A DNA stretch of 64,000 nucleotides from Methanothrix sp. (GTDB taxonomy: Archaea > Halobacteriota > Methanosarcinia > Methanotrichales > Methanotrichaceae): contig JBAXWY010000007.1 in the NCBI GenBank assembly GCA_037128175.1, positions 1 through 64,000 of the forward strand, in the 5' to 3' direction. The notes below the pieces were generated by a model that saw only the letters and a list, made by a program, of their open reading frames with translations, was not told the origin of the DNA and searched no databases. A program made the position numbers and the translations under genes. Each line of letters opens with the position of its first letter. Position 1 is the first letter of the stretch. Below are positions 1 through 64,000 of the stretch, in pieces.

Positions 1-128
1 CTTCGATCGATCGGAAGACCATCAATGGCCTTCTCCTCTCGGGCAGGGTTGCAAGGTCTGTAGCGTTTTTTGTCTTCGATCGATCGGAAGACCATCAATG
101 GCCTTCTCCTCTCGGGCAGGGTTGCAAG
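1..128. repeat. 55-bp direct repeat, 2 copies (1-55, 74-128), partial third copy at 161-176
   Basis: CTTCGATCGATCGGAAGACCATCAATGGCCTTCTCCTCTCGGGCAGGGTTGCAAG read twice, period 73 bp. Confidence 0.9.
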
Positions 129-474
129 ATACAATGATACAATGATGATACAAAAGCGATCCATCAATGGCCTTCTGATCTCGATACGGATTGCGGCCCA
201 TTTCCAGACTTCCAGAATCTTCCAGGAATTTCCAGAAATTGCAAGGTCGGTAGGTCGGTAGCTTAATCCGGTAGGTTTGGTAGGTATCATGCCTGCCTGC
301 TATTTTCGCCGCCTTCTCGTGTCATCCCACAGCGCCGGGAAGATCGCCCGCTAGACCTAGGGATTCATTGAGGGAGAAAAAAGCCTCTTAAAATCGATTG
401 CAGAAATTATAAAAATAGAATAGATTAATCAGAGATCTCACCGCGCGCTTTCATCTTCTTGTCATGCTGGTCTT

Positions 475-813
475 TCAGAAAAGGGACAGTTGTTTAGATC
501 TCATCATGCCGTGGTGCCTTCCATGCATGTTTTTCATGTTCATGCGATGGTCTATAATCCTAAGATTCGTTCGCTTGTCGTTTAATCCATTACCGTCTAT
601 GTGATCCACAAGCTCGTTTCTTTGCAGTGGCCTGCCCACGATTCGCTCAAATATCAGCCTATGCATACCGATTTGTTTATTTCCTTCTATTCGTCTTCTT
701 GCATAGAATTGATATCCCCGTTTGTTTTCAACAGCGAACCAGCTCGATTTTGCCAGGTCTCCATCACACTCATCGATTTCAGCTATTTTGTCTTTAGTTA
801 GTTGAATCTGCAT
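475..813 (-). CDS. HNH endonuclease (HNH_3 / homing type)
   Basis: MHRLI...VDHIDGNGLNDKRTNLR motif. Confidence 0.85.
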   Translation of the reverse strand: MQIQLTKDKIAEIDECDGDLAKSSWFAVENKRGYQFYARRRIEGNKQIGMHRLIFERIVGRPLQRNELVDHIDGNGLNDKRTNLRIIDHRMNMKNMHGRHHGMMRSKQLSLF

Positions 814-893
814 GGTTTGTTTAAGCCCCCTGAGTATTCAAATAATTGGCCTTATCATATCGGTTCCTTACCTAACAGATTCTTATGGGCGTG

Positions 894-971
894 TTAGGTA
901 AGAAAGAGGGAGAGGAGCAACAGCACCGCGCCCACAATACCCACCAGGGTTAGTGCCGTCTCAGTGCTCAC
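894..971 (-). CDS. Putative 25-aa single-TM peptide (not in ORF track)
   Basis: GGAGG-preceded GTG; MSTETALTLVGIVGAVLLLLSLFLT*; alternative ATG at 989. Confidence 0.45.
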   Translation of the reverse strand: MSTETALTLVGIVGAVLLLLSLFLT

Positions 972-1133
972 CGTCTCCCTCCCTGGCATGGCCTGAGATC
1001 CTCATAAGTTCGGGCCTGGTCGTGTCCTGCTCCAGCACCGGCCAGAGCTCCATATCCGATCCTGCCCAAAATTGCCGCGTTCTTTTATCCAAAATTAATT
1101 CCTTCTAAAAAAGAATGGATCCGGAAATATCTA

Positions 1134-1364
1134 TCATTTCGCCGCCTTCTTTCGGTTCGTGCTCCTGGCAACGGCTCGGAGATTGTCTTTTCGATTGCTT
1201 CCGCCGTTGCTAATCGGGTTCTTGTGGTCGCATTCTCTCTTATCACCAACTGCAAGCCCTAACTTCGCCCGTGCAGCGTTTCGCTGTGAGCGAGCCGCTA
1301 CTTGGGCAGGCTTGCCGTGAAAATCGCGGTATTCCTTCGCATAGTCGCGTTTCTTTTCGACCAT
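1134..1364 (-). CDS. Small phage-type HNH endonuclease
   Basis: RDYAKEY...CDHKNPISNGGSNRKDNLR...NRKK. Confidence 0.85.
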   Translation of the reverse strand: MVEKKRDYAKEYRDFHGKPAQVAARSQRNAARAKLGLAVGDKRECDHKNPISNGGSNRKDNLRAVARSTNRKKAAK

Positions 1365-1368
1365 GTTA

Positions 1369-2010
1369 TCAGCATCCCACGCCGCTCAGGATGTCCTCGA
1401 TTCTCTCCAGCCTCGGCACTAAATCGGCAAGCTCCGCCTTTGCTTTGGCAATCCGGGCTTCGGCTCCTGCCTTTTTGGCCTGGTAAATTGGATCTTCTGC
1501 TAGGGATTCTTCAGCTGATTTGCTTTTCCCAAAATTCTTTTGGATAGCAGCACTTGCCCAACTGGAGAGCACTGACCGCGCTTGCCTCTCTGCTCCCGCG
1601 AGGCTATCCCTCTGGCTTCTCATCTCGTCCAGCCATCCACAGCCAACCGAATCAAGCTCACGCATCGCTATTTCAAGGCGGGTGATCTGCTCGCTATGCT
1701 CCCTGATAGTGGTTTGGATAGTGTCGTACTTCTCGCGGTTAGCGATCCTGAAAGTTATGCCGTTCTTGCCTTCGACCGCTTCAAGGCATCCCATTGTCGA
1801 ACTTCGGATCATCGGCAACTGATCAACCAGCACCTTCCAGCGATGCACCAGAACGAACGTGCGGTCTTGTGCGTGGTGTCTCGCGTGTGCGTCGTGTGGA
1901 TCTGCCCTAAGAAGGGAGAGGCGGGCCGCCACGAAGGGCAACTGCTCAATGGGCATCACAGCGCCGGGCGTGGGACCGCTGGAGACCTCTTGCACTTTGG
2001 CGGCGCTCAT
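1369..2010 (-). CDS. Hypothetical coiled-coil protein of the element
   Basis: 213-aa ORF, GAGGTGA SD, 4-bp overlap with upstream gene. Confidence 0.7.
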   Translation of the reverse strand: MSAAKVQEVSSGPTPGAVMPIEQLPFVAARLSLLRADPHDAHARHHAQDRTFVLVHRWKVLVDQLPMIRSSTMGCLEAVEGKNGITFRIANREKYDTIQTTIREHSEQITRLEIAMRELDSVGCGWLDEMRSQRDSLAGAERQARSVLSSWASAAIQKNFGKSKSAEESLAEDPIYQAKKAGAEARIAKAKAELADLVPRLERIEDILSGVGC

Positions 2011-2348
2011 AAGCTCACCTCGATTGGGGATTTTGCGAGAAGGTCACTCTTTCTCACCTTCAAGCTGGTAAGCCTCTGGTAGAGAGGGTCAGGGTTGGTT
2101 AGCCGGGTCGTTGCTTCATGGACTGCCTGCTCTGTTGTGGCTATCTGCTCATCTATGGCCTCTATCTGCTCTCGGAGGTTAGCCGGGGCAGTCATCGCAT
2201 CCACACTAAGAAGCCTTTGCTTCTTCATTTTCAAGGAGATTACCCGCTCCTGTATGCGAATCATCTCATCCATGTTCATGTTATCGGAAATCTGCTTTTC
2301 CAAGCCGGATATTTCAGCATCCAGCGCCTCAATTTGTGGGTTTGGCAT
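2007..2348 (-). CDS. Hypothetical coiled-coil protein
   Basis: Internally duplicated QIEA(L/I)DxxI...R(V/L)xSLKx(K/R)K helical hairpins; GAGGT SD. Confidence 0.7.
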   Translation of the reverse strand: MPNPQIEALDAEISGLEKQISDNMNMDEMIRIQERVISLKMKKQRLLSVDAMTAPANLREQIEAIDEQIATTEQAVHEATTRLTNPDPLYQRLTSLKVRKSDLLAKSPIEVSL

Positions 2349-2389
2349 TTGTATAACCTCTTTGACATCACACCGGAAGGGAGGAACCC

Positions 2390-2707
2390 TTAACCGGCTT
2401 TATGATGTGCCGGGATAGGCCCGGCTGCCTCTCTACGTTCTCGGAGTCTGCCTATGAGGCGAGAGAGCCGGGCATCCAGCTCGACCGGGTTCATCGCCGC
2501 AACCTGCCCACACTCGGGGCATGTAGGGCTTGGTTCGGGCAGCGTCCACAAGGCAACGCGCGGCTTGCCTGCTACCAGCGCATCAACGCACGCGCCCAAC
2601 CTTTCCTTCTTCTCCGCTTCTGGTATAGCCGCCCATGCCTGACAGTACGGGCAGCCTTCTGGCTCCATTTTCGCTATGCGCTTAAGGAGATACTCTAATC
2701 GCCTCAT
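2390..2707 (-). CDS. Hypothetical protein with CxxC...CxxC Zn-binding motifs
   Basis: CPYC and CPECG; likely start MRRLEY at 2707. Confidence 0.65.
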   Translation of the reverse strand: MRRLEYLLKRIAKMEPEGCPYCQAWAAIPEAEKKERLGACVDALVAGKPRVALWTLPEPSPTCPECGQVAAMNPVELDARLSRLIGRLRERREAAGPIPAHHKAG

Positions 2708-2996
2708 TTTCGACAATCTCCTTAGACATGCTGGAAATACTTGTGAACAAAATCCCATGCTCGGTTGGTAGCGGTTTACGTTTTGCCCACATGGTTACAT
2801 CTGTCAGAACTTCCTGTGAAAGGGGCTCGGGGGTTTGCCCCAACTGCAGTGCCGTACAGAACTCCAGCAAATCAACAAACATATCCAGCAACGGCACTTT
2901 TGGGATCCACTTTGAACCGTCTTCCAAAACAATCGCTTCCTGAAAGGTTGCCGCTTCGATGGCTTCCAACCTCTTTTTTAACAGATCAAATCTCAT
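2682..2996 (-). CDS. Hypothetical protein
   Basis: ATGA overlap with upstream ORF; N-terminal LKKRLEAIE. Confidence 0.7.
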   Translation of the reverse strand: MRFDLLKKRLEAIEAATFQEAIVLEDGSKWIPKVPLLDMFVDLLEFCTALQLGQTPEPLSQEVLTDVTMWAKRKPLPTEHGILFTSISSMSKEIVENEAIRVSP

Positions 2997-3214
2997 TTTT
3001 TCTCACGCTCCAGCTCCGACAATCTCTTTTCTATATCCTCGATTTTTTCAACCTCATAGGCTTTGAGCCACACATTGAGCATTTGCACAATCGTTCCGCC
3101 GTCCTTCTCAAAGGGCAATTTGCCCGTCTCGGCAACGTCACGAAGCCAATTTTTAATGAGGTTTCGGACATCGCCGGGATTACTCAATTTCAATCTCTTA
3201 GTAATGATAATCAC
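2993..3214 (-). CDS. Small helical protein ending IEKRLSELE (possible terminase-small-subunit-like)
   Basis: C-terminal part of ORF 2993..3331; probable start near GGTGA at ~3205-3214. Confidence 0.6.
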   Translation of the reverse strand: MIIITKRLKLSNPGDVRNLIKNWLRDVAETGKLPFEKDGGTIVQMLNVWLKAYEVEKIEDIEKRLSELEREKK

Positions 3215-3435
3215 CTTTTTATAATTTCTAAGTTGGGGAGGGGTCCGCCAATTGCGGTTTGTCGTACTTGGTGCGGTCGTATCCCTTCGCCCTGGCCTGC
3301 TCTCGGGCCTTTCGCCTGGCATTGCTGGCATTGCTTCGCATGATGTCGTTTCTTGCCTTCCGGTTTCGGCTCTTTCCTCGGCTCATGGCCTCTCTTGCTC
3401 CTGGTTTCTCTTTGGGCTATTTCGGTAAGTCTCAT
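3211..3435 (-). CDS. Basic hypothetical protein
   Basis: 74-aa ORF co-oriented and overlapping next gene by 4 bp. Confidence 0.4.
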   Translation of the reverse strand: MRLTEIAQRETRSKRGHEPRKEPKPEGKKRHHAKQCQQCQAKGPRAGQGEGIRPHQVRQTAIGGPLPNLEIIKR

Positions 3436-3656
3436 AATCAGTTGGCTTTCGGTTCGGGTACATCATTTCCCGCAAAGAATCGCGGCTACTGTTATCGTCT
3501 TTGTCACTCATGCTGATCCGGCTCCTGGTCGCTTGCCATTTAGGATATTATCTATCTTCCTGATTTCATCTGATGCATATACAATTGTTTCAATTAAATG
3601 CTTCCTCAATTTAAGAAGAGGAGAGGAGCCTTCGGGCTCTATCATGCCTTCTCCTC

Positions 3657-6623
3657 TCATCGGGCCGGATAGCCACAGCCAACCACGGCACAATAGATTT
3701 TACCGCTCTTCTCGACGGTCCCTTTGCCGGTGAGATCCTGCCCACATTTGGCACATACCAAGGGAGGCTTCGGCAAGTTCGCGGCGGTACAACCAGTATC
3801 TAGCGGTTTAGTTCGCACAAAGTCCGCATCGGTTCGGCACAAAGTTCGCGGGGGCAAATCGCTATCTAGTGGTAGTAAGTTCGCAAGTTCGCCAGATTTC
3901 GCCCACGTGAGAGAGAGAATATTATTTTCATCCAAGGGAGAGGGTTCGCATAATATGTCCTCTCTCATATCCTTATATTCTACGAACTTACGAACTATCT
4001 CTCTACCAGACTCGTTTTTGACCTGCGAACTTCCCGCGAACTCATACGAACCTGACGAACAATCTCGCTTGATAGTGGTTTCGTCAGAGAGATATACGGC
4101 CTTGCCATAAGCCGCCAGGATGTCATAGTCTTCTGGTAATCGGTAGACTTTCCGGCGCTTCGTTTGCCGGGTGTCTTCATCGATTCGCTTTTGGGTGCTT
4201 TCGTCTTCCTCGGTCAGAGCCGGGCACTTGTGCAGCAACCCGTATTTCGCCTGCCCATCTCGGCTTCGGCCATTGAAGATGTCAGCTAACCCACCCTTGG
4301 ATATGCCGGTCTTTGTCATCACCATTTCGCGTGTAGCCTCTCCGTCGAGGTCCTTTATGGCCTGCAGTACCCTAAGTTCGCCGGGCGTGTACTTGGTGTC
4401 ACCGTGGCCTCGTATGGCATTGAAAAAGATTTCAGCATCTTTATAATCTTCATAGGATGCAACCACAGCACCGGCACTATCACGCGCCCTTATGCGATGT
4501 CTCCAGATTGCAAATGAGGAGACCAGGTCCGCAAATATGGTTGCTCCTCTCGGATCACCTGCGAACTCAATGTTATCAGAAAATGGAATTACCACATCAA
4601 ACAATACTTTTTTAAGTATGGATATTATCGCCTGACAGACTTCCAGCTCCCTAGAATCGAATGCCGCCGCGCCGCTCTTCCGTTGCAGGAAGATGAAATC
4701 GATGACTTCTCTGGTATGTTTCGCGGTTTCCGTGGTGTCAATCCTGAGCAATCTATCACGAATCTGTTCGTCGGTTTGATCATCGGCCGTGGTCAGCCAA
4801 AAGATGATTCTTGGTGCCGTCTTGAACTGCTTAATTTCGTGGTCTACAACAACGGTATGCGTTGCCCCTTCCCGGTAAAACGTGGTGCACGTCTTGAACA
4901 TTTGGGCAGCTTGATCATTCCAGCCAATATCATCCAGATAGACCACCGCGCCGGCGGGCAACCTCTCGCCCAAGTAGTACAGTGCTTTGGGGCTTGCACT
5001 GCCTACCAGTAAGTGACTTCCGGGTATGGCCTCAGATGCCTTCTCAGCGCCGTCACTCTTCCCGGACCCTCGCGGGCCACATGCATGAATATGCACACCC
5101 TTTGATGAGATGCAAGATTGTGCACCTATCGATAAGAATAGACCTTTTCCTAAGTTTTCATCGCCGTGGTGTCGCTTCTGCCAGACCTGGTATGCATACT
5201 CAAAACCCCTGCCTTCATCAAGTATCTTGTTTGCCTCGGCGAGGACATCCGGCGAGACTTCTTCCAGCTCCTTTGCCGCCTCGTTTGCCGCTAGTTCGCT
5301 TAGTTCGCGGGCCTTGCCGTCTACTTTCTTGTTAAGATCTCGGAGAGATACCAGGCCCTTCAGGATCGCCCTTATGCGTTCATACTCGGGCTGATTCTGC
5401 CTTTTGACGATTGCCAGGGCCTCGATATATTTGGCCTCAAATGGTAAGCCTGGGTCAGGGCTTAACTTCATTTGGTCTCTGAGATCAGTGACTAAAAGCA
5501 GCGCTTCGCCTACGTCCATGCTCGCCGCGGTCGGGCATCCAGACCTTGATTCTAGTATCTCCTCAGAGACCAGGCCCCTTTTTACGGCGTGCTCCAGCGT
5601 TGCCCTTACTGTCTGCGAATCCTTCAGCACGCCGGCACCGGCCCGCGCCCACGGTACAGCGCCGCACTCACATGCAAGCCATACCCACGGATCGCCGCCC
5701 GCGTTAATGCCGTTGTGCATCCAGCAATAATTATTTTTTGCTGGATTCACTACCAGGTTTTTGCCGGTTGTGCTGCCTTCCGTGGGATGAGGCCCAGAAA
5801 GCTGCCCGCCGCTTTCGATAAATCCCCTGGTATCTATCACATCCAGTATATCAAGTGCTGGAAACCGGCCCTTGCCTTCTGCATTTTTTGATTTTTCTGT
5901 GTGCTTAGACTTCCCGGCCCGGTTTTTATCAGGATCCGTCACAAAATCCTTTAGGGCAACGGATAGCGCGGCGGTGCTGTCGCTGTCCCTGATCGGAAAG
6001 CTGAGCTCTTCCAGCTTCATGCCGGTTATGCTGAGGTGCCGGTTTGCTTCGTAGAGCTCCAGCCCATTGAAGGCAGGCTGTCCTTTCGCTATTTTCTTGT
6101 GGGCATCCGGCTTTGCGGTTAGTATCGCTTCTTTATCTGCCTCGGTTAGATCGTCCTGGCAACCGTGGCCAAAGACATTATCAAGTTCGTTGGGCAGGTG
6201 TCCCCAACAGAAAAACCTTAGACCGGCACCGGAAGGACTTATTTCAGTATAAAAGGGCAAGATATCTTGCAAGAAAGCCGCCGCCCATGCCGAGATTGTG
6301 CCGGTGTCGGGATTTCGACAGCAATCAAGATCACCGCCCAACGGTCTCTTAACTTCGGGGCTGCTCCTGGCAACCAGGAAGCCTATTCCCGTTGCCGGTT
6401 GCATCTTGCCATCGCTCCAGACTTTAGCACCTCTCTGCAAGGCTTCTTCTGCCTCGGCTAAAGTCATCCAGTCTTCCCGGTGCAGGGGCCAGCCGGAAGA
6501 GGTGAAAGAGTTTGCGCGGTTGCCGTCTCTTATGTAAGGCTGCTTTCCGCACCTTATACAAAACTGAGGTAGGTTCGCCAGCTCAGGGGGAAGGGGTGCG
6601 GGAAGGGGGCCGCCATTGGACAT
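3657..6623 (-). CDS. AEP primase-polymerase fused to P-loop helicase/ATPase (replication protein)
   Basis: GIGF...GGDLD...YTEISPSG..LELY...SITG (NrS-1-like prim-pol), Zn-finger-like HP..GS...GGD segment, Walker A GPRGSGKS, C-terminal CxxC..C..C. Confidence 0.85.
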   Translation of the reverse strand: MSNGGPLPAPLPPELANLPQFCIRCGKQPYIRDGNRANSFTSSGWPLHREDWMTLAEAEEALQRGAKVWSDGKMQPATGIGFLVARSSPEVKRPLGGDLDCCRNPDTGTISAWAAAFLQDILPFYTEISPSGAGLRFFCWGHLPNELDNVFGHGCQDDLTEADKEAILTAKPDAHKKIAKGQPAFNGLELYEANRHLSITGMKLEELSFPIRDSDSTAALSVALKDFVTDPDKNRAGKSKHTEKSKNAEGKGRFPALDILDVIDTRGFIESGGQLSGPHPTEGSTTGKNLVVNPAKNNYCWMHNGINAGGDPWVWLACECGAVPWARAGAGVLKDSQTVRATLEHAVKRGLVSEEILESRSGCPTAASMDVGEALLLVTDLRDQMKLSPDPGLPFEAKYIEALAIVKRQNQPEYERIRAILKGLVSLRDLNKKVDGKARELSELAANEAAKELEEVSPDVLAEANKILDEGRGFEYAYQVWQKRHHGDENLGKGLFLSIGAQSCISSKGVHIHACGPRGSGKSDGAEKASEAIPGSHLLVGSASPKALYYLGERLPAGAVVYLDDIGWNDQAAQMFKTCTTFYREGATHTVVVDHEIKQFKTAPRIIFWLTTADDQTDEQIRDRLLRIDTTETAKHTREVIDFIFLQRKSGAAAFDSRELEVCQAIISILKKVLFDVVIPFSDNIEFAGDPRGATIFADLVSSFAIWRHRIRARDSAGAVVASYEDYKDAEIFFNAIRGHGDTKYTPGELRVLQAIKDLDGEATREMVMTKTGISKGGLADIFNGRSRDGQAKYGLLHKCPALTEEDESTQKRIDEDTRQTKRRKVYRLPEDYDILAAYGKAVYLSDETTIKRDCSSGSYEFAGSSQVKNESGREIVRKFVEYKDMREDILCEPSPLDENNILSLTWAKSGELANLLPLDSDLPPRTLCRTDADFVRTKPLDTGCTAANLPKPPLVCAKCGQDLTGKGTVEKSGKIYCAVVGCGYPAR
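3777..4060. repeat. Converging pentamer arrays (7x GTTCG then 6x CGAAC), putative element replication origin
   Basis: GTTCG at 3777,3811,3832,3844,3879,3887,3944; CGAAC at 3983,3991,4026,4037,4047,4056; AT-richer centre. Confidence 0.7.
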
Positions 6624-6850
6624 TAAGAAACCTCACGCACATGATATTTACCATCCAGCCGTAGGCAAGCCACTTCCCGCCCGATCATTTCGCGGAGCTT
6701 CGGCTCCAGCTCTTCCGGGAAAGCCACGGCGCCGAACTTGAACCCGGCAATGGCGAATCCATCCCTGAGAAAAACGGTAAGCAGAACGTCGCGGGCCTCT
6801 TCCAGCTCCGATAGCCGGCGCGGTTCGGAGCCGGTAGGATGATCGCTCAT
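6623..6850 (-). CDS. Small hypothetical protein
   Basis: TAATG overlap with primase start; start MSDHPT. Confidence 0.6.
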   Translation of the reverse strand: MSDHPTGSEPRRLSELEEARDVLLTVFLRDGFAIAGFKFGAVAFPEELEPKLREMIGREVACLRLDGKYHVREVS

Positions 6851-7080
6851 GTTCGCCGCCTTCTGCCGCACCGGCAAAAATCGGACCTGGCAAAGATATC
6901 TGAAAGATCATCGTCGCCGAGCATCCGGCGTGGCTTCATGCACACGCCACAGAACGCGCGGTTTTCAGATACTTCGGGTGCTTTTCGTTGGTCGAGGAAA
7001 GTCTTAAATTCTAAGCAATCGTAAAACATTACAGGTAACTCCTGTGGTCGCAATCGGAGAGCCGTTCGCCCTGAGGCCAT
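6847..7080 (-). CDS. Small Cys-rich hypothetical protein
   Basis: CxxC...CxC; ATGA overlap with downstream gene; start uncertain. Confidence 0.45.
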   Translation of the reverse strand: MASGRTALRLRPQELPVMFYDCLEFKTFLDQRKAPEVSENRAFCGVCMKPRRMLGDDDLSDIFARSDFCRCGRRRRT

Positions 7081-7107
7081 GCCCGTGGCCTCTTGGCATA
7101 TCGTTTT

Positions 7108-7278
7108 TCATGCTCCTCCCTGAATTGGCGAGATCTTCAGAGAGCCATCATCTAGCATTTCTATAGACACTTTATCGCCTTTTTCAATTCGTTTTGATTT
7201 CGTCCAGACCAACGGCAGATTAACAAAACTGCAGTTGTTGATGCGCTGGATTTTTCGTGATCCAAGAGCCAGACCCAT
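7108..7278 (-). CDS. AbrB/MazE-type DNA-binding protein, 56 aa (not in ORF track)
   Basis: MGLALGSRKIQRINNCSFVNLPLVWTKSKRIEKGDKVSIEMLDDGSLKISP; GGTGA SD. Confidence 0.8.
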   Translation of the reverse strand: MGLALGSRKIQRINNCSFVNLPLVWTKSKRIEKGDKVSIEMLDDGSLKISPIQGGA

Positions 7279-7395
7279 GCTCACCCTAATGATAAGCTAG
7301 AATATATATTAATTGTTGGATTTTGTGTGCAAAAAGTACAACAAATTCGATGCGTAGCGAAAATTTTATCAACCATAGCGGCCAATTGAAAAAAG

Positions 7396-7944
7396 GTGCC
7401 ACGAATCCTAACTGATCCCCAACTGACAACACTTTGCTATCTTGCAATAAATGAGATGGGATATTCTTCAACTGAATTAGTGAAAATGCTCGATAGTTCC
7501 CGATTAAAAATGGATAAACCAAGATTCTCAAGGGATATTCTTAAACCGTTGCTGGAAAAAAAGTGGATAACAATTGAAAAATCATCTGGAAATTATCGCC
7601 CCGGAAGGCCAAAAGAGATTCTGAAAATAACAAGAGACATATCAACAATATTCGAAATTGCTACATTTGCTTTAATGAAAGAGAAGGAATATGAGATAAA
7701 AAATATAGAAATCCATAAAGAGGCACAAAACCATGCGGATGATGTCGATTTTGATCCCGAATCGTGGGATCTCAAAATAGACAAAATAGAAACATCCCTA
7801 GAATTCTATGCTTATACAAGCAGCACATTTTACGAATTAAAGGAAAGTCTATTCTCGGATATTATGCGGAGGGCAGCCGGATCAACTGAGTCTAAATCCC
7901 CAACTGTGGAATGCACGCCAAATAAGCCTCTTTCAGCTCCTTAA
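7396..7944 (+). CDS. Winged-helix transcription regulator
   Basis: N-terminal wHTH pattern (LKPLLEKKWI...GRPK); divergent from AbrB gene. Confidence 0.7.
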   Translation: MPRILTDPQLTTLCYLAINEMGYSSTELVKMLDSSRLKMDKPRFSRDILKPLLEKKWITIEKSSGNYRPGRPKEILKITRDISTIFEIATFALMKEKEYEIKNIEIHKEAQNHADDVDFDPESWDLKIDKIETSLEFYAYTSSTFYELKESLFSDIMRRAAGSTESKSPTVECTPNKPLSAP

Positions 7945-8800
7945 GGTCTATGTGGTTGTACAGATCAAATGCCTCTTTCCGACTATCGCCCCTCAGCTCC
8001 TTGATGTACTCTCGCCTCATCCCTGCCCGGAAGAGGTGAGTACAGAACCAATGCCGGCAACAGTGCGGGCCGAAATGGTCCTCAAGCCGCTCGGACTCAG
8101 GATTATGTAGGCCGGTGCGCCTGGCCGCTTCCACTACCAGGTTATAGACTCCTGATCTGTTAAGCCGCTCTCCTTCATGATTCAAGAACAGCGCCGCGTT
8201 GCCCTTCGGGTTCATGCCTTCCCGAATCTTCAACCAGCGCCTGAGGAGATAGGCCGCCTCATCGTCAAAGAATACCGTTCGGTTGGTCCTCTTCGCGGTT
8301 GGCTTCAACCTGGCCTTATTTTCGATCAAGTCCACATCGGAGACATCCAGCTCTACCAGTTCATGCCGCCTTATGCCGGTCTTTGCCAGGAGTGCGATAA
8401 CCGCCTTATCTCTGATATCCATGGTGCAATTGATCAGATTGGCCATATCTTCCACAGAAATGAGCTTACGGGCCTGGCCATCGTCATTATCTTTGTAGCG
8501 CTTCAAGTATCGCTTTCTGACGGCCAGCACGGGGTTCTTGTCCACAACCTCTTCATAAGTCAGATATTCGTAAAAGCTGGATAGAACACTGAAATAATTC
8601 TCAATGGTCTTCGTTGTCTTGCCTTGCCCTTTCAGGTAGCCAATGAATCCTCGGAGTGCTTCTTTATCCACACTGGAAATATCTTTGCCGTCTAGGAAGG
8701 CGCAAAAATTCTTCAAGCAGTAACCATAATGCAGAGCGGTTATCTTTGTCTTGCCACTCAGTTCAAGGTCTTGCAGAAAATCGTTTATCAAGCGATCCAT
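7892..8800 (-). CDS. Tyrosine recombinase/integrase (XerC/D-like)
   Basis: SAM-like N-terminus, TGIRRHEL (R), HCCRH (HxxR), LRGD...LYNH (catalytic Y). Confidence 0.95.
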   Translation of the reverse strand: MDRLINDFLQDLELSGKTKITALHYGYCLKNFCAFLDGKDISSVDKEALRGFIGYLKGQGKTTKTIENYFSVLSSFYEYLTYEEVVDKNPVLAVRKRYLKRYKDNDDGQARKLISVEDMANLINCTMDIRDKAVIALLAKTGIRRHELVELDVSDVDLIENKARLKPTAKRTNRTVFFDDEAAYLLRRWLKIREGMNPKGNAALFLNHEGERLNRSGVYNLVVEAARRTGLHNPESERLEDHFGPHCCRHWFCTHLFRAGMRREYIKELRGDSRKEAFDLYNHIDLKELKEAYLACIPQLGI

Positions 8801-9297
8801 TGCCAGCCCTTGCCATCCGCCTTGATGAGGTTGAACTTTTCCAGCTCTTCCAACTGTCGCGACACTGCTTTGATGGCCTCGGATTCGCCCGGCCCGATCC
8901 CCAACAGCTCAAGGATCTGATAGCTTCCCACGTGGCCAGCACGCTTTAGGATGTCCACCAATTCGCGGGAATAGGGCCGCACGCCTTGGAATTGATCGGC
9001 CTGAAATGGCTCAGCTCTGTAGCGCCGCAACTCGCCCTCATATCTCTGCAAAACAACCTCTTTCTGCCTGAGATCGTCGCGAAGGGTCTTGTTTTCCGCC
9101 TTCGTTTGCTCCAGCTCCTTCGCGATCTCATGCCGCGGGACAAGGCCTTCTTCTACTGCCAACCGCTCCTCGATAATCGATACGCACCACGTAGATAATG
9201 GGGTCTCTGCCTTTTCCGCCAGGGCTTGCCATCTGTCTTTTTGGGCTTTAGAATTGGCATAGACCCAAATGTATCGCGATCTATCAGGTTTTACCAC
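8788..9297 (-). CDS. Integrase-linked protein (RHH-like N-terminus, coiled coil, wHTH-like C-terminus)
   Basis: Overlaps integrase start; sequence pattern. Confidence 0.7.
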   Translation of the reverse strand: MVKPDRSRYIWVYANSKAQKDRWQALAEKAETPLSTWCVSIIEERLAVEEGLVPRHEIAKELEQTKAENKTLRDDLRQKEVVLQRYEGELRRYRAEPFQADQFQGVRPYSRELVDILKRAGHVGSYQILELLGIGPGESEAIKAVSRQLEELEKFNLIKADGKGWQWIA

Positions 9298-9483
9298 ATG
9301 CTCACCTGATAAGGAAAAGGCTTCGAAGGTATTTAAAGCTTACCTGTAAAATAGAGTGAATATCCCACCCTCGGCGCTTATCGTTTTTTGAATAGGTCTC
9401 TTTGATCGACGGCAGGTTTGCCTTCTTCGCCAAGATTGGCATTGAGTTCTTGAACTATTCACTTACCAGTAAGCGTGCCATAT

Positions 9484-9717
9484 CTAGTCCGTCTCCGGCA
9501 GGAGTGGCCTGATCTCATAGACATCCAACTGGCGCTGGATGGTGAATATATCGTTGCCCTTCTGGTGGCTCACGAGCAGGGAGTTGCCCACATCTTTGGG
9601 CAGATAGAACTCCTCATTGTCCAGTTTGACGCGGAAGAATTTCCGGCTCTTGCCCATCTCCATGTCCCTGTATCTTCCGGTTACCTTCTCGCCGATCTTC
9701 AGAATCCTGGGTTCCAT
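9484..9717 (-). CDS. Small hypothetical protein
   Basis: GAGGTGA SD, 77 aa. Confidence 0.7.
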   Translation of the reverse strand: MEPRILKIGEKVTGRYRDMEMGKSRKFFRVKLDNEEFYLPKDVGNSLLVSHQKGNDIFTIQRQLDVYEIRPLLPETD

Positions 9718-9793
9718 ACAAATCTCACCTCATTGATGATTATAGTTGTGTCCTGCTTCTACTTCTAACTTCCTATTGAATTTTAGGATATTT

Positions 9794-12700
9794 TCAGATC
9801 TTCACAGGAGCATGAGCCTTCTCTACTTCCGGACACCCCAGTGGGCAGGACCCCCCATCTTCGCCCGCATTATCCCACTGCATTTTCATCTGTGTTGCAT
9901 CCAAATAGTCGGTCTCGTTGGCCGTTTCCTGCTCCCAGCAGGCGCAGCTTATTCCCGGAACGTTCGCCGCTTCTGTCCCTGCGTTCCTCTTTGCGGGCGG
10001 GCAGCATCCCAGATATCCCCGGCTGATGACCGACAGGTTTTGCGCGAAAACCTGGCCATAGCTGCAGTTGCCCTCGACACGAGCCCGGTTGATGATATCG
10101 CCCTGGCACTTTTCCACATCCAGGTTGATGCCGATTCTCAAAGTATCACCGATGGAAAGATGCAGCAGTGTCCAGTTGGAGCCGTTCTGGCCGATCTGGT
10201 TGGGCCGCAACGTAGCGTTAAGGAACCGGGCCCCGGACGGGAAAAGGTCTTGCAGGAAGAGCGGCCCAATGGAGGCGTTGCCGTCATTGGTGATGGTGAT
10301 AGTATAAGCGGCCACGTCCTTGACCTGTTGCCCGTCTTTGCGAAGATAAAGGTGCGGTCGGTCGTAATTGGCAGCGCCGGAGAGGATGATCCTTCGCTTC
10401 ACTTCGTAGTCGCCCATGAAGATCTCATCCCTGTCCACCACAAGGGTTCCGTTCTTGCCCACAGCGGTCCGCAGCTTTGCCGTCCCGGAAAAGTTGGCCT
10501 CGCTCACAAGCTCCCTGGAGCTGGCCGCCGTTGCCTTCTTTTTCAGCCGGATGGTGCTGGAAAATTCCTCGGCGATGAGGCTTGATGGGCTATGGAGCCG
10601 CATCCCCTCCGACCACTTTTGAGATATGTTCAGAAAAGTGCGAGGCGTGACTTTATAACTTAAGCTATCGTAAGACGCATCCAGATCCTTGGCCATAAAG
10701 CCGGAAAATGTGTCACTTTGTTCGACAGCCCGATAGGCTCCTGTGCCGGACTCGTAGCTCCTCTGCCCCCGGGCTCGCGCATCTTTGGACACGTATCCCC
10801 GGCCGGAGGCGGAGCGGTCCATCATCAGGCCCTGGCCCAGATCGCGGACGCTCCCCTCAAGCTGAAAATATCCCGCATAGTCTTCTACCGAAAAGATATC
10901 TTCTTCGCGCCCCGTCGCCGGTCGTTTCAGCGTCCCCAGGTGGGCCAATCCTTGGAAATCGGACGTTATCTGCATCAACGATCCGTTTTCATCCAGATCA
11001 AAGAGGCTCTCGCTCTCCAGGTTGGCGGAATATCGATACGATTCTTCAAAGGAAGTGTTGGTGATGCCGTTCTTGGCACGAGCATCCTCGTGCCAGAGGC
11101 AGGAGACGTTCTGCAAGCCGTTTCCCGGTAGAAGAAGAGTTGTGGGATGATAGCTTGCCTTCACGCTTCTCTCCAGCCGGATGGATTTGTTGGTGGTGAG
11201 AAAGCGCAGATCTTCCTGATTCACGTAATCCCCGCTGCCGTGCTCACGCAGGCATAGCTCTGTCCCCTCTTCAGCCAAGATTTTCACATTTGCGGTTGCA
11301 GAGAGCTGCATCTGGTCGGAGGATACGTAGACACGGTTGGTGAGAAGGCCGGCCGGGCGGCGGGTGCTGTAGTCGCGGTAGGATCGGACGAAGCCCTGGC
11401 CGGTGACACTCTGTTGGCTCTGGTACAGGACGTCCGTTCTGGGAAGGCGCACCGTCAGGCCCATCTGCACGCACTGGCCGGGCGCAAGAGCTGGGAAATG
11501 CCAGACTCCATCCTGCGCCGTCTCCGGCCAGACGGAGACGAACTCTACGGCGGAGGCGAAGACATCGCGCACGGTGACGTTGGTGGCGCTCTCTCCTCCG
11601 TTGTTGCAGACTGTAATGATGTAGCTCACCTCCTCGCCCCGGCGCACTGCCTTTTGTAGCGCCGTCTTGTTGACGGATAGAAGAGTTCCATTCTGAACTT
11701 GTGTGTAAATGCTGCCCGATTTCGGCTCCAGCTCACTGCAATTGATGGTGAAGTGATTTAGCAGCAGGGCGCCGTCGGACAGAGTGTCCCCCACGTGCAC
11801 TTGCAGGCGAAAGGTGTGCGGGCCGTCCGGATCAAGGCTGGGAACGGTCCAGGCGATGTTCCTGGTGTTGTTCCAGGATGGGACCGGGTCGGCGGAGAGG
11901 AAGGTGGTGCCAGGATCCAGATCGTCCGTAATGTTGACATTGTGGGCGGCTCCAATGCCCTGATATTCATAGGTGAGGATGTAGGTGAGAATCTCGCCCA
12001 CCTGGACGGGATTGGGATCTGCGGTTTTGCTTATTGTGAGGCTCGCGATGTTCACGCGGGCAGAGGCCTCTCGAAGATAGTCGTTCACCCCTCCTGCGCC
12101 CGTGCGCTCCTCTGCGTCTGCGCCGGGACGGCTGGTCCAGGTCATAAGGGCGCGGCCCTCCACCAGATCGCCCGCGGCGGCGCGAGCCGTGGCATTGAAG
12201 CGGAAAAGGGCCTTTTGGCTGGCGTTCCAATCCAGGTCGAGGGCGTCCAGATGCCATCTGAGGGACTCGCCATCAAAAGCGGCGGCTGGACCTGCCAGGA
12301 CCTCTGCCGAGCCTGGATCGTAGGCCAGCCCCGCGGGCAAAAGGGGCTGCAGATCCACATCAAACGCAGGCACGCTACTCTTGTCGGAGTGGTAGAGGAG
12401 AAGGGTGAAGGAGACGCGCTCTTCCGGGGCGGCAAAGGGCCGGGAAGCCTGCATCTCCAGCACCAGCTCGGGCTCGACCACAGTCAGGGAGCCGGCCTCG
12501 TCGGCATCCGCTTTCTGAGCCAGGCCATCTTGCCAGCTCATGCGGGCTATCGTCCCTGCCAGGACAGCGCCATCCTGATTCTCGGGCTTGTTTGCCAGCA
12601 GGCAGTTGTAAGTGATCGCAATGGTCTCTGCGGGACCGGCGTCTCCAAAGAACCAGCCGATTGAATTTTCGGTAACCAGCTCGCGCTGCAAGCCCGTGCC

Positions 12701-14146
12701 CTGCACGAATAGGCTGCTCTTGTTGTAGATCAGGCCCTTTGCAATGGTATCGTTGATCCACAGGCCGTGCGCGCCGCGGGGCAGGTCGGCAGAGATTTCA
12801 TAGCCGACGGTTTCACCCACGGTCAGGCGGCGAGGCTGGTCTGGCATCTTTTTAAGGGCGGTTCTTGCTCCGAGCACGGAGAGCTGGCTGATCTCCTGGC
12901 AGGGGGCAGGCCCCCAGCAGGCTTGAAAGGTGCTGGAGTAGCTGCTCTGGGCGGATACCGCTCTGGCTTTGAGTATGATCTGCTCTGTCTGGCCTGGGGC
13001 AAGGGATGCATAGCTCCGGTTAAGTGAATCAATCTCTACAGGCTGCAAGCCCGGATCAAGTGTGATATTGACAACGACGCCGTAGGCAGTCCCATCTCCA
13101 TCGTTTCCCAGCAGAATGGTCCAGGCGATCTCATCTCCCTTAGCGATATCGAATCGATCCGGCGAGGCGGAAAGGCTCAAGTTTGCCCTTCTGATGTTTA
13201 AAGGAAGTTTCGGCGCGAGAGTTTTGCCGGCAGAAGAGATAATCTCCGCCGACAATTGGGCCTGGCTTTGTGCGCTGCATCCGGCTGTGAGATTGAACTG
13301 CAAACGCATAGATTCACCTGCATAAATATCTGCAGAGCTTCCGCCATTAGAACTTCCTGAAGTTGCCGCCTGAAATTTCCAATCCAGATCGCTGTCCAGG
13401 TCTTTGCCATTGGGATAACGCGCCCAGCAGATATTATTGTTCTTATCATCCTTGACCAGGGATGTGCGGTCAACCTCTCTCCCAGCAGAATCCAAAAGGG
13501 AAATGCTGCTTGGGTAAGAGTTGACCAAGGAGCCATTGGTCCAGGTGAGGAGTTGATAGCCATCAGGCACGATAACTGTGCCAGGGGAAAAAGAAACCGA
13601 CTTCTTATAGTAGCTGTCGACGAGCTTCCACCCACCGATATTGACTGCCTGGGAAGTTGGATTGTATAGCTCAATCCATTCCTTTAAAGTGTCTGAGCCT
13701 TCTGGATTTTGCTCCCATTCGTTTATTATGATGTGTCGATTGGATTTTAGTGCACTAGAAATGTCCCACTGTAGAGACTGACCGCTTTGGTAAGGCTCAC
13801 AAGATGACTTTGTGCCGTGCAAAATGATATTTGCGTTTCTTGTATAGCTGAATCCCAGAGGAACCTGGAGCTGTGCAGACAGACTTCGAGCATCATCGCT
13901 GGAAATGAAATTCATTTCGTAAACGCCTTCTCCAGAGACATCTACCTCGGAGGGGGCAAAGAGGTTCAGAGATGAGGCAGCGGCCGGCAAGAAAATCGTA
14001 TAAGATAATATAAAAAATGCTAGTATAATATAAAGTGACTGGGTTGTTTTATTTTCATAACATATTTTAGATATATAATGTGTTTTATCGGCAATGCGTT
14101 TATGTTCATTCGGATTGGTGCGTCCTAAATAAGATTCTATTGGCAT
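9794..14146 (-). CDS. Large secreted/surface protein with lamin-tail domain and DUF11 repeats
   Basis: IIINEWEQNP..EWIELYN (LTD); repeated SKTADP..VGE.LTY...NV.ITD (DUF11); hydrophobic N-terminus; start uncertain. Confidence 0.85.
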   Translation of the reverse strand: MPIESYLGRTNPNEHKRIADKTHYISKICYENKTTQSLYIILAFFILSYTIFLPAAASSLNLFAPSEVDVSGEGVYEMNFISSDDARSLSAQLQVPLGFSYTRNANIILHGTKSSCEPYQSGQSLQWDISSALKSNRHIIINEWEQNPEGSDTLKEWIELYNPTSQAVNIGGWKLVDSYYKKSVSFSPGTVIVPDGYQLLTWTNGSLVNSYPSSISLLDSAGREVDRTSLVKDDKNNNICWARYPNGKDLDSDLDWKFQAATSGSSNGGSSADIYAGESMRLQFNLTAGCSAQSQAQLSAEIISSAGKTLAPKLPLNIRRANLSLSASPDRFDIAKGDEIAWTILLGNDGDGTAYGVVVNITLDPGLQPVEIDSLNRSYASLAPGQTEQIILKARAVSAQSSYSSTFQACWGPAPCQEISQLSVLGARTALKKMPDQPRRLTVGETVGYEISADLPRGAHGLWINDTIAKGLIYNKSSLFVQGTGLQRELVTENSIGWFFGDAGPAETIAITYNCLLANKPENQDGAVLAGTIARMSWQDGLAQKADADEAGSLTVVEPELVLEMQASRPFAAPEERVSFTLLLYHSDKSSVPAFDVDLQPLLPAGLAYDPGSAEVLAGPAAAFDGESLRWHLDALDLDWNASQKALFRFNATARAAAGDLVEGRALMTWTSRPGADAEERTGAGGVNDYLREASARVNIASLTISKTADPNPVQVGEILTYILTYEYQGIGAAHNVNITDDLDPGTTFLSADPVPSWNNTRNIAWTVPSLDPDGPHTFRLQVHVGDTLSDGALLLNHFTINCSELEPKSGSIYTQVQNGTLLSVNKTALQKAVRRGEEVSYIITVCNNGGESATNVTVRDVFASAVEFVSVWPETAQDGVWHFPALAPGQCVQMGLTVRLPRTDVLYQSQQSVTGQGFVRSYRDYSTRRPAGLLTNRVYVSSDQMQLSATANVKILAEEGTELCLREHGSGDYVNQEDLRFLTTNKSIRLERSVKASYHPTTLLLPGNGLQNVSCLWHEDARAKNGITNTSFEESYRYSANLESESLFDLDENGSLMQITSDFQGLAHLGTLKRPATGREEDIFSVEDYAGYFQLEGSVRDLGQGLMMDRSASGRGYVSKDARARGQRSYESGTGAYRAVEQSDTFSGFMAKDLDASYDSLSYKVTPRTFLNISQKWSEGMRLHSPSSLIAEEFSSTIRLKKKATAASSRELVSEANFSGTAKLRTAVGKNGTLVVDRDEIFMGDYEVKRRIILSGAANYDRPHLYLRKDGQQVKDVAAYTITITNDGNASIGPLFLQDLFPSGARFLNATLRPNQIGQNGSNWTLLHLSIGDTLRIGINLDVEKCQGDIINRARVEGNCSYGQVFAQNLSVISRGYLGCCPPAKRNAGTEAANVPGISCACWEQETANETDYLDATQMKMQWDNAGEDGGSCPLGCPEVEKAHAPVKI

Positions 14147-14656
14147 ATATTGTGTCCGCCTGGAATTAGTTCGTATTTTTGGTACTGATCAGTAATACGA
14201 ATGTCTTATTTAATTTTTTCTGTTAGTATCTTTAGAAAGGTCGGCCCTATATCAGGAGAAGACAAAAAACAAATAAAAATTCAATTGTTTTAAAAAATAA
14301 CATTTATATTACGTTTTTCCTTCTCCTGCCCACCTTTTCAGCCCACCTCGGCAGACCAGCTCAGCCTACATGCGGGCGAGAGGCGCACTCGCCTGCACCC
14401 GCCCGCACTCGCGCCGCCACGCACGCGCATGGCGCGGCCCCGCGGATCGCCTCGGTGGTGCGCGGCAGAAGAGGGATGGCCGAGGGCGCGCGAGTCCCCG
14501 GCCCCACAGCCCAGGCGCCAGCCCCGCGGCTAGGGTCAGTCAAGGCGCAGGTTGGCGATGGCTTTGCCTCGGAATATTGGTGAGCAAAAAACGGCTCTTC
14601 GCTATTTTCCGTGTCTAACCTCTGGTTACTATGGTTTTCCAGTTGTTAGTTAGTCG

Positions 14657-14822
14657 CTCTGTGCGTTCTCTGTGAACTGTGGTGTCTCTGTGGTGGAATA
14701 GTCGTTAGCCACTGGTTATAACCAATGGTTTACGGACTACCACCACCGCAGACACAGAGCACGAGGGAGGACTCACAGAGGACTCGATTATTCCATTACC
14801 CACGCGAAACAACGAGGAACCC
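14657..14822 (+). repeat. Dispersed palindromic miniature repeat family A, copy 1
   Basis: CTCTGTG and CACAGAG arms around TGGTTATAACCA; homologous to 41436-41568 and 42445-42530. Confidence 0.85.
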
Positions 14823-14984
14823 GAAAAATGTCGAACGAAGCTGGCTCCGGCGGCACTCCCATGCGCACGGGCAGCCACGCTCGTCCAGGCGGGCCCGGAC
14901 CCGCATGCACGCACACGCGCGCACGAGCCCACGAGCGGCGACCAGTCCCGCAGATCACCCCCTTGGTCTACAAAAGAGAGCTGA

Positions 14985-15644
14985 TCATTTCAGCTTCACA
15001 CCAACCTCAGGGGGGCAGACGATGATCTGCACCGGCTCAATGATGATATTGGAAGTGGCCACCGCATTTCCTCCTTGCATGGTGTTTATGGCACTTACAG
15101 ATATGTCATGAACATCTATGTTCAGATAATTTCCTGCCTGGTGGATATCATTATTTTCAAGTTCTCGGCCACCAATGACGTCTTCCCTCCACTCCATTTT
15201 GGAGACCTGATCTACAGATTCATCATTCCCCTTGCCACTCACACTTATATTCTGGGAGTTCACCGTTCCCAGATAGCTTGTATCCCCATCCTGAGAGTCC
15301 TTGTAAAGCAAATCTCTCTGTTTTAAGGAGTTTATCGCAGACAGATCCCGCACATTTGCCGTTGAATTGGTGCTATCCATCAAGATCTCTTCCTTTTTGG
15401 GAGAGGTCGAGATAGAACCGGAAAGATCAGGACGAACCGGCTGATCTTGTCGGTTATACCAGGGGAAATAGAGGGTATCCTCGCCCACTTTTAGTATTCC
15501 CAAATCATCAGGATGATGCTCTTTTAATTTATTGATCTGTTCCAGGCCATTTAACTGCTGCTCAGCTAACGCTGGGATCAAGAAGATGCAAATAAATAGA
15601 AATCCCACTAACATCAGGCTAGTGGGTTTGGTCGATATCTTCAT
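14985..15644 (-). CDS. Secreted hypothetical protein
   Basis: Signal peptide MKISTK...PALA; beta-rich C-terminus. Confidence 0.8.
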   Translation of the reverse strand: MKISTKPTSLMLVGFLFICIFLIPALAEQQLNGLEQINKLKEHHPDDLGILKVGEDTLYFPWYNRQDQPVRPDLSGSISTSPKKEEILMDSTNSTANVRDLSAINSLKQRDLLYKDSQDGDTSYLGTVNSQNISVSGKGNDESVDQVSKMEWREDVIGGRELENNDIHQAGNYLNIDVHDISVSAINTMQGGNAVATSNIIIEPVQIIVCPPEVGVKLK

Positions 15645-15672
15645 TTCGGTCCTCTAAGATAGGAGACTGGAT

Positions 15673-16128
15673 CTACTGCTGATTAGCTACGACCTTAACA
15701 TTGTTCGTGGCGGAAGCAAATCCGAAAGCCATGGCCTCCCTATTGCCTACCTTGATCTGATCTACATTGACCTTGATGCAAGAGTCAGTGCAGCCAATTG
15801 GATTACCCTGGTCATCGTTTAGAGTGCATGGTGCACACGCACCGGAATCCTGATTCTTCTTGATCTCCAGGTTGTTGGTGGCAGTGGCGAGGGGAGTCTT
15901 TTGCCAAATATTCCCAAATGCCAAGGCCTTATCATTGCCTACAACCAGAGTATCGACATTGGTGTCTTGAGCCTCCGGGAACCTGACAAGGGACCCATCA
16001 GTCTCAAAAATACCAGTTCCGAGAATATCCACACCGCCGCTTCCAGCCAAGCCATAATTATCCACTGCCATTGCAGGAAGGGATAACATGGCTATAGCCA
16101 ATACCAATACAACGCCTATTTTTTTGAT
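15673..16128 (-). CDS. Secreted protein with two N/Q-rich beta repeats
   Basis: Signal peptide (I)KKIGVVLVLAIAMLSLPAMA; ORF-track start 16107, probable ATC/ATT start 16128-16131. Confidence 0.8.
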   Translation of the reverse strand: MKKIGVVLVLAIAMLSLPAMAVDNYGLAGSGGVDILGTGIFETDGSLVRFPEAQDTNVDTLVVGNDKALAFGNIWQKTPLATATNNLEIKKNQDSGACAPCTLNDDQGNPIGCTDSCIKVNVDQIKVGNREAMAFGFASATNNVKVVANQQ

Positions 16129-16434
16129 AATCTCACCCCATACATTCTTTAATATAGACGGATGTTAGCATTGATAGTATTTATATTTTTTGGTAAGACA
16201 TACAAACATAGGTATGATCGAGAACACATAAGCACCCAATTATTCCATAAATGTCATGAGGAACTACAGTAACAAATGAGTAGATGCAACCAATTATCAG
16301 TATTAATATGTATTAAAAACATATATTTAAAGCAATAAGATAACAGAATTATAAAATTTGAAGATAAGCATATTTGCGGAGAGAATTTAGGCAGAAGACG
16401 ATGTGTTGAAATTTAAATATTAATAAAGTATAAA

Positions 16435-18030
16435 TCAGGCTTCGGAGAATATCAGCTTGCGCACCTTCATAGTAGCCAGATCGACAATGGGCACCACCGC
16501 CGGCACAGGCTGAATGTTCATCTTCTTCTGAAAATCGGTCTGAGACTGCCAGGTTCCGCTATTAATCACAGCCACGCCCTTGTACCGGGCAATACCCACG
16601 GTGTGAACGTGTCCGCAATGCAATATGGCCGGTGGCCTAGATATAACATAATGGTCTTCATGCTCTGGTGCGATGGAGACGCGACTGCCGTAAATCGGTG
16701 CTAGATGCCGCCGTCTCAGCATCTCGATCATGGCCTTCTCCGGCGCGGCGTAAGAGATGCCGGGCAGACGCAAGACGAGATCATCTATGCTTCGACCATG
16801 GTAGATCAAGACCGATACCCCGCTCAAGGTCACCCAAGCGGGATTGCCCACAAAGAGCATGTCTTTTCGGAAATACCTCTGCACATCCTCCGGAAGAGAG
16901 GGCTGAGGCTCTGCCTGACGCACAATATCGTGGTTGCCGGGGGCGATGATCACTTTTATGCCCTTTCTTATGCCGTTGAGCCACTCTGCCGCCGCTTCGT
17001 ACTGGGCATATATGTCCATGATGGCCAGATCATTTTGTTGACCGGGATAGATGCCTACCCCGTCCACCAGATCTCCGGCAATTACTATGTACTGCACCTG
17101 AGAAGCCAGGCCGGAAGCATCGTCCACCTCGCCGTTGAGCCACTGCAAAAATCTCTGCCAGGCATCTGCCATGAAGTATTTGCTTCCCACATGAAGATCA
17201 GAGAGCAGCAGAGCAAAGCCGCTTCCCTTCTCCAGAGGAGCCGTCTGATTGGGCATATCCGGCCAGAGCAAAGACTTGACAAAAAGCCTTCCATTGCCGT
17301 CAGAGATGCCCGTGACGCCTATGACCTCATCCGTTATGATGAGACCAGACTGCTCATAGACCTCAGCATCCTTTTGAATGACGGCAATTATCATGCCGGT
17401 AGGATCCTCCAGCTCGATTACTCGATTGCCTTTGGCAGTAGTTTTAACATCCATGACCATGCCGATGAGAGAGACCTCTCGACCGGTTGTGCTCTTGCCC
17501 AGGGATTCGATGGGCCGGGAGTTGAGCCGTCGAGAGAGAATTTCCCTGATTTTTGAGTATCTATCGCGAAAATAGTGCACGAAATCATCGTAATCACCAA
17601 CGCAAGTAGACCGGCCGGTTATGTCGCATTTCAGTTCGACAGACGAATCCTGCAAGCATGGAAACGATGTGGACGGCTGTGGAGACAAGGCCTGCGAAGA
17701 TAATAGAGGCAAAGAAGGAGATGAGGAAAGAGAGGAAGAAGACGATGGGAAAGGCAAAGACGGTGAGGACGGTAGAGCCTTTGCAAAAGATGTCCTTTTT
17801 GCAGCAGCTAAATCAAGATGGCATGATACCATGGATGTCCCAATCACTGCCACGGATCTATCCGCGCTGCTGATGATGCGCGCCAGAAGCTCCTCTTTGC
17901 TGCCGGGATAGCGGCAGATGATCTCCAGGGCCTCCGGCTCTAATTGATAACCCTGCTCGGCAAACCTCTGCACTATATCTCGGTCGACCGCTTTGCTCGG
18001 GCGGATGCCACGTGGCAATATCTGCTGCAT
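16435..18030 (-). CDS. polB: DNA polymerase II (PolD) small subunit DP1
   Basis: OB fold plus SDLHVGS, AGDLVDG, PGNHD, HG, HCGHVH phosphoesterase motifs. Confidence 0.95.
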   Translation of the reverse strand: MQQILPRGIRPSKAVDRDIVQRFAEQGYQLEPEALEIICRYPGSKEELLARIISSADRSVAVIGTSMVSCHLDLAAAKRTSFAKALPSSPSLPFPSSSSSLSSSPSLPLLSSQALSPQPSTSFPCLQDSSVELKCDITGRSTCVGDYDDFVHYFRDRYSKIREILSRRLNSRPIESLGKSTTGREVSLIGMVMDVKTTAKGNRVIELEDPTGMIIAVIQKDAEVYEQSGLIITDEVIGVTGISDGNGRLFVKSLLWPDMPNQTAPLEKGSGFALLLSDLHVGSKYFMADAWQRFLQWLNGEVDDASGLASQVQYIVIAGDLVDGVGIYPGQQNDLAIMDIYAQYEAAAEWLNGIRKGIKVIIAPGNHDIVRQAEPQPSLPEDVQRYFRKDMLFVGNPAWVTLSGVSVLIYHGRSIDDLVLRLPGISYAAPEKAMIEMLRRRHLAPIYGSRVSIAPEHEDHYVISRPPAILHCGHVHTVGIARYKGVAVINSGTWQSQTDFQKKMNIQPVPAVVPIVDLATMKVRKLIFSEA

Positions 18031-18064
18031 CGAAAGGAGTATAAGAGCCTACCAACTGATAAAT

Positions 18065-18835
18065 ATGGTTATGAAGATCGCAGAGTGGTTTGACAATTTG
18101 CCTCTTCCGGGCCTGGTCAAGGACATAATTTTCGTGGTTGTGGTAGTGGGTGGCATATCCTTGCTATCTCAACTGGTATTGGGCCTCTGGACGCCCATGG
18201 TTGCCGTGGAGTCAGGAAGCATGGTGCCCAACCTCAATATTGGAGACATAGTAGTAGTTCAGGGGGCATCGCGCACAAATGTAATTCCCTGGGACGAGGC
18301 AGAGAAAACCAACTATACGGCCTTCAATAAGCCGGGGGATGTCATACTCTACCGGCCCTATGGCAAGGCTAGCCTGAATCTGCTGGACCAGTTCAAAATG
18401 CTTCTGGGATTTGCGCCCGGCAAAGAGAAGGCCACGCCCATCATTCACCGTGCACTGCATTATGTGAAAGCTGGAGAGCCCATGTGGGAAAGCGGGCCTG
18501 CCGCACCCTTCTCCGGCTATATCACTAAAGGTGACCACAATGAGGTGATCGACCAAATGGCCGGTCAGATCTTCGGCACGGCCAATAAATCCTATGTCGA
18601 GACAAACCGGGGCGAGATTATGGATGTAGGCAGTGATGTATACCTGGACAAGAAGACCGGCCTGCTCATTTACAAGACCGAAAACGGTACCTTTGTAGGC
18701 GAAGGTATCAGCTTCCTTACGCCCGTAAAGGAGGAATGGGTCATTGGGGTAGCGAGAGCCAAGATCCCGCTGGTAGGCTATGTCAGGCTTCTGCCCAACA
18801 TCATCTACGATGGGATTAAAAAGATCATAAGCTAG
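18065..18835 (+). CDS. Signal peptidase I (S26B/Sec11 type)
   Basis: TM, VESGSMVP, GD, IIHR, TKGDHN...D. Confidence 0.9.
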   Translation: MVMKIAEWFDNLPLPGLVKDIIFVVVVVGGISLLSQLVLGLWTPMVAVESGSMVPNLNIGDIVVVQGASRTNVIPWDEAEKTNYTAFNKPGDVILYRPYGKASLNLLDQFKMLLGFAPGKEKATPIIHRALHYVKAGEPMWESGPAAPFSGYITKGDHNEVIDQMAGQIFGTANKSYVETNRGEIMDVGSDVYLDKKTGLLIYKTENGTFVGEGISFLTPVKEEWVIGVARAKIPLVGYVRLLPNIIYDGIKKIIS

Positions 18836-19478
18836 CCTGCATGGCAAAATGGTCCTGGTGAAAGGGCAGAAGATCCATAACCTGCAAGAGATTCAGATCT
18901 TGCAGATTTTTCATCTCTGCCTGAAGAACTGCCTCAGGACTGGCAGTTACATCCACGGAGCGAGTCTTGAGCATGAGGATGAGATCGCCGCCGGACTTTA
19001 GATAGCGAGCACAGTTTCTGGATGCGATCTCGGCTTGACTACGCTGAGCTACATCCTGATAGACCAGGTCTACCGGCTCGACAAGAAATGCATACTCTTC
19101 GGGCCGGGCTGCATCGGCAAGGATGGGCACGATGTTTTTGCGCCTCTCGCAAAGCCGGACCAAATCGCGCATGGCGCGGGGTGAGAACTCCACGGCATAG
19201 ACCAGCCCATCGCGAACGATATCGCTAACATGGCTGACTGTGGTGCCTGTGGCCGCACCCAGATAGAGAACCTTTGCATCGCGTGCCAGTACAGGCCGCG
19301 TGCTACGACCCTTGAGCAGGAGGGCAGCGAGCTTGGAGCGAAAAGGATCCCAGAGCCGGTAACCTTCCAGGATGCGCTCCCCATAAACGGGCACATCGTC
19401 ATCTGATCTGGTCGCCAGCCTCTTTTGCCCATCCACCTCTAAGATGAATACTCCAGGTGAAATTTCCAGAGGAGGCAT
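18825..19478 (-). CDS. flpA: Fibrillarin-like rRNA/tRNA 2'-O-methyltransferase
   Basis: WDPFRSKLAA, VLYLGAATGTTVSHVSD, DVAQ. Confidence 0.95.
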   Translation of the reverse strand: MPPLEISPGVFILEVDGQKRLATRSDDDVPVYGERILEGYRLWDPFRSKLAALLLKGRSTRPVLARDAKVLYLGAATGTTVSHVSDIVRDGLVYAVEFSPRAMRDLVRLCERRKNIVPILADAARPEEYAFLVEPVDLVYQDVAQRSQAEIASRNCARYLKSGGDLILMLKTRSVDVTASPEAVLQAEMKNLQDLNLLQVMDLLPFHQDHFAMQASL

Positions 19479-19497
19479 GATTATTTGGCCATTAGAG

Positions 19498-19920
19498 TTA
19501 GAGCTCTTTGCCCATGGAGGTCGTGGTGAGTTTGACGTGCTTTACGCCCTTTAGAGACATCATCTTCTCGGCTGCCTTTCTTACATCCTGACCCTCGCCC
19601 CGCAAAACGATAACCTCCAGGCAGTTTTCGTGGTCCAAATGCACATGCAAGCTGGACTGGATAATGCCTCCCGCTTCATGCTGGATCTCCGTCAGATTCT
19701 CCACCAGACCGCGTTGACCATGAGAATACACGAGGGAGATTACGCCCACCCTCTCGCCCTGCACATCGCTCATCCACTCGTAATGGACGATGTAGTTTCG
19801 AATGGCATCTCTGATACCCTCTGAACGCGACGAGTAGCCGCGATGCAGGATTATCTCATCAAACCTGGAGAGCAGCTTCTCCGGCAGAGAAACACCGATC
19901 CTCATTAATTCTTGGTCCAT
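19498..19920 (-). CDS. nikR: Nickel-responsive regulator NikR
   Basis: RIGVSLP RHH, SRSEGIRDA, HVHLDHENCLE. Confidence 0.95.
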   Translation of the reverse strand: MDQELMRIGVSLPEKLLSRFDEIILHRGYSSRSEGIRDAIRNYIVHYEWMSDVQGERVGVISLVYSHGQRGLVENLTEIQHEAGGIIQSSLHVHLDHENCLEVIVLRGEGQDVRKAAEKMMSLKGVKHVKLTTTSMGKEL

Positions 19921-20022
19921 ATATAATCGCGATCAATATACCAATGTTATTTAGTAATAAACTTAATGGAGAAAAATGTACCATAAAGGTTTTCACTGGG
20001 CAGGGCAATAAAAGATAGTAAT

Positions 20023-20583
20023 ATGTCAGATATCGCGCTCATCGGCGAGAGAACCTTTCTCTATGAAAAGCTCTTCGAAGATTTAGGAGTAAGCTTTCAG
20101 TTTCTCTCCTCCGCCGTCTTAGGCAGCCCCTTTCTGCCCAGGTTCAAGGTTGTAATTATTCCCACGGGCTTTGCCAACCCAGAGTACTCCAAGACACTGC
20201 CGGCACTACAGAGGATGAAGTCGAATATCTCCGACTTTGTGAAAAGTGGAGGAGTACTGACAGTCTTCGGTCCGATGGTGCCCGAGCACGAATATGATTG
20301 GCTGCCCCTGCCGCTCCGCTATGTTTGCGAGCTATCCTCCCGAAGCGTTACTCCCTACGGGCACGAGTGCTCCTGCTTGCTTTGCACCAGCACGCCGGAA
20401 TGTGACGGCTACCTGGTCCCTGGCGAGGGCTTTGAGACCGTCTTGAAAGACGAAAAAGGCAGGGCCATCCTGGTCCGGGCAAAGTTTGGAGATGGGCAGA
20501 TCGTGGCCACATCAATACACGAATTTCCTGCTGCGCAGTACATAATGTGGGCTTTAAGCCGGGCGAGACCTGCCAAGCTCTGA
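20023..20583 (+). CDS. Conserved hypothetical protein (class I glutamine amidotransferase-like fold)
   Basis: VIIPTGF...FVKSGG...G.G.IVATSIHE. Confidence 0.7.
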   Translation: MSDIALIGERTFLYEKLFEDLGVSFQFLSSAVLGSPFLPRFKVVIIPTGFANPEYSKTLPALQRMKSNISDFVKSGGVLTVFGPMVPEHEYDWLPLPLRYVCELSSRSVTPYGHECSCLLCTSTPECDGYLVPGEGFETVLKDEKGRAILVRAKFGDGQIVATSIHEFPAAQYIMWALSRARPAKL

Positions 20584-20587
20584 GGAG

Positions 20588-20842
20588 ATGAAGATCTTGC
20601 AACAAGAAATGCCCGCTAATGAGGAGATGCCCATAAAAAAGAAGAGCAAGCTACGTGAAGAGATCGAGAGCTTGCTGAAGGAGAAAGGAATTACGCGAGA
20701 AGAGCGGATAACGGTCATGAGCCTGGATACAGGGGAGACCCATTACTTCAACGATTATCCAGAGGCCCTGCAGTTTCTCAAAGAAAAGAAAGGGCGATGG
20801 TACCTGACAACGCCGGGGATCAGACGCGAAAGTATTCAATAG
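20588..20842 (+). CDS. Small hypothetical protein
   Basis: GAGGAG SD directly after previous gene. Confidence 0.7.
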   Translation: MKILQQEMPANEEMPIKKKSKLREEIESLLKEKGITREERITVMSLDTGETHYFNDYPEALQFLKEKKGRWYLTTPGIRRESIQ

Positions 20843-20861
20843 CATTTTCAAAAAAATCAAA

Positions 20862-21827
20862 TTAGAAAAGAGGTGTCCCGAAGGACTGCTCCTCCGCTTC
20901 CATCAGCTCTATCCAGGTGGACTTGCACGGGCAGTCCAGGGTGTGGAATGGCGCGACATCCTGAGAGAGAGCGTGCGTCCGAATGGCCTCGGCCACGCCG
21001 TCATCACATACTCCGCAGTTATGCGGGCCGCGCCGGGTTCCGGCACCTACAGGATCGCAGACGATGGGGCCAGGCACGCTTTTTAGCACCTCCAGGGCCG
21101 ACCAGAGCCAGGGTGGCCGAAACTCGCCTCGCTCCCACATGCGCTCCACCACAGTATTACGCTGCACATTGCAAAGGTTGAGAGATAGAATATCCGCGTG
21201 GTCGCTGGCCGCCCGGGCAGAAGCGATGGCATCTCTCATGGCCTGGCCTTCTGAGAGCAGAGGTGGCTTGAGCAGGAGATAAGCTTTGACTCGCCCACCC
21301 TGCCTGTGCACGGCTTCAGAGGCGTCGGCAAAGTCCTGGAAGGTGAAGCCCTTCTTGATGGCGTTCTCCCGGATGAGGTCATTGGCCGTCTCCAGACCAA
21401 TGGCAAACTCCGTGGGAAGACAAGTGAGGCATATCTCGACCGTCTGGGCCGTTACATACTCGGGACGGGTCTCGATGACCAGCTTCTTGATTCCCAGTGC
21501 CTTTAGCCTTTTTAAGATCTCATCGCGGGCCTGCACCGGCATCTCGGCAGGATCCAGGAAGCTGCCGCTGGTGTAAATCTTGACCACGGAAAGGTCCATT
21601 GAGGACCTCTCCATGGCGCACTCGAACTGGGCGATCAGGTCCAGGGCTGACGCGGGCGCTCCCTCGCCGGCATAGCCGCACATGGTGCAGCGGTTCCAGC
21701 GACAGCCCACGGTACGCAGGATCATGGTCAACGATTCTGCTGTCCGACCGTCCTGGAGATCCTGCGAACGCCATACGGTAACGGGCCTTCTCAGATCCAG
21801 CTCTCTGTCCACTCTTGCTCTTGCCAT
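20862..21827 (-). CDS. Archaeosine biosynthesis radical SAM protein RaSEA
   Basis: LRTVGCRWNRCTMCGY, IYTSGSFLD, YLLLKPP, RPPWLWS, RGPHNCG. Confidence 0.9.
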   Translation of the reverse strand: MARARVDRELDLRRPVTVWRSQDLQDGRTAESLTMILRTVGCRWNRCTMCGYAGEGAPASALDLIAQFECAMERSSMDLSVVKIYTSGSFLDPAEMPVQARDEILKRLKALGIKKLVIETRPEYVTAQTVEICLTCLPTEFAIGLETANDLIRENAIKKGFTFQDFADASEAVHRQGGRVKAYLLLKPPLLSEGQAMRDAIASARAASDHADILSLNLCNVQRNTVVERMWERGEFRPPWLWSALEVLKSVPGPIVCDPVGAGTRRGPHNCGVCDDGVAEAIRTHALSQDVAPFHTLDCPCKSTWIELMEAEEQSFGTPLF

Positions 21828-21831
21828 TGCC

Positions 21832-22731
21832 TTACCCTAAATATTGCAGAGCACTGATGCCAGCCGATGCGCCCGTGCCTACGGCGGTGGCCACCTGCAG
21901 CCTTCCGCCCGTCAGGTCTCCGGCAGCGAAGACTCCCGGCATGTTCGTCTCCTGATTGAGCCGGTTGACCTTTACGTAGCCGCCGCTCGTCATCTCCAGG
22001 CCCAGGGCAGCCGCCAACTCGGTGTTGGGATTCATGCCCATCTCCACGAAGACGCCGTCCGCCTTCAGAGAACGGGGAGTGTTGCCGACCTTATACTCCA
22101 CGCTGGAGACGAACTGGTCGCCCAAAATCTCTGTGATCTCCGCTCCGAAGGAAGCGGTGTAGTTGGGTAGCTTCTTGATGCGGTCCAGGTAAACCGATTC
22201 TGCGACCAGCTTCTCTCGCATGGAGAGCAGATGCACCTTGTCGGCGATGTTGGCTAAATAGAGAACTGCCCGGGCAGCGCCGTTGCCGTAGCCCACCACG
22301 GCCACTGCCTTGCCCCGGAAGAGCGCACCATCGCAGTGCACACAGTAGGACACGCCCCGTGCCGTCAGCTCCTTCTCGCCAGGCACGCCGATGGCGCGAT
22401 GGCTGGCGCCCATGGCCAGGATGACGGCTTTGGCCTCGTACTGCCAGTTCTCCGTCTTGAGGCGAAAGGAGTCGCGCAGAGGCACGATCTTCTCCACCTG
22501 ATCAATCTGGTTCTCCGCCCCGAACTTCTGGGCCTGGGCCAGCATCCTCTCCGAGAGCTCTATGCCCTGAATGCCCTCCGGAAATCCGGGGTAGTTTTCA
22601 TAGAGGCCGCCCATGGACTGCTGTGAGCTGTAGATATTGCCCAAAACCAGCGTCTTCTTTCCGCCTCTCGCGCAGTACATGGCAGCGGTCAGCCCAGCCG
22701 GGCCTGCTCCTACTATGACGACATCATGCAA
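21832..22731 (-). CDS. trxB: Thioredoxin reductase
   Basis: GAGPAG, GVSYCVHCDG, GVFAAGD. Confidence 0.9.
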   Translation of the reverse strand: MHDVVIVGAGPAGLTAAMYCARGGKKTLVLGNIYSSQQSMGGLYENYPGFPEGIQGIELSERMLAQAQKFGAENQIDQVEKIVPLRDSFRLKTENWQYEAKAVILAMGASHRAIGVPGEKELTARGVSYCVHCDGALFRGKAVAVVGYGNGAARAVLYLANIADKVHLLSMREKLVAESVYLDRIKKLPNYTASFGAEITEILGDQFVSSVEYKVGNTPRSLKADGVFVEMGMNPNTELAAALGLEMTSGGYVKVNRLNQETNMPGVFAAGDLTGGRLQVATAVGTGASAGISALQYLG

Positions 22732-22872
22732 GCGAATATCACCATAAAGAAGCCCCCCTTCAAGGTAGATAAAGGGTATGTAGCCTTGGGCGCGAGCCCA
22801 GGGCAGGGCATTTTACCCGCAATGTTTTTAGACTAGAAGGTGATTGTAGGGGATGCTTCGTGAAACACGATA

Positions 22873-22944
22873 GCGCCGATAGTGTAGCGGTTATCACTAG
22901 GCGTTGCCAACGCCTAAACTCGGGTTCGATTCCCGATCGGCGCA
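22873..22944 (+). tRNA. tRNA-Gly(GCC)
   Basis: GCGCCGA/TCGGCGC acceptor stem, AGGCG-TTGCCAA-CGCCT anticodon arm, GGTTCGATTCC T arm; CCA not encoded. Confidence 0.95.
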
Positions 22945-23100
22945 TATTATTACCAGCACGATTTATATTCTATTTTGGAAAGAATTATATTATTGTCAAC
23001 TCAGTATTCCAAATGGGATTGACTCATAACTAAACGCGGATCTTGCAAAAGTTTTCGCTTGTCTAAACTCTCGACTTGTAGCGAGAAAGGGGAAACATCG

Positions 23101-23451
23101 ATGAAAATAGAACTCATCCAACAAATGCAGAGTCGAATTGACCCGCTGGCCCAGACTTTGCCGGGCAAAAATGTAGAATTCTGGTTTGCCAGGGACTTGC
23201 AGTAGTCGCTAGGATATGCCCATTGGGAAAACTTTCTCACTGCCATCAAGCGAGCCGTAGAGTCCTGTGAAACAACTGGTTACAATGTCTACGATCATTT
23301 TCGTGGCGTTACGAAATTGATCACCCACGGCAAGGGCGGACAGCGGGAAATCGAAGATTTCATGCTAACACGCTACGCCAGCTACCTGATAGCCCAGAAC
23401 GGCGACCCCCGCAAGGAACCTATCGGCACGTTGATATGTCTAACGTCATAG
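23101..23451 (+). pseudogene. dinD: DinD-like (Bro-N family) DNA-damage-inducible protein, interrupted and truncated
   Basis: EFWFARDLQ*SLGYAHWENF...LTRYASYLIAQNGDPRKEPI; in-frame TAG at 23203, C-terminal half missing. Confidence 0.8.
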
Positions 23452-23485
23452 TTGATAGAACGTCGATAGATGTGCCATAGAACTA

Positions 23486-25165
23486 CTATACCATGGTATA
23501 ATATGTCCATCTCGGAGGTGTCCCTCGTCGTTGAAGTTTTTTGATGTTCACCATTTTCTTGAGAAGCCTCCCAGCCTGAGGACTCGTTAGCCCACACAAC
23601 TCCATTACATGCCTCCGCTCTATACGTCCATGGGCTTGCACATACTCCATGATCATACCCTCTTGGCGAATTGGAGAAAATCCATGAACTCGCACATAAC
23701 TTTCCGACTGGTCCAGTCTGCGATATAATTCCGCACTCAAATGATAAACTCGCCCTTTAGTCTCTCCTTTACCTTCGATCAAGCCTTTTTCGTTGAGATG
23801 CTCCAGAATTCGCCTGGCCTCAGCAGTGCCTTTCTGGATCAGCAATCCCGCAAGTTCGGAATCTATTCTTCGATCAAAGAACAGAGTATTCAATATCATG
23901 AGTTCATCCAAAGTCAAGCGTAGACCTTTTTTATCCTGCTCGTAGACGAAAGCAGAGAATTGCTGAGAGGCCTTTCCTCCAGACAAAACGACTCGAACCC
24001 CATCGGGATCGCTTCTTGTATAGTCTGGTGGGGGTCGACCATACCTTAGCTGACCCATGTAGATCCTATCCACGCCTCTGCCAGTCTGCTCAACTATTCC
24101 GATTCTCTTGAACGCATCCGCTAATCGCGGATTTCTCGGCTTTGGCTCGTGAACCAGTATGTTCTCGATTGTAATTCCTGCCGGAAATGCTCCTGGATTG
24201 GCTATCAAAAGATGGTCATGGTGCAATTGGACATAAACAGAACCAAGGCGTGTATAATCCCTGTGGATAATCGCATTGTTAAACGCCTCACGAAAACCCT
24301 CAAAAGAGTAATCGGGGATCGGCACCCTAAAAAGACCTACAACAATCTCATTCTCTTGATTACGGACATTAAAACGGGTTTCGATCTCATTTATTAGGCG
24401 AAGCAAAGGCCAGCGAAAGGAATCATTTACCTTCACGTTGCCTTGATCATCCATTACCTGAAAATGCACCTCATGTGTAGGCAAGTTGTTCGCCAGGACG
24501 TCTTCACGACCAAGAATGAGCAACCCGGCAACGTTTGGAACCAGGTGATGTCCCTTGGTCTCGACAAGCTTAAGAGCTTTTGCTATTTCTTCGTTCGAAA
24601 GCTCCAGCAGAGTTCGATCCCCGCGAAGCCTCGATACCGTTTGTCGCAATCGCTCGAATTCTAATGGATCAAGGCTTTCAAAGGATACGTCACCCATTGT
24701 CTGGGAAGAGAAATCCAAAAGACCCAAGTCTACTCGACGAGATCTCTGGTCTCTCGGATAGAACGGAACTGTTTGAGGCTTTCCGTCCGCTTTTATCGTT
24801 CGATGCAATGCTCTCCCTTCAGAGGTAGCACAAGGTTCCGGATAGAGATCAACTTCGATAGCTAAGACCACACCATCAGAATGCAAAATTGTGGCGACCC
24901 GTGTATTAATATTTGGAACCGTGTTATTGAATATAGAAGACTGAAGCTTAAGTGGATCTGTTGTCTTTCCATGTCGGGGCTTGCATCCAGTGACTTTGCC
25001 GTCATCACCTACCCCAATGAGAAGAACTCCTCCGGAGGTGTTTGCAAATGCAACAATTTCTTCATAAATTTCCTTATCAGAAATTTGACGGAGATCTGAT
25101 TTGAATTCACACTCTATTGATTCCCCTAACACGATCAGCTCTTGAAGTCGTTCTATTGTTATCAC
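23486..25165 (-). CDS. Schlafen/AlbA_2 + HATPase_c_4 + wHTH protein (RecG-like-annotated family)
   Basis: ESIECEFK, VAFANTSGGVLLIGVGDDG, REAFNNAIIHRDY, RNPRLAD, EQTGRG. Confidence 0.9.
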   Translation of the reverse strand: MITIERLQELIVLGESIECEFKSDLRQISDKEIYEEIVAFANTSGGVLLIGVGDDGKVTGCKPRHGKTTDPLKLQSSIFNNTVPNINTRVATILHSDGVVLAIEVDLYPEPCATSEGRALHRTIKADGKPQTVPFYPRDQRSRRVDLGLLDFSSQTMGDVSFESLDPLEFERLRQTVSRLRGDRTLLELSNEEIAKALKLVETKGHHLVPNVAGLLILGREDVLANNLPTHEVHFQVMDDQGNVKVNDSFRWPLLRLINEIETRFNVRNQENEIVVGLFRVPIPDYSFEGFREAFNNAIIHRDYTRLGSVYVQLHHDHLLIANPGAFPAGITIENILVHEPKPRNPRLADAFKRIGIVEQTGRGVDRIYMGQLRYGRPPPDYTRSDPDGVRVVLSGGKASQQFSAFVYEQDKKGLRLTLDELMILNTLFFDRRIDSELAGLLIQKGTAEARRILEHLNEKGLIEGKGETKGRVYHLSAELYRRLDQSESYVRVHGFSPIRQEGMIMEYVQAHGRIERRHVMELCGLTSPQAGRLLKKMVNIKKLQRRGTPPRWTYYTMV

Positions 25166-25232
25166 TTAAAGGCACTCCAGATCATTTTCAGCACAATATT
25201 CACCCATTTTTCAGGATCTGCCATCTGCTCGA

Positions 25233-27071
25233 TCACGGGAACTTTGGCGTTCCCATACCGGGCATGCTGACCGAGCTGGGGATGCTCATGCCGATGCCGC
25301 TCATATCTCGGCTGGAAAGCGAGCTTGATCCCGGCAACTCGGTGCGAGTTAGATTATTGGCGTCCGCGACCTGGGACATATCCTTTGGTATATCCATGGG
25401 AATATCCGTAGGGACGTTCTTCGAGATAGTTTGCATCGACATCTCTTGCCTTCCGCCGTTCTTGCGAGAGACGGCAAGAGAGGGCGAATCCGATCCGCCA
25501 AAGGATCCGGCAAGGTCCATGGAAACGGCATCATCGGGCCGCAACATTAGATCAAGACTCTTAAATGTGGACGAGGCACCGCTCGCCGGATCAAGGGTAG
25601 TCATGAGAAGCTGCAACGTTCCCGGCTTGAGATTACCAAGCGTGCTCATGCTGAAGGCCCCCAGAGCCGGATTCATGGAGATGTTGATTCTGCCGGATGG
25701 GTCGATTTTCAGGCCACTAAGAGTGATTCTCTGATAATCGGTATCTATTGAAATTGTGGGAGACAATTGACGGTTGGCGCCGATGCTGACATTATAGGCT
25801 TCTCCCTCCGAGAAAAGGTCCATGCTCTGATTCAGACCCCGCCCCAGGTCAGGAACGGAGCAGGCCAGGGCAAAGCCGGGGGCAATGATGGCCGTATCGG
25901 CCTGATTCCTTTGGCTGCCGTTTGCTGTGCTGCTGATATTTATGGCCAGATGAGAGTCATTTATCAGGGCTAGAGGGAGCAGAATGACGGGCGGATGAGA
26001 ACCGCCGATGCCGGCCAGGCCAAACTTCAGATTGCGAATCTCGGCCCCCGGGATCTCATTTACCAACTGGCCCGACTCCAGGAGACCGACTCTCTGGCCG
26101 CTTTCATCTGTGACCAGGGCGCGAGCCTTGCCGCTCTGCCAAATCTGGATGCTTTTTGTACTCCCGGCAGCACTTTCCTTGGCAGCGCCACTCTCCTCTC
26201 CACAAAAATCGCACTGCTGCTGCCCGAGGCGCGAAGAGAGAGAGACAATCTCCAGATTCCTGGTGCTGGCATTACCGGAATAAAGGCTGTTTGGCTCATC
26301 CGGATTGGATGATGCCAGGTAGCGCCAGGAATTGGTGAGCGTGTCCACCTCGATGAACCTGCTATCCTTGGGCCAGTTATTATCATATACCAGAATACGG
26401 GCCGTGCCGTTGCCGAGATCCTCAACAGCATAAGGCGTAATAGCGTGGCCGCCGCTGCCGTCAGGCAAATAGATGCCCATGACCCACATTTCTCCGGCAC
26501 CTGACCCATTGCCAAAGGCGCTGGCTAAAGTTTCCAGCACGACCTGAGGGGACTCCAGAACCTTCTTCGACCCGCCGGGACTTGTGACCTGGGTGGTCCA
26601 CCAGTAGCCAATCTCGCGCTGCAGCAAGACATCTTGCAGAGATAGATCAATGACGCTGTTACCTCCAAAAAGGCCGGGGCTGGTCTTGTTGTAATACAAA
26701 AGGCTGGATAGGACAGCGATGCCTTCGCAGTGTCCGGATTTCATAGCAGAAACGGCCTGATTCATCCAGCGCTCGGCAGGATAGGTGAGAGTGCACTTGC
26801 CACCGGCCGTACTGGCGCATACTTTGTCTCCGAACATGCGCTGTAGCTCCGCCGGGGTCAGATCGACGGTCACGGGGTCCTCGGCGTAGTTTTGAAAGCT
26901 GAATCCATCGATATTGGGTCGAAAACCGCTATCGTTTATTTCCGCGCCCTCCAGAAAGACGCTGCTGTTATTCTCGGCCCCCATTGCACAAAACATAGTA
27001 GCATATAGAGATAATAATGCCATCACTGCAAGATATTGCTTCCTCATAGTTCCCCTGTTCCTCTGCCACAT
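25233..27071 (-). CDS. Secreted hypothetical protein, possible papain-like Cys peptidase fold
   Basis: Signal peptide; GFSFQNY, GHCEG, GGHAITPYAV, VYDNN. Confidence 0.75.
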   Translation of the reverse strand: MWQRNRGTMRKQYLAVMALLSLYATMFCAMGAENNSSVFLEGAEINDSGFRPNIDGFSFQNYAEDPVTVDLTPAELQRMFGDKVCASTAGGKCTLTYPAERWMNQAVSAMKSGHCEGIAVLSSLLYYNKTSPGLFGGNSVIDLSLQDVLLQREIGYWWTTQVTSPGGSKKVLESPQVVLETLASAFGNGSGAGEMWVMGIYLPDGSGGHAITPYAVEDLGNGTARILVYDNNWPKDSRFIEVDTLTNSWRYLASSNPDEPNSLYSGNASTRNLEIVSLSSRLGQQQCDFCGEESGAAKESAAGSTKSIQIWQSGKARALVTDESGQRVGLLESGQLVNEIPGAEIRNLKFGLAGIGGSHPPVILLPLALINDSHLAINISSTANGSQRNQADTAIIAPGFALACSVPDLGRGLNQSMDLFSEGEAYNVSIGANRQLSPTISIDTDYQRITLSGLKIDPSGRINISMNPALGAFSMSTLGNLKPGTLQLLMTTLDPASGASSTFKSLDLMLRPDDAVSMDLAGSFGGSDSPSLAVSRKNGGRQEMSMQTISKNVPTDIPMDIPKDMSQVADANNLTRTELPGSSSLSSRDMSGIGMSIPSSVSMPGMGTPKFP

Positions 27072-27189
27072 CTGATTAGAAATCGCTAACTAGCTTTTCC
27101 TTGGGACTTATACATCTTTTGCCGCAATATGAACGCAAAATTTATATTTTAGGCGAGATGACGTGAGGCAAAAAAGAGTGGGTGTAGAA

Positions 27190-27516
27190 ATGAAGAACTT
27201 CTTAGTAATGGCATCAATGATTATGTTCGTATTCGCAGCTCAAGGCTTTGGTTTCGCCTTAGGGGCAGAGCAGGCAGCAGCAAATGATTCGATCAACGCT
27301 TCCCAGATGAACGAAACCCTCAAGAATACAACTCTGATCAATGAGACACTTGAGAATGTAACGATCATCAACGGAACACTTGAGAATGTAACGATCATCA
27401 ATGGGACACTTGAGAATGTAACAATCATCAACGAGACACTTGAGAACGCATCTTTATCCCAGAACGAGTCTGACCCGTTCACAAATGCAAAGAACCGCAA
27501 GCCAAGCAGCAGATAA
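27190..27516 (+). CDS. Small secreted protein with 10-aa tandem repeats
   Basis: Signal peptide; (INETLENVTI)-like repeats. Confidence 0.8.
   Translation: MKNFLVMASMIMFVFAAQGFGFALGAEQAAANDSINASQMNETLKNTTLINETLENVTIINGTLENVTIINGTLENVTIINETLENASLSQNESDPFTNAKNRKPSSR
27337..27447 (+). repeat. 30-bp coding tandem repeat (~3.7 copies)
   Basis: ATCAAYGRRACACTTGAGAATGTAACRATC units. Confidence 0.9.
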
Positions 27517-27591
27517 ATCTTGGCATTTTTTATTTCTTTTTCTTAATCGCATCCTTCATCTTTGTGAACTATCCAACGCTCATCCGATGAT

Positions 27592-29085
27592 CTACGATCC
27601 AATGATCAGCCTGCCTAACGTCACCAGAAATAGAGCCATAAGCAGCCATCCTACAATGCCCTCCGCAATTCCCAGGTATTTATAATGCCCTCGCAGAGGA
27701 AGCCCTTTTGAATTAGCAGTAAAAGCAATTGTGCTGTAGAAGAGAGAGGCTATCATGAGCTGGTGGCCGTGAATGTCATGAAAGCCTTCCACGCCCCTGC
27801 CGGTCCAATAGATAAAGGAGAAAATAAGAATTATCACCATTCCGCAGAAAAGCGCATAGTGAGGACGCACCCCATAACCGCAGGTGAGCCAGGCCACCGT
27901 ATCCAGAAACTTGGAAAAGCCGACCGGCTTACGAGCCTGATTTAGATATCGATACTCATAATAGCATTCATTGGCATCGTTGCTCTGGCCGAGGTCCTTG
28001 TAATTCTTGATCAACGATAGGTAAGCCGCAGTGTCGAAACTGAGGATGTCCCGTATCTGACTCCAGCTTACTATCAGCCGGTTGATATCTGCTTTGGCCA
28101 GATACAAACGAGATGCTTTGCCAAAGGTTGAGCCATCTAATACCATCCTGACAATCTTTGTGCTATTTAATTTCAGATCGGCGTTAAAAACCGCAAATGA
28201 GAGATCAGTGGGCGCCTGGAATTGTGAATTATCAAAATTTGCATCTTTGCAAAAGACAGTGTCATTGAAGAATACAGGTCCATCGAAGTTGGTACTCAAG
28301 AAGTTGGCCGTGTCGTTGAAGTGAGCTTGAGAAAAGATGGAATCCGCAATAAAGCGGGATCGAGCAAAATCGGCCTGTCCAAAAATCCACGTTTGGAAAA
28401 AGCCTACGCCATTTGAGTATTTTGTTGCATGAAAATCTGCATTCTTCTCCAGTCGCGCATTAGCGAAGGTGCAATAAGTATTAAACTGACTGCCGTAAAA
28501 ATAGACATCTCCAATGCAGCGTGCGGATTCGAAGTTAGCATAAGCACCATTGAACTCCGAGAAGGAAAACTGAGCGTCTCCCATAAATGTAGCATTATAA
28601 AAAGTAGCGAATTTGTCAAACCAGACACTTTCAAAATTAGCTACACGATTGAAATAGGTAAAATCAAAAGTTCCGCTATCAGGAAAGCGAGACATATTGA
28701 AGGTTGCTTCTCCCAGGAAACGAGTCGCATTAAAATTTGCCGCCGTTAGGAATTTTGTTTCATTGAAAATCGCATTTTTTTGGAATGTAGTGTTCTCGAA
28801 ATTCACATCTCCATAAAACGTTACCCCTTTGCAGCTTACATTATCCTTGAATACTGAATTAGTTATCCTCAGGGGATTATATTGATTATTATTTAAAAAT
28901 AAATCGCCCTTGATGATTACTCGGTCAAAAACGGTAAGGCTATTATTTGCATTTGCCATGACCTCTTGGGCTGATATCTCCCTCAGCGAAAAGGATTCCA
29001 GAAAAGGCAACGCATTATCCGAAGCTGCCCCGTTCGCCAATGCCGTTAGAATTATCACCAGCACCAGGAATATCCTCAAGATCAT
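27592..29085 (-). CDS. Pentapeptide-repeat protein with C-terminal 2-TM ion-channel-like domain
   Basis: A.F..A.F repeats; CGYGVRP; YSTIAFT; signal peptide. Confidence 0.85.
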   Translation of the reverse strand: MILRIFLVLVIILTALANGAASDNALPFLESFSLREISAQEVMANANNSLTVFDRVIIKGDLFLNNNQYNPLRITNSVFKDNVSCKGVTFYGDVNFENTTFQKNAIFNETKFLTAANFNATRFLGEATFNMSRFPDSGTFDFTYFNRVANFESVWFDKFATFYNATFMGDAQFSFSEFNGAYANFESARCIGDVYFYGSQFNTYCTFANARLEKNADFHATKYSNGVGFFQTWIFGQADFARSRFIADSIFSQAHFNDTANFLSTNFDGPVFFNDTVFCKDANFDNSQFQAPTDLSFAVFNADLKLNSTKIVRMVLDGSTFGKASRLYLAKADINRLIVSWSQIRDILSFDTAAYLSLIKNYKDLGQSNDANECYYEYRYLNQARKPVGFSKFLDTVAWLTCGYGVRPHYALFCGMVIILIFSFIYWTGRGVEGFHDIHGHQLMIASLFYSTIAFTANSKGLPLRGHYKYLGIAEGIVGWLLMALFLVTLGRLIIGS

Positions 29086-29110
29086 TACTTCACTCAAGCC
29101 TATTATAAAG

Positions 29111-30355
29111 TTAGAGACCCAGTCTAGCTTGCTGGGGCACATTGACACTACCCAGAACCTTCAGCCGATAATCCTGTTGCAATGTAGCCTTGAGCTTACC
29201 AGAGTAAACACTAAGAGTGATCTCTTTGGTCCGACCGTATCTACCCTTGCTGATTACAATCGTATGTAATATACCCAGCATATCCAGCTCTGCAATGAGA
29301 TCCGTTATCCTGCGATGGGTCAAAAAATCGGTCTCAACCAGAGGGCAGAGTTGTTTGTACATGTTGTAAACGGCACTGGTGGTGATATTTCTTGTTCCCT
29401 GCTCCTCTAGTAGAACAATGCTGTAGAGCACCAACTTGGACTGAGTGGGCAGAGTCTTGATTACCTCTTCTACTCGGTCCTGCTCAATCTTTTCGCGAGC
29501 TGAACGCACATGATCCTCGGCTACAATAGCAGAACGGGCTCTTTCAGCTAATTCGCCTGATATGCGGAGGAGATCCAAAGCTTTACGAGCGTCACCATGC
29601 TCTTGGGCCGCAAAAGCAGCACATAATGGTATGACCCCTTCTTGAAGAACACCTGGACTAAAGGAGAGTTTTGCTCTCTGCTCTAGGATGTCTCTAATCT
29701 GCTCGGCATTGTAAGGCGGAAAGATGATCTCATCCTCTCCAAGGGAGCTTTTTACTCTTGGATCGAGAAACTCTGTGAACTTGAGGTCGTTGGATATGCC
29801 GATGATACTAACCTTGGAACGGAGAAGATCGGAGTTAATACGAGAGAGGTTGTAAAGAACGTCGTCTCCCTTTCTCACCAGCTTGTCTACTTCATCCAGC
29901 ATTATCACGACAACCTGTCTCTCTTCATCTACCGCATTTCGAAACTCGGCGTAGACCTGATCTGTGGGCCAGCCAGTCATTGGAATCTCTTTATCAAAGT
30001 GTCTTGCTAAATGAGCTAGAATTCGGTATTGAGTATCTACCACCTCGCAGTTGATGTAGATCACTGTACACTTCATATCTCCAAAACTAGCTTCTTCCAG
30101 CTCTTTTCCCACGTACTTGGCAACTGCAGTTTTGCCGGTACCGGTTTTTCCATAGATGAGAACATTGGAGGGGGTTTCTCCTCTTAATGCAGGAACCAGA
30201 ACAGATGCCAGGCCATTGATCTGCTCGTTTCTGTGAGGCAGTTCACTTGGCGTATAGGTAGGGCGCAGGACATCTCTAGACTGGAATATACCTCCTTGTG
30301 CCAATAAATCAGCAAATAACCCTTTTGAAATAGATATCAAGTTAATTCCCCTCAA
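29111..30355 (-). CDS. cdc6: Orc1/Cdc6 replication initiator
   Basis: GKTGTGKT, LDEVD, HGDARKALDLLR, C-terminal wHTH GRYGRT. Confidence 0.97.
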   Translation of the reverse strand: MRGINLISISKGLFADLLAQGGIFQSRDVLRPTYTPSELPHRNEQINGLASVLVPALRGETPSNVLIYGKTGTGKTAVAKYVGKELEEASFGDMKCTVIYINCEVVDTQYRILAHLARHFDKEIPMTGWPTDQVYAEFRNAVDEERQVVVIMLDEVDKLVRKGDDVLYNLSRINSDLLRSKVSIIGISNDLKFTEFLDPRVKSSLGEDEIIFPPYNAEQIRDILEQRAKLSFSPGVLQEGVIPLCAAFAAQEHGDARKALDLLRISGELAERARSAIVAEDHVRSAREKIEQDRVEEVIKTLPTQSKLVLYSIVLLEEQGTRNITTSAVYNMYKQLCPLVETDFLTHRRITDLIAELDMLGILHTIVISKGRYGRTKEITLSVYSGKLKATLQQDYRLKVLGSVNVPQQARLGL

Positions 30356-30399
30356 ACAATTTTTCTAGGTCTTGGGGGATATTAAGAGTTATGGTAAAC

Positions 30400-30875
30400 A
30401 CCCCTTTATTTCCAGTGGAACTAAGACCCCTCACCCCATGATTTCCAGTGGAATAGAAATAAAAACAGCTTATTTTCTCATGATTGATAATGAAATAAAA
30501 AAGCCTGTTGTATGGTTTATTTTATTTGTATATAAACTTTATTGTAGTAGATTAACATTATTATTACAGGTAATACGGCCAAATTTTTTTTGTAAAACCA
30601 GTTCTAAATTCTAAAGCTCTTTAATTTAGGTTCTAATTGCTGTAGAAAATTGAGCGTCGTAGATCGCGAGATAGGTTCATACTCGTGCTTACATGTAAAA
30701 AATTAAAAGTTAGTTCGCGTAAACCGGTTTACAAAAATCAGCACGCTTAAACTAATTATCGAGAGACCATCTAACTGGAATCGATTGGCTGAAATCGATT
30801 CACATAGATCAGTTAGCAGTCAGCTTGTAAGTTAGCGGACAGGAGGAACTTAGTCTCCAGTGGAAATCATACGGT
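30400..30875. promoter_or_regulatory. Chromosomal replication origin (oriC): ORB boxes flanking AT-rich unwinding element
   Basis: ORBs at 30400-30421 and 30433-30453 (minus), 30855-30875 (plus), TCCASTGGAAAT core with G-string (degenerate in the third); AT-rich 30455-30640; adjacent to cdc6. Confidence 0.85.
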
Positions 30876-30962
30876 CTCTCTCGATCCTTGCTTTTTCTTG
30901 TCGTGGTTGCTTTTTTTTAGGGCCAAAAGGTTACGTATGGCCAGCATATGGAAGCGGAAGCT

Positions 30963-31223
30963 TCAAGCTACGGGTATGGTTTCAAGCTGGCTGGCAACAT
31001 TCCAGATCAAAGTTCTGGTGTGAAGAGGAATATTGGGATCATTGCTTATCTCGTCAAGTATGGAGATGGCAGATGCAGCCTTGATTGCTTCGCTTGTGCT
31101 CTCTTTCATGAGTATAGATTTGACGTTCTCTGCGGAGCGCCTGATGTTTCTTGGTACGGCATCATCGCTCATAATACGTTCTATTACCTCAACGCATTGC
31201 TTAAGGACATTTTCAGCTGTCGT
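30963..31223 (-). CDS. UPF0147 family protein
   Basis: D..VPRNIRR...[19 protein letters not shown]; start inferred at ACG 31223 (track start 31325). Confidence 0.85.
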
Positions 31224-31339
31224 AGAATCACCACCCGTGTTTCTGGGAAAAAGGTTAATGACGATATTCGTCTTAATCAGTTGAGAAGTGATGATATGGT
31301 CGTTGTATTTAAACGTATGTGGCACGTAGGTGATGAGTC

Positions 31340-31750
31340 ATGGATGAGGATGAAGTTCTTAGCAAGATAACCAGGCTTCTGGAGCAGGGTTGCACTATGT
31401 TGGCTACGCATCATGACTGTGGCGCACCTCTTTTTCGTCGCAATGGTGAGGTCGTCTGCCCGGTCTGCTCTTTTGCCGATGAACCTAATTTGCCGGCAAG
31501 AGCGCAGCTTTCTGGCTTATCCGGAGCAGAACTTGACGAAAAATCAAATTTTGATAGTGCACATTTGCAGGATAGTGGGCCGGGTGATGACGACTTAATG
31601 GTCGTAATAGGTAATTTGCGTGCTTCTCTCTTGCACAGGTTACGAGAACTCACTGCAGCTCTGGAAGAAGAACGTGATCTGGATATGCTGAAAAAGCAAC
31701 TGGACTGCCTAGAAGGGTTGCTGCGAGTGTTCCGGTCCTTGCAGGAGTGA
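31340..31750 (+). CDS. UPF0148 / Sjogren's-scleroderma autoantigen family Zn-ribbon protein
   Basis: LLEQGCTMLATHHDCGAPLFR..GEVVCPVC. Confidence 0.85.
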   Translation: MDEDEVLSKITRLLEQGCTMLATHHDCGAPLFRRNGEVVCPVCSFADEPNLPARAQLSGLSGAELDEKSNFDSAHLQDSGPGDDDLMVVIGNLRASLLHRLRELTAALEEERDLDMLKKQLDCLEGLLRVFRSLQE

Positions 31751-31799
31751 TCTCTCATCTCTATGTTTTATACGGGCCCAAATGCCGGGATTTCCCGGT

Positions 31800-31820
31800 C
31801 TCCACTGGAAATAAAGGGGT
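31800..31820 (+). promoter_or_regulatory. Outlying ORB box
   Basis: CTCCACTGGAAATAAAGGGGT, 20-bp inverted match to ORB at 30400. Confidence 0.75.
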
Positions 31821-31827
31821 TGATCAA

Positions 31828-32595
31828 TTGGTAATAAATTTTTTTAGTAAGTGTGGTATACCTTTAATTTTATTTCCTCTTATCCTGGCATTGTTCTCTA
31901 TGACGGGTTGTCTGGAGAAGGTTCCCGAGCTCTCTGTGACGCCTTCTGTGCCACAGGATCAACCGGCAATGCAGATGGATTTTGATGCTGAATTGAGTAG
32001 CAACCTTTTGGATGTGCGAGGCAATATTATGCTCCCTGGCAATAGCTCGCTTGCTTATCTCATGCTCAATGCCACTCTTTGTCAGGGAGAAAGAGCGCAA
32101 TTTAACACAAAATACCTGCTGATGCAGATCGATCCTAACCGGGATTACAGCTTTGAGATCACCAAGAATGTAAAAATTCCGGCTGGGGAATATGATTGTA
32201 TTTTAGAGGCAAATGGTCCACAAGGCGTTTTGGCGAAAGAAAGCAGGAAAATCAGCCTTGCGTCCGGACAAAAGCCGGTATTCGAGCAGGTACCATGGCC
32301 GGTGGAGCTGGATGAAAAAGTCTCCGAAGAAAAGAATGAGGAAGTTTTGCCCAAAGAGGAGAGCATTGTGCAAAAAGAGATCCCCAATGATGCGGCAGGA
32401 AAGAAGGATCCCGTCGCGATGGCAGGCAAGGAGAGTGAGAATGGCAAGTTTATGGGCAGCATAACCTCGAAAAAGTACCATCGTTTGGACTGTCGCTATG
32501 CTCTCAAAATAAAGCCGGAGAACCGCATCTACTTCCAGAGTATTGAGGACGCAAAGGTGCAGGGCTATCTTCCCTGTAAGACTTGCTCTCCGTGA
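31828..32595 (+). CDS. Lipoprotein with C-terminal Ada-type metal-binding domain
   Basis: Lipobox-like MTGC; GS..SKKYHRLDC...GYLPCKTCSP. Confidence 0.8.
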   Translation: MVINFFSKCGIPLILFPLILALFSMTGCLEKVPELSVTPSVPQDQPAMQMDFDAELSSNLLDVRGNIMLPGNSSLAYLMLNATLCQGERAQFNTKYLLMQIDPNRDYSFEITKNVKIPAGEYDCILEANGPQGVLAKESRKISLASGQKPVFEQVPWPVELDEKVSEEKNEEVLPKEESIVQKEIPNDAAGKKDPVAMAGKESENGKFMGSITSKKYHRLDCRYALKIKPENRIYFQSIEDAKVQGYLPCKTCSP

Positions 32596-32629
32596 ACCTT
32601 TCTCCCGGCCTCGCGATCTGCCTGATCTG

Positions 32630-33202
32630 TTAGAATTCGCCTATGAAAACGCAGGACAGGCCGGGAGCCTGGGGCGGGCAGGCAGTATTGGCCCGATAGA
32701 TCTTCTCCTCCGGATAGCCGAGGTCGGTGAGAGCGGCCACATCTCTATGCAGGCCCTTCAATTCCAGATATTGGCAGAGCCCGGGCAGGTTTGTGCCGTC
32801 ATCCGTAAGCAAAAAGACGCATTTTCCCCGGCTTAGTTCAAAGGCTATGGCGTCAGAATCCAAGCTGCGGCCGTGAACCGTGATGGGAACCACTTTGGTC
32901 AGACTGATTTTTAAGCGGGCACAGGCCACTTGCAGGCTGGAGATGCCGGGGATTACCGTACCTTTGAGATATCCCAGGCCAGAGAGCATGGGATCGCCAG
33001 TGCTTAAAACCACTGTGTCTTCGGGAAGACTGTGTAGCTTCTTATAGTCCTCAATGACTCTGACTGTGCATCCTGGATTTATGTGCTCTATGACCAGATC
33101 GATGGCTCTCTTTGATCCGTAGATGAGCCTAGCCTTTTCTACGGCCTGTGCGGCCTGTGCGGTCAGCATCTGTGGGCCGGCGCCTACTCCTACTATGATC
33201 AT
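32630..33202 (-). CDS. cbiE: Cobalt-precorrin-7 C5-methyltransferase
   Basis: IVGVGAGP, LSTGDPMLSG, PGISSLQ, DLGYPEE. Confidence 0.9.
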   Translation of the reverse strand: MIIVGVGAGPQMLTAQAAQAVEKARLIYGSKRAIDLVIEHINPGCTVRVIEDYKKLHSLPEDTVVLSTGDPMLSGLGYLKGTVIPGISSLQVACARLKISLTKVVPITVHGRSLDSDAIAFELSRGKCVFLLTDDGTNLPGLCQYLELKGLHRDVAALTDLGYPEEKIYRANTACPPQAPGLSCVFIGEF

Positions 33203-33276
33203 AATATTGCCTGCTCCATAATTTACCTAATTTCTCTTGTTTTATAATTTACTTATTAACCAATAAAAATTCTCCG

Positions 33277-34320
33277 TTATGGCACATCTCTGAGTATGCT
33301 TCCATCTTTGTGCAGCAGAACGATGCGCGTTTCAGGCAGTTTTTCTCTGGCCATTTGCAGAGCCTTGGCGATGTTAGGATGCTGCGGTTCTATCTCTACC
33401 ATCTCGGCCACTGTGCCGTAATCGGTTTCATCCAGGATCTGGGGCCAGGCCCATTTGAGAATGAGGGCGGGCAGCCCGCAGAGGATGCTCTCCTGGTCTT
33501 TTTCAAATGCCAGCCGGCGTAGCTGGCTTCCCATAAGCACAGCTTTGTGTTCGGGAAAGATAATGCGGCTAAACTTTAGGCCCGTTCTGCCTGTGGTGAC
33601 GAGCACCTTCTTGGCCCCTTTCAGTTCCTGGGCCCGATCGTCGATGAAGTGATCATTCCAGGGTTCCACAAATCCAGTCGAGCCCAGGATGGAAATACCT
33701 CCCACTATGCCCAGGCGGGGGTTGAGGGTCTTATTGGCCAGATCGACGCCTCTGGGAATTGACAGCTCCACCTCTGCCCCTTTCAGGCCCGTCTCCTGCA
33801 GCGCCTGCCTGATGGCCAACATGATCTGTTTTCGGGCCGACGGGCTGATGGCGGGTCTTCCCACCTCGTCGCATAGCCCCCTGGCTAAAATCCTGCCTAC
33901 TCCTTTTCCTGCGACAAGAGTTGTCTCCTCTGACGATCTGGCCGAAGCCGCAATCTCCAGTCCGGCTGTGACATCGAATTGATGATCTCCGCCATCTTTA
34001 ACGGCTATGCAAAAGCCCCTCTTGGCAACGATCGGCAAAGAGACGCTGATGCCGGCCGGGGTCGCGACCTTTGTGGTTTGGACCGATCCTTTCAGGGAGA
34101 GGACGGCTCCCTTGCAGGCAGCTGCTGCGGTCGTTCCTGTGGTCAGGCCGCGTCTGCAAAGAAGGCCGCTGGAGAGAATGACCCACCTGCCGCTTTGGAT
34201 CTTTTGCAGAGCCTCTGGATCGGAGCTGAGCCTGATCCAGGAAGGGGGAATGGCAAAGCCTGTGACTGGATCCTTTACGGGATTGGCGAATGTGTCAGTG
34301 CATGGCTCGAGCATAGGCAT
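33277..34320 (-). CDS. cbiD: Cobalt-precorrin-5B C1-methyltransferase
   Basis: GLTTGTTAAAA, KDGGD, TLNPRLGIVGGISILGSTG. Confidence 0.95.
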   Translation of the reverse strand: MPMLEPCTDTFANPVKDPVTGFAIPPSWIRLSSDPEALQKIQSGRWVILSSGLLCRRGLTTGTTAAAACKGAVLSLKGSVQTTKVATPAGISVSLPIVAKRGFCIAVKDGGDHQFDVTAGLEIAASARSSEETTLVAGKGVGRILARGLCDEVGRPAISPSARKQIMLAIRQALQETGLKGAEVELSIPRGVDLANKTLNPRLGIVGGISILGSTGFVEPWNDHFIDDRAQELKGAKKVLVTTGRTGLKFSRIIFPEHKAVLMGSQLRRLAFEKDQESILCGLPALILKWAWPQILDETDYGTVAEMVEIEPQHPNIAKALQMAREKLPETRIVLLHKDGSILRDVP

Positions 34321-34927
34321 TTATGATCTCGTTTATGGCCGCGACGGCGATGGGAGTGCCTCCGCGCGTGCCTGCCGTAGATATGGACGGTACATCGATC
34401 TCTCTTAGTCTCTCCTTGCTTTCCGCTGCATTGACAAAGCCCACGGCAGCGCCTATGACCAGTCGCGGCAAGACCTTTCCCGACTCGATGAGGTCGCACA
34501 AGGTTAGCAGAGCGGATGGAGCATTTCCTATTACTATTATGGAGCCGGAGAGCTTCTCCTGCAAGGCCATGACCCCGGCTGAGGTGCGGGTAATACCCTG
34601 CGCCACCGCGATCGCATCTCCCTGGCCGATGAAGGCCTCAATGAGGCTAGTATGCCCCTTCTTTAAAACCCCCGCTTGCACCATCTTTATGTCCACGAAA
34701 ATGGGCGCACCCATCTTCAGAGCCAGCAGGCCTGCCTCGCCGGGCCGGTCATGAAATCTTAAAATCTCGGCCACGCTGGGATCACCGGTTGCAATGACGC
34801 ATCTCTGCTTGATCCGATCTTCCAGTGTGCCGTCTCCAATCATCTCCGAAATGATCCGCCTGCTCTTTCTGCTTATTTCCAGGGCCTCGGGGGTTGTAGC
34901 CCCAATATCCGTGTAATCTTCCATCAT
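34295..34927 (-). CDS. cbiC: Precorrin-8X methylmutase
   Basis: TRTSAG, IGNAPSAL, VGFVNAAESKE, RGGTPIA. Confidence 0.95.
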   Translation of the reverse strand: MMEDYTDIGATTPEALEISRKSRRIISEMIGDGTLEDRIKQRCVIATGDPSVAEILRFHDRPGEAGLLALKMGAPIFVDIKMVQAGVLKKGHTSLIEAFIGQGDAIAVAQGITRTSAGVMALQEKLSGSIIVIGNAPSALLTLCDLIESGKVLPRLVIGAAVGFVNAAESKERLREIDVPSISTAGTRGGTPIAVAAINEIINAYARAMH

Positions 34928-34948
34928 GGGAAATCAGCTCGAATGACT

Positions 34949-36349
34949 CTAGTAGCTGTATTTGCTCTCATATCCTCGTTTGGTGATTATCCTTCCTTCT
35001 TCAATGTAGGAATTGGCTGAGGCGACCAGAAGTGTGTTGCGAAAACCGGCCGGCTTGGCGGCCAACAGATCCTCTGCTGTGAGAATCATAGTATTTTCTC
35101 CCTCTCGGGCCACATCCTGGGCCAAAACAACTGGCCTCATCGGATCGACCTCTTCCAGCAGATGGGCAATTTCCTGCCCTTTTACATTGTAGGCCACCAC
35201 GGCAAAGCCGGCACCTGCCAGCGCTGAAAGGCTTGCCGGATCATGGGCCGAGGAGAGTAGGGCGAAGTCGTTAACCAGCGGCGCGCCAGCTCTTGCGGCC
35301 ACAGAGGAAAAAGCGCTCACTCCGGGAGAGATGTGCACGGGCAGATCGGCCTGATCCAGGATTCTCCAGCCGGAGCTGAAGATGCAGGGGTCGCCGCCCG
35401 TGAGGATGGATGCCTTGCCGCCGGCCCCGGCAACCTGGACTGCTTCTTTTTGGCGGGCGGCCATTCTCTCCGGGCAGGGGCCGCTGTGAGTGACCTTCTG
35501 GGCAGAAGTGAGATCCCCAATCAATTGCAGGTATCTATTTGCACCGTAGATCTTCTGCGAGTCTTGTAAGATACTCAGAGCTTCCTGGGTCAGGTTGCCG
35601 GGATCGCCCGGGCCGATGCCCACCAGGTTTATGGCTGCCTGCGGGGCTGCCTTTCCTCGGAAAGTGCCCCGGCCAAGGATGATGACCAGGGAGGTCATAT
35701 TGATCCTCTCTCGCAGGCTTTCTTCCGCCAGCAGCTTTTCTGAGCTGGTGTAAAAGATCTCTTCTGCATCGCGACCGACGTTTTTTGCCACCAGGACATC
35801 TCTGGGCCCGCAAATGTCTAAAGCTCGTAGGAGCTGCCAGTCTCGCCTCTTGCTTTTGGGATTGTAGAGAGCCACAGGCATCTGTGTCTTTGCAGCCAGG
35901 CGTAGGCGCCCTTCGATCTCTGACCAGGGTGTGAGCAGATCGCTGAGGCTGATCACGGCCACGCACTCCCGGAAGGCCAGACCAGCGTGGCAGGAAGCTG
36001 CGGTAAACGAGGTGACTCCGGGCACAATCTCGACCGCAAAAGGCCGTTTGGCCAGCTCCAGGCCGAGACCGGCCATGCCGTAGACATTGGGGTCCCCGCT
36101 GCTCACCAGGGCTACCGACCCCTTTTCCTGGAGGTCAACCGCTGCTGCGACTCTATCCACCTCTTTTCCCATGCTGCTGGAGAAGACCTGCTTTCCCGGC
36201 AAGAGATCGCTGATCAGTTCCAGATAAGGTTTGTAGCCGACCACGAAGTCTGCCGAGAGGATGGCCCGCGTTGCGGCAGCGGTGCGAAGCCTGGGCGAAC
36301 CGGGGCCGATGCCCACGATGGATAGTTTGTGTCTACTCACCGATGGCAA
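34949..36349 (-). CDS. cbiH: Precorrin-3B C17-methyltransferase with two methylase domains
   Basis: Two VGIGPG / GDP motifs; ISLSDLLTPW; LYNP; ITKRGY. Confidence 0.9.
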   Translation of the reverse strand: MPSVSRHKLSIVGIGPGSPRLRTAAATRAILSADFVVGYKPYLELISDLLPGKQVFSSSMGKEVDRVAAAVDLQEKGSVALVSSGDPNVYGMAGLGLELAKRPFAVEIVPGVTSFTAASCHAGLAFRECVAVISLSDLLTPWSEIEGRLRLAAKTQMPVALYNPKSKRRDWQLLRALDICGPRDVLVAKNVGRDAEEIFYTSSEKLLAEESLRERINMTSLVIILGRGTFRGKAAPQAAINLVGIGPGDPGNLTQEALSILQDSQKIYGANRYLQLIGDLTSAQKVTHSGPCPERMAARQKEAVQVAGAGGKASILTGGDPCIFSSGWRILDQADLPVHISPGVSAFSSVAARAGAPLVNDFALLSSAHDPASLSALAGAGFAVVAYNVKGQEIAHLLEEVDPMRPVVLAQDVAREGENTMILTAEDLLAAKPAGFRNTLLVASANSYIEEGRIITKRGYESKYSY

Positions 36350-37229
36350 CTGTTACCCTCCCGTAGGCTTTCTTGGCAAAAATGAGCTTTGTGGCCAGGG
36401 CCAGGACGGACGGCTCGGCCACGCCGTTAAGGCCCAGGTCGCGGGCCCGGGAAGGGGTGCCTGGTGCTTGAGAATTGAGCGCCTCCTTTGAGAGGCAAAT
36501 CATTTCTTTCCCCAAAATGCCGGCTGCCTGCAACATGCCCTCTTCCTCGCTCTTCAGCCAGGCGGTGGCCAGGATGGCGATCTCCTCGCGCCTTCTGCCT
36601 GTCTCTTTTAGTGCTTCATCAATGGCCTGCAGCACTTCCGAAGCAGAGACGCCCTTTCTGGCGCCGATCCCGATAACCAGGCCCTTCGTTTTCAAGACGG
36701 CCACATCCTCATCCACTACTACAATCTTGGGCCCCTTCAGCCTTAAAACGGGAACATCTTCTTTGAGGAAGGCCAGGTTGACGGCTTTGGAGGACTCTTT
36801 GTTGACGACGGTGGCGTTAAGGCGCGTTGCCATCTCTTCCAGGCAGGGCCGGCCGGAGGTGTCGGTGGCGGTGGTGACGGCGGCAAAAAGGCCCAGGCCG
36901 GCGGCAAGGAAGCGGGCCATTTCATTGGCTCCGTGATGTCCTCCCACAACTGGCACGGCACAGGAGAGAGAGGAATCTACGGCCACCACGGGCCGGTCCG
37001 TCCACTTATCCATAAGGCGAGGGCAAAGCATTCGCACAACGATTCCTACCGCCATGACCGCTATCAATAGCTCATATCTCTCCAGCATCATCTCCAATTT
37101 CTCTTTCTCGTAAAGGATAATGGTAGGAGAGTAGCGCTCCTGCAAAGCTTCGGCTATCTTCTCCGCTTTCTCCCTGTCCCTGGAAAAGACAAGAATGGCT
37201 ACTGATTTTTGTGCTACCGATCTCTGTAT
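36333..37229 (-). CDS. cbiG: Cobalt-precorrin-5A hydrolase
   Basis: [32 protein letters not shown]; homology-like sequence extends upstream of track start 37145 to an ATA at 37229. Confidence 0.9.
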
Positions 37230-37924
37230 AGGTGAGACCTCCGAAATCCGGTTCTTGTCACCACGCCGCCCACCAAGATGAGGGCGCTCTTGCTTATGCC
37301 TGCCGCCTCTACCTTTTGAGCGATATCAGCCAGGGTTCCCTGCAGCACTATCTCATCCGGCCAGGAGGCATGATAGACCACGGCGACAGGTGTGTCGCCG
37401 GGGCGGTCCAGGTTATCGACAATGTCTCGTATCTTATCGATGCCCAGGAATATGGCCATAGTAGTATTATGTCGGCTTAGAGCGGCCAGTTCGTCCTTCT
37501 CCAGGGTGGTGCCGGCGGGCCGGGTCACAATCAAGGACTCTGATACTCCTTTCAGAGTGAGCTGCGTTTTCAATGCCGCAGCCGAGGCAAAGAGGGAGGA
37601 GACGCCGGGCACGACCTCCACCTCCACACCCGCTTCTTCCAGCGGCTTCATCTGCTCGAGTATAGCGCCGTAAAGCGACGGATCGCCGCTGTGCAGCCGC
37701 ACCACCTTCCGGCCCTCCTCTAGGGCAGCGATGATGCGGGCCGTGGTCGCCTCCAGGGAGACGCCGTTGCTGTCCAGCGTCTCCGCCTTCAGTCCTTCCA
37801 GGAGAGCGGGATTGACCAGAGAGCCGGCATAAACCACCAGGTCCGCCTCCGCGAGCAATCTTTTGCCCTTGACGGTGATGAGATCCACATCTCCTGGGCC
37901 CGCTCCCACAAAGTACAGCTTCAT
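37214..37924 (-). CDS. cbiF: Cobalt-precorrin-4 C11-methyltransferase
   Basis: [37 protein letters not shown]. Confidence 0.95.
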
Positions 37925-38529
37925 CTCCGCCTCCGGGCTAAGAGAACGGAAAAGTAGTCGCTTTTTTCCGGCATCTTATCTCGGATGATCCTCTCCTGGG
38001 GCGTGCAGAGCATCGTTCCCAGCACAAATTCATCAAAACCCCTGGCACGAAGCTCTTCGGCCAGCTTCTTTGGTCGGGTGGCCTTTATCCTGATGACCGT
38101 TTGCAGAGGCGAGCCGTCCGAGACCTCAAAGGATCCTTCCAGGGGAGCGGCAAAGCGCGAGGCGAGGGTGGGCACCACGCCTACTCCAGGAATGGTCTCT
38201 ATCTCAATCTGGGGATGGTGCTGCCGGATCACCCTATCCAGGTGGCTGAAGGTGGAGAAGGTATTGACATCCCCAATGCAGGCAAAGCCAGCGCAACCCT
38301 CGGCAGCCGCCGTCGCTACTGTGTCGGCATTCTTGCGCCAGATTTTCTCCAGCTCCTCTTTATCCTCAATCATGGGAAACTGCAAGATCTCTGGTTCGCA
38401 GTAGGCCCTGGCCAGCTCTGCCGCCATCTCTCCCGGCACAAAGACCTTTGTGCAACTCTTCAGGGCTGCTGCTGCCTTAAATGTCATAAGCCCCGGGTCT
38501 CCCGGGCCAAGGCTGATGCCAATCAACAT
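37921..38529 (-). CDS. cbiL: Cobalt-factor II C20-methyltransferase
   Basis: LGPGDP.LMT, GD...FSTF, DYFS. Confidence 0.9.
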
Positions 38530-39062
38530 TTACCAATCACCATGAAGATGGGGTTCACCGGTCTTAGAGCAATGTCTCCCCCTAAATCGTAGCCCCTTGC
38601 GATATGAATCTGGATAAGCTCCTGGAATATACCAGCTTCTTTCATCAGCTGCGCCAGCCGGGCGGCTATGCCCAGGCGGGCCAGGTCGGCCACAATTATG
38701 CAGCCGGGGGCTGCCTTCTTCAGGAGCAGAGGCAAGAAATCATCGATGCCGCGTGTGCCGCCGATAAAACATCGGTCCACATCGGGGAGGCCGGGCAGAA
38801 GGGCGGCCGCCTCGCCCAGGGAAAAATTTCCCCCCGGGACCTTTGACCGGCACATCTGCACCGCCTCATCTCGGCGATCGAGGCCGAAAATTTTATCGGT
38901 GTAGCGAGAGGCGGCCAGGGAGACGGCCCCCGAGCCGCAGCCGATGTCCAGGAAGACCTGGGCCCGCTGTATGTCCAGCTTTCCCATGGCGATGGAGATG
39001 TTCTCCACTTGCGTCGCCGTGCCCGGAAGCTTCATGGTTCTAGTGGAAACGCGGGCTGGCAT
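38523..39062 (-). CDS. cbiT: Cobalt-precorrin-6B C15-methyltransferase (decarboxylating)
   Basis: DIGCGSGAVS, FIGGT, NPIF. Confidence 0.85.
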   Translation of the reverse strand: MPARVSTRTMKLPGTATQVENISIAMGKLDIQRAQVFLDIGCGSGAVSLAASRYTDKIFGLDRRDEAVQMCRSKVPGGNFSLGEAAALLPGLPDVDRCFIGGTRGIDDFLPLLLKKAAPGCIIVADLARLGIAARLAQLMKEAGIFQELIQIHIARGYDLGGDIALRPVNPIFMVIGKC

Positions 39063-39275
39063 AAAAGGTTAATGCAAGTAAACTTTGCTGGAGTTAAATT
39101 AAGTGAATCCTCATTTGGGCACAACTATTACGATTTTTTTCATACTTTCTTTTTCCTGTTCGACTTTTTTTCTCTTTTTTATCGTAATACCCCACGTCTA
39201 CGCGGTGAGATAAGAGCATATTAATCCGTTTTTGGGAATGATCCTCTACATGTTTCCGTTTTATGCAGCTTCAAA

Positions 39276-40418
39276 ATGCGTTATCGAATTATAGAAATAA
39301 ATATATATGCGTGGCTTCAACCATTGCAAGAACATTTTAGGATGATATTTATGACGCAATCGAATAAATTCGTAAAGGAAGGGAATAGTCATTATGATAA
39401 TCGAAATTATACTGAAGCCCTAAAATCCGCTAAAGCAGCCATCAAGGCAAATGAACAAGACAAGAACGCTTGGCTATTGAAAGGTAAATCCTTGCGGGAA
39501 ATGGGCCGCTACCATGACGCAATTGAGTGCTTCAACGAATCAATAAAAATAGATCGGAGATTTGATGATGCCCATTTAGCGAATTGTGCTGCATATTTAG
39601 CTTTGCGCGATTATAAAAAAGCAGATAATTGTGCAGATGAAGCTCTCAAAATACATCGTGACTCACCATATGCTCTAAACTGGAAGGGCTTTGTTACCTA
39701 TAGAGAAAAACGATATTCCACTGCAATATCATATTACGAAAAGGCTACTCGGCTTCTCAAAGGCAAAAAAATAGCAAATATTTGGTGTAATAAGGGACTT
39801 GTATATTTGGCCCTAAAGCGAAATAATGAAGCTGTTGATTGTTTTGCCACTGCGTTCCTTTTAGACAAAAACGATGCGGGATCTAAAATGGGTATGGTAA
39901 ACTTCTTTTTAGAAAATGGAGATAATGACCGGGCTGATAAAAATCTTGCTGAAGCTCTTAATATCGATCATGATTATGTATATGGATTCTGGATTAGCGG
40001 TGGTGTTTCTCTTGTTCAGAAAGAAAAATATGTTGAGGCAGTGAACTATTTTGATAAAGCAATTGCATCAGATTCTTTCTTTAAGCCATTAGCTTTAATA
40101 AATAAAGGCTGTATATATTTAAATGAGGCTAAATATAACGAATCAATCGATTGTTTTGATTCCGCTCTAAATGAGAAATCCAATTATTCTGCACTCGCAT
40201 TAATCTGTAAATGCAGTGCATTATATAAATTAAATAGGCTTCAAGAAGGAAAGGACTGTTATCATAGTGCTCTGCAATTGAATAACGATTTAGATTTTGC
40301 TGATTCGAGCGATCTCATTTACAAATCAGAGGTAGGTGTCTTGGTTTTTTTTGATGCTTATGATTTACGTGCCATAGAAAAATTGACAAAAGAATTGCAG
40401 GAAATTTTCAAGGAGTGA
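39276..40418 (+). CDS. Tetratricopeptide repeat protein (AT-rich gene)
   Basis: Repeated W..KG..L...G.Y..A..CF units; start uncertain. Confidence 0.85.
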   Translation: MRYRIIEINIYAWLQPLQEHFRMIFMTQSNKFVKEGNSHYDNRNYTEALKSAKAAIKANEQDKNAWLLKGKSLREMGRYHDAIECFNESIKIDRRFDDAHLANCAAYLALRDYKKADNCADEALKIHRDSPYALNWKGFVTYREKRYSTAISYYEKATRLLKGKKIANIWCNKGLVYLALKRNNEAVDCFATAFLLDKNDAGSKMGMVNFFLENGDNDRADKNLAEALNIDHDYVYGFWISGGVSLVQKEKYVEAVNYFDKAIASDSFFKPLALINKGCIYLNEAKYNESIDCFDSALNEKSNYSALALICKCSALYKLNRLQEGKDCYHSALQLNNDLDFADSSDLIYKSEVGVLVFFDAYDLRAIEKLTKELQEIFKE

Positions 40419-40480
40419 GATTTCAATCGATGAAAGCCATGAACTCGTATTGGTCGTCGGTTAAGGGCTATTTATTATTT

Positions 40481-40526
40481 TGAATACCCTCGCAGCTCCC
40501 CTGCGCGGGTGCGCCGCCGCCGTTTC
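40481..40526 (+). repeat. Miniature repeat family B, copy 1
   Basis: TGAATACCC..GCAGCT..CTGCGCGGGTGCGCCGCCGCCGTTTC, also at 63343-63386. Confidence 0.85.
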
Positions 40527-40534
40527 TCTCTCTT

Positions 40535-41074
40535 CTATTCCTCTGTAGCCGGATCTTCCTCCTGGCCGTCGCCTTCCCCGGCGAGATCGAAGTATCCGGA
40601 GATGCGCACGATGTCCAGCCGGGAGATCCGATAAGCTCCCCCCTTTCTATCCAGAGGCGGGTTGATCTCAATATCCCGCAGGGAGAGGCCCGTCTCTCCG
40701 GCGTTGTATCTCTGGAAGATCTGCCCCCAGGGGACCAGGTATGCGCTTCGCGCTTTTCCCGCGCCGTAGCGTAGCTCCACCGCCAGGATGCCCTGCCTTC
40801 CCGAGCGGGTGATGAAATCAGTCTCGCGTGTCATCTGATGGGCTCCGGCGGCCAGGCTGAAGTGCTGCTTGAAGTAGAGCGACTTTGTCTTTCGTGCATC
40901 CAGGCTTTTGCATTCGATGGCCAGATAATACTCGGGAATCTTGGAGTCCACCAGTATGTCCATAAACTGGCCGGTGAAGCGCGATTGCTTGAGCCGGTAG
41001 GCTATGGCGGCGATGCCGTCTTTTTCAAAGAATGAGTTGAGAGCGCTCACCAGCGCCCACTCGAAGTCTCCCAT
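40535..41074 (-). CDS. PD-(D/E)XK nuclease-fold protein (Holliday-junction-resolvase-like)
   Basis: FE..LV, DILVD, AIECKS, Q..R...F. Confidence 0.7.
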   Translation of the reverse strand: MGDFEWALVSALNSFFEKDGIAAIAYRLKQSRFTGQFMDILVDSKIPEYYLAIECKSLDARKTKSLYFKQHFSLAAGAHQMTRETDFITRSGRQGILAVELRYGAGKARSAYLVPWGQIFQRYNAGETGLSLRDIEINPPLDRKGGAYRISRLDIVRISGYFDLAGEGDGQEEDPATEE

Positions 41075-41177
41075 TGTGTGTTGTTTTATACTGATCTCTA
41101 AAAATATCTTTTCCTCTGATTACTTTCGCTCCGCACCCATTCCTCTCCTTTAATTACCTGGCAAAGAATCCATTCCG

Positions 41178-41405
41178 GTGCGCTCTGCTGGGGGCAGTAT
41201 GGTAGTAGGAAGGACTATGTGGGACTTTGTTATTGAGGCATTTCAAACGCCGGGCATCGGCGTTATCCTCGTAGCTCTGCTTATCCTATTTGAACTTATA
41301 TTGATACTGATATTATTATTGGTGCATAACGGCCTCATCGACATAAAATTCAGCTACGGCAGCCTGGGTCTGGAGCTGCACCAATTAGCGGCCCTGGTGG
41401 CATGA
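41178..41405 (+). CDS. Small membrane protein
   Basis: Long hydrophobic stretch; start uncertain. Confidence 0.5.
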   Translation: MRSAGGSMVVGRTMWDFVIEAFQTPGIGVILVALLILFELILILILLLVHNGLIDIKFSYGSLGLELHQLAALVA

Positions 41406-41435
41406 GACTAAATGGTTCTTCGCCATTTTCTTCTT

Positions 41436-41568
41436 TGGTGGAAACGTCGTTAGCCGCTGGTTATAACCAATGGCGGACGATACTACCACCACCGTTAGAC
41501 ACAGAGCGCGAGGGAGGACTCACAGAGGACTCGATTATTCTATTACCAGCTAGAAACCGCGAGGAACC
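41436..41568 (+). repeat. Miniature repeat family A, copy 2
   Basis: Collinear with 14691-14822, includes TGGTTATAACCA. Confidence 0.85.
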
Positions 41569-41607
41569 GAAAAAACTTAAAGTACCTTGCAGAAAGAAGC
41601 AGATCTC

Positions 41608-41763
41608 ATGGATATTGAGGAGATCGCCAGGAAGTACTGCATGCGGGATCTGAAGCCCATCGCCAAGAAATACGGCATTGGAACACGTCGCGTAAAGATA
41701 ATAGACATCATCAAGGCATTTCCGCCCGAGGCGCTGGCGGAGCTGACGGGCGAGAAGCAATAA
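41608..41763 (+). CDS. 51-aa protein upstream of thyA (not in ORF track)
   Basis: MDIEEIARKYCMRDLKPIAKKYGIGTRRVKIIDIIKAFPPEALAELTGEKQ; helix-extension-helix-like. Confidence 0.65.
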   Translation: MDIEEIARKYCMRDLKPIAKKYGIGTRRVKIIDIIKAFPPEALAELTGEKQ

Positions 41764-41776
41764 GTGGGAGTTTTTC

Positions 41777-42442
41777 ATGGCAAGACTGGGCAGATTCATT
41801 CGGGCGAGAACCATCTCCGATGCCTGGCAGCGTGGGCTTAACCTCATCTGGCGGCAGGGAGCAGAGATCACTGATGAGAGGGGCACCAGGATTAGGGAGC
41901 TCTTATCTTTGCAGGTGGTAGTGGAGGATCCCTATCAAGAGATGATTCCTTCTGAGTACTCCTGGAATGAGGAGCGTCTGGAAGAGTACGCCCAGCAGCT
42001 TTTGTCCGGCAATAATCCCGGTTTTGAGTACACCTACGGCGAGCGCCTGCGTGCCTGGTCTCTGCCGGGCGTGCCCGCATTGGACCAGATCGAGCAGGTC
42101 ATCTTGCGGCTCAAGGCCTCGGCCAATACCCGTCGCGCCACGGCCGTAACCTGGATAGTGCCCGTAGATGCCTGCAAAGATGAGGTTCCCTGCATGATTG
42201 TGGACGACTTCAAGCTGCGCGATGGGCGCCTGCATCTATCCATCTTCTTTCGCAGCCATGATTTTGCTGGAGCCTATCCCGCCAATCTCTACGGTCTGGC
42301 CAGGCTGCTGCAATACGTCAGCCTTGAGGTAGGCGCAAAGCCTGGATCGATCTCCACCACCAGTGCCTCAGCGCACATCTACGAGCACGACTGGGACTTT
42401 GTGGAGAAGATGCTGCTGGGGACGGGATCGGAGGAGATTTGA
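41777..42442 (+). CDS. thyA: Thymidylate synthase (archaeal type)
   Basis: YTYGERL, RRA, VPC, FRSHD..GAYPAN, SAHIYE. Confidence 0.92.
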   Translation: MARLGRFIRARTISDAWQRGLNLIWRQGAEITDERGTRIRELLSLQVVVEDPYQEMIPSEYSWNEERLEEYAQQLLSGNNPGFEYTYGERLRAWSLPGVPALDQIEQVILRLKASANTRRATAVTWIVPVDACKDEVPCMIVDDFKLRDGRLHLSIFFRSHDFAGAYPANLYGLARLLQYVSLEVGAKPGSISTTSASAHIYEHDWDFVEKMLLGTGSEEI

Positions 42443-42444
42443 GA

Positions 42445-42530
42445 GGTTCCTCGTTGTTTCGGGTGGGTAACCAGCGGCTAACGACGTTTCCACCACAGAG
42501 ACACAGAGCGCACAGAGGACGCACAGAGAA
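42445..42530 (-). repeat. Miniature repeat family A, short copy 3
   Basis: Reverse complement matches both flanks of copy 1 but lacks the central segment. Confidence 0.8.
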
Positions 42531-42609
42531 CGCTAAAAAATCGGAGTGTCCATAATAACCCAATGGCACCGCAAAGAATATCTGCTATTATCGATTTCTC
42601 CCTTCGTTT

Positions 42610-43632
42610 ATGGTCGATAGCCTCTTAATGATCAAGGCCGAGGAGATCCTGGAAAAGATCGAGCAGGGCAAACCGGTAGAGTACGAGAACGTCATCATCT
42701 ACGGGGACCTGGATCTGCACCGCCTGGACCTGCCCTTTAATAAAAATAAGCTTAAGATCATAAAATCAATAATAAAAATCGAATACTCGGTCATCAAGGG
42801 CGATGTCTTCTTCGATCACGCTGCCTTCTTTGGGCTGGTGGACTTTGACGGCACCTCTTTCACCAAGGCGGCCAACTTCTCAGGCTCTCATTTTCAGGGT
42901 GATGCCGGATTTTCCGATGCACAGTTTCAGGTGGAGGCCAACTTCACCCGGGCCCACTTTGCCATCGATGCCAATTTTTCCCGCGCCAAGTTCAATGATG
43001 CCGACTTTGGCCGGGCGAGGTTCGAGAAATATTTTCACCTGGCCAATGCCAAGGTGTACACATTGAATCTGTCCGATGCCGTCTTCTCGGAAGGATCAAG
43101 CATCCACCTCAAGGACTTCAATTTTAACCGCATTGCGGTGCGCTGGAATTCCATTAAGGAGCACATTCCCTATAACGGCTCGGTGTACCTGACGCTCACC
43201 AAAAACTTCAGGAACCTGGAGCAGTTCGAGGATCAGGACGACTGCTATTACCAGTACCGAAAAGCTAAGCAGGAGCGCTCGCACAAGACTTTTCCCAAGC
43301 TCTTCGATCGTATGGCCTGGATCTCCTGCGGCTACGGGGTGCGCCCCTCTCATACTATCCTGCTGAGCGTGGCCATTATTCTCCTCTTCGCGGGCGTCTT
43401 CTGGGCAGGAAACGCTCTGCAGCCGGACGGCGTGGATACGCACTCGCAAGTAAAGGCGAGCGTATCGCCCAACGATGCTTTTTACTTCAGCAGCATGGAG
43501 TTCTTAGGCAAGACCCCCCAGAATTTCAGCATCATCGAGGGCTATGAGGTCCTGACGGTGATAGAGACGCTGCTGGGGTGGCTGCTCATGGCTCTCTTCC
43601 TGGTGACACTCAGCCGGGTTATGCTGAGGTAA
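42610..43632 (+). CDS. Pentapeptide-repeat protein with C-terminal ion-channel-like domain
   Basis: ANF..A.F repeats; CGYGVRP; GWLLMALFLVTL; paralog of 27592 gene. Confidence 0.85.
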   Translation: MVDSLLMIKAEEILEKIEQGKPVEYENVIIYGDLDLHRLDLPFNKNKLKIIKSIIKIEYSVIKGDVFFDHAAFFGLVDFDGTSFTKAANFSGSHFQGDAGFSDAQFQVEANFTRAHFAIDANFSRAKFNDADFGRARFEKYFHLANAKVYTLNLSDAVFSEGSSIHLKDFNFNRIAVRWNSIKEHIPYNGSVYLTLTKNFRNLEQFEDQDDCYYQYRKAKQERSHKTFPKLFDRMAWISCGYGVRPSHTILLSVAIILLFAGVFWAGNALQPDGVDTHSQVKASVSPNDAFYFSSMEFLGKTPQNFSIIEGYEVLTVIETLLGWLLMALFLVTLSRVMLR

Positions 43633-43638
43633 GATTAC

Positions 43639-43845
43639 TTAGCTATGTGCAGCCTGCATTATGCCGATCTCGGACATTTCCGTTGCTGCCAAAGTCTCCT
43701 GTTCTTCGATCTTCTTGAGGATGATGGTCCCATCCCCGAGCTGGTCCACGGCGATTTTGTCACCCGGCAGCAGATGCAGTCCGTATCTGATGGCAAGAGG
43801 GAGCTGAATTCTGCCGTTGGTATCAATATTGGTAATCAAACCCAA
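43639..43845 (-). CDS. AbrB/MazE/SpoVT family DNA-binding protein
   Basis: IDTNGRIQLP..IR..L.L.PGD. Confidence 0.8.
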   Translation of the reverse strand: MGLITNIDTNGRIQLPLAIRYGLHLLPGDKIAVDQLGDGTIILKKIEEQETLAATEMSEIGIMQAAHS

Positions 43846-43997
43846 TTCACCCGAGCCGTTGGTCTAGCTCCTGGTTTATAAAAGACTTATTTTGAGATGA
43901 GGTTCATATGAGGGCTGGGGAGAAGAACTGAACGAGATCGTCGGTTAAAGTGGAATGCCCCCTGGCGCGAGGGGCCCGTGGGCAGAATTGGGGACTC

Positions 43998-44714
43998 TTA
44001 GCAGTCTATGCCGTCGCAGCCCGATTGTTTCTTCTCTTCCACGGGACTTTCCCGGAACTTAATCATCTTCTCTACTTCGAACTTGCCCGTGAAGGACTCG
44101 TGCACCTTGAGATCCTTGCTGAACATTTTATGCATCCGGGCGTCCGTCTGCCAGGTTCCGTTGAATGAATTCTTGGTCTGGATGCCCACGGTGTGCACAG
44201 GGCTTGCTCTGAGCAGTTCTTCGATCTTCTTAGGATCAGTTATGTAAGAGGCGGGATTGGTTGAGGCGAAGTAGCTGCTTCCCTCTCTCTCCATCTCTGT
44301 GACTGAGAAGCTCTCTGTGATCTCTGCGCCGATGCCGCCCCAGAAAGCCTTGGAGTTGATATATTTCATTCCCACCATGGGGGTCTTGCCGGAGTAGGTG
44401 AGTTTGTTGCTTTCCCAGAGGTTGAGCGGCACAGCTATACCGTTCTCCATGCCCGGAAGCTTGGCTGCCCTCTGTGCTTCGACGGTTGCTGTGTCCATCT
44501 CCAGGTCACCGTCGCCGTACATGAAATTTTCGTACTCGAGAGCAAGCTGCCTGTCCTTAACCGAGACGCCCACCTCAAAGGTGCCCGTCCCAGTTACCTT
44601 CAGCATGTTGCAAAAATCTCCGTCCTGGATGGCTTCGGTGATGGCCGGGGTGGCAAAGACCGGCTCCAGGGATAAGAGTAACATTAGCAACAAAGCTACT
44701 GCAATACCCTTCGT
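43998..44714 (-). CDS. Secreted hypothetical protein
   Basis: Signal peptide; beta-rich; track start 44693, probable start at ACG 44714 or frameshifted ATG 44727. Confidence 0.75.
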   Translation of the reverse strand, partial: TKGIAVALLLMLLLSLEPVFATPAITEAIQDGDFCNMLKVTGTGTFEVGVSVKDRQLALEYENFMYGDGDLEMDTATVEAQRAAKLPGMENGIAVPLNLWESNKLTYSGKTPMVGMKYINSKAFWGGIGAEITESFSVTEMEREGSSYFASTNPASYITDPKKIEELLRASPVHTVGIQTKNSFNGTWQTDARMHKMFSKDLKVHESFTGKFEVEKMIKFRESPVEEKKQSGCDGIDC

Positions 44715-44820
44715 TGTTCTACCCCATTACTAAGGTCTTATTAGGATCTTCTAGCTAAAAAAGTTATTGTAGCTTTCACGGCAAAAGTTTCATCTCACCC
44801 CTTGAACATCCAACTCCAAG

Positions 44821-45630
44821 ATGGGCAAAGATTTGGCCGTGGTCATGGATGTGGCAGGAACCATACTCCGGATGTATCGCGTGGCCAAGGATATTGAAAA
44901 GGGCGTCATTCGGTTGAATGTGGTTACCTGGGAGCTGATTATGGAGAAGAAAGGTCGAGTCCTGGTTGTCCCTCAGATGGACCCCGACCTCATGTTATCC
45001 TGTCGGCCCGATGATGCTCTGGGAACGCTGATGAAAGGTCGCGAGCAATTACTGGAGATAAGTTGTGCCAGCAGTCCCATCTCCAAAGATGAAGCGGTAC
45101 GCATTCTAGGCGGTTCTCAAGCCAAGGTACGTGATCTTGTGGAGGTGTATCGGGAAGTATTGGCCAGGTGTCCTGGTAATTATCATACTGCCGGCATGAT
45201 TGTCGATGTTGATCTGCAGGAGGTTGTTTATGCACTTAGCACGGGGGGATCTCCCTTTCCCGGACTGCGGGATGTCCTGGCATGTCTGAAAAATCATGGG
45301 GCTGATGTCTATGTGGCCTCTGGGGACAGCATGAGAAGCCTTGCTTATCTCCAAGAATTAGGTATAGATTTGTCGCGAGTTTATCCTGTCTCTGGCCCAA
45401 TGCGGAAAAGAGAGATAATAGTCGATCTCAAGAACCAATATCGTCAAGTGGTAATGGTGGGCGACGGTCTAAACGACCTTTATGCCTTGAGGGCGGCGGA
45501 TCTGGGCATCTTGACCGTGCAGCAGGACACTCGTCCCACTTTGAAGCTTCGTGATGCTGCCGATAAGATAATAAGGGATATAAAAGAACTGCCTAAAATA
45601 CTTATGGATAACTGCCAGATTATTTTTTAG
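44821..45630 (+). CDS. HAD-superfamily hydrolase (soluble P-type-ATPase-like)
   Basis: DVAGT, ASGD, K, MVGDGLND. Confidence 0.85.
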   Translation: MGKDLAVVMDVAGTILRMYRVAKDIEKGVIRLNVVTWELIMEKKGRVLVVPQMDPDLMLSCRPDDALGTLMKGREQLLEISCASSPISKDEAVRILGGSQAKVRDLVEVYREVLARCPGNYHTAGMIVDVDLQEVVYALSTGGSPFPGLRDVLACLKNHGADVYVASGDSMRSLAYLQELGIDLSRVYPVSGPMRKREIIVDLKNQYRQVVMVGDGLNDLYALRAADLGILTVQQDTRPTLKLRDAADKIIRDIKELPKILMDNCQIIF

Positions 45631-45833
45631 ATCAGTGTGTGTTCGGAATTCTCCACCTTCTTTATCCTTCTAATTCGGGTGGCGGGTGAATTGATTTGAT
45701 GAATGGCAAATATTTGTGAATCGGATAATTCTAGGAAAAGTATATATACTTGGGTCGTGCATTCTTACTTGTTAACATTTTAAATTTGCTTCGAAATAAG
45801 ACCATACTAGAATATACTAGGAGTAGCGCACAA

Positions 45834-46391
45834 ATGTTCGAAGAGCTTTTAGAGATATACAAAACAAAGGCCGAAGAGATTGAGAAAAATAGAAAAGAAG
45901 CACAAGCTATGCTTTTGCTGGTTTCAGCCATCGAAAAGATATCCCTGGAGCTCGACTCCAAACAAAGCGATGTAGAGCTCTTAGGCAGGCTGATCGATCA
46001 GGTTGATCGCCTATCCAAAGAGGTATCTGATCTGAAGAGCCAGCTTCGCACCCGGCAGGGACGACCTGCGCCTATCCAGGAAACGAGCTCTGGAGAAGGA
46101 AAGGCCCTGGATAACCATGCGCGATCACTCATCGATATCATGGAAGAGAGGCCGAGTAGGTACACAACCAGCGAGCTGGTGGACATGCTGGGCTTAAATA
46201 AGACTACGGTAATAAGCGTGATGAAGCGCGCTCATGAACTCGACCCGAAACATGTCAAGATAACACAGGGAAAGAGGCGCAAGCTCTACCTGTCTTATGT
46301 GTCTGAAGGTGAGGTGCAGACGACAGCAGAAGCGTCGCCTGGATCTGGCGAATCAGACCGGGTGAAGCTAGAGCTGATGGCCATGACCTAA
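45834..46391 (+). CDS. Coiled-coil plus wHTH hypothetical protein
   Basis: GGAG SD; TTSELVDMLGLNKTTV HTH. Confidence 0.7.
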   Translation: MFEELLEIYKTKAEEIEKNRKEAQAMLLLVSAIEKISLELDSKQSDVELLGRLIDQVDRLSKEVSDLKSQLRTRQGRPAPIQETSSGEGKALDNHARSLIDIMEERPSRYTTSELVDMLGLNKTTVISVMKRAHELDPKHVKITQGKRRKLYLSYVSEGEVQTTAEASPGSGESDRVKLELMAMT

Positions 46392-46565
46392 AGTTAAGAT
46401 AAGCCGGAAGACAATCCATAAATTCCTAATCTGTTAAAGGTCGAGCTGCCTGTCGTTCTTCCGGCTGATTTGTTCATTAAACAATAAACAATCCTTAGGT
46501 GCTCGATCTGCGAAGGGTTTCGACGAGTTCGAGATCTTAGAAGGGCAGCAAAAAAATAGTATAAA

Positions 46566-47615
46566 TCATGTCTTCTTCTGTTTTCTTCTATACATGTATC
46601 CAACGACCGCAACTATTATGATGAGAATGACAATTGCCGGCATGAGTAGAGACGTGTAGGCGGCCTTGACCACAACTGGTATCTTCATGCTCTCCGAGAT
46701 CACGAAATCGCCATTAATATCCGTATATTTGATCTCGCTGTTTATGCCATAGTCCTTGGGCGTAGCGTCGGAATCGACGTCAAGCCGGAATACGACGGTC
46801 TTCTCTTCTCCCGGAGCCAGCGTTCCGATGAATGCCTGATCATCGGTGGATGAGAACGGCTTGAAGATGGATAGCCTGGCGATAGCGTCTTTGACGGTGT
46901 ACTCCCCAATATTTTTGTATGTTGCAACAATTTGTGCTTTCTTGATGCCTGCAGAGAGCGCGCCCGTTGCATTCACGATCAAAAAGTCCGCTTGCTTCTT
47001 GACGTTGATAATGATGGGTACGGTCTGATTGGCTTTCTGGTAGATATAGGATACCTGGTAATTTGCTAAAGTAGGCGAGGATCCGCTGGTAACAATCTTG
47101 GAAGCCTGCACCCGGACATTGTCCTGATAATCATAAGATAGGTTCAAACTGAGTGGATAAGTCCCCGCCGGGGCATGCTCACCTATCTTAACGGTGAATT
47201 TCAAAGGCGATTGGGTCTTATCACCTGATTTTAAAGATTGAACAACCTGGTCACCTGACTTTATCTCGATCTCTGGATTGTCGGAGAGGAGATATGCCGT
47301 GATTCCGAGTGCCGTCGGCTTCTTGTACTCTTCTTGCAGTTCAGCGCTGGCCAGAGCGAACTCCTTGGGATCCTGGGGCGTTAGATCTTCCTTGAATCCC
47401 AATATCCGTCCATAGTTGGTCAGATCCAGGTAAAGGGAAACGGTATCTCCACGTTCAAACTCATCTGTCCCGGAAACGCTGGCTGAGATATCCGGGCTGC
47501 CATACATGGTGTAATAGTTATCTCCGCCCAGCTCAAAAGGTATATAGGTGTTTTGAGCCGATACCGCGGCAATTAATAGGCAAAAGCCAACCAGGGCCAT
47601 TTTAATTCTCATCAA
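46566..47615 (-). CDS. COG1361 S-layer-domain protein
   Basis: Signal peptide, Ig-like KNIGE..IGTLAPGE, C-terminal TM with basic tail. Confidence 0.85.
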   Translation of the reverse strand: MMRIKMALVGFCLLIAAVSAQNTYIPFELGGDNYYTMYGSPDISASVSGTDEFERGDTVSLYLDLTNYGRILGFKEDLTPQDPKEFALASAELQEEYKKPTALGITAYLLSDNPEIEIKSGDQVVQSLKSGDKTQSPLKFTVKIGEHAPAGTYPLSLNLSYDYQDNVRVQASKIVTSGSSPTLANYQVSYIYQKANQTVPIIINVKKQADFLIVNATGALSAGIKKAQIVATYKNIGEYTVKDAIARLSIFKPFSSTDDQAFIGTLAPGEEKTVVFRLDVDSDATPKDYGINSEIKYTDINGDFVISESMKIPVVVKAAYTSLLMPAIVILIIIVAVVGYMYRRKQKKT

Positions 47616-49934
47616 TCATCCTCCTCTTGCTATCAGCTTGAGGGCTTTCTTCATTTCGTATTTCGCATTTTCCACCATAGAACGTCGAATCTCCATGCGG
47701 TACATTAGCACAACGAAGACCGTGAAGGTCGTGAGCAATGCGAATATTATTGCTAAAACTGTAACGGTCCCAAAATTATTGGTGATCAGGAAGGGCGAGG
47801 ATATCAGGGCCGCAAATCCAAATACTGTGGTAAGGCCGGAGGCTATGAGTGCGGAACCTATACGTCTTGATGCAATCTTGAGTGCCTCTCGGGGCTGTCC
47901 TATTATGGCCAGTTCCTCGTAGAAGCGCTCCATCATCAATATTGCGTATTCAGATCCCACGCCCAGAATGAGTGCACCCAGGCATGCCGTTAGGGGCGTG
48001 TATTTCATGTCGGCCAGGTACATAACGCCCCCCATCCAGCCGATTACCACCAGCATGGGCAGTACCGGCAGCAGCGCTTTTATCAGATCCCGGTAGATGA
48101 GCAGCAGCACGACAAAGATCAGCACCAATCCCAGCAGAGTCATCTCCGTTCTGCCCTGGGTCAGCGCGGTGATGACGGTGGTCATCACTACAGCGTCGCC
48201 CGTCTGTCGCACAGACACTCCGGGAGGCGGCTGATGCCAGGCGATGTCTTTATCGATCTCTTTTATGAGCCGGTCTGTGCCCTCTGCGCCCAGGTTGCTG
48301 AGTGCCTGGCCCACATTCAGCTTGATTAGGGCCGTGTCGTGACCATCCATTTGCAAAACTCGCATCTGGGGGGGAAGGGAATCGATCAGCCTTCGGATCT
48401 CAGTTTGATCTTGAGGTATCTCGCCGCCATTGGCCTGTTTGACCAGGGAGGCTATGCTTTCGAAGCCATATACCTGATCTCGGGAACTCTTCAGATATAT
48501 GCAAAATTCATCCATCCAGCGCAGAGTACCGGGATCGGTAATGTCATCGGCCTGAACGATGAGATCTACCGTATCCGTGCCTCCAAAGATGTCGCTCATA
48601 TGTCCGAAGTCGATGAGCGGAGGCAAGTCTTGGGGCACATAATTCTTGAAGTCGGTATCCACTTGAACTTGAGTATCTGCATAAATGCCCGCTAAAGAGA
48701 GGAATAATGCAGCAGCAAGCACCAGATGCCATCTTTGAATGCAGATATCAGATACCTTTTCAATGATGCCTCCTATGATTGTATCTTTGGGCACATTGGC
48801 GATTGCATTCGCTCCATTCGGTGCTCTCTTGCCCAATCCCATCTTCTCCATAATGTAAAGCAGAGTGATGCCCACGAAGAGAGCGGACAGATAGCAAAGA
48901 AAGAGCCCTACCAGGCATAAGAGTCCGAAATCTCTGGTCATGGGCACGGATGAGGTGAGGAGGGAGACGAATCCCATGGCGGTTATGATCAAGGCTATCA
49001 TGACCGGCATGGAGACATGGCTTACCGTTTGTATCACGGCATTTGTAGGTGAGCCGCCTTTAAGGAACTCCTCATCGATCCTGTTGTGAAATTGGATAGC
49101 ATAGTCTATGCCGATACCGATCAGCACCGGGAATGCGGACATGGATACCATGGTAAAAGGTATGTGCAAAAATCCCATAGCTCCGAAGGACCATATTATG
49201 CCCAGGAAGACGACGGGGATGGGGAGCAACGACCATTTCACATGGTTAAAGGATATCAGCAAAGCCACGATCATGAGCAGGCCGGCTAGAGCAAGAATGG
49301 GGCCGTTGCTCTTGGCCATCTCTCCGGTTATTGAATTCATAAGCGCCGGTTCGCCTGTGACGGTAACGCCCACGTCCGGCGGAAACTCGGCCATCTCCAC
49401 CTGGCCAAACGTCTCTAAGTAAATCTCGCTCAGCTGGGATTCCTTCAACGAAACCGGCAGCTCGATAGAGAGCATGGTATGCTTTCTATCCGGCATCATA
49501 GCATTTACGGCAGGAAGATTTGCCGGATAAGAGAGAATTTCATCGATCCTCTCCTGGGTGGGAATTATTCTGATACCGTTTTCGGTTTTCTCTGTATCTG
49601 CCACGATATCGGCGATGCTGGTCACGGCCAGCACATCCGGGGCTATGCGCATCTTTTGCGAGAGCTTATCCATCGCCCTCAGAATCCCAGGTTTTGTGAC
49701 ATCCTCCGCTTCGATGAGCACGGCTATGGACTGGGTGGCAAACTTCTCCACATAAAGGTGGTCGAAAAGCTGGTAAAGAGGAGAATCTTTGCCCACCATG
49801 CTCTCCGTGGTCATACCTTGCATCTCAATTTGCTGGGCATAGTGCAGGGAGGCGAGAGTTAGAAGCAGTGCGGCAGCCATGATTATGATCGGATTATCTG
49901 CGATCCATTGGCCGAGCCGTTCTGTGCTTTTCAT
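47616..49934 (-). CDS. RND/MMPL (HAE3) family transporter
   Basis: Two repeats, IGIGIDYAIQFHNR and LGVGSEYAI. Confidence 0.92.
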   Translation of the reverse strand: MKSTERLGQWIADNPIIIMAAALLLTLASLHYAQQIEMQGMTTESMVGKDSPLYQLFDHLYVEKFATQSIAVLIEAEDVTKPGILRAMDKLSQKMRIAPDVLAVTSIADIVADTEKTENGIRIIPTQERIDEILSYPANLPAVNAMMPDRKHTMLSIELPVSLKESQLSEIYLETFGQVEMAEFPPDVGVTVTGEPALMNSITGEMAKSNGPILALAGLLMIVALLISFNHVKWSLLPIPVVFLGIIWSFGAMGFLHIPFTMVSMSAFPVLIGIGIDYAIQFHNRIDEEFLKGGSPTNAVIQTVSHVSMPVMIALIITAMGFVSLLTSSVPMTRDFGLLCLVGLFLCYLSALFVGITLLYIMEKMGLGKRAPNGANAIANVPKDTIIGGIIEKVSDICIQRWHLVLAAALFLSLAGIYADTQVQVDTDFKNYVPQDLPPLIDFGHMSDIFGGTDTVDLIVQADDITDPGTLRWMDEFCIYLKSSRDQVYGFESIASLVKQANGGEIPQDQTEIRRLIDSLPPQMRVLQMDGHDTALIKLNVGQALSNLGAEGTDRLIKEIDKDIAWHQPPPGVSVRQTGDAVVMTTVITALTQGRTEMTLLGLVLIFVVLLLIYRDLIKALLPVLPMLVVIGWMGGVMYLADMKYTPLTACLGALILGVGSEYAILMMERFYEELAIIGQPREALKIASRRIGSALIASGLTTVFGFAALISSPFLITNNFGTVTVLAIIFALLTTFTVFVVLMYRMEIRRSMVENAKYEMKKALKLIARGG

Positions 49935-49954
49935 TCGCGGTCTACCTCAGTTTT

Positions 49955-49972
49955 GTTCGGAAATTACCAAAC
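49955..49972. promoter_or_regulatory. Imperfect palindrome between divergent RND and GbsR genes (candidate operator)
   Basis: GTTCGG-N6-CCAAAC. Confidence 0.3.
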
Positions 49973-50021
49973 GTTTGGAACATGCGAAAAGTACTTAAAA
50001 TTTGTGGTCTTCTGGAAATGG

Positions 50022-50552
50022 ATGGATAGAGATGAGGCGGATATCTTGAAGAGATATATGGTTGACGCCTGCGTCAAAGTGGCCAACAGCTACGGTTGCT
50101 GCGATGCGGTGGGTGTTTTACGCGGCACACTGTTTCTGGCGGACAGGCCCGTTTCCATGGATGAACTGGTGGAAGAGACCGGCTACAGCAAGTCCACAGT
50201 CAGCTCCAATATGAGCACTCTGGAACGAATGGGGTTGGCCAAGAGGGTGATTATCCCGGGTGACAAGAGATACCACTATATCCCAGTTACCGAACCTGAT
50301 TCTCTCAAGAAGGAAATGATAATCAACATGAGGCATGAGATGCAGGGAATCATAGTCGCCATGAACCGGACGGAAGTGGATCTCAGGGCCTGTGGGCATG
50401 TGTCAGAAACGGCATTGGAGAGGATTGGCAAAGCTAGAAGCTTCTATATGCAAACGGACCTGCTCTTAGATCTGATATCCCGGTACAACACCGAGGAATT
50501 GATCGTGTTGTTGCAACAAGGTTTTCAAGAGAAAAAATCGCCCATATATTGA
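50022..50552 (+). CDS. GbsR/MarR family transcription regulator
   Basis: P.SMDELVEETGYSKSTVS...PGDKRYHY. Confidence 0.88.
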   Translation: MDRDEADILKRYMVDACVKVANSYGCCDAVGVLRGTLFLADRPVSMDELVEETGYSKSTVSSNMSTLERMGLAKRVIIPGDKRYHYIPVTEPDSLKKEMIINMRHEMQGIIVAMNRTEVDLRACGHVSETALERIGKARSFYMQTDLLLDLISRYNTEELIVLLQQGFQEKKSPIY

Positions 50553-50600
50553 TTAAGAGTAACGATGTCTATCTGTTAGAAGCGCAGGCAGTGATAACCG

Positions 50601-53600
50601 TTGGGCGAAGAGAAGCTTGCAAGCAGCGATCCAGAAACGAAGATCGAGCAGATGCTGCGGAAAATAGCAGATATGCAGGAGAGTGGCGGCAATGCGGGGC
50701 AAATGCCGGTGTTGCTTAAAGGCCTAAAGGATAACCTCGAAGATCTTTTGGCCTGCTTGCCGATGACAAAAGCGGTAGAGGCAGTTCCCACGGCCGTTGT
50801 ACTTACCGATATATTCGGAAATATTGAGTATGTAAACGCCAGCCTTTTGAAAATTTCCGGTTTTCGTGACATATCTGAGGCTAAAGGCCGGTCAGTATTC
50901 GATTTTACGAATGCTGAGGGTAAAGCCAAGCTGCAAGAAGAGGTTATACCCGCTCTTCATTCCATTGGGCAGTGGCAGGGGGAGCTTTTTTTAAAGAGGT
51001 CGGATGGCCAATCCTACATGGCGGAGATGATGTGTGCGCTGGTCAAAGACGACTCTGGCAAACCCATCTATCTATTGGCCAACTTTTACAACATCACCGA
51101 CAGAAAGCGCGCGGAAGAAGCACTGCTTCTGGACGATTCCCGGCTGGAGGCTCTGCAAAGGTTAAACCAGATGGATGAGGCCTCCATTAAAGAGATCGCA
51201 GACTTCGCTCTGGAGGCTGGGGTCAAACTAACCGGCTCTAAGCTCGGCTACCTGGCTTTCGTTGACGACGAAGAAAAGACGCTCTTTATGCACTCCTGGT
51301 CCAAGAAGGCCATGCAGACGTGCGACATTGAACATAAAAGAGTCGTCTATCATCTGCAGGAAACGGGTCTTTGGGGTGAGGCTATTCGGCAGAGAAAAGC
51401 GGTGATAACCAATGATTATGCTTCCTGCTCCCAGAGAAGAGGCACCCCCGCAGGTCACGTCAATGTTGTCCGCCACATGAATGTGCCCATCATGGACAAA
51501 GGCAAAATTGTCATTGTGGCGGGTCTTGGCAACAAGGAGGAGGAGTACGATGACTCCGATGTGCGCCAGCTCACGCTGCTTATGAGCGGAATGTGGAAGA
51601 TCATCCAACGACGAAGTGCAGAGGAGACGCTGCACAGACGCGATTTATTGCTGCAAGGGGCGGCCAAGGCCACTAACTACCTTCTCACATCCGATCTCCA
51701 GGCCGTAAAGAGGGCTTTAGGCATTCTAGGTGAGGTGGAAGATGTGGATCGGGTTCATATTCTGGAGAACCGGGAATTGCAGAGCGAAGTGCGTCTGGAA
51801 TGTCTTCCTATGCAATGGTTTCGAGAGCCTGCAACGCAATTTTCCGGGGATTTGTCCTGGGTGGTGCATTTTCCAGACTGGCAGGATATGCTCTCTCGCA
51901 GCAATCCCATCCAGGGCATAACTTCAGAGCTCAGGGTTCCTGGTGCAACGGTGCTGGTGGAGTTAGATGTTCGCTCTTTTCTGCTCCTGCCCGTCTTCAT
52001 CGAGGGTCGGTTTTTTGCGGTTATATGTTTTGAAGACTGTCATAATGAGCGGCGATGGATCGACAGCGAGATCGCTGTACTTCAGGCTGCGGCGGGTAGC
52101 ATCGGCGAAGCCATTTTGCGCAGAAGGACGGAAGAGGCCCTGAAAAAGACGCAGGAAGGGCTGGAAAAGAGGGTATCGGAGAGGACGGCCTGGCTCCTCC
52201 GGGCAAATGCGGCATTGCAAGAGGAGACGGTCTTGCATAACGAAACGGAAATAGAGCTTCGTTCTGCGCAGCAGGCGGCAGATACGGCTTGCCGGGCGAA
52301 GAGCGAGTTTTTGGCCAATATGAGCCACGAGATACGTACTCCCATGAATGCGGTTATTGGCCTCGCCGGGCTCTTGCTGGAAACCCGCCTCACAGAAGAG
52401 CAGCGCGATTTCGTAGAGACCATTCACAGCAGTGGTGATGCGTTGCTTGCCATCATCAATGATATCCTGGATTTTTCCAAGATAGATGAAGGCAAGATGA
52501 AGCTGGAGCATTTGCCCTTCATTTTACGCGACAGCATCGAGTCCTCGCTGGATATGGTGGCGACAAAGGCAGCGGAGAAAGGACTGGATCTTACTTATGA
52601 TATTGACGAGAGGATCGCCCCAACTATTCTAGGGGACTCGGTTCGGCTGCGCCAGGTGCTGGCCAACCTGCTCAGCAATGCGGTAAAATTTACGGAAAAA
52701 GGCAGCATAGCCATTCATGTCAAGCCTGGTGAAAATGCGGATGAAATCCACTTTTCGGTTTTCGATACGGGAATAGGCATCAGTCCTCTGGACATGAAAA
52801 AGCTCTTCTTATCCTTTAGCCAGGTCGATGCTTCTACTTCCAGAAAATATGGTGGTACTGGCCTGGGTCTGGCCATAAGCAAGAGGCTGGTAGAACTGAT
52901 GGGCGGCAAGATCTGGGTGCAAAGCAAGCTACGCGAGGGCTCAACCTTCCACTTCCTGATTTTTGCCCAGCCATTTTCCGGAGAGGCTGTAAAGGTGCAT
53001 CTGGCCGGTAAGAAGATAATGGCTCTGCTCAGCAGCGAAGGCTGCTTGAAGGGACTGTTGGATTATGCCCGCTCCTGGGGGATGCAGATACATCCTGTGG
53101 TCTCGGCCTTTGAGGCACGGGAAATGGTAGAGAGTCGTTTTGATGCCGCAATTTTGGATCTGGATGTTCCGGGGGCAGAAGAGCTGGCCGAGGAGATAGA
53201 AGAGCGTCTTCCTACCATCACCTTCGCAACGCATGGACAACATCGCATAGGCAAAAAAACTCTAATCAAGCCCCTTTCACAGGCCAGCATTCTATTTGCT
53301 CTGCAGGAGGCTTTAATGCCCCCCTGTCATAAGAAGGTGCGCACCTACTGCAGTGCGATGAAACACCCGGATCTGGACATATTGCTGGCGGAAGATAACC
53401 TTGTCAACCAGAAGGTTGCGCGTCTTATGCTAAAGAAGCTAGGCTACAGAGCCGATGTGGTCTCCAATGGCCGGGAGGTCTTACAGGCTATTTTAAAAAA
53501 GAGCTATGATGTGATTCTCATGGACGTGCAGATGCCGGAGATGGACGGCCTGGAGGCTACCCATGCCATTTTGGATCTTAATTTAAAAAAGAGGCCGAAG

Positions 53601-53759
53601 ATTCTGGCCATGACCGCTTATGCGTTAGAAGGGGACAAAGAGAGATGTTTGTTTGCCGGCATGGACGGTTACATTTCCAAGCCGGTGCAGCTTGAGGAGC
53701 TGAAGTGCGCACTCTATGGCCTGAAAAATATCCCTCTCGGTGCGGATAATACCGGCTAA
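50601..53759 (+). CDS. Hybrid sensor histidine kinase (PAS-GAF-GAF-HisKA-HATPase-REC)
   Basis: FLANMSHEIRTPMN, NLLSNAVKFT, GGTGLGL, AEDN..LMDVQMPEMDG. Confidence 0.95.
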   Translation: MGEEKLASSDPETKIEQMLRKIADMQESGGNAGQMPVLLKGLKDNLEDLLACLPMTKAVEAVPTAVVLTDIFGNIEYVNASLLKISGFRDISEAKGRSVFDFTNAEGKAKLQEEVIPALHSIGQWQGELFLKRSDGQSYMAEMMCALVKDDSGKPIYLLANFYNITDRKRAEEALLLDDSRLEALQRLNQMDEASIKEIADFALEAGVKLTGSKLGYLAFVDDEEKTLFMHSWSKKAMQTCDIEHKRVVYHLQETGLWGEAIRQRKAVITNDYASCSQRRGTPAGHVNVVRHMNVPIMDKGKIVIVAGLGNKEEEYDDSDVRQLTLLMSGMWKIIQRRSAEETLHRRDLLLQGAAKATNYLLTSDLQAVKRALGILGEVEDVDRVHILENRELQSEVRLECLPMQWFREPATQFSGDLSWVVHFPDWQDMLSRSNPIQGITSELRVPGATVLVELDVRSFLLLPVFIEGRFFAVICFEDCHNERRWIDSEIAVLQAAAGSIGEAILRRRTEEALKKTQEGLEKRVSERTAWLLRANAALQEETVLHNETEIELRSAQQAADTACRAKSEFLANMSHEIRTPMNAVIGLAGLLLETRLTEEQRDFVETIHSSGDALLAIINDILDFSKIDEGKMKLEHLPFILRDSIESSLDMVATKAAEKGLDLTYDIDERIAPTILGDSVRLRQVLANLLSNAVKFTEKGSIAIHVKPGENADEIHFSVFDTGIGISPLDMKKLFLSFSQVDASTSRKYGGTGLGLAISKRLVELMGGKIWVQSKLREGSTFHFLIFAQPFSGEAVKVHLAGKKIMALLSSEGCLKGLLDYARSWGMQIHPVVSAFEAREMVESRFDAAILDLDVPGAEELAEEIEERLPTITFATHGQHRIGKKTLIKPLSQASILFALQEALMPPCHKKVRTYCSAMKHPDLDILLAEDNLVNQKVARLMLKKLGYRADVVSNGREVLQAILKKSYDVILMDVQMPEMDGLEATHAILDLNLKKRPKILAMTAYALEGDKERCLFAGMDGYISKPVQLEELKCALYGLKNIPLGADNTG

Positions 53760-54796
53760 GACTGCTTAATAATCACATCCTCTAAAGGTCGCCGGGGGCT
53801 GGGACGCATGGGCTTTGCATTCCCCAGGCTGAAGATTAGCTGGGGGTAGCCTCGGTTGAGCAGCATCTTCAGCTCCTCTCGCAAGTTTGCAAGGCCTATG
53901 GGCTGGCTGAAGAAGGATGCTCTTAGATCGTAAAAGGTGGCCCGGAGCAGCAGATTTTCCAGGGCGAAGCCGCACATGGTCCAGGTCTGCTTATCATCTT
54001 GGTCGGTGGTAAGCACGGCAAGGGTGGAGCAGTCGTGGATGAGGCCGGAGTCCCGGTAGATGACCGGCCTGGAGAGGTCGAACTCCTTGAAGGCGGCGGG
54101 AAATCCCAAAGATACGACATCCGGTACTCCGAAGGTATAAAGGGGCATGCCGTCCGGCTCGGTCGTCTTGTTACTGCGCAGCCAATCCCCCAGATCATGG
54201 CGAAATTCCTTTTTGGCCAGTTGAATTTTATGGCTGCGGGAGACCAGATCTGCCATTTTCGCCTTGGCATCCTTATCGGGCAGGTAGCTGAGATAAAGGC
54301 CGGAAAGATTTATGTTCCTCTCAATCTCCTCTAAAATGAACGGTTCGATTTCTCCATTTTCATATCTGTCTTTGGTGGTGTGCCTTCTTTGTATCTGGGG
54401 GAAGAGATCATCTTGCCCATGCACTGGCCTTCTGCCAGAGGGCAAAAGCTGCACCTCGGCCACCAGATCGCTCTCTTGCCCGTCTGGGAAGTAGCTTACC
54501 TTCGGAGCAAAGCCGAAATGTGCTCCGGCGACGGTCAGGTTGGCGATGGCACAGCCCACGCTCATGTAGAGGGTGCGGTTGCTGGGATCGACAAAAGGCA
54601 AGGCCCGGCTTAAATCGGCGAAGACGGAAATGCTCTGGTCATGGATGGCGTACTTCCATGGTTGGGTGTTGGGGCCGGAGGGGGCCAAAATTGCATAGCG
54701 CAAAAGGAACTTTAGCCTCCCCTCCATTGGGCCGTCAACGGGGTAGTCGGCCTCCGATACATCCCATGCCTCATAGTTTTTAGCAGTCAATTGCAA
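53756..54796 (-). CDS. Acg-family FMN-binding nitroreductase-like protein
   Basis: LAPSGPNTQPW, RRHT, SPRRP. Confidence 0.88.
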   Translation of the reverse strand: MQLTAKNYEAWDVSEADYPVDGPMEGRLKFLLRYAILAPSGPNTQPWKYAIHDQSISVFADLSRALPFVDPSNRTLYMSVGCAIANLTVAGAHFGFAPKVSYFPDGQESDLVAEVQLLPSGRRPVHGQDDLFPQIQRRHTTKDRYENGEIEPFILEEIERNINLSGLYLSYLPDKDAKAKMADLVSRSHKIQLAKKEFRHDLGDWLRSNKTTEPDGMPLYTFGVPDVVSLGFPAAFKEFDLSRPVIYRDSGLIHDCSTLAVLTTDQDDKQTWTMCGFALENLLLRATFYDLRASFFSQPIGLANLREELKMLLNRGYPQLIFSLGNAKPMRPSPRRPLEDVIIKQS

Positions 54797-54908
54797 TTCC
54801 TCTCCAGAAAGATTCTACGCCATTATTGGCATATAGCTTTTCTCCAAGCATCAAATTCTTTTATCTGCAACGGAAATTCCATTTCAGTAATTTGGAGGTG
54901 GGAAAGAA

Positions 54909-56015
54909 TTGAAAAGCACTGTTTATTTTGCCGGGGTCAGGGCGAGAAGCTTTCAAGATAACAAGCAAAACAGGATCATGGGGCTCTTTGATGCCGCGGG
55001 TTTGGATGAAGTGGTACAAAAAGGCGACCTCACCGCCATCAAGATCCACTTCGGGGAAAAGGGAAACGATTCTTATGTAAATCCCGTTCTGGTCCGGCCC
55101 ATTGCAGAAAAGATCCGGGCTCTTGGCGCAAAACCATTTCTTACCGATACCAATACTCTTTACGGAGGAAGCCGGGCCAATGCCGTCGATCATCTGCAAA
55201 CGGCCGCTGAGCACGGCTTTGGCCAGTCCGTGGCCGGAGCGCCGGCCATCATTGCCGACGGCCTGCAAGGCGACAATTTCCGGGAGGTTTCCATCGACCG
55301 GAAGCATTTTCGCATTGTCAAGATCGCAGCAGAGATCGCCTCTGCCAATAGCATGATCGTAGTATCTCATTTCAAGGCCCACCTTCCGGCTGGCTTTGGG
55401 GGCGCTATAAAGAATCTGGGCATGGGCTCTGCTCCCGCTTTGGGCAAGGCGGAGCAACACTCTGCCAAGCCCATATTCAACGCAGAGCTATGCAGCGGCT
55501 GCCGCTCCTGCATGGACGGCTGCCCACAGCGGGCCATCACTGTGGGAAAAAGGATCTCTGCAGTCGATTACCATCTATGCACAGGCTGCGGCAAGTGCCT
55601 TCGCGTTTGCCAGACTCACGCCCTGGACTTCGACTGGTTTGTAGAGGTGCCGCCCTTCATGGAAAGGATGACGGAGTATGCCTATGGTGCGATAAAGGGA
55701 AAGGAAAACCGGGTAGGGTTCTTCAACTTCCTGCTCAATGTCACCCCGGACTGCGACTGCGTGCCCTGGAGCGATGCATCCTTCGTGCCGGACATCGGCA
55801 TCCTGGCCTCGAAGGACCCGGTGGCCATAGATCAGGCCAGCTACGATCTGGTGAACAGGCAGATGGGCCTGGCAAACACGCTTTTGCAAAAGAATCATGC
55901 TCCGGGAAAGGACAAGTTCCTGGGCGTATGGGAGAGCACTCTTGGAAATATCCAGTTGGACTACGGGGAAAAGATTGGTCTCGGAAATAAAGAGTACCGT
56001 CTGATTGAGATCTGA
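54909..56015 (+). CDS. DUF362 domain Fe-S protein with 2x[4Fe-4S] insert
   Basis: KIHFGE, SHFKAH..GFGGAIKN, CSGCRSC..CP, CTGCGKC, CDC, DPVAIDQA. Confidence 0.9.
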   Translation: MKSTVYFAGVRARSFQDNKQNRIMGLFDAAGLDEVVQKGDLTAIKIHFGEKGNDSYVNPVLVRPIAEKIRALGAKPFLTDTNTLYGGSRANAVDHLQTAAEHGFGQSVAGAPAIIADGLQGDNFREVSIDRKHFRIVKIAAEIASANSMIVVSHFKAHLPAGFGGAIKNLGMGSAPALGKAEQHSAKPIFNAELCSGCRSCMDGCPQRAITVGKRISAVDYHLCTGCGKCLRVCQTHALDFDWFVEVPPFMERMTEYAYGAIKGKENRVGFFNFLLNVTPDCDCVPWSDASFVPDIGILASKDPVAIDQASYDLVNRQMGLANTLLQKNHAPGKDKFLGVWESTLGNIQLDYGEKIGLGNKEYRLIEI

Positions 56016-56054
56016 ATACTTTACGTAAAATAAATAGTGGGGAGGGAAGTAATC

Positions 56055-56627
56055 ATGAAAGTTGTGGCATTTAACGGCAGCCCTCGCAAGGATGGCAATA
56101 CCGCCACCCTCCTTTGCGTTGTTCTGAAAGAGCTGGAGGGCCAAGGCATAGAGACGGAGCTGGTTCATTTGAAAGGGGCCCTTTCTGGCTGCATTGCCTG
56201 TTTCAAGTGTTTTGAGAAGAAGAACGGCAAGTGCGCTCTGGATAAGGATATGGTGAACGGATGCATCGAGAAAATGGTTGGGGCGGACGGTATCATTCTG
56301 GGCTCGCCCACCTATTTCGCCGATCTTACGTCCGAGCTCAAAGCCCTCATCGATCGGTCCGGATTTGTGGGAAAGGCCAACGGGGATATGTTCAAGCGCA
56401 AGGTGGGGGCGGCAGTGGTTGCCGTGCGCCGGGCGGGCGCCATTCACGTCTTCGACTCCATAAATCACTTCTTCCTCATCAACCAGATGATAATAGCCGG
56501 CTCAAGCTACTGGAATATCGGCATGGGTCTGCACGAAAAGGATGTGGAAAAGGATGCGGAGGGTCTACAGATCATGAGAACTCTGGGGCAGAACATGGGC
56601 TGGCTTATGAAGAAGATCAAAGAGTAG
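56055..56627 (+). CDS. isf: Iron-sulfur flavoprotein (flavodoxin family)
   Basis: GSPRKDGNT, CIACFKC-x6-C, GSPTYF. Confidence 0.88.
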   Translation: MKVVAFNGSPRKDGNTATLLCVVLKELEGQGIETELVHLKGALSGCIACFKCFEKKNGKCALDKDMVNGCIEKMVGADGIILGSPTYFADLTSELKALIDRSGFVGKANGDMFKRKVGAAVVAVRRAGAIHVFDSINHFFLINQMIIAGSSYWNIGMGLHEKDVEKDAEGLQIMRTLGQNMGWLMKKIKE

Positions 56628-56748
56628 AGGGATTAATGGGCGAAGCGTGGCAAGACCGGCAAAAATTGGGTGCGAACCCAGGAAATTGTGCGGGATTTGC
56701 CCAGTCGGCTCGCAAAGCCTTAAGATCCTCTGGATTTATTGAGAATGC

Positions 56749-57159
56749 ATGCCCCTGGATTATCTGACATTGGTTGCATCAAACCTCATCCTGCAATTGA
56801 TCCTAGCTGCGGCCTTGGGCTTTGCCGTCTTCCTGGCCAAAAAGAAGAATTTTCAGAAGCATTGCCTCGTCCTCCGCCTGGCGGTCACGGCCCAGATTCT
56901 GGCCGTCCTGGTGCTGATGTCTCCTGCCATGGCCCTGATCCTGGTGCCGGGCCGGCCCAACGGTCTCTTTCAGGCCGAGGTCTTGCTGCATCACGGTCTG
57001 GGCCTGGCAGTGGTACTGCTCTGGATCTACATCAATCTGGTTTATCTGGGGCGTTTGAAGGCCCGGCTTGCTCTCAGGCGGGCCATGCAGGTGGCGGCTG
57101 GCCTTTGGGTGGCGTCCTTTGTCTTGGGATTTCACATCTATCTAAAACTGTATTATTGA
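56749..57159 (+). CDS. 4-TM membrane protein (DUF420-like)
   Basis: Four hydrophobic helices with His residues. Confidence 0.7.
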   Translation: MPLDYLTLVASNLILQLILAAALGFAVFLAKKKNFQKHCLVLRLAVTAQILAVLVLMSPAMALILVPGRPNGLFQAEVLLHHGLGLAVVLLWIYINLVYLGRLKARLALRRAMQVAAGLWVASFVLGFHIYLKLYY

Positions 57160-57253
57160 GCGATTGCTCGGATGGTATCATATCATCAATCATGTACTGA
57201 GGGGGGACTTAAGGACTGGTCAAAAAACGCTCGCTTCTCCCCGTCGCATCGCC

Positions 57254-57571
57254 CTACTCCAGCCACTCGTAGCCGGGATATTTGATCTTATTGAAATTGC
57301 GGATTAAGTCTGCTGCATCCTTTCGGCTGAAGTTTGCTTCCATCATCCGGGCGCAGACAAAGCGCAGGGCAATTTTCTGCGTTTTGACCTCTGGGCTGTC
57401 ATCTGGTTTAGAGGCCAGACCATAGGTCTCGAAGAGATGCTCCTTCTCGTTGATATGAGTGCTTTTGCCCCATTTTCCGAACATCTCTGCGGCGTGATCC
57501 AGAAGATGCTGATCAAACGTCTCGGGAAGCACGATGCCTTCGAACTGCTGCAAGAATTCATCTTTTCTCAA
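57254..57571 (-). CDS. Hypothetical protein
   Basis: 105-aa ORF with GGGGGT SD. Confidence 0.7.
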   Translation of the reverse strand: MRKDEFLQQFEGIVLPETFDQHLLDHAAEMFGKWGKSTHINEKEHLFETYGLASKPDDSPEVKTQKIALRFVCARMMEANFSRKDAADLIRNFNKIKYPGYEWLE

Positions 57572-57693
57572 AATGATCGACCCCCTTCATTAAACCATCC
57601 AAAGGGATTTATCTCTTTCCGGTAAATAGTGAATGAAAATAATTGTAGTGGAAATAATCGAAGTCAAAAAATATTAAAAAATAAAAAAATAAA

Positions 57694-58803
57694 TTAAATA
57701 TATACAGCAGTTCCCGCTTCCACGTTAATTATCTTTAGGACCCCTCTTTGGAAATACATGCTCTTTGGGTAATTGAATTGACCATCGAATACCCTTACGT
57801 TGTGGTTTTGGTTGCCTATCACATTGAAGCTGAATTTCCCATCCGGAGCATCGCCGCCGGTTCCTTCCGTGCCGATTAAGACTTCATCCAGAAAGACCTG
57901 ATAGCCCCTCATTCCCTGGGACTGAATGGTAACTGGAGTGTCTCCTGCCAAGCCTCCCGTTTGTGGTGGATACGACGTGCCATATGTCTGGTAAGAGGTC
58001 GTTGCACTGGTGGTGCTCTGGCCCAGGCCGCTCGTAGTGGTTTGACTGTAGCCTGCATTGGGTTGATTGTAGGCAGGCGGCATATTGCTGGAAGGCGGCA
58101 TTTGGCCTGCTGCCGGGACCAGGGATACCGGTGGTGCCTGGCTGATAACATCTACAATGATGGAGTTGCTGGGCTGGTTATTGAGCACGAAGTTCAGAAT
58201 GTGCCTGCCAACTTTATCCGCCATGAAGTTCAGGCTGTTGTAGCCGGAGTAGAAATTGACGCGCTTGCTGGTTATATTCAGAGCATCTGTCTGTTGGATC
58301 TCATAGTAATCGGCCTGTCCGCCTGCCGGAGCAAAGGCGATGAACTGCATGCCTGTTCCCGCAGGGACTATGGCATACGCTGACCAATCACGACCCTTCT
58401 GAATCCACAGTTCATTGCCTCTTGCGTTGGCCACGGTCGATTGGTACTGGGTATAGGTGACATCCCGACCGCTGCCGAAGTAGATCCTGGAGGGCATCTT
58501 ATGCGTGACATCGAATTTCACCGGGGTAAATCCGATCACGGGCACGCTGGTATTGATGTAGAACTCGGAGAGGAAGGAAGAAGCACTGCTGGTGTTCTCG
58601 AACTGTGGGCCAAACCACGGGCTGCTCAATTCCGTGCCCGTGCCGCCGATGCCGAACAGGCTGTTGACGTAGTCTTCGCTAAAAGCCCCCCCGGTCATGT
58701 CAATAGATTGCAGCATGGAAAAGCCCTGCGTTCCTACCGCACCTGCGGCTCCGGCACCCAAGATCAGGGCCAGAATACATAAGCATAAGCAATTAAATCT
58801 CAA
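57694..58803 (-). CDS. Secreted hypothetical protein with P/Q/S/T-rich linker
   Basis: Signal peptide, beta domains. Confidence 0.8.
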   Translation of the reverse strand: MRFNCLCLCILALILGAGAAGAVGTQGFSMLQSIDMTGGAFSEDYVNSLFGIGGTGTELSSPWFGPQFENTSSASSFLSEFYINTSVPVIGFTPVKFDVTHKMPSRIYFGSGRDVTYTQYQSTVANARGNELWIQKGRDWSAYAIVPAGTGMQFIAFAPAGGQADYYEIQQTDALNITSKRVNFYSGYNSLNFMADKVGRHILNFVLNNQPSNSIIVDVISQAPPVSLVPAAGQMPPSSNMPPAYNQPNAGYSQTTTSGLGQSTTSATTSYQTYGTSYPPQTGGLAGDTPVTIQSQGMRGYQVFLDEVLIGTEGTGGDAPDGKFSFNVIGNQNHNVRVFDGQFNYPKSMYFQRGVLKIINVEAGTAVYI

Positions 58804-58887
58804 TTATTACACCTCATTGGCTGCTACTCTGGCAATGTAATATTTAGCTTTAAGTCTCTCCTGAGCCTCATCTGAACATCATGGAAA

Positions 58888-60741
58888 TCAGTAAGTTACC
58901 TCCAGGCTCCATTTGTTCAGCTTGCCTGTGTCTCTGCTTGCTAAATCCCTGATCCGAAGGATCCATTTGCCCTTCAAGGATTGACCGAGAAAGGCGACTA
59001 AAGAGGCCTTTGATTTAGAATCATAACTCTTCAGCAGATCCTTCTTGCCGATGCCGGTGCGATTGTGCAGGATGGCTCTTTTGCCACCTGGTGAAGTGAG
59101 TTCCACTCTCAGGTTGGAGATGTTGTTGTGGCTTATATCAACTTCCACTACCAGTCTCTTCACTTTGCCATCCTGATCGAGAGAAATCGCATTGACAAGG
59201 CCCGGGGGGCTATTGTCGGGGATTATCTCACCGGATAGCGTTGATCCTTTGGCCACATGATCGGTCTTTTCCTGTCCCATCACAAATGTAATGACACGGC
59301 CAGGTTCTCCGATATTTGATATCATCAGGCCCGAGTCCGAGCCGTCCCATAAAACCGAGGCGGGCCTTGTGTTGTGGCTGAGAGCGATTCCCACCATCTT
59401 GCCGAAGAGATCCTTTACGTCACCCATGCTGCGATTGGTTTCCAGATCCAGGCTGCCGTCCGCCTGCAAGAGCCCGCACTGGTAGTGCTTGGTTGCTGAT
59501 CCTCCTTGCCATTCATTTGAGCCTAAAGTGTCGCAGTGATAGACGGCCAGGCCGCCGGCGGGAATGGAGGCGTCCAGATCTATCCCGGAGCGGTTCTCCA
59601 CCAGGAAATACTCATTTATCTTGCCTGTCTCATAAATCATGGCTGTGCCATAATCCCCATGATCTGCCTGATACTGGCCGGGCTGGTTGAGGCGAACTGT
59701 TTTATTGCACCATCCTACCAGGTTACGAAGGTATACGCATACCGGCGCAGGAGTTCTTCCATCATCGTTATGATTTCCGGCGCTCATGAGGCAGAAGTAG
59801 CCAAGGCCAGCACTCTTCTCAAAGTCACCGTCTCGATTGCCGTAATCGTAGAGGTCCGGCCAGCGGCAGATCATGTGACCGCTCTCATGGCAGAAGGTTC
59901 CAATGGAGAGGTCCTCCTTGCTTCTGCCCATGCTGGAAAGCATATAAAAATAGGTCTTCATATTTTTGTACTTGAGGTCTATGATATGGTTATGTGGCCA
60001 CAGCTCTCCCAAATATTGGGTCTGGCCGGCGTAAAGAAAGCTCATGGCATCGACCATTCCCACTCCTCGCGAGTCGAACTGCTCCAGCGCGAGACCGCCT
60101 TTGACAGCCAGGTCGAGGGCCTCCTTGACGAGCAGGTTTTCCGTATAGTATTGACGGTTGCGGCTTAGGGTTATGGGCCCCACCACCACGTTGGTGTAGT
60201 CCAGCTTGCCGCTGGACATGAGGCGGAAATACTCTCGCACAGAGCAGAAGTTGCCGTTCTCATGGTAGCCTTGGCCATTGAGCTGGGCCTCTACATCCTC
60301 CCTTGTGACGGTGCTTTTCACGTCACTGAACTGGACCAGCACCGTCAGGCCTTTGATCTCGCCCTCGCTCACCCGTCTTCCTTCTAAGAGTCCCTTCTCT
60401 GGCCCGAAGGTGCGGAGATTAAGGCTGGGCTTGAAGGCGGATGCAGGGGGGTCCATCTTGGCATATCTCGCCTCAAACTTGCGGTTTCTAACCTCTTCTG
60501 ACTCTTTGAAGTGGCGGCGGACTCCATCAGGCGGGCTAAGGGATGAATCCACTCCACTGGAGACGAACTCGCCCGATATCAGGAAGGCATAGCAGTACAG
60601 TCCATGGTCCTGGTCGTAGACCACGGAATAACCGTCCATATTCTCATATCGGGAATAGAACTCGTCGCCGTAGACTCGAAGCTGCACTTCGGGGCCCTTC
60701 TCTTGGGGGAAGGTCAGAAACTCTCCAAATATCGAACTCAT
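58888..60741 (-). CDS. M6 (immune inhibitor A-like) metalloprotease with C-terminal proprotein convertase P domain
   Basis: GDEFY N-terminus, CHESGH..WPDLYD, CLMSAG, YFLVENR, GKWILRIRD..DTG.L..W. Confidence 0.9.
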   Translation of the reverse strand: MSSIFGEFLTFPQEKGPEVQLRVYGDEFYSRYENMDGYSVVYDQDHGLYCYAFLISGEFVSSGVDSSLSPPDGVRRHFKESEEVRNRKFEARYAKMDPPASAFKPSLNLRTFGPEKGLLEGRRVSEGEIKGLTVLVQFSDVKSTVTREDVEAQLNGQGYHENGNFCSVREYFRLMSSGKLDYTNVVVGPITLSRNRQYYTENLLVKEALDLAVKGGLALEQFDSRGVGMVDAMSFLYAGQTQYLGELWPHNHIIDLKYKNMKTYFYMLSSMGRSKEDLSIGTFCHESGHMICRWPDLYDYGNRDGDFEKSAGLGYFCLMSAGNHNDDGRTPAPVCVYLRNLVGWCNKTVRLNQPGQYQADHGDYGTAMIYETGKINEYFLVENRSGIDLDASIPAGGLAVYHCDTLGSNEWQGGSATKHYQCGLLQADGSLDLETNRSMGDVKDLFGKMVGIALSHNTRPASVLWDGSDSGLMISNIGEPGRVITFVMGQEKTDHVAKGSTLSGEIIPDNSPPGLVNAISLDQDGKVKRLVVEVDISHNNISNLRVELTSPGGKRAILHNRTGIGKKDLLKSYDSKSKASLVAFLGQSLKGKWILRIRDLASRDTGKLNKWSLEVTY

Positions 60742-60844
60742 GGCAGATCAACCTCGCGGATGCGCGCCGCAATGCGACGCTCAGGTCAATTGCATCAGAT
60801 AACTATTTAATTATTTTCTATGTCAAAAAAGGTTCTAAGGGTTC

Positions 60845-62131
60845 TTACTTGCGCCCTATCCCCTTCTCCATGGCCTCTTTGGAAAGTCGTATGGCGCATA
60901 GCTCCGAGCACATGGTGCAGGTGTCTGTTTCCACGCCGCGCCGGTGGCGGATCTGCTTCGCCCTGGCCGGATTTATGGCAGCCTCAAACTGCCCTGTCCA
61001 ATCCAGCTCCGCTCTGGCTTTGGCCATCTGCAGGTCCCACGCTCGCGCCCTCTCCCTCACACCCGGGCGCGTCAGGTCCGCGGCATGCGCAGCTATGCGG
61101 GTGACATAGGTGCCCTCGATCACATCCTCAACGGTAGGCAGGTCCAGGTGTTCGGAGGGCGTGGTGGCGCAGAGGAAGTCCGCTCCCGCCATGCCTGCAA
61201 TCACTCCTCCAACGGCGGCTGTGATGTGGTCGTAGCCGGGCGCTATGTCTGTGACCAGCGGGCCCAGCAAATAGAGTGGCGCGCCGTCCGTCAAGTGCTT
61301 CATGGCCTTGACGCTGGTTTCGATCTCATCGGCGGGCACATGTCCCGGCCCCTCCACCATGGCCTGCACTCCCGCGGCGCGCGCTCTCTTCACCAGCTCG
61401 CCCAGCATGATGAACTCCATGTACTTGGCGCGGTCGGATGCGTCCTCAATGCAGCCAGGCCGAAGGCCATCGCCCAAAGAGAGAGTCAGATCATATTCTT
61501 TGGCTATCTCCAGAAGATAGTCGTACTCAGAGTAGTAGGGATTGTCCTCGCCCGTCTCGCTGATGTACTTCATAGTCAGAGAGCCGCCCCGGCTCACCAC
61601 GCCCAGGACGCGCGGATCGAGTGAAAGTCGCTCCAGAGTATTTTTGTTCACGCCTACATGGACCGTTACGAAGTCCACGCCGTCTTTGGCATGCTTTTCC
61701 AGAGCGTTGAACATGCCCTGGCTGGTCAGATCCTTTTTGACGGCCGCATTGTAGAGGGGAACGCTGCCCACGGGAACGCTTACCGCGTCCAAAATCATGC
61801 GTCGCACTGCGTCCAGATCCCCGCCCGTGGACAGGTCCATCACCGCGTCTGCGCCCGCCGCCGCTGCCGCTAGCGCCTTTTCCACTTCGCTTTGCGGAGA
61901 GTCCAGGTTTTGCGATGTGCCCACATTCACATTCACCTTGGTGGTGAGCAGCTCGCCCACACCGGTGGGCTGCATTCGTTCACGGCGGATGTTCCTTGGT
62001 ATGACCACCCGGCCCAAGGCCACAAGACGGGCCAGCTTCGCTGGCTCTATACCTTCGCGCTTGGCCACGGCCTCAATCAAATTGGGCACGCGTCCTTTGA
62101 TTGCCTCTTGCATCAACGTCATTAATACCAA
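60845..62131 (-). CDS. thiC: Phosphomethylpyrimidine synthase ThiC family
   Basis: [41 protein letters not shown]. Confidence 0.9.
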
Positions 62132-62164
62132 CTAATATATTGTAAGAGCTAAAGTGCTTATCTC

Positions 62165-62803
62165 ATGGTTGAAGTGCATAAGGTTAGCGGTGCGGCATTC
62201 GACGGCAATGTCTACCTGATCCTGGACAAAAAAACCATTTTGGTAGATGCAGGCATGATGGCTGGCCCGACCCTAAAAAATATCAAGAAATTCATCGATC
62301 CAACACAAATTGAGATGATCGTTCTCACTCACTGCCACCACGACCACTCCGGCGCGGCTCCGGCACTCCAGGAGGCAACAGGAGCGCGGCTCCTCTTGAG
62401 CGAAAGAGAGGTAGGCGCGGTGGGCGACGACATGGCATCCGTGGCTTATCTATTCGGCCAGCAGGCCCCGGATTATAAGGTGGATGAGCCCCTTAAGGAA
62501 GGCATGATCCTGGATATTGGCGAATGGAAGCTGCGGGTCATGGAGACTCCCGGCCACTCCCTGGGCAGCCTCTGCCTCTACGAGGAAAACGCGAAGGTTC
62601 TTTTCTCGGGAGACACCGTCTTTCCGGACGGGAACATCGGCCGGACGGACATGTACGGAGGGGATACGCCGGAGCTTGTCAAGTCCATTGAGCGGCTGAC
62701 CACGTTGGATGTGCAGACCATGTATCCCGGACACATGGAGATTACCTCTCGCGATGTGAACCGCCAGATACAGATGAGCCTGAGATTCGCGAAGATCATT
62801 TAG
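62165..62803 (+). CDS. Metallo-beta-lactamase fold hydrolase
   Basis: THCHHDH, TPGHS, SGD, PGH. Confidence 0.92.
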   Translation: MVEVHKVSGAAFDGNVYLILDKKTILVDAGMMAGPTLKNIKKFIDPTQIEMIVLTHCHHDHSGAAPALQEATGARLLLSEREVGAVGDDMASVAYLFGQQAPDYKVDEPLKEGMILDIGEWKLRVMETPGHSLGSLCLYEENAKVLFSGDTVFPDGNIGRTDMYGGDTPELVKSIERLTTLDVQTMYPGHMEITSRDVNRQIQMSLRFAKII

Positions 62804-62946
62804 AAAAGATGCGGAAAGCGCAGGCCAAGCCAGGATGCCTTTAAGCTCCTGGATTTTTGCATCTCCTGTGCTCCGGCGGCACATGGCCAGGGATATGAAC
62901 AGGTGGCATTTTTGGCGGTGAAGTAAATGCAGGTCGGAGAGATGGA

Positions 62947-63562
62947 ATGAAATACTACGTACTCAAACAAGAGGATGATCCCGCAACTTTCGTGGAGTTC
63001 TGGGCAAGAAGGTACAACGACAGAAACGAAAAAAAATATTGGGAATATATCAAACGACCTTTAACTCCAGAATCCGTCAGAGGACTCTTTGCTTGGAAGG
63101 CCATGCCAATAAACCGTAAGACTATCAAGGCAGCAAATCATCCGTTTGTAGAGACCGTAATTTCCAAACTTGACCGTTTTCACAGACTTCAATTGAATAC
63201 GCCAGAAGATACGAACAACTTTCTTACGAATGAGTTAAAGGGCAAAGGTATGATATGGAAAATTTTCACCTTGCACATCATGCATCCCGACAGTTATCCG
63301 ATCTTTGACCAAAACGTTTACCGAGCAATGCATTATTTTTAATGAATACCCCGCAGCTTGCTGCGCGGGTGCGCCGCCGCCGTTTCACTTGCATACCGGC
63401 ACAATTAAGGAGATTCCCCGCAAAAATAGCGATAAACAACCGAGTTACATCAATGAATATCTACCCTTCTATAATCACCATGAGTCTTACGAAGACCGAA
63501 AGCTCGACAAAGCTCTAGTTCTCTTTTGGACGATTCCTAAAGATCCCTCAGACATCGTTTGA
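62947..63562 (+). pseudogene. Hypothetical (HhH-glycosylase-like YPIFD motif) gene split by a miniature insertion
   Basis: 62947..63342 ends RAMHYF*; plausible protein resumes LHTGTIKEIP after repeat B; apparent further +1 shift near LDKAL/FSFGRFLK. Confidence 0.6.
63343..63386 (+). repeat. Miniature repeat family B, copy 2
   Basis: Near-identical to 40481-40526. Confidence 0.85.
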
Positions 63563-63650
63563 AGGCACTGGGAGAGCTGACCAAGGCAAAGATTATAAAA
63601 ACATACAGCGAGCTAAAGAAGCGCAACGCTAAGAGATGGTGGCTATAATC

Positions 63651-64000
63651 ATGACAAATTCAGAGATTTCGCCAAAATCACCAAATCAACTGGTCGGAAA
63701 CATGGGTCTCTTCCACGTTTGCTATGAACTATCAAAGAGAGGCTGGAATTGCCTACCAACCAGCAGAAACGCCAAGGGAATTGATCTCGTCATTTATAGC
63801 CAGGATGCTAAGAAAATGCTCACCATCCAAGTTAAGTCATTGAGCCACAAGAATCCAGTTCCATTTGGCAAAACCCAAAATATGATGGCTGAATTTTTGA
63901 TCGTCTGTGTACTGCTAGAAAGTCCCGTAATATATATCCTCAAAGCAAAAGAGGCCGAGGAAGCGCTCCATCGAGGTGAGAAAGAGGGACGTATATCTTA
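63651..64000 (+). CDS. PD-(D/E)XK nuclease-fold protein, runs off window
   Basis: GNMGLFHVCYELSKRGW...RNAKGIDLVI...IQVKS. Confidence 0.75.
   Translation, partial: MTNSEISPKSPNQLVGNMGLFHVCYELSKRGWNCLPTSRNAKGIDLVIYSQDAKKMLTIQVKSLSHKNPVPFGKTQNMMAEFLIVCVLLESPVIYILKAKEAEEALHRGEKEGRIS

Follow-up and report, generated by a model that had tools for sequence, protein, structure and literature searches.

A tRNA-Ser-integrated island of Methanothrix with a satellite-like gene order and links to head-tailed archaeal viruses

PICI-type satellites carry an integrase and att sites, divergent regulators, a primase and replication origin, and either packaging and interference genes (TerS, Ppi, Cpm, Rpp) or the cos or pac site of a helper virus; cos-type PICIs carry the helper's packaging site. 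They have no structural or lysis genes, are about 10-15 kb long, and are induced and packaged by the helper. The mobile island described here, 12,796 bp inserted in the tRNA-Ser(GCT) gene of a Methanothrix genome and seen whole, is of this length and likewise without structural or lysis genes. It resembles PICIs and SaPIs (~13 kb) in its terminal integrase with att, its divergent pair of candidate regulators, its primase/replicase followed by small accessory genes, and a block that looks like a packaging site and is akin to tailed-virus sequence. It differs from them in its archaeal host and AEP-type primase, in that its induction and packaging are predictions, and in having no homolog of TerS, Ppi, CpmA/B, or Rpp among its accessory proteins (Pfam, PHROGs). 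The satellite phage P4 is comparable in having a primase-helicase, distant repeats (which in the island could be ori/crr), a length of ~12 kb and an integrase acting at a tRNA; unlike P4, the island has no homologs of Sid, Psu, or Delta (no Pfam or PHROG match in any ORF) and no cos homology to a known helper.

Among archaeal elements, the term “cryptic integrated element” is used, in the part of PMC6563490 available, for Thaumarchaeota: att-bounded elements with an integrase and without virus, conjugative, casposon, or IS hallmarks. The island fits this description, and shares with those elements an integrase plus primpol-helicase, short att repeats, a size below 20 kb, and the lack of hallmark virion and conjugation genes; it differs in its specific links to packaging regions of head-tailed viruses, and in belonging to a family with terminase-bearing members. 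Combinations of a plasmid-type replication module with fragments of virus modules are also described, in the accessible portions of the preprints, for pSSVx/pSSVi and the proposed SRCEs (bioRxiv 10.1101/2025.02.15.638363) and for Asgard NMV2S (bioRxiv 10.64898/2026.08.12.739948). Most of these are episomal and tied to spindle-shaped viruses, NMV2S being a 3.8-kb circle, whereas the island is an integrated element whose layout is PICI-like and whose viral links are to head-tailed viruses. For HK97-type satellites, the available text of PMC13669383 gives a range of 11-18 kb, within which the island's 12.8 kb falls.

The window (the whole 64,000-nt stretch of DNA analysed) opens inside the island: a further 3,417 bp lie on contig C83, which abuts the window contig (C7) on the left, and an independent metagenome contig (L044, 19,981 bp) spans both at 100% identity. 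The initial annotation had placed the element at 1..9400; its right end is close to the one found here, at window 9379, and its left end is superseded by the extension onto C83. An 18-bp att repeat, identical at 18/18 positions, bounds the island (C83 1316-1333 and window 9362-9379), one copy at the tRNA-Ser 3′ end and the other 65 nt past the island's last gene. The empty site can be seen in relatives: the tRNA-Ser of G043 abuts the right flank directly, and that of G069 is 270 nt away. The contig graph of one metagenomic run (X3) branches at the att edge, with contig breaks falling precisely on the inner border of the att core. The island has an integrase and is flanked by att repeats at a defined position in the chromosome; it is complete and apparently intact. 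Its features in the window are:

1..197, plus strand: interspersed 37-nt repeat array; copies at 19-55 and 92-128, degenerate copy at 161-197, first copy at C83 4696-4732
174..285, minus strand: iteron block; on that strand CTACC x4 (249-283), CCTTGCAA, CTGGAA x4 (202-235), then ATG
475..813, minus strand: HNH_3 endonuclease, 112 aa, homing-endonuclease-like (PF13392, 8.5e-8)
1134..1364, minus strand: small HNH endonuclease, 76 aa (PF01844, 1.8e-4; phrog_4590, 4.7e-11)
1369..2010, minus strand: 213-aa protein, unassigned to a family; predicted helical hairpin plus small beta element (model pLDDT 95.4)
2007..2348, minus strand: 113-aa coiled-coil protein; weak coiled-coil matches only (Pfam, PHROGs, NCBIfam, PADLOC)
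2390..2758, minus strand: protein with two CxxC pairs in its translation, probable start further in (~105 aa); no Pfam, PHROGs, or NCBIfam family match
2682..2996, minus strand: 104-aa protein; ORF only, no family match
2993..3214, minus strand: B112 family protein, 73 aa, two-helix; GTG start, call corrected by comparison with relatives
3228..3386, minus strand: 52-aa basic protein; call corrected in the same way
3383..3511, minus strand: 42-aa ORF, read from sequence only; stop overlaps the next start (ATGA)
3508..3644, minus strand: 45-aa ORF; ribosome-binding-like site GGAGAAGG ahead, weak homolog in L051
3657..6623, minus strand: replication protein, 988 aa; AEP primase, P-loop NTPase, C-terminal Zn-ribbon
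6623..6877, minus strand: 84-aa protein, conserved upstream of the primase (7 loci, 40-50% identity)
6847..7080, minus strand: 77-aa Cys-rich protein (G055 homolog, 51%)
7108..7284, minus strand: 58-aa AbrB/SpoVT-like candidate in Cro position (AbrB/MazE PF04014, 1.7e-3, below cut-off)
7396..7944, plus strand: 182-aa wHTH candidate in repressor position (NCBIfam MreA, 8.6e-4, below cut-off)
7892..8800, minus strand: tyrosine integrase, 302 aa (Pfam PF00589, 9.1e-28)
8788..9297, minus strand: 169-aa protein, always adjoining the integrase
9362..9379, plus strand: attR core, exact copy of the tRNA-Ser(GCT) 3′ end on C83

The integrase, divergent regulators, minus-strand run of small genes, AEP primase, and two HNH genes named in the initial annotation are all found, by profile matches that are weak for the regulator families, and the PICI-like order read from them is real. 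Where it had counted 5-6 small coiled-coil or Zn proteins, at least eight small minus-strand ORFs lie between the primase and HNH genes, some with corrected calls. Its statement that the visible part holds no capsid, portal, tail, or conjugation gene is borne out: neither these families nor terminase are matched by the window ORFs searched (22 against Pfam, 19 against PHROGs, 19 against NCBIfam) or by the 10 and 6 ORFs searched on C83, which supplied the second att repeat and neither a morphogenesis module nor a T4SS, and the entire 12.8 kb yielded no recognisable gene for virions, conjugation, or defence. The same library detects TerL, portal, and major capsid protein in both G057 and the element G034:C23. 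An autonomous head-tailed provirus was rejected, with no match to TerL, portal, or an HK97-type major capsid protein in the whole island.

The integrase matches NCBIfam XerA at 2.2e-52, yet below the XerA cut-off; its homologs are 85% identical in G089 and 61% in G055. Those of its 169-aa neighbour are 79% and 43% identical in the same genomes. This protein has an RHH-like N terminus (by eye), a coiled coil, and an HTH-like C terminus, with a weak ArsR HTH match (NCBIfam) and no match in PDB, and is a candidate directionality or regulatory factor. The 182-aa ORF is the sole plus-strand gene of its arm; its divergent arrangement with the 58-aa ORF is certain, while the family names wHTH and AbrB are weakly assigned. 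The 988-aa protein begins with an AEP primase domain (phrog_1829, 1.5e-10; PDB “Primase” chains 7rr4/6k9a, 9e-4) and includes the Walker A sequence GPRGSGKS; D98, D100, G134, and K522 are invariant across 15 homologs, and the local Pfam library gave no match. The island has a primase/replicase of its own; an origin is predicted only from repeats, with which the non-coding region from C83 4448 to window 474 is rich.

The 112-aa HNH_3 gene, with further matches to phrog_99 (4.2e-13) and PADLOC HEase (3.7e-5), is missing between the same flanks in the relative G090:C335, and looks like a recent insertion. The 76-aa HNH gene is found in 9/105 genomes, and a 67% homolog lies within the head (capsid) operon of the 11.9-kb capsid-encoding element G034:C23. 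Both have paralogs elsewhere in the host (54% on contig C24 and 86% on C23, respectively), outside recognisable viral context. The 213-aa protein has 56 representatives (homolog L051_234) and fold searches on its predicted structure gave no informative match; the 113-aa protein has no homolog in the compared relative loci. B112 (model pLDDT 67.5) is found in 25/105 genomes and forms 112 clusters at 59-89% identity. It occupies the position where relatives carry TerS, and the 52-aa basic gene, its frame kept through a 9-nt indel, lies directly before TerS in relatives and before B112 in the island. The TerS, scaffold, Sid, or CpmAB-like folds suggested for ORFs 1134-3435 were not recovered there by Pfam, PHROGs, or fold searches.

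The iteron block gives a sequence link to a tailed virus. Four phased CTGGAA repeats lie within window 174-239, and this segment matches G057:C1:929477-929538 at 53/66 positions (80%; E 1.4e-9 per genome). The G057 stretch belongs to a complete head-tailed provirus and extends up to the start codon of a TerS-like ORF, behind which come split TerL, portal, major head, adaptor, tail, and tape-measure genes. At the TerS start itself, a 4-nt gap interrupts the homology and disrupts the frame, and the iteron homology, this start included, may be a relic. The triple-CTGGAA pattern occurs at a single site in the 2.96-Mb host genome. In G090:C335, 236 nt separate the iterons from a homolog of window 1107-1169, which covers the 3′ end and flank of the 76-aa HNH gene.

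Syntenic elements, which the initial annotation proposed to look for, do occur in Methanotrichaceae, where the island is a member of a modular family: its backbone (integrase, 169-aa protein, switch-like regulator pair, 84-aa protein, AEP primase-NTPase) is common to elements with head-tailed-virus terminase genes. The complete, att-bounded G055 relative (20.2 kb) shares the SWIM, 224-aa, primase (49%), 84-aa, 77-aa, integrase, and 169-aa genes, and carries a TerS-like gene, split TerL (phrog_7579, 1.6e-49), and a tape-measure-like 900-aa protein, with no portal or MCP match. The same TerS-TerL pair follows the primase in G089 and L055; such relatives carry it where the island has its small genes, and are without genes for portal or capsid. 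Split TerL adjoins the primase in 36/105 genomes. The element G034:C23 carries TerL, portal, scaffold, MCP, and HNH genes without tail genes, resembling in content the capsid-forming PICIs as given in the part of bioRxiv 10.1101/2022.09.08.507074 available; the island differs from these in having no capsid genes.

Six runs (X1-X6), drawn from five studies, contain the island at >89% of the words sampled; the habitats recorded are freshwater and lake metagenomes, not the digesters in which the initial annotation proposed to look for enrichment. Run contigs show integrated copies and, in 4/4 runs, nothing that would indicate extra ones (weak evidence, being from contigs only): contig depth in X1 is 23.8 inside the island and 24.4-24.8 in its flanks, and no circular joint of the att sites is listed among the run contigs. 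IMG/VR contains no relative of B112 or the 213-aa protein and no close primase, only ~30%-identical helicase relatives. No cognate helper or second iteron site was found in the host genome, whose one recognisable provirus fragment (C56) carries an unrelated terminase.

Our tentative reading is that the island is a satellite-like element derived from a temperate tailed virus of archaea (probability roughly 0.4); packaging and helper dependence we infer. Able to insert and copy itself, without coat genes, and keeping a site like one before a tailed-virus packaging gene, it may be carried in the particles of a different virus. At the tRNA, insertion and excision would be the work of the integrase, possibly aided by the 169-aa protein, and the plus-strand wHTH protein would silence the long minus-strand operon. 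After derepression, the primase-NTPase would copy the circle from the repeat-rich non-coding region, and the terminase of a co-infecting head-tailed virus, recognising the CTGGAA block, whose homolog in such a virus lies just upstream of TerS, would package it. The adjacent small HNH protein and the B112 and 52-aa proteins, at the TerS-TerL position of relatives, might assist or redirect packaging. Counted in favour were att completeness, the lack of virion genes, the terminase-bearing relatives, the iteron homology, the HNH homolog, the position of the 52-aa gene, and size; counted against were the lack of extra depth, circular junction, IMG/VR relatives, cognate host helper, and recognisable interference proteins, the chromosomal HNH paralogs, the possibly relic iterons, and a free 12-kb relative with no integrase or packaging gene seen. 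The earlier proposal of a satellite hijacking a helper virus has gained links to head-tailed viruses (TerS/TerL relatives, iterons, HNH homolog), with no sign of helper dependence, excision, or encapsidation.

The lack of any sign of extra copies and of IMG/VR relatives would suit an integrative plasmid or cryptic integrated element, replicating by its primase-NTPase from an iteron-rich origin, integrating at tRNA-Ser, and having no virion stage, with the HNH genes and iteron block as cargo or recombination scars; we consider this a serious possibility, if short of an even chance. The cryptic elements of PMC6563490, in the part available, carry an integrase and often primpol-S3H, are without virion or conjugation hallmarks, and have a median length of 17 kb; the island agrees with this definition. 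The island's GC equals that of the genome (0.508), and its repeat-dense non-coding region resembles a replication origin. The relative G023:C2 speaks as much for a plasmid lifestyle: its genome comprises two contigs, and this one, separate and 11,991 bp long, encodes a primase and a B112 homolog, while neither an integrase nor a packaging gene was seen among the ORFs. In many B112 clusters the longest contigs are 11-13 kb. Such a plasmid leaves unexplained why a block beside the HNH genes should share homology with the sequence 5′ of TerS in a tailed provirus, and why TerS and split TerL ORFs should stay intact in three independent elements of the same backbone that are without capsid genes; moreover, no mobilisation or partition gene was found in the island. 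The broken TerS start would fit a decaying, immobile remnant of a temperate head-tailed provirus that has lost its whole morphogenesis module, the iterons being relics. The G055 relative looks like a TerS-TerL region running into a tape-measure-like gene with the middle gone, and split TerL beside the primase is widespread. This is nonetheless improbable, given identical att cores, open integrase, primase, and small ORFs, conservation of B112 across its clusters and of the 52-aa frame, occurrence in all six runs, empty sites in relatives, and the contig-graph branch at the att edge.

The array from C83 4696 to window 197 could also be read by itself, as a virus- or plasmid-borne mini-CRISPR transcribed from a conserved promoter and used against competing elements. 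Its geometry is CRISPR-like (four 37-nt repeats, the last degenerate, at intervals of 36, 36, and 32 nt), and a conserved TATA-containing promoter-like element ~110 nt upstream points into it. What marks a CRISPR, a repeat shared with a cas-linked array and unique spacers, is lacking: the repeat matches the nearest host CRISPR repeat at only 17/37 positions (by eye) and is absent from the 104 other family genomes and from IMG/VR and GTDB genome contigs, and the two 36-nt “spacers” are identical, have no target in the 104 genomes or IMG/VR, and begin by repeating the neighbouring motif TTGCAAGGTC. The degenerate repeat overlaps the TerS-start homology, and no cas family is matched in the island (Pfam, PHROGs, NCBIfam, PADLOC), making this reading very unlikely.

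If the island is indeed a satellite-like derivative of a tailed virus, a broader though rather doubtful proposal is that Methanotrichaceae host PICI-like satellites of head-tailed archaeal viruses, with one integrase/primase backbone and interchangeable packaging-hijack modules of two types. One would have its own TerS and split TerL. The other, that of the island, would have only a helper-type packaging site, in the form of CTGGAA iterons that may have been multiplied into the 37-nt repeat array, together with the small HNH protein and a set of novel small proteins acting to redirect the terminase of the helper: B112, the 213-aa hairpin protein, and the basic protein of 52 aa. Were this so, the recurring length of ~12 kb, seen in the island, G034:C23, G023:C2, and the 11-13-kb B112 contigs, would be a small-capsid size class.

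The window opens at the start of contig C7, and its first 197 bases contain copies of a 37-nt repeat in which another contig of the assembly, C83 (4,750 bp), also ends. A metagenome contig (L044, 19,981 bp) consists of C83 36-4750 followed directly by C7 1-15266; since it spans both at 100% identity, the join is taken to be real. C83 carries a tRNA-Ser(GCT) gene (1246-1331), and the sequence at the end of this gene (C83 1316-1333) recurs exactly at window 9362-9379, 65 nt past the last gene of the element. The other end and the att repeats, which the initial annotation had hoped to find upstream, are thus both located, and with att copies at these positions the element measures 12,796 bp. Two related genomes have the empty site: in G043 the tRNA-Ser gene is continuous with a homolog of window 9362-9482 and further, and in G069 270 nt separate the gene from the right flank. 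The GC content of the element equals that of the genome. Its right-hand neighbour, the first host gene (window 9794-14146, minus strand), codes for a surface protein of 1450 aa that combines DUF11 repeats with a lamin-tail domain.

All of the ORFs named in the initial annotation are present in the window arm, whose main genes are as follows:

475-813, minus strand: HNH gene (PF13392, 8.5e-8)
1134-1364, minus strand: HNH gene, 76 aa (PF01844, 1.8e-4)
1369-2010, minus strand: 213-aa protein
2993-3214, minus strand: 73-aa protein (B112)
3228-3386, minus strand: 52-aa basic protein
3657-6623, minus strand: primase, 988 aa (N-terminus: phrog_1829, phage DNA primases, 1.5e-10; PDB "Primase" chains 7rr4 and 6k9a, about 1e-3)
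7108-7284, minus strand: 58-aa ORF, AbrB candidate below the curated cut-off, divergent from the 182-aa ORF
7396-7944, plus strand: 182-aa ORF, wHTH candidate below the curated cut-off
7892-8800, minus strand: tyrosine integrase (PF00589, 9.1e-28; phrog_1, 4e-39)
8788-9297, minus strand: 169-aa protein, integrase partner (no match in a PDB search)

The divergent arrangement proposed for the regulator pair holds, but the names wHTH and AbrB are weak, resting on matches below curated cut-offs. No capsid, portal, tail, terminase or conjugation family was matched by the window ORFs (22 searched with Pfam, 19 with PHROGs, 19 with NCBIfam). Nor do the C83 ORFs include a morphogenesis module or T4SS by Pfam and PHROGs, either of which, if present upstream, would have spoken against the proposal of a virus satellite with a PICI- or P4-like layout. 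None of the six plus-strand ORFs there reached the Pfam gathering cut-off (search at 0.05), and their PHROG matches are all at 0.004 or weaker, to families mostly of unknown function; one encodes a SWIM-finger protein, judged from its homolog in genome G055. It is thus certain that the element is integrative and complete, that its ends are exact and that it lacks virion genes of its own.

The primase had no match in the local Pfam library; its precomputed family assignment is PF27228. It has a Walker A motif (GPRGSGKS) in its middle part, and D98, D100, G134 and K522 are invariant in an alignment of 15 homologs. A large protein collection holds 77 homologs, the nearest from Methanothrix sp., and the gene is found in 29 of 105 Methanotrichaceae genomes (1e-20); no close relatives were found in IMG/VR. 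Its C-terminal third also occurs fused to radical-SAM (PF04055), and elsewhere to D5_N/DUF5906 or PrimPol domains (P0033, P0035, P0038, P0056): this module is swapped freely.

Syntenic elements do exist in the Methanotrichaceae. The best full-length relative, in G055 (C65, approximately 36010-56206; L038/L039/L032), is 20.2 kb long and adjoins tRNA-Glu(CTC), with a 15-bp repeat at both ends. Common genes lie in both arms: those for the SWIM, 224-aa, 84-aa and 77-aa proteins, the primase (49% identity), the integrase (61%) and the 169-aa protein (43%). After the primase come a 176-aa HTH protein (the TerS-like gene) and a split TerL, whose ATPase (phrog_7579, 1.6e-49; PF03237, 1.9e-12) and nuclease (phrog_27743, 1.1e-15) are separate ORFs, then a 165-aa and a 900-aa ORF. 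The 900-aa protein resembles tape-measure clusters by language-model features only (score 0.97, 124-141 shared features), and portal and capsid families had no match in this element. G089 and the metagenome contig L055 likewise have the TerS-like gene and split TerL after their primase; in L048 and L050 the TerS-like gene stands alone, at the point where the contigs end. The split-TerL ATPase occurs in 36 of the 105 genomes, several times a few kb past a primase match.

In our element, as in G012, G034, G009 and L052, the primase is followed by B112 or its homolog. The 52-aa basic gene, which directly precedes TerS in the terminase-bearing relatives, here directly precedes B112, so that B112 and its followers occupy the place of the packaging module. 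B112 is represented by 112 clusters (59-89% identity), to none of which Pfam assigns a family; in many of them the longest contig measures 11-13 kb. The gene is present in 25 of the 105 genomes, and its model is a low-confidence two-helix hairpin (pLDDT 67.5). Also certain is that the element is a member of a large Methanotrichaceae family, undescribed and modular, which has ties to head-tailed viruses.

The two convergent arms enclose a non-coding centre (C83 4448 to window 474) with four features in series, the last of them a block with two sets of iterons:

C83 (L001) 4500-4640: promoter-like element (about 140 nt; TTATAATA box, conserved hairpin)
after the promoter-like element: four copies of the 37-nt repeat, in the order R-S1-R-S1-R-S2-R' (from L044)
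next: AT-rich interval with three ATACAA
window 202-235: four TTCCAG, 8-13-nt spacing
window 249-283: four GGTAG, 8-13-nt spacing

The promoter-like element occurs in 30 of the 105 genomes, in up to six copies, before different and unrelated sequences; in G055 it precedes a gene for a secreted DUF4352 protein. Further host copies are at C22:43095-43173, C23:40135-40192 and C25:3442-3497, and four metagenome runs cover this sequence 2-5 times as deeply as the integrative element.

The 37-nt repeat array has a CRISPR-like geometry. However, a mini-CRISPR was rejected as its main reading, since repeat and spacer are unmatched in family genomes, IMG/VR and GTDB contigs: the repeat is absent from the 104 other genomes (up to 3 mismatches), from IMG/VR contigs and, even as a degenerate pattern, from GTDB contigs, and an array interval has no target in those 104 genomes or in IMG/VR. 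Two of the intervals have the same sequence, the interval opens with a copy of the adjacent motif TTGCAAGGTC, and no Rfam family is assigned here. The host has CRISPR arrays of its own (C3 115461-117822, C20 8022-11909, C32 19-555 and, beyond the window, C7 89573-91120) that use three different repeats of 36-37 nt. The repeat of the element is unrelated to all three; the nearest has 17 of 37 positions in common, by an eye count.

The iteron block has a viral counterpart. On the minus strand, where TTCCAG reads CTGGAA, window 174-239 is 80% identical (53/66 nt; E 1.4e-9 per genome) to positions 929477-929538 of the complete, one-contig genome G057, in which two bases separate the last of four CTGGAA repeats from the start codon, ATG, of a TerS-like ORF. 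This ORF is distantly related (6e-5) to the TerS-like family of the backbone relatives. Behind it lie a split TerL (1e-50, 3.5e-26) and genes for the portal (8.8e-21), the minor head protein (2.6e-40), the major head protein (1.2e-72), an adaptor, the major tail protein and the tape measure (2.8e-40). The G057 region as a whole (C1:929481-950000; L124/L125) is a complete head-tailed provirus morphogenesis module, its TerL divided into ATPase and nuclease ORFs. In the element the homology to the TerS start extends into the ATG, although a 4-nt gap interrupts it, and the degenerate 37-nt repeat overlaps it. The host genome has a single triple-CTGGAA pattern; a loose iteron pattern has any match in 14 of the 105 genomes, and closely similar blocks are found only in G057 and G090:C335.

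Small HNH proteins can cooperate with terminases. The two HNH genes lie beside this block. Homologs of the 76-aa HNH occur in 9 of the 105 genomes, one of them (67% identity) right behind head genes on G034:C23. That contig (20,991 bp; L149 = 1-20000) contains 1.76 head-to-tail copies of an 11,923-bp unit, which is hence circular or concatemeric. The unit has genes for TerL, the portal, a scaffold, the major head protein, a head-morphogenesis protein and a small HNH; tail, integrase and replication genes were not recognised in it. By its gene content the unit is a capsid-forming, tail-less mini-element, either cf-PICI-like or a very small virus. In G090:C335 the distance between the iterons and a homolog of window 1107-1169 (the HNH 3' end and flank) is 236 nt, with no HNH_3 gene between, so 475-813 looks like an insertion in the element. 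The host has paralogs of the 76-aa HNH (86%, C23) and of HNH_3 (54%, C24), neither in a recognisable viral context, which disfavours a packaging role for these genes.

For the 213-aa protein, a role as scaffold, TerS or Sid-like protein was considered and is unsupported by sequence, PHROG, PDB and fold searches. It has four close homologs, in a family of 56 representatives among 1.84 billion proteins, and no relative in GTDB contigs or IMG/VR; PHROG matches were to single members only (3/41), and a PDB sequence search had no match. The AF2 model (pLDDT 95.4) consists of helical hairpins and a small beta element. The Foldseek comparison suggested for the small ORFs, run on this protein, turned up no TerS, scaffold or Sid-like fold, with nothing at E<0.1 in PDB or BFVD; VIA-align gave generic helical hairpins only (Z up to 8.8), and the ESM Atlas TM values up to 0.44. 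A defence island is another candidate that failed: PADLOC on 24 proteins gave only a homing-endonuclease match and a chance-level LmuB match.

Some part of the element is contained in 15 of 18 listed sequencing runs, and half or more of the sampled words in 7; the element-bearing runs, searched as assembled contigs rather than reads, belong to eight studies and are recorded as freshwater or lake metagenomes. Among four runs examined, contigs run across attR in X1 and X6 and across attL in X1 and X5, and contig depth is alike inside the element and in the flanks (in X1, 23.8 against 24.4-24.8). The circular forms envisaged in the initial annotation did not appear: no circular junction or joint at the att sites is among the joints listed for the contigs of the four runs. 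Joints at L044 15455-15669 are taken as cross-matches because they fall inside the multi-copy promoter-like element. In X3, two contigs (4049-5905 and 5876-8576) overlap by 30 nt precisely where the att core has its inner edge, which hints at an alternative junction and no more.

The single most likely reading, with a probability of about 0.4, is that the element would depend on a tailed virus for its transfer, because it combines a packaging-site-like block, an HNH gene beside this block, and a module of small genes where its relatives have their terminase. An integrative plasmid follows close behind as a quite plausible explanation: a plasmid-like relative exists, the contigs give no sign of excision, and the element is absent from IMG/VR. 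The relative (G023:C2, L097) is the 11,991-bp second contig of a two-contig genome, encoding a primase-helicase of 1124 aa, a homolog of B112 and RHH proteins, with no integrase seen among its ORFs; it is probably a plasmid related to the replication module of the element. That the element is a dead remnant is unlikely, since the att cores, the ORFs and their conservation are intact. As to a helper for the tailed-virus-dependent element, host contig C56 (15,347 bp) carries a head-tailed provirus fragment (TerS-, TerL-, portal- and MCP-sized ORFs, with a Terminase_6N match); it was dismissed in this role, having no gene or site in common with the element.

The preprint 10.1101/2025.02.15.638363 counts only two archaeal satellites described before it, pSSVx and pSSVi, both of spindle-shaped viruses, and itself adds SRCEs of such viruses as a proposal. 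For an Asgard head-tailed virus, 10.64898/2026.08.12.739948 proposes a satellite that is a circle of 3.8 kb; PMC6563490 and PMC13669383 provide, respectively, a definition of cryptic integrated elements and size ranges of small HK97 elements. Our literature search found no satellite of a head-tailed archaeal virus that is integrated and PICI-like, and, for Methanothrix/Methanosaeta proviruses or satellites (supplements being outside its scope), nothing matching the family of this element.

Even the conservative reading defines a widespread, so far unnamed family of Methanotrichaceae mobile elements (primase in 29/105 genomes, B112 in 25/105, split TerL in 36/105); exact att sites and several conserved proteins with no known family or fold come with it. 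Methanothrix is a major acetoclastic methanogen, and elements interfering with its viruses would therefore bear on methane ecology.
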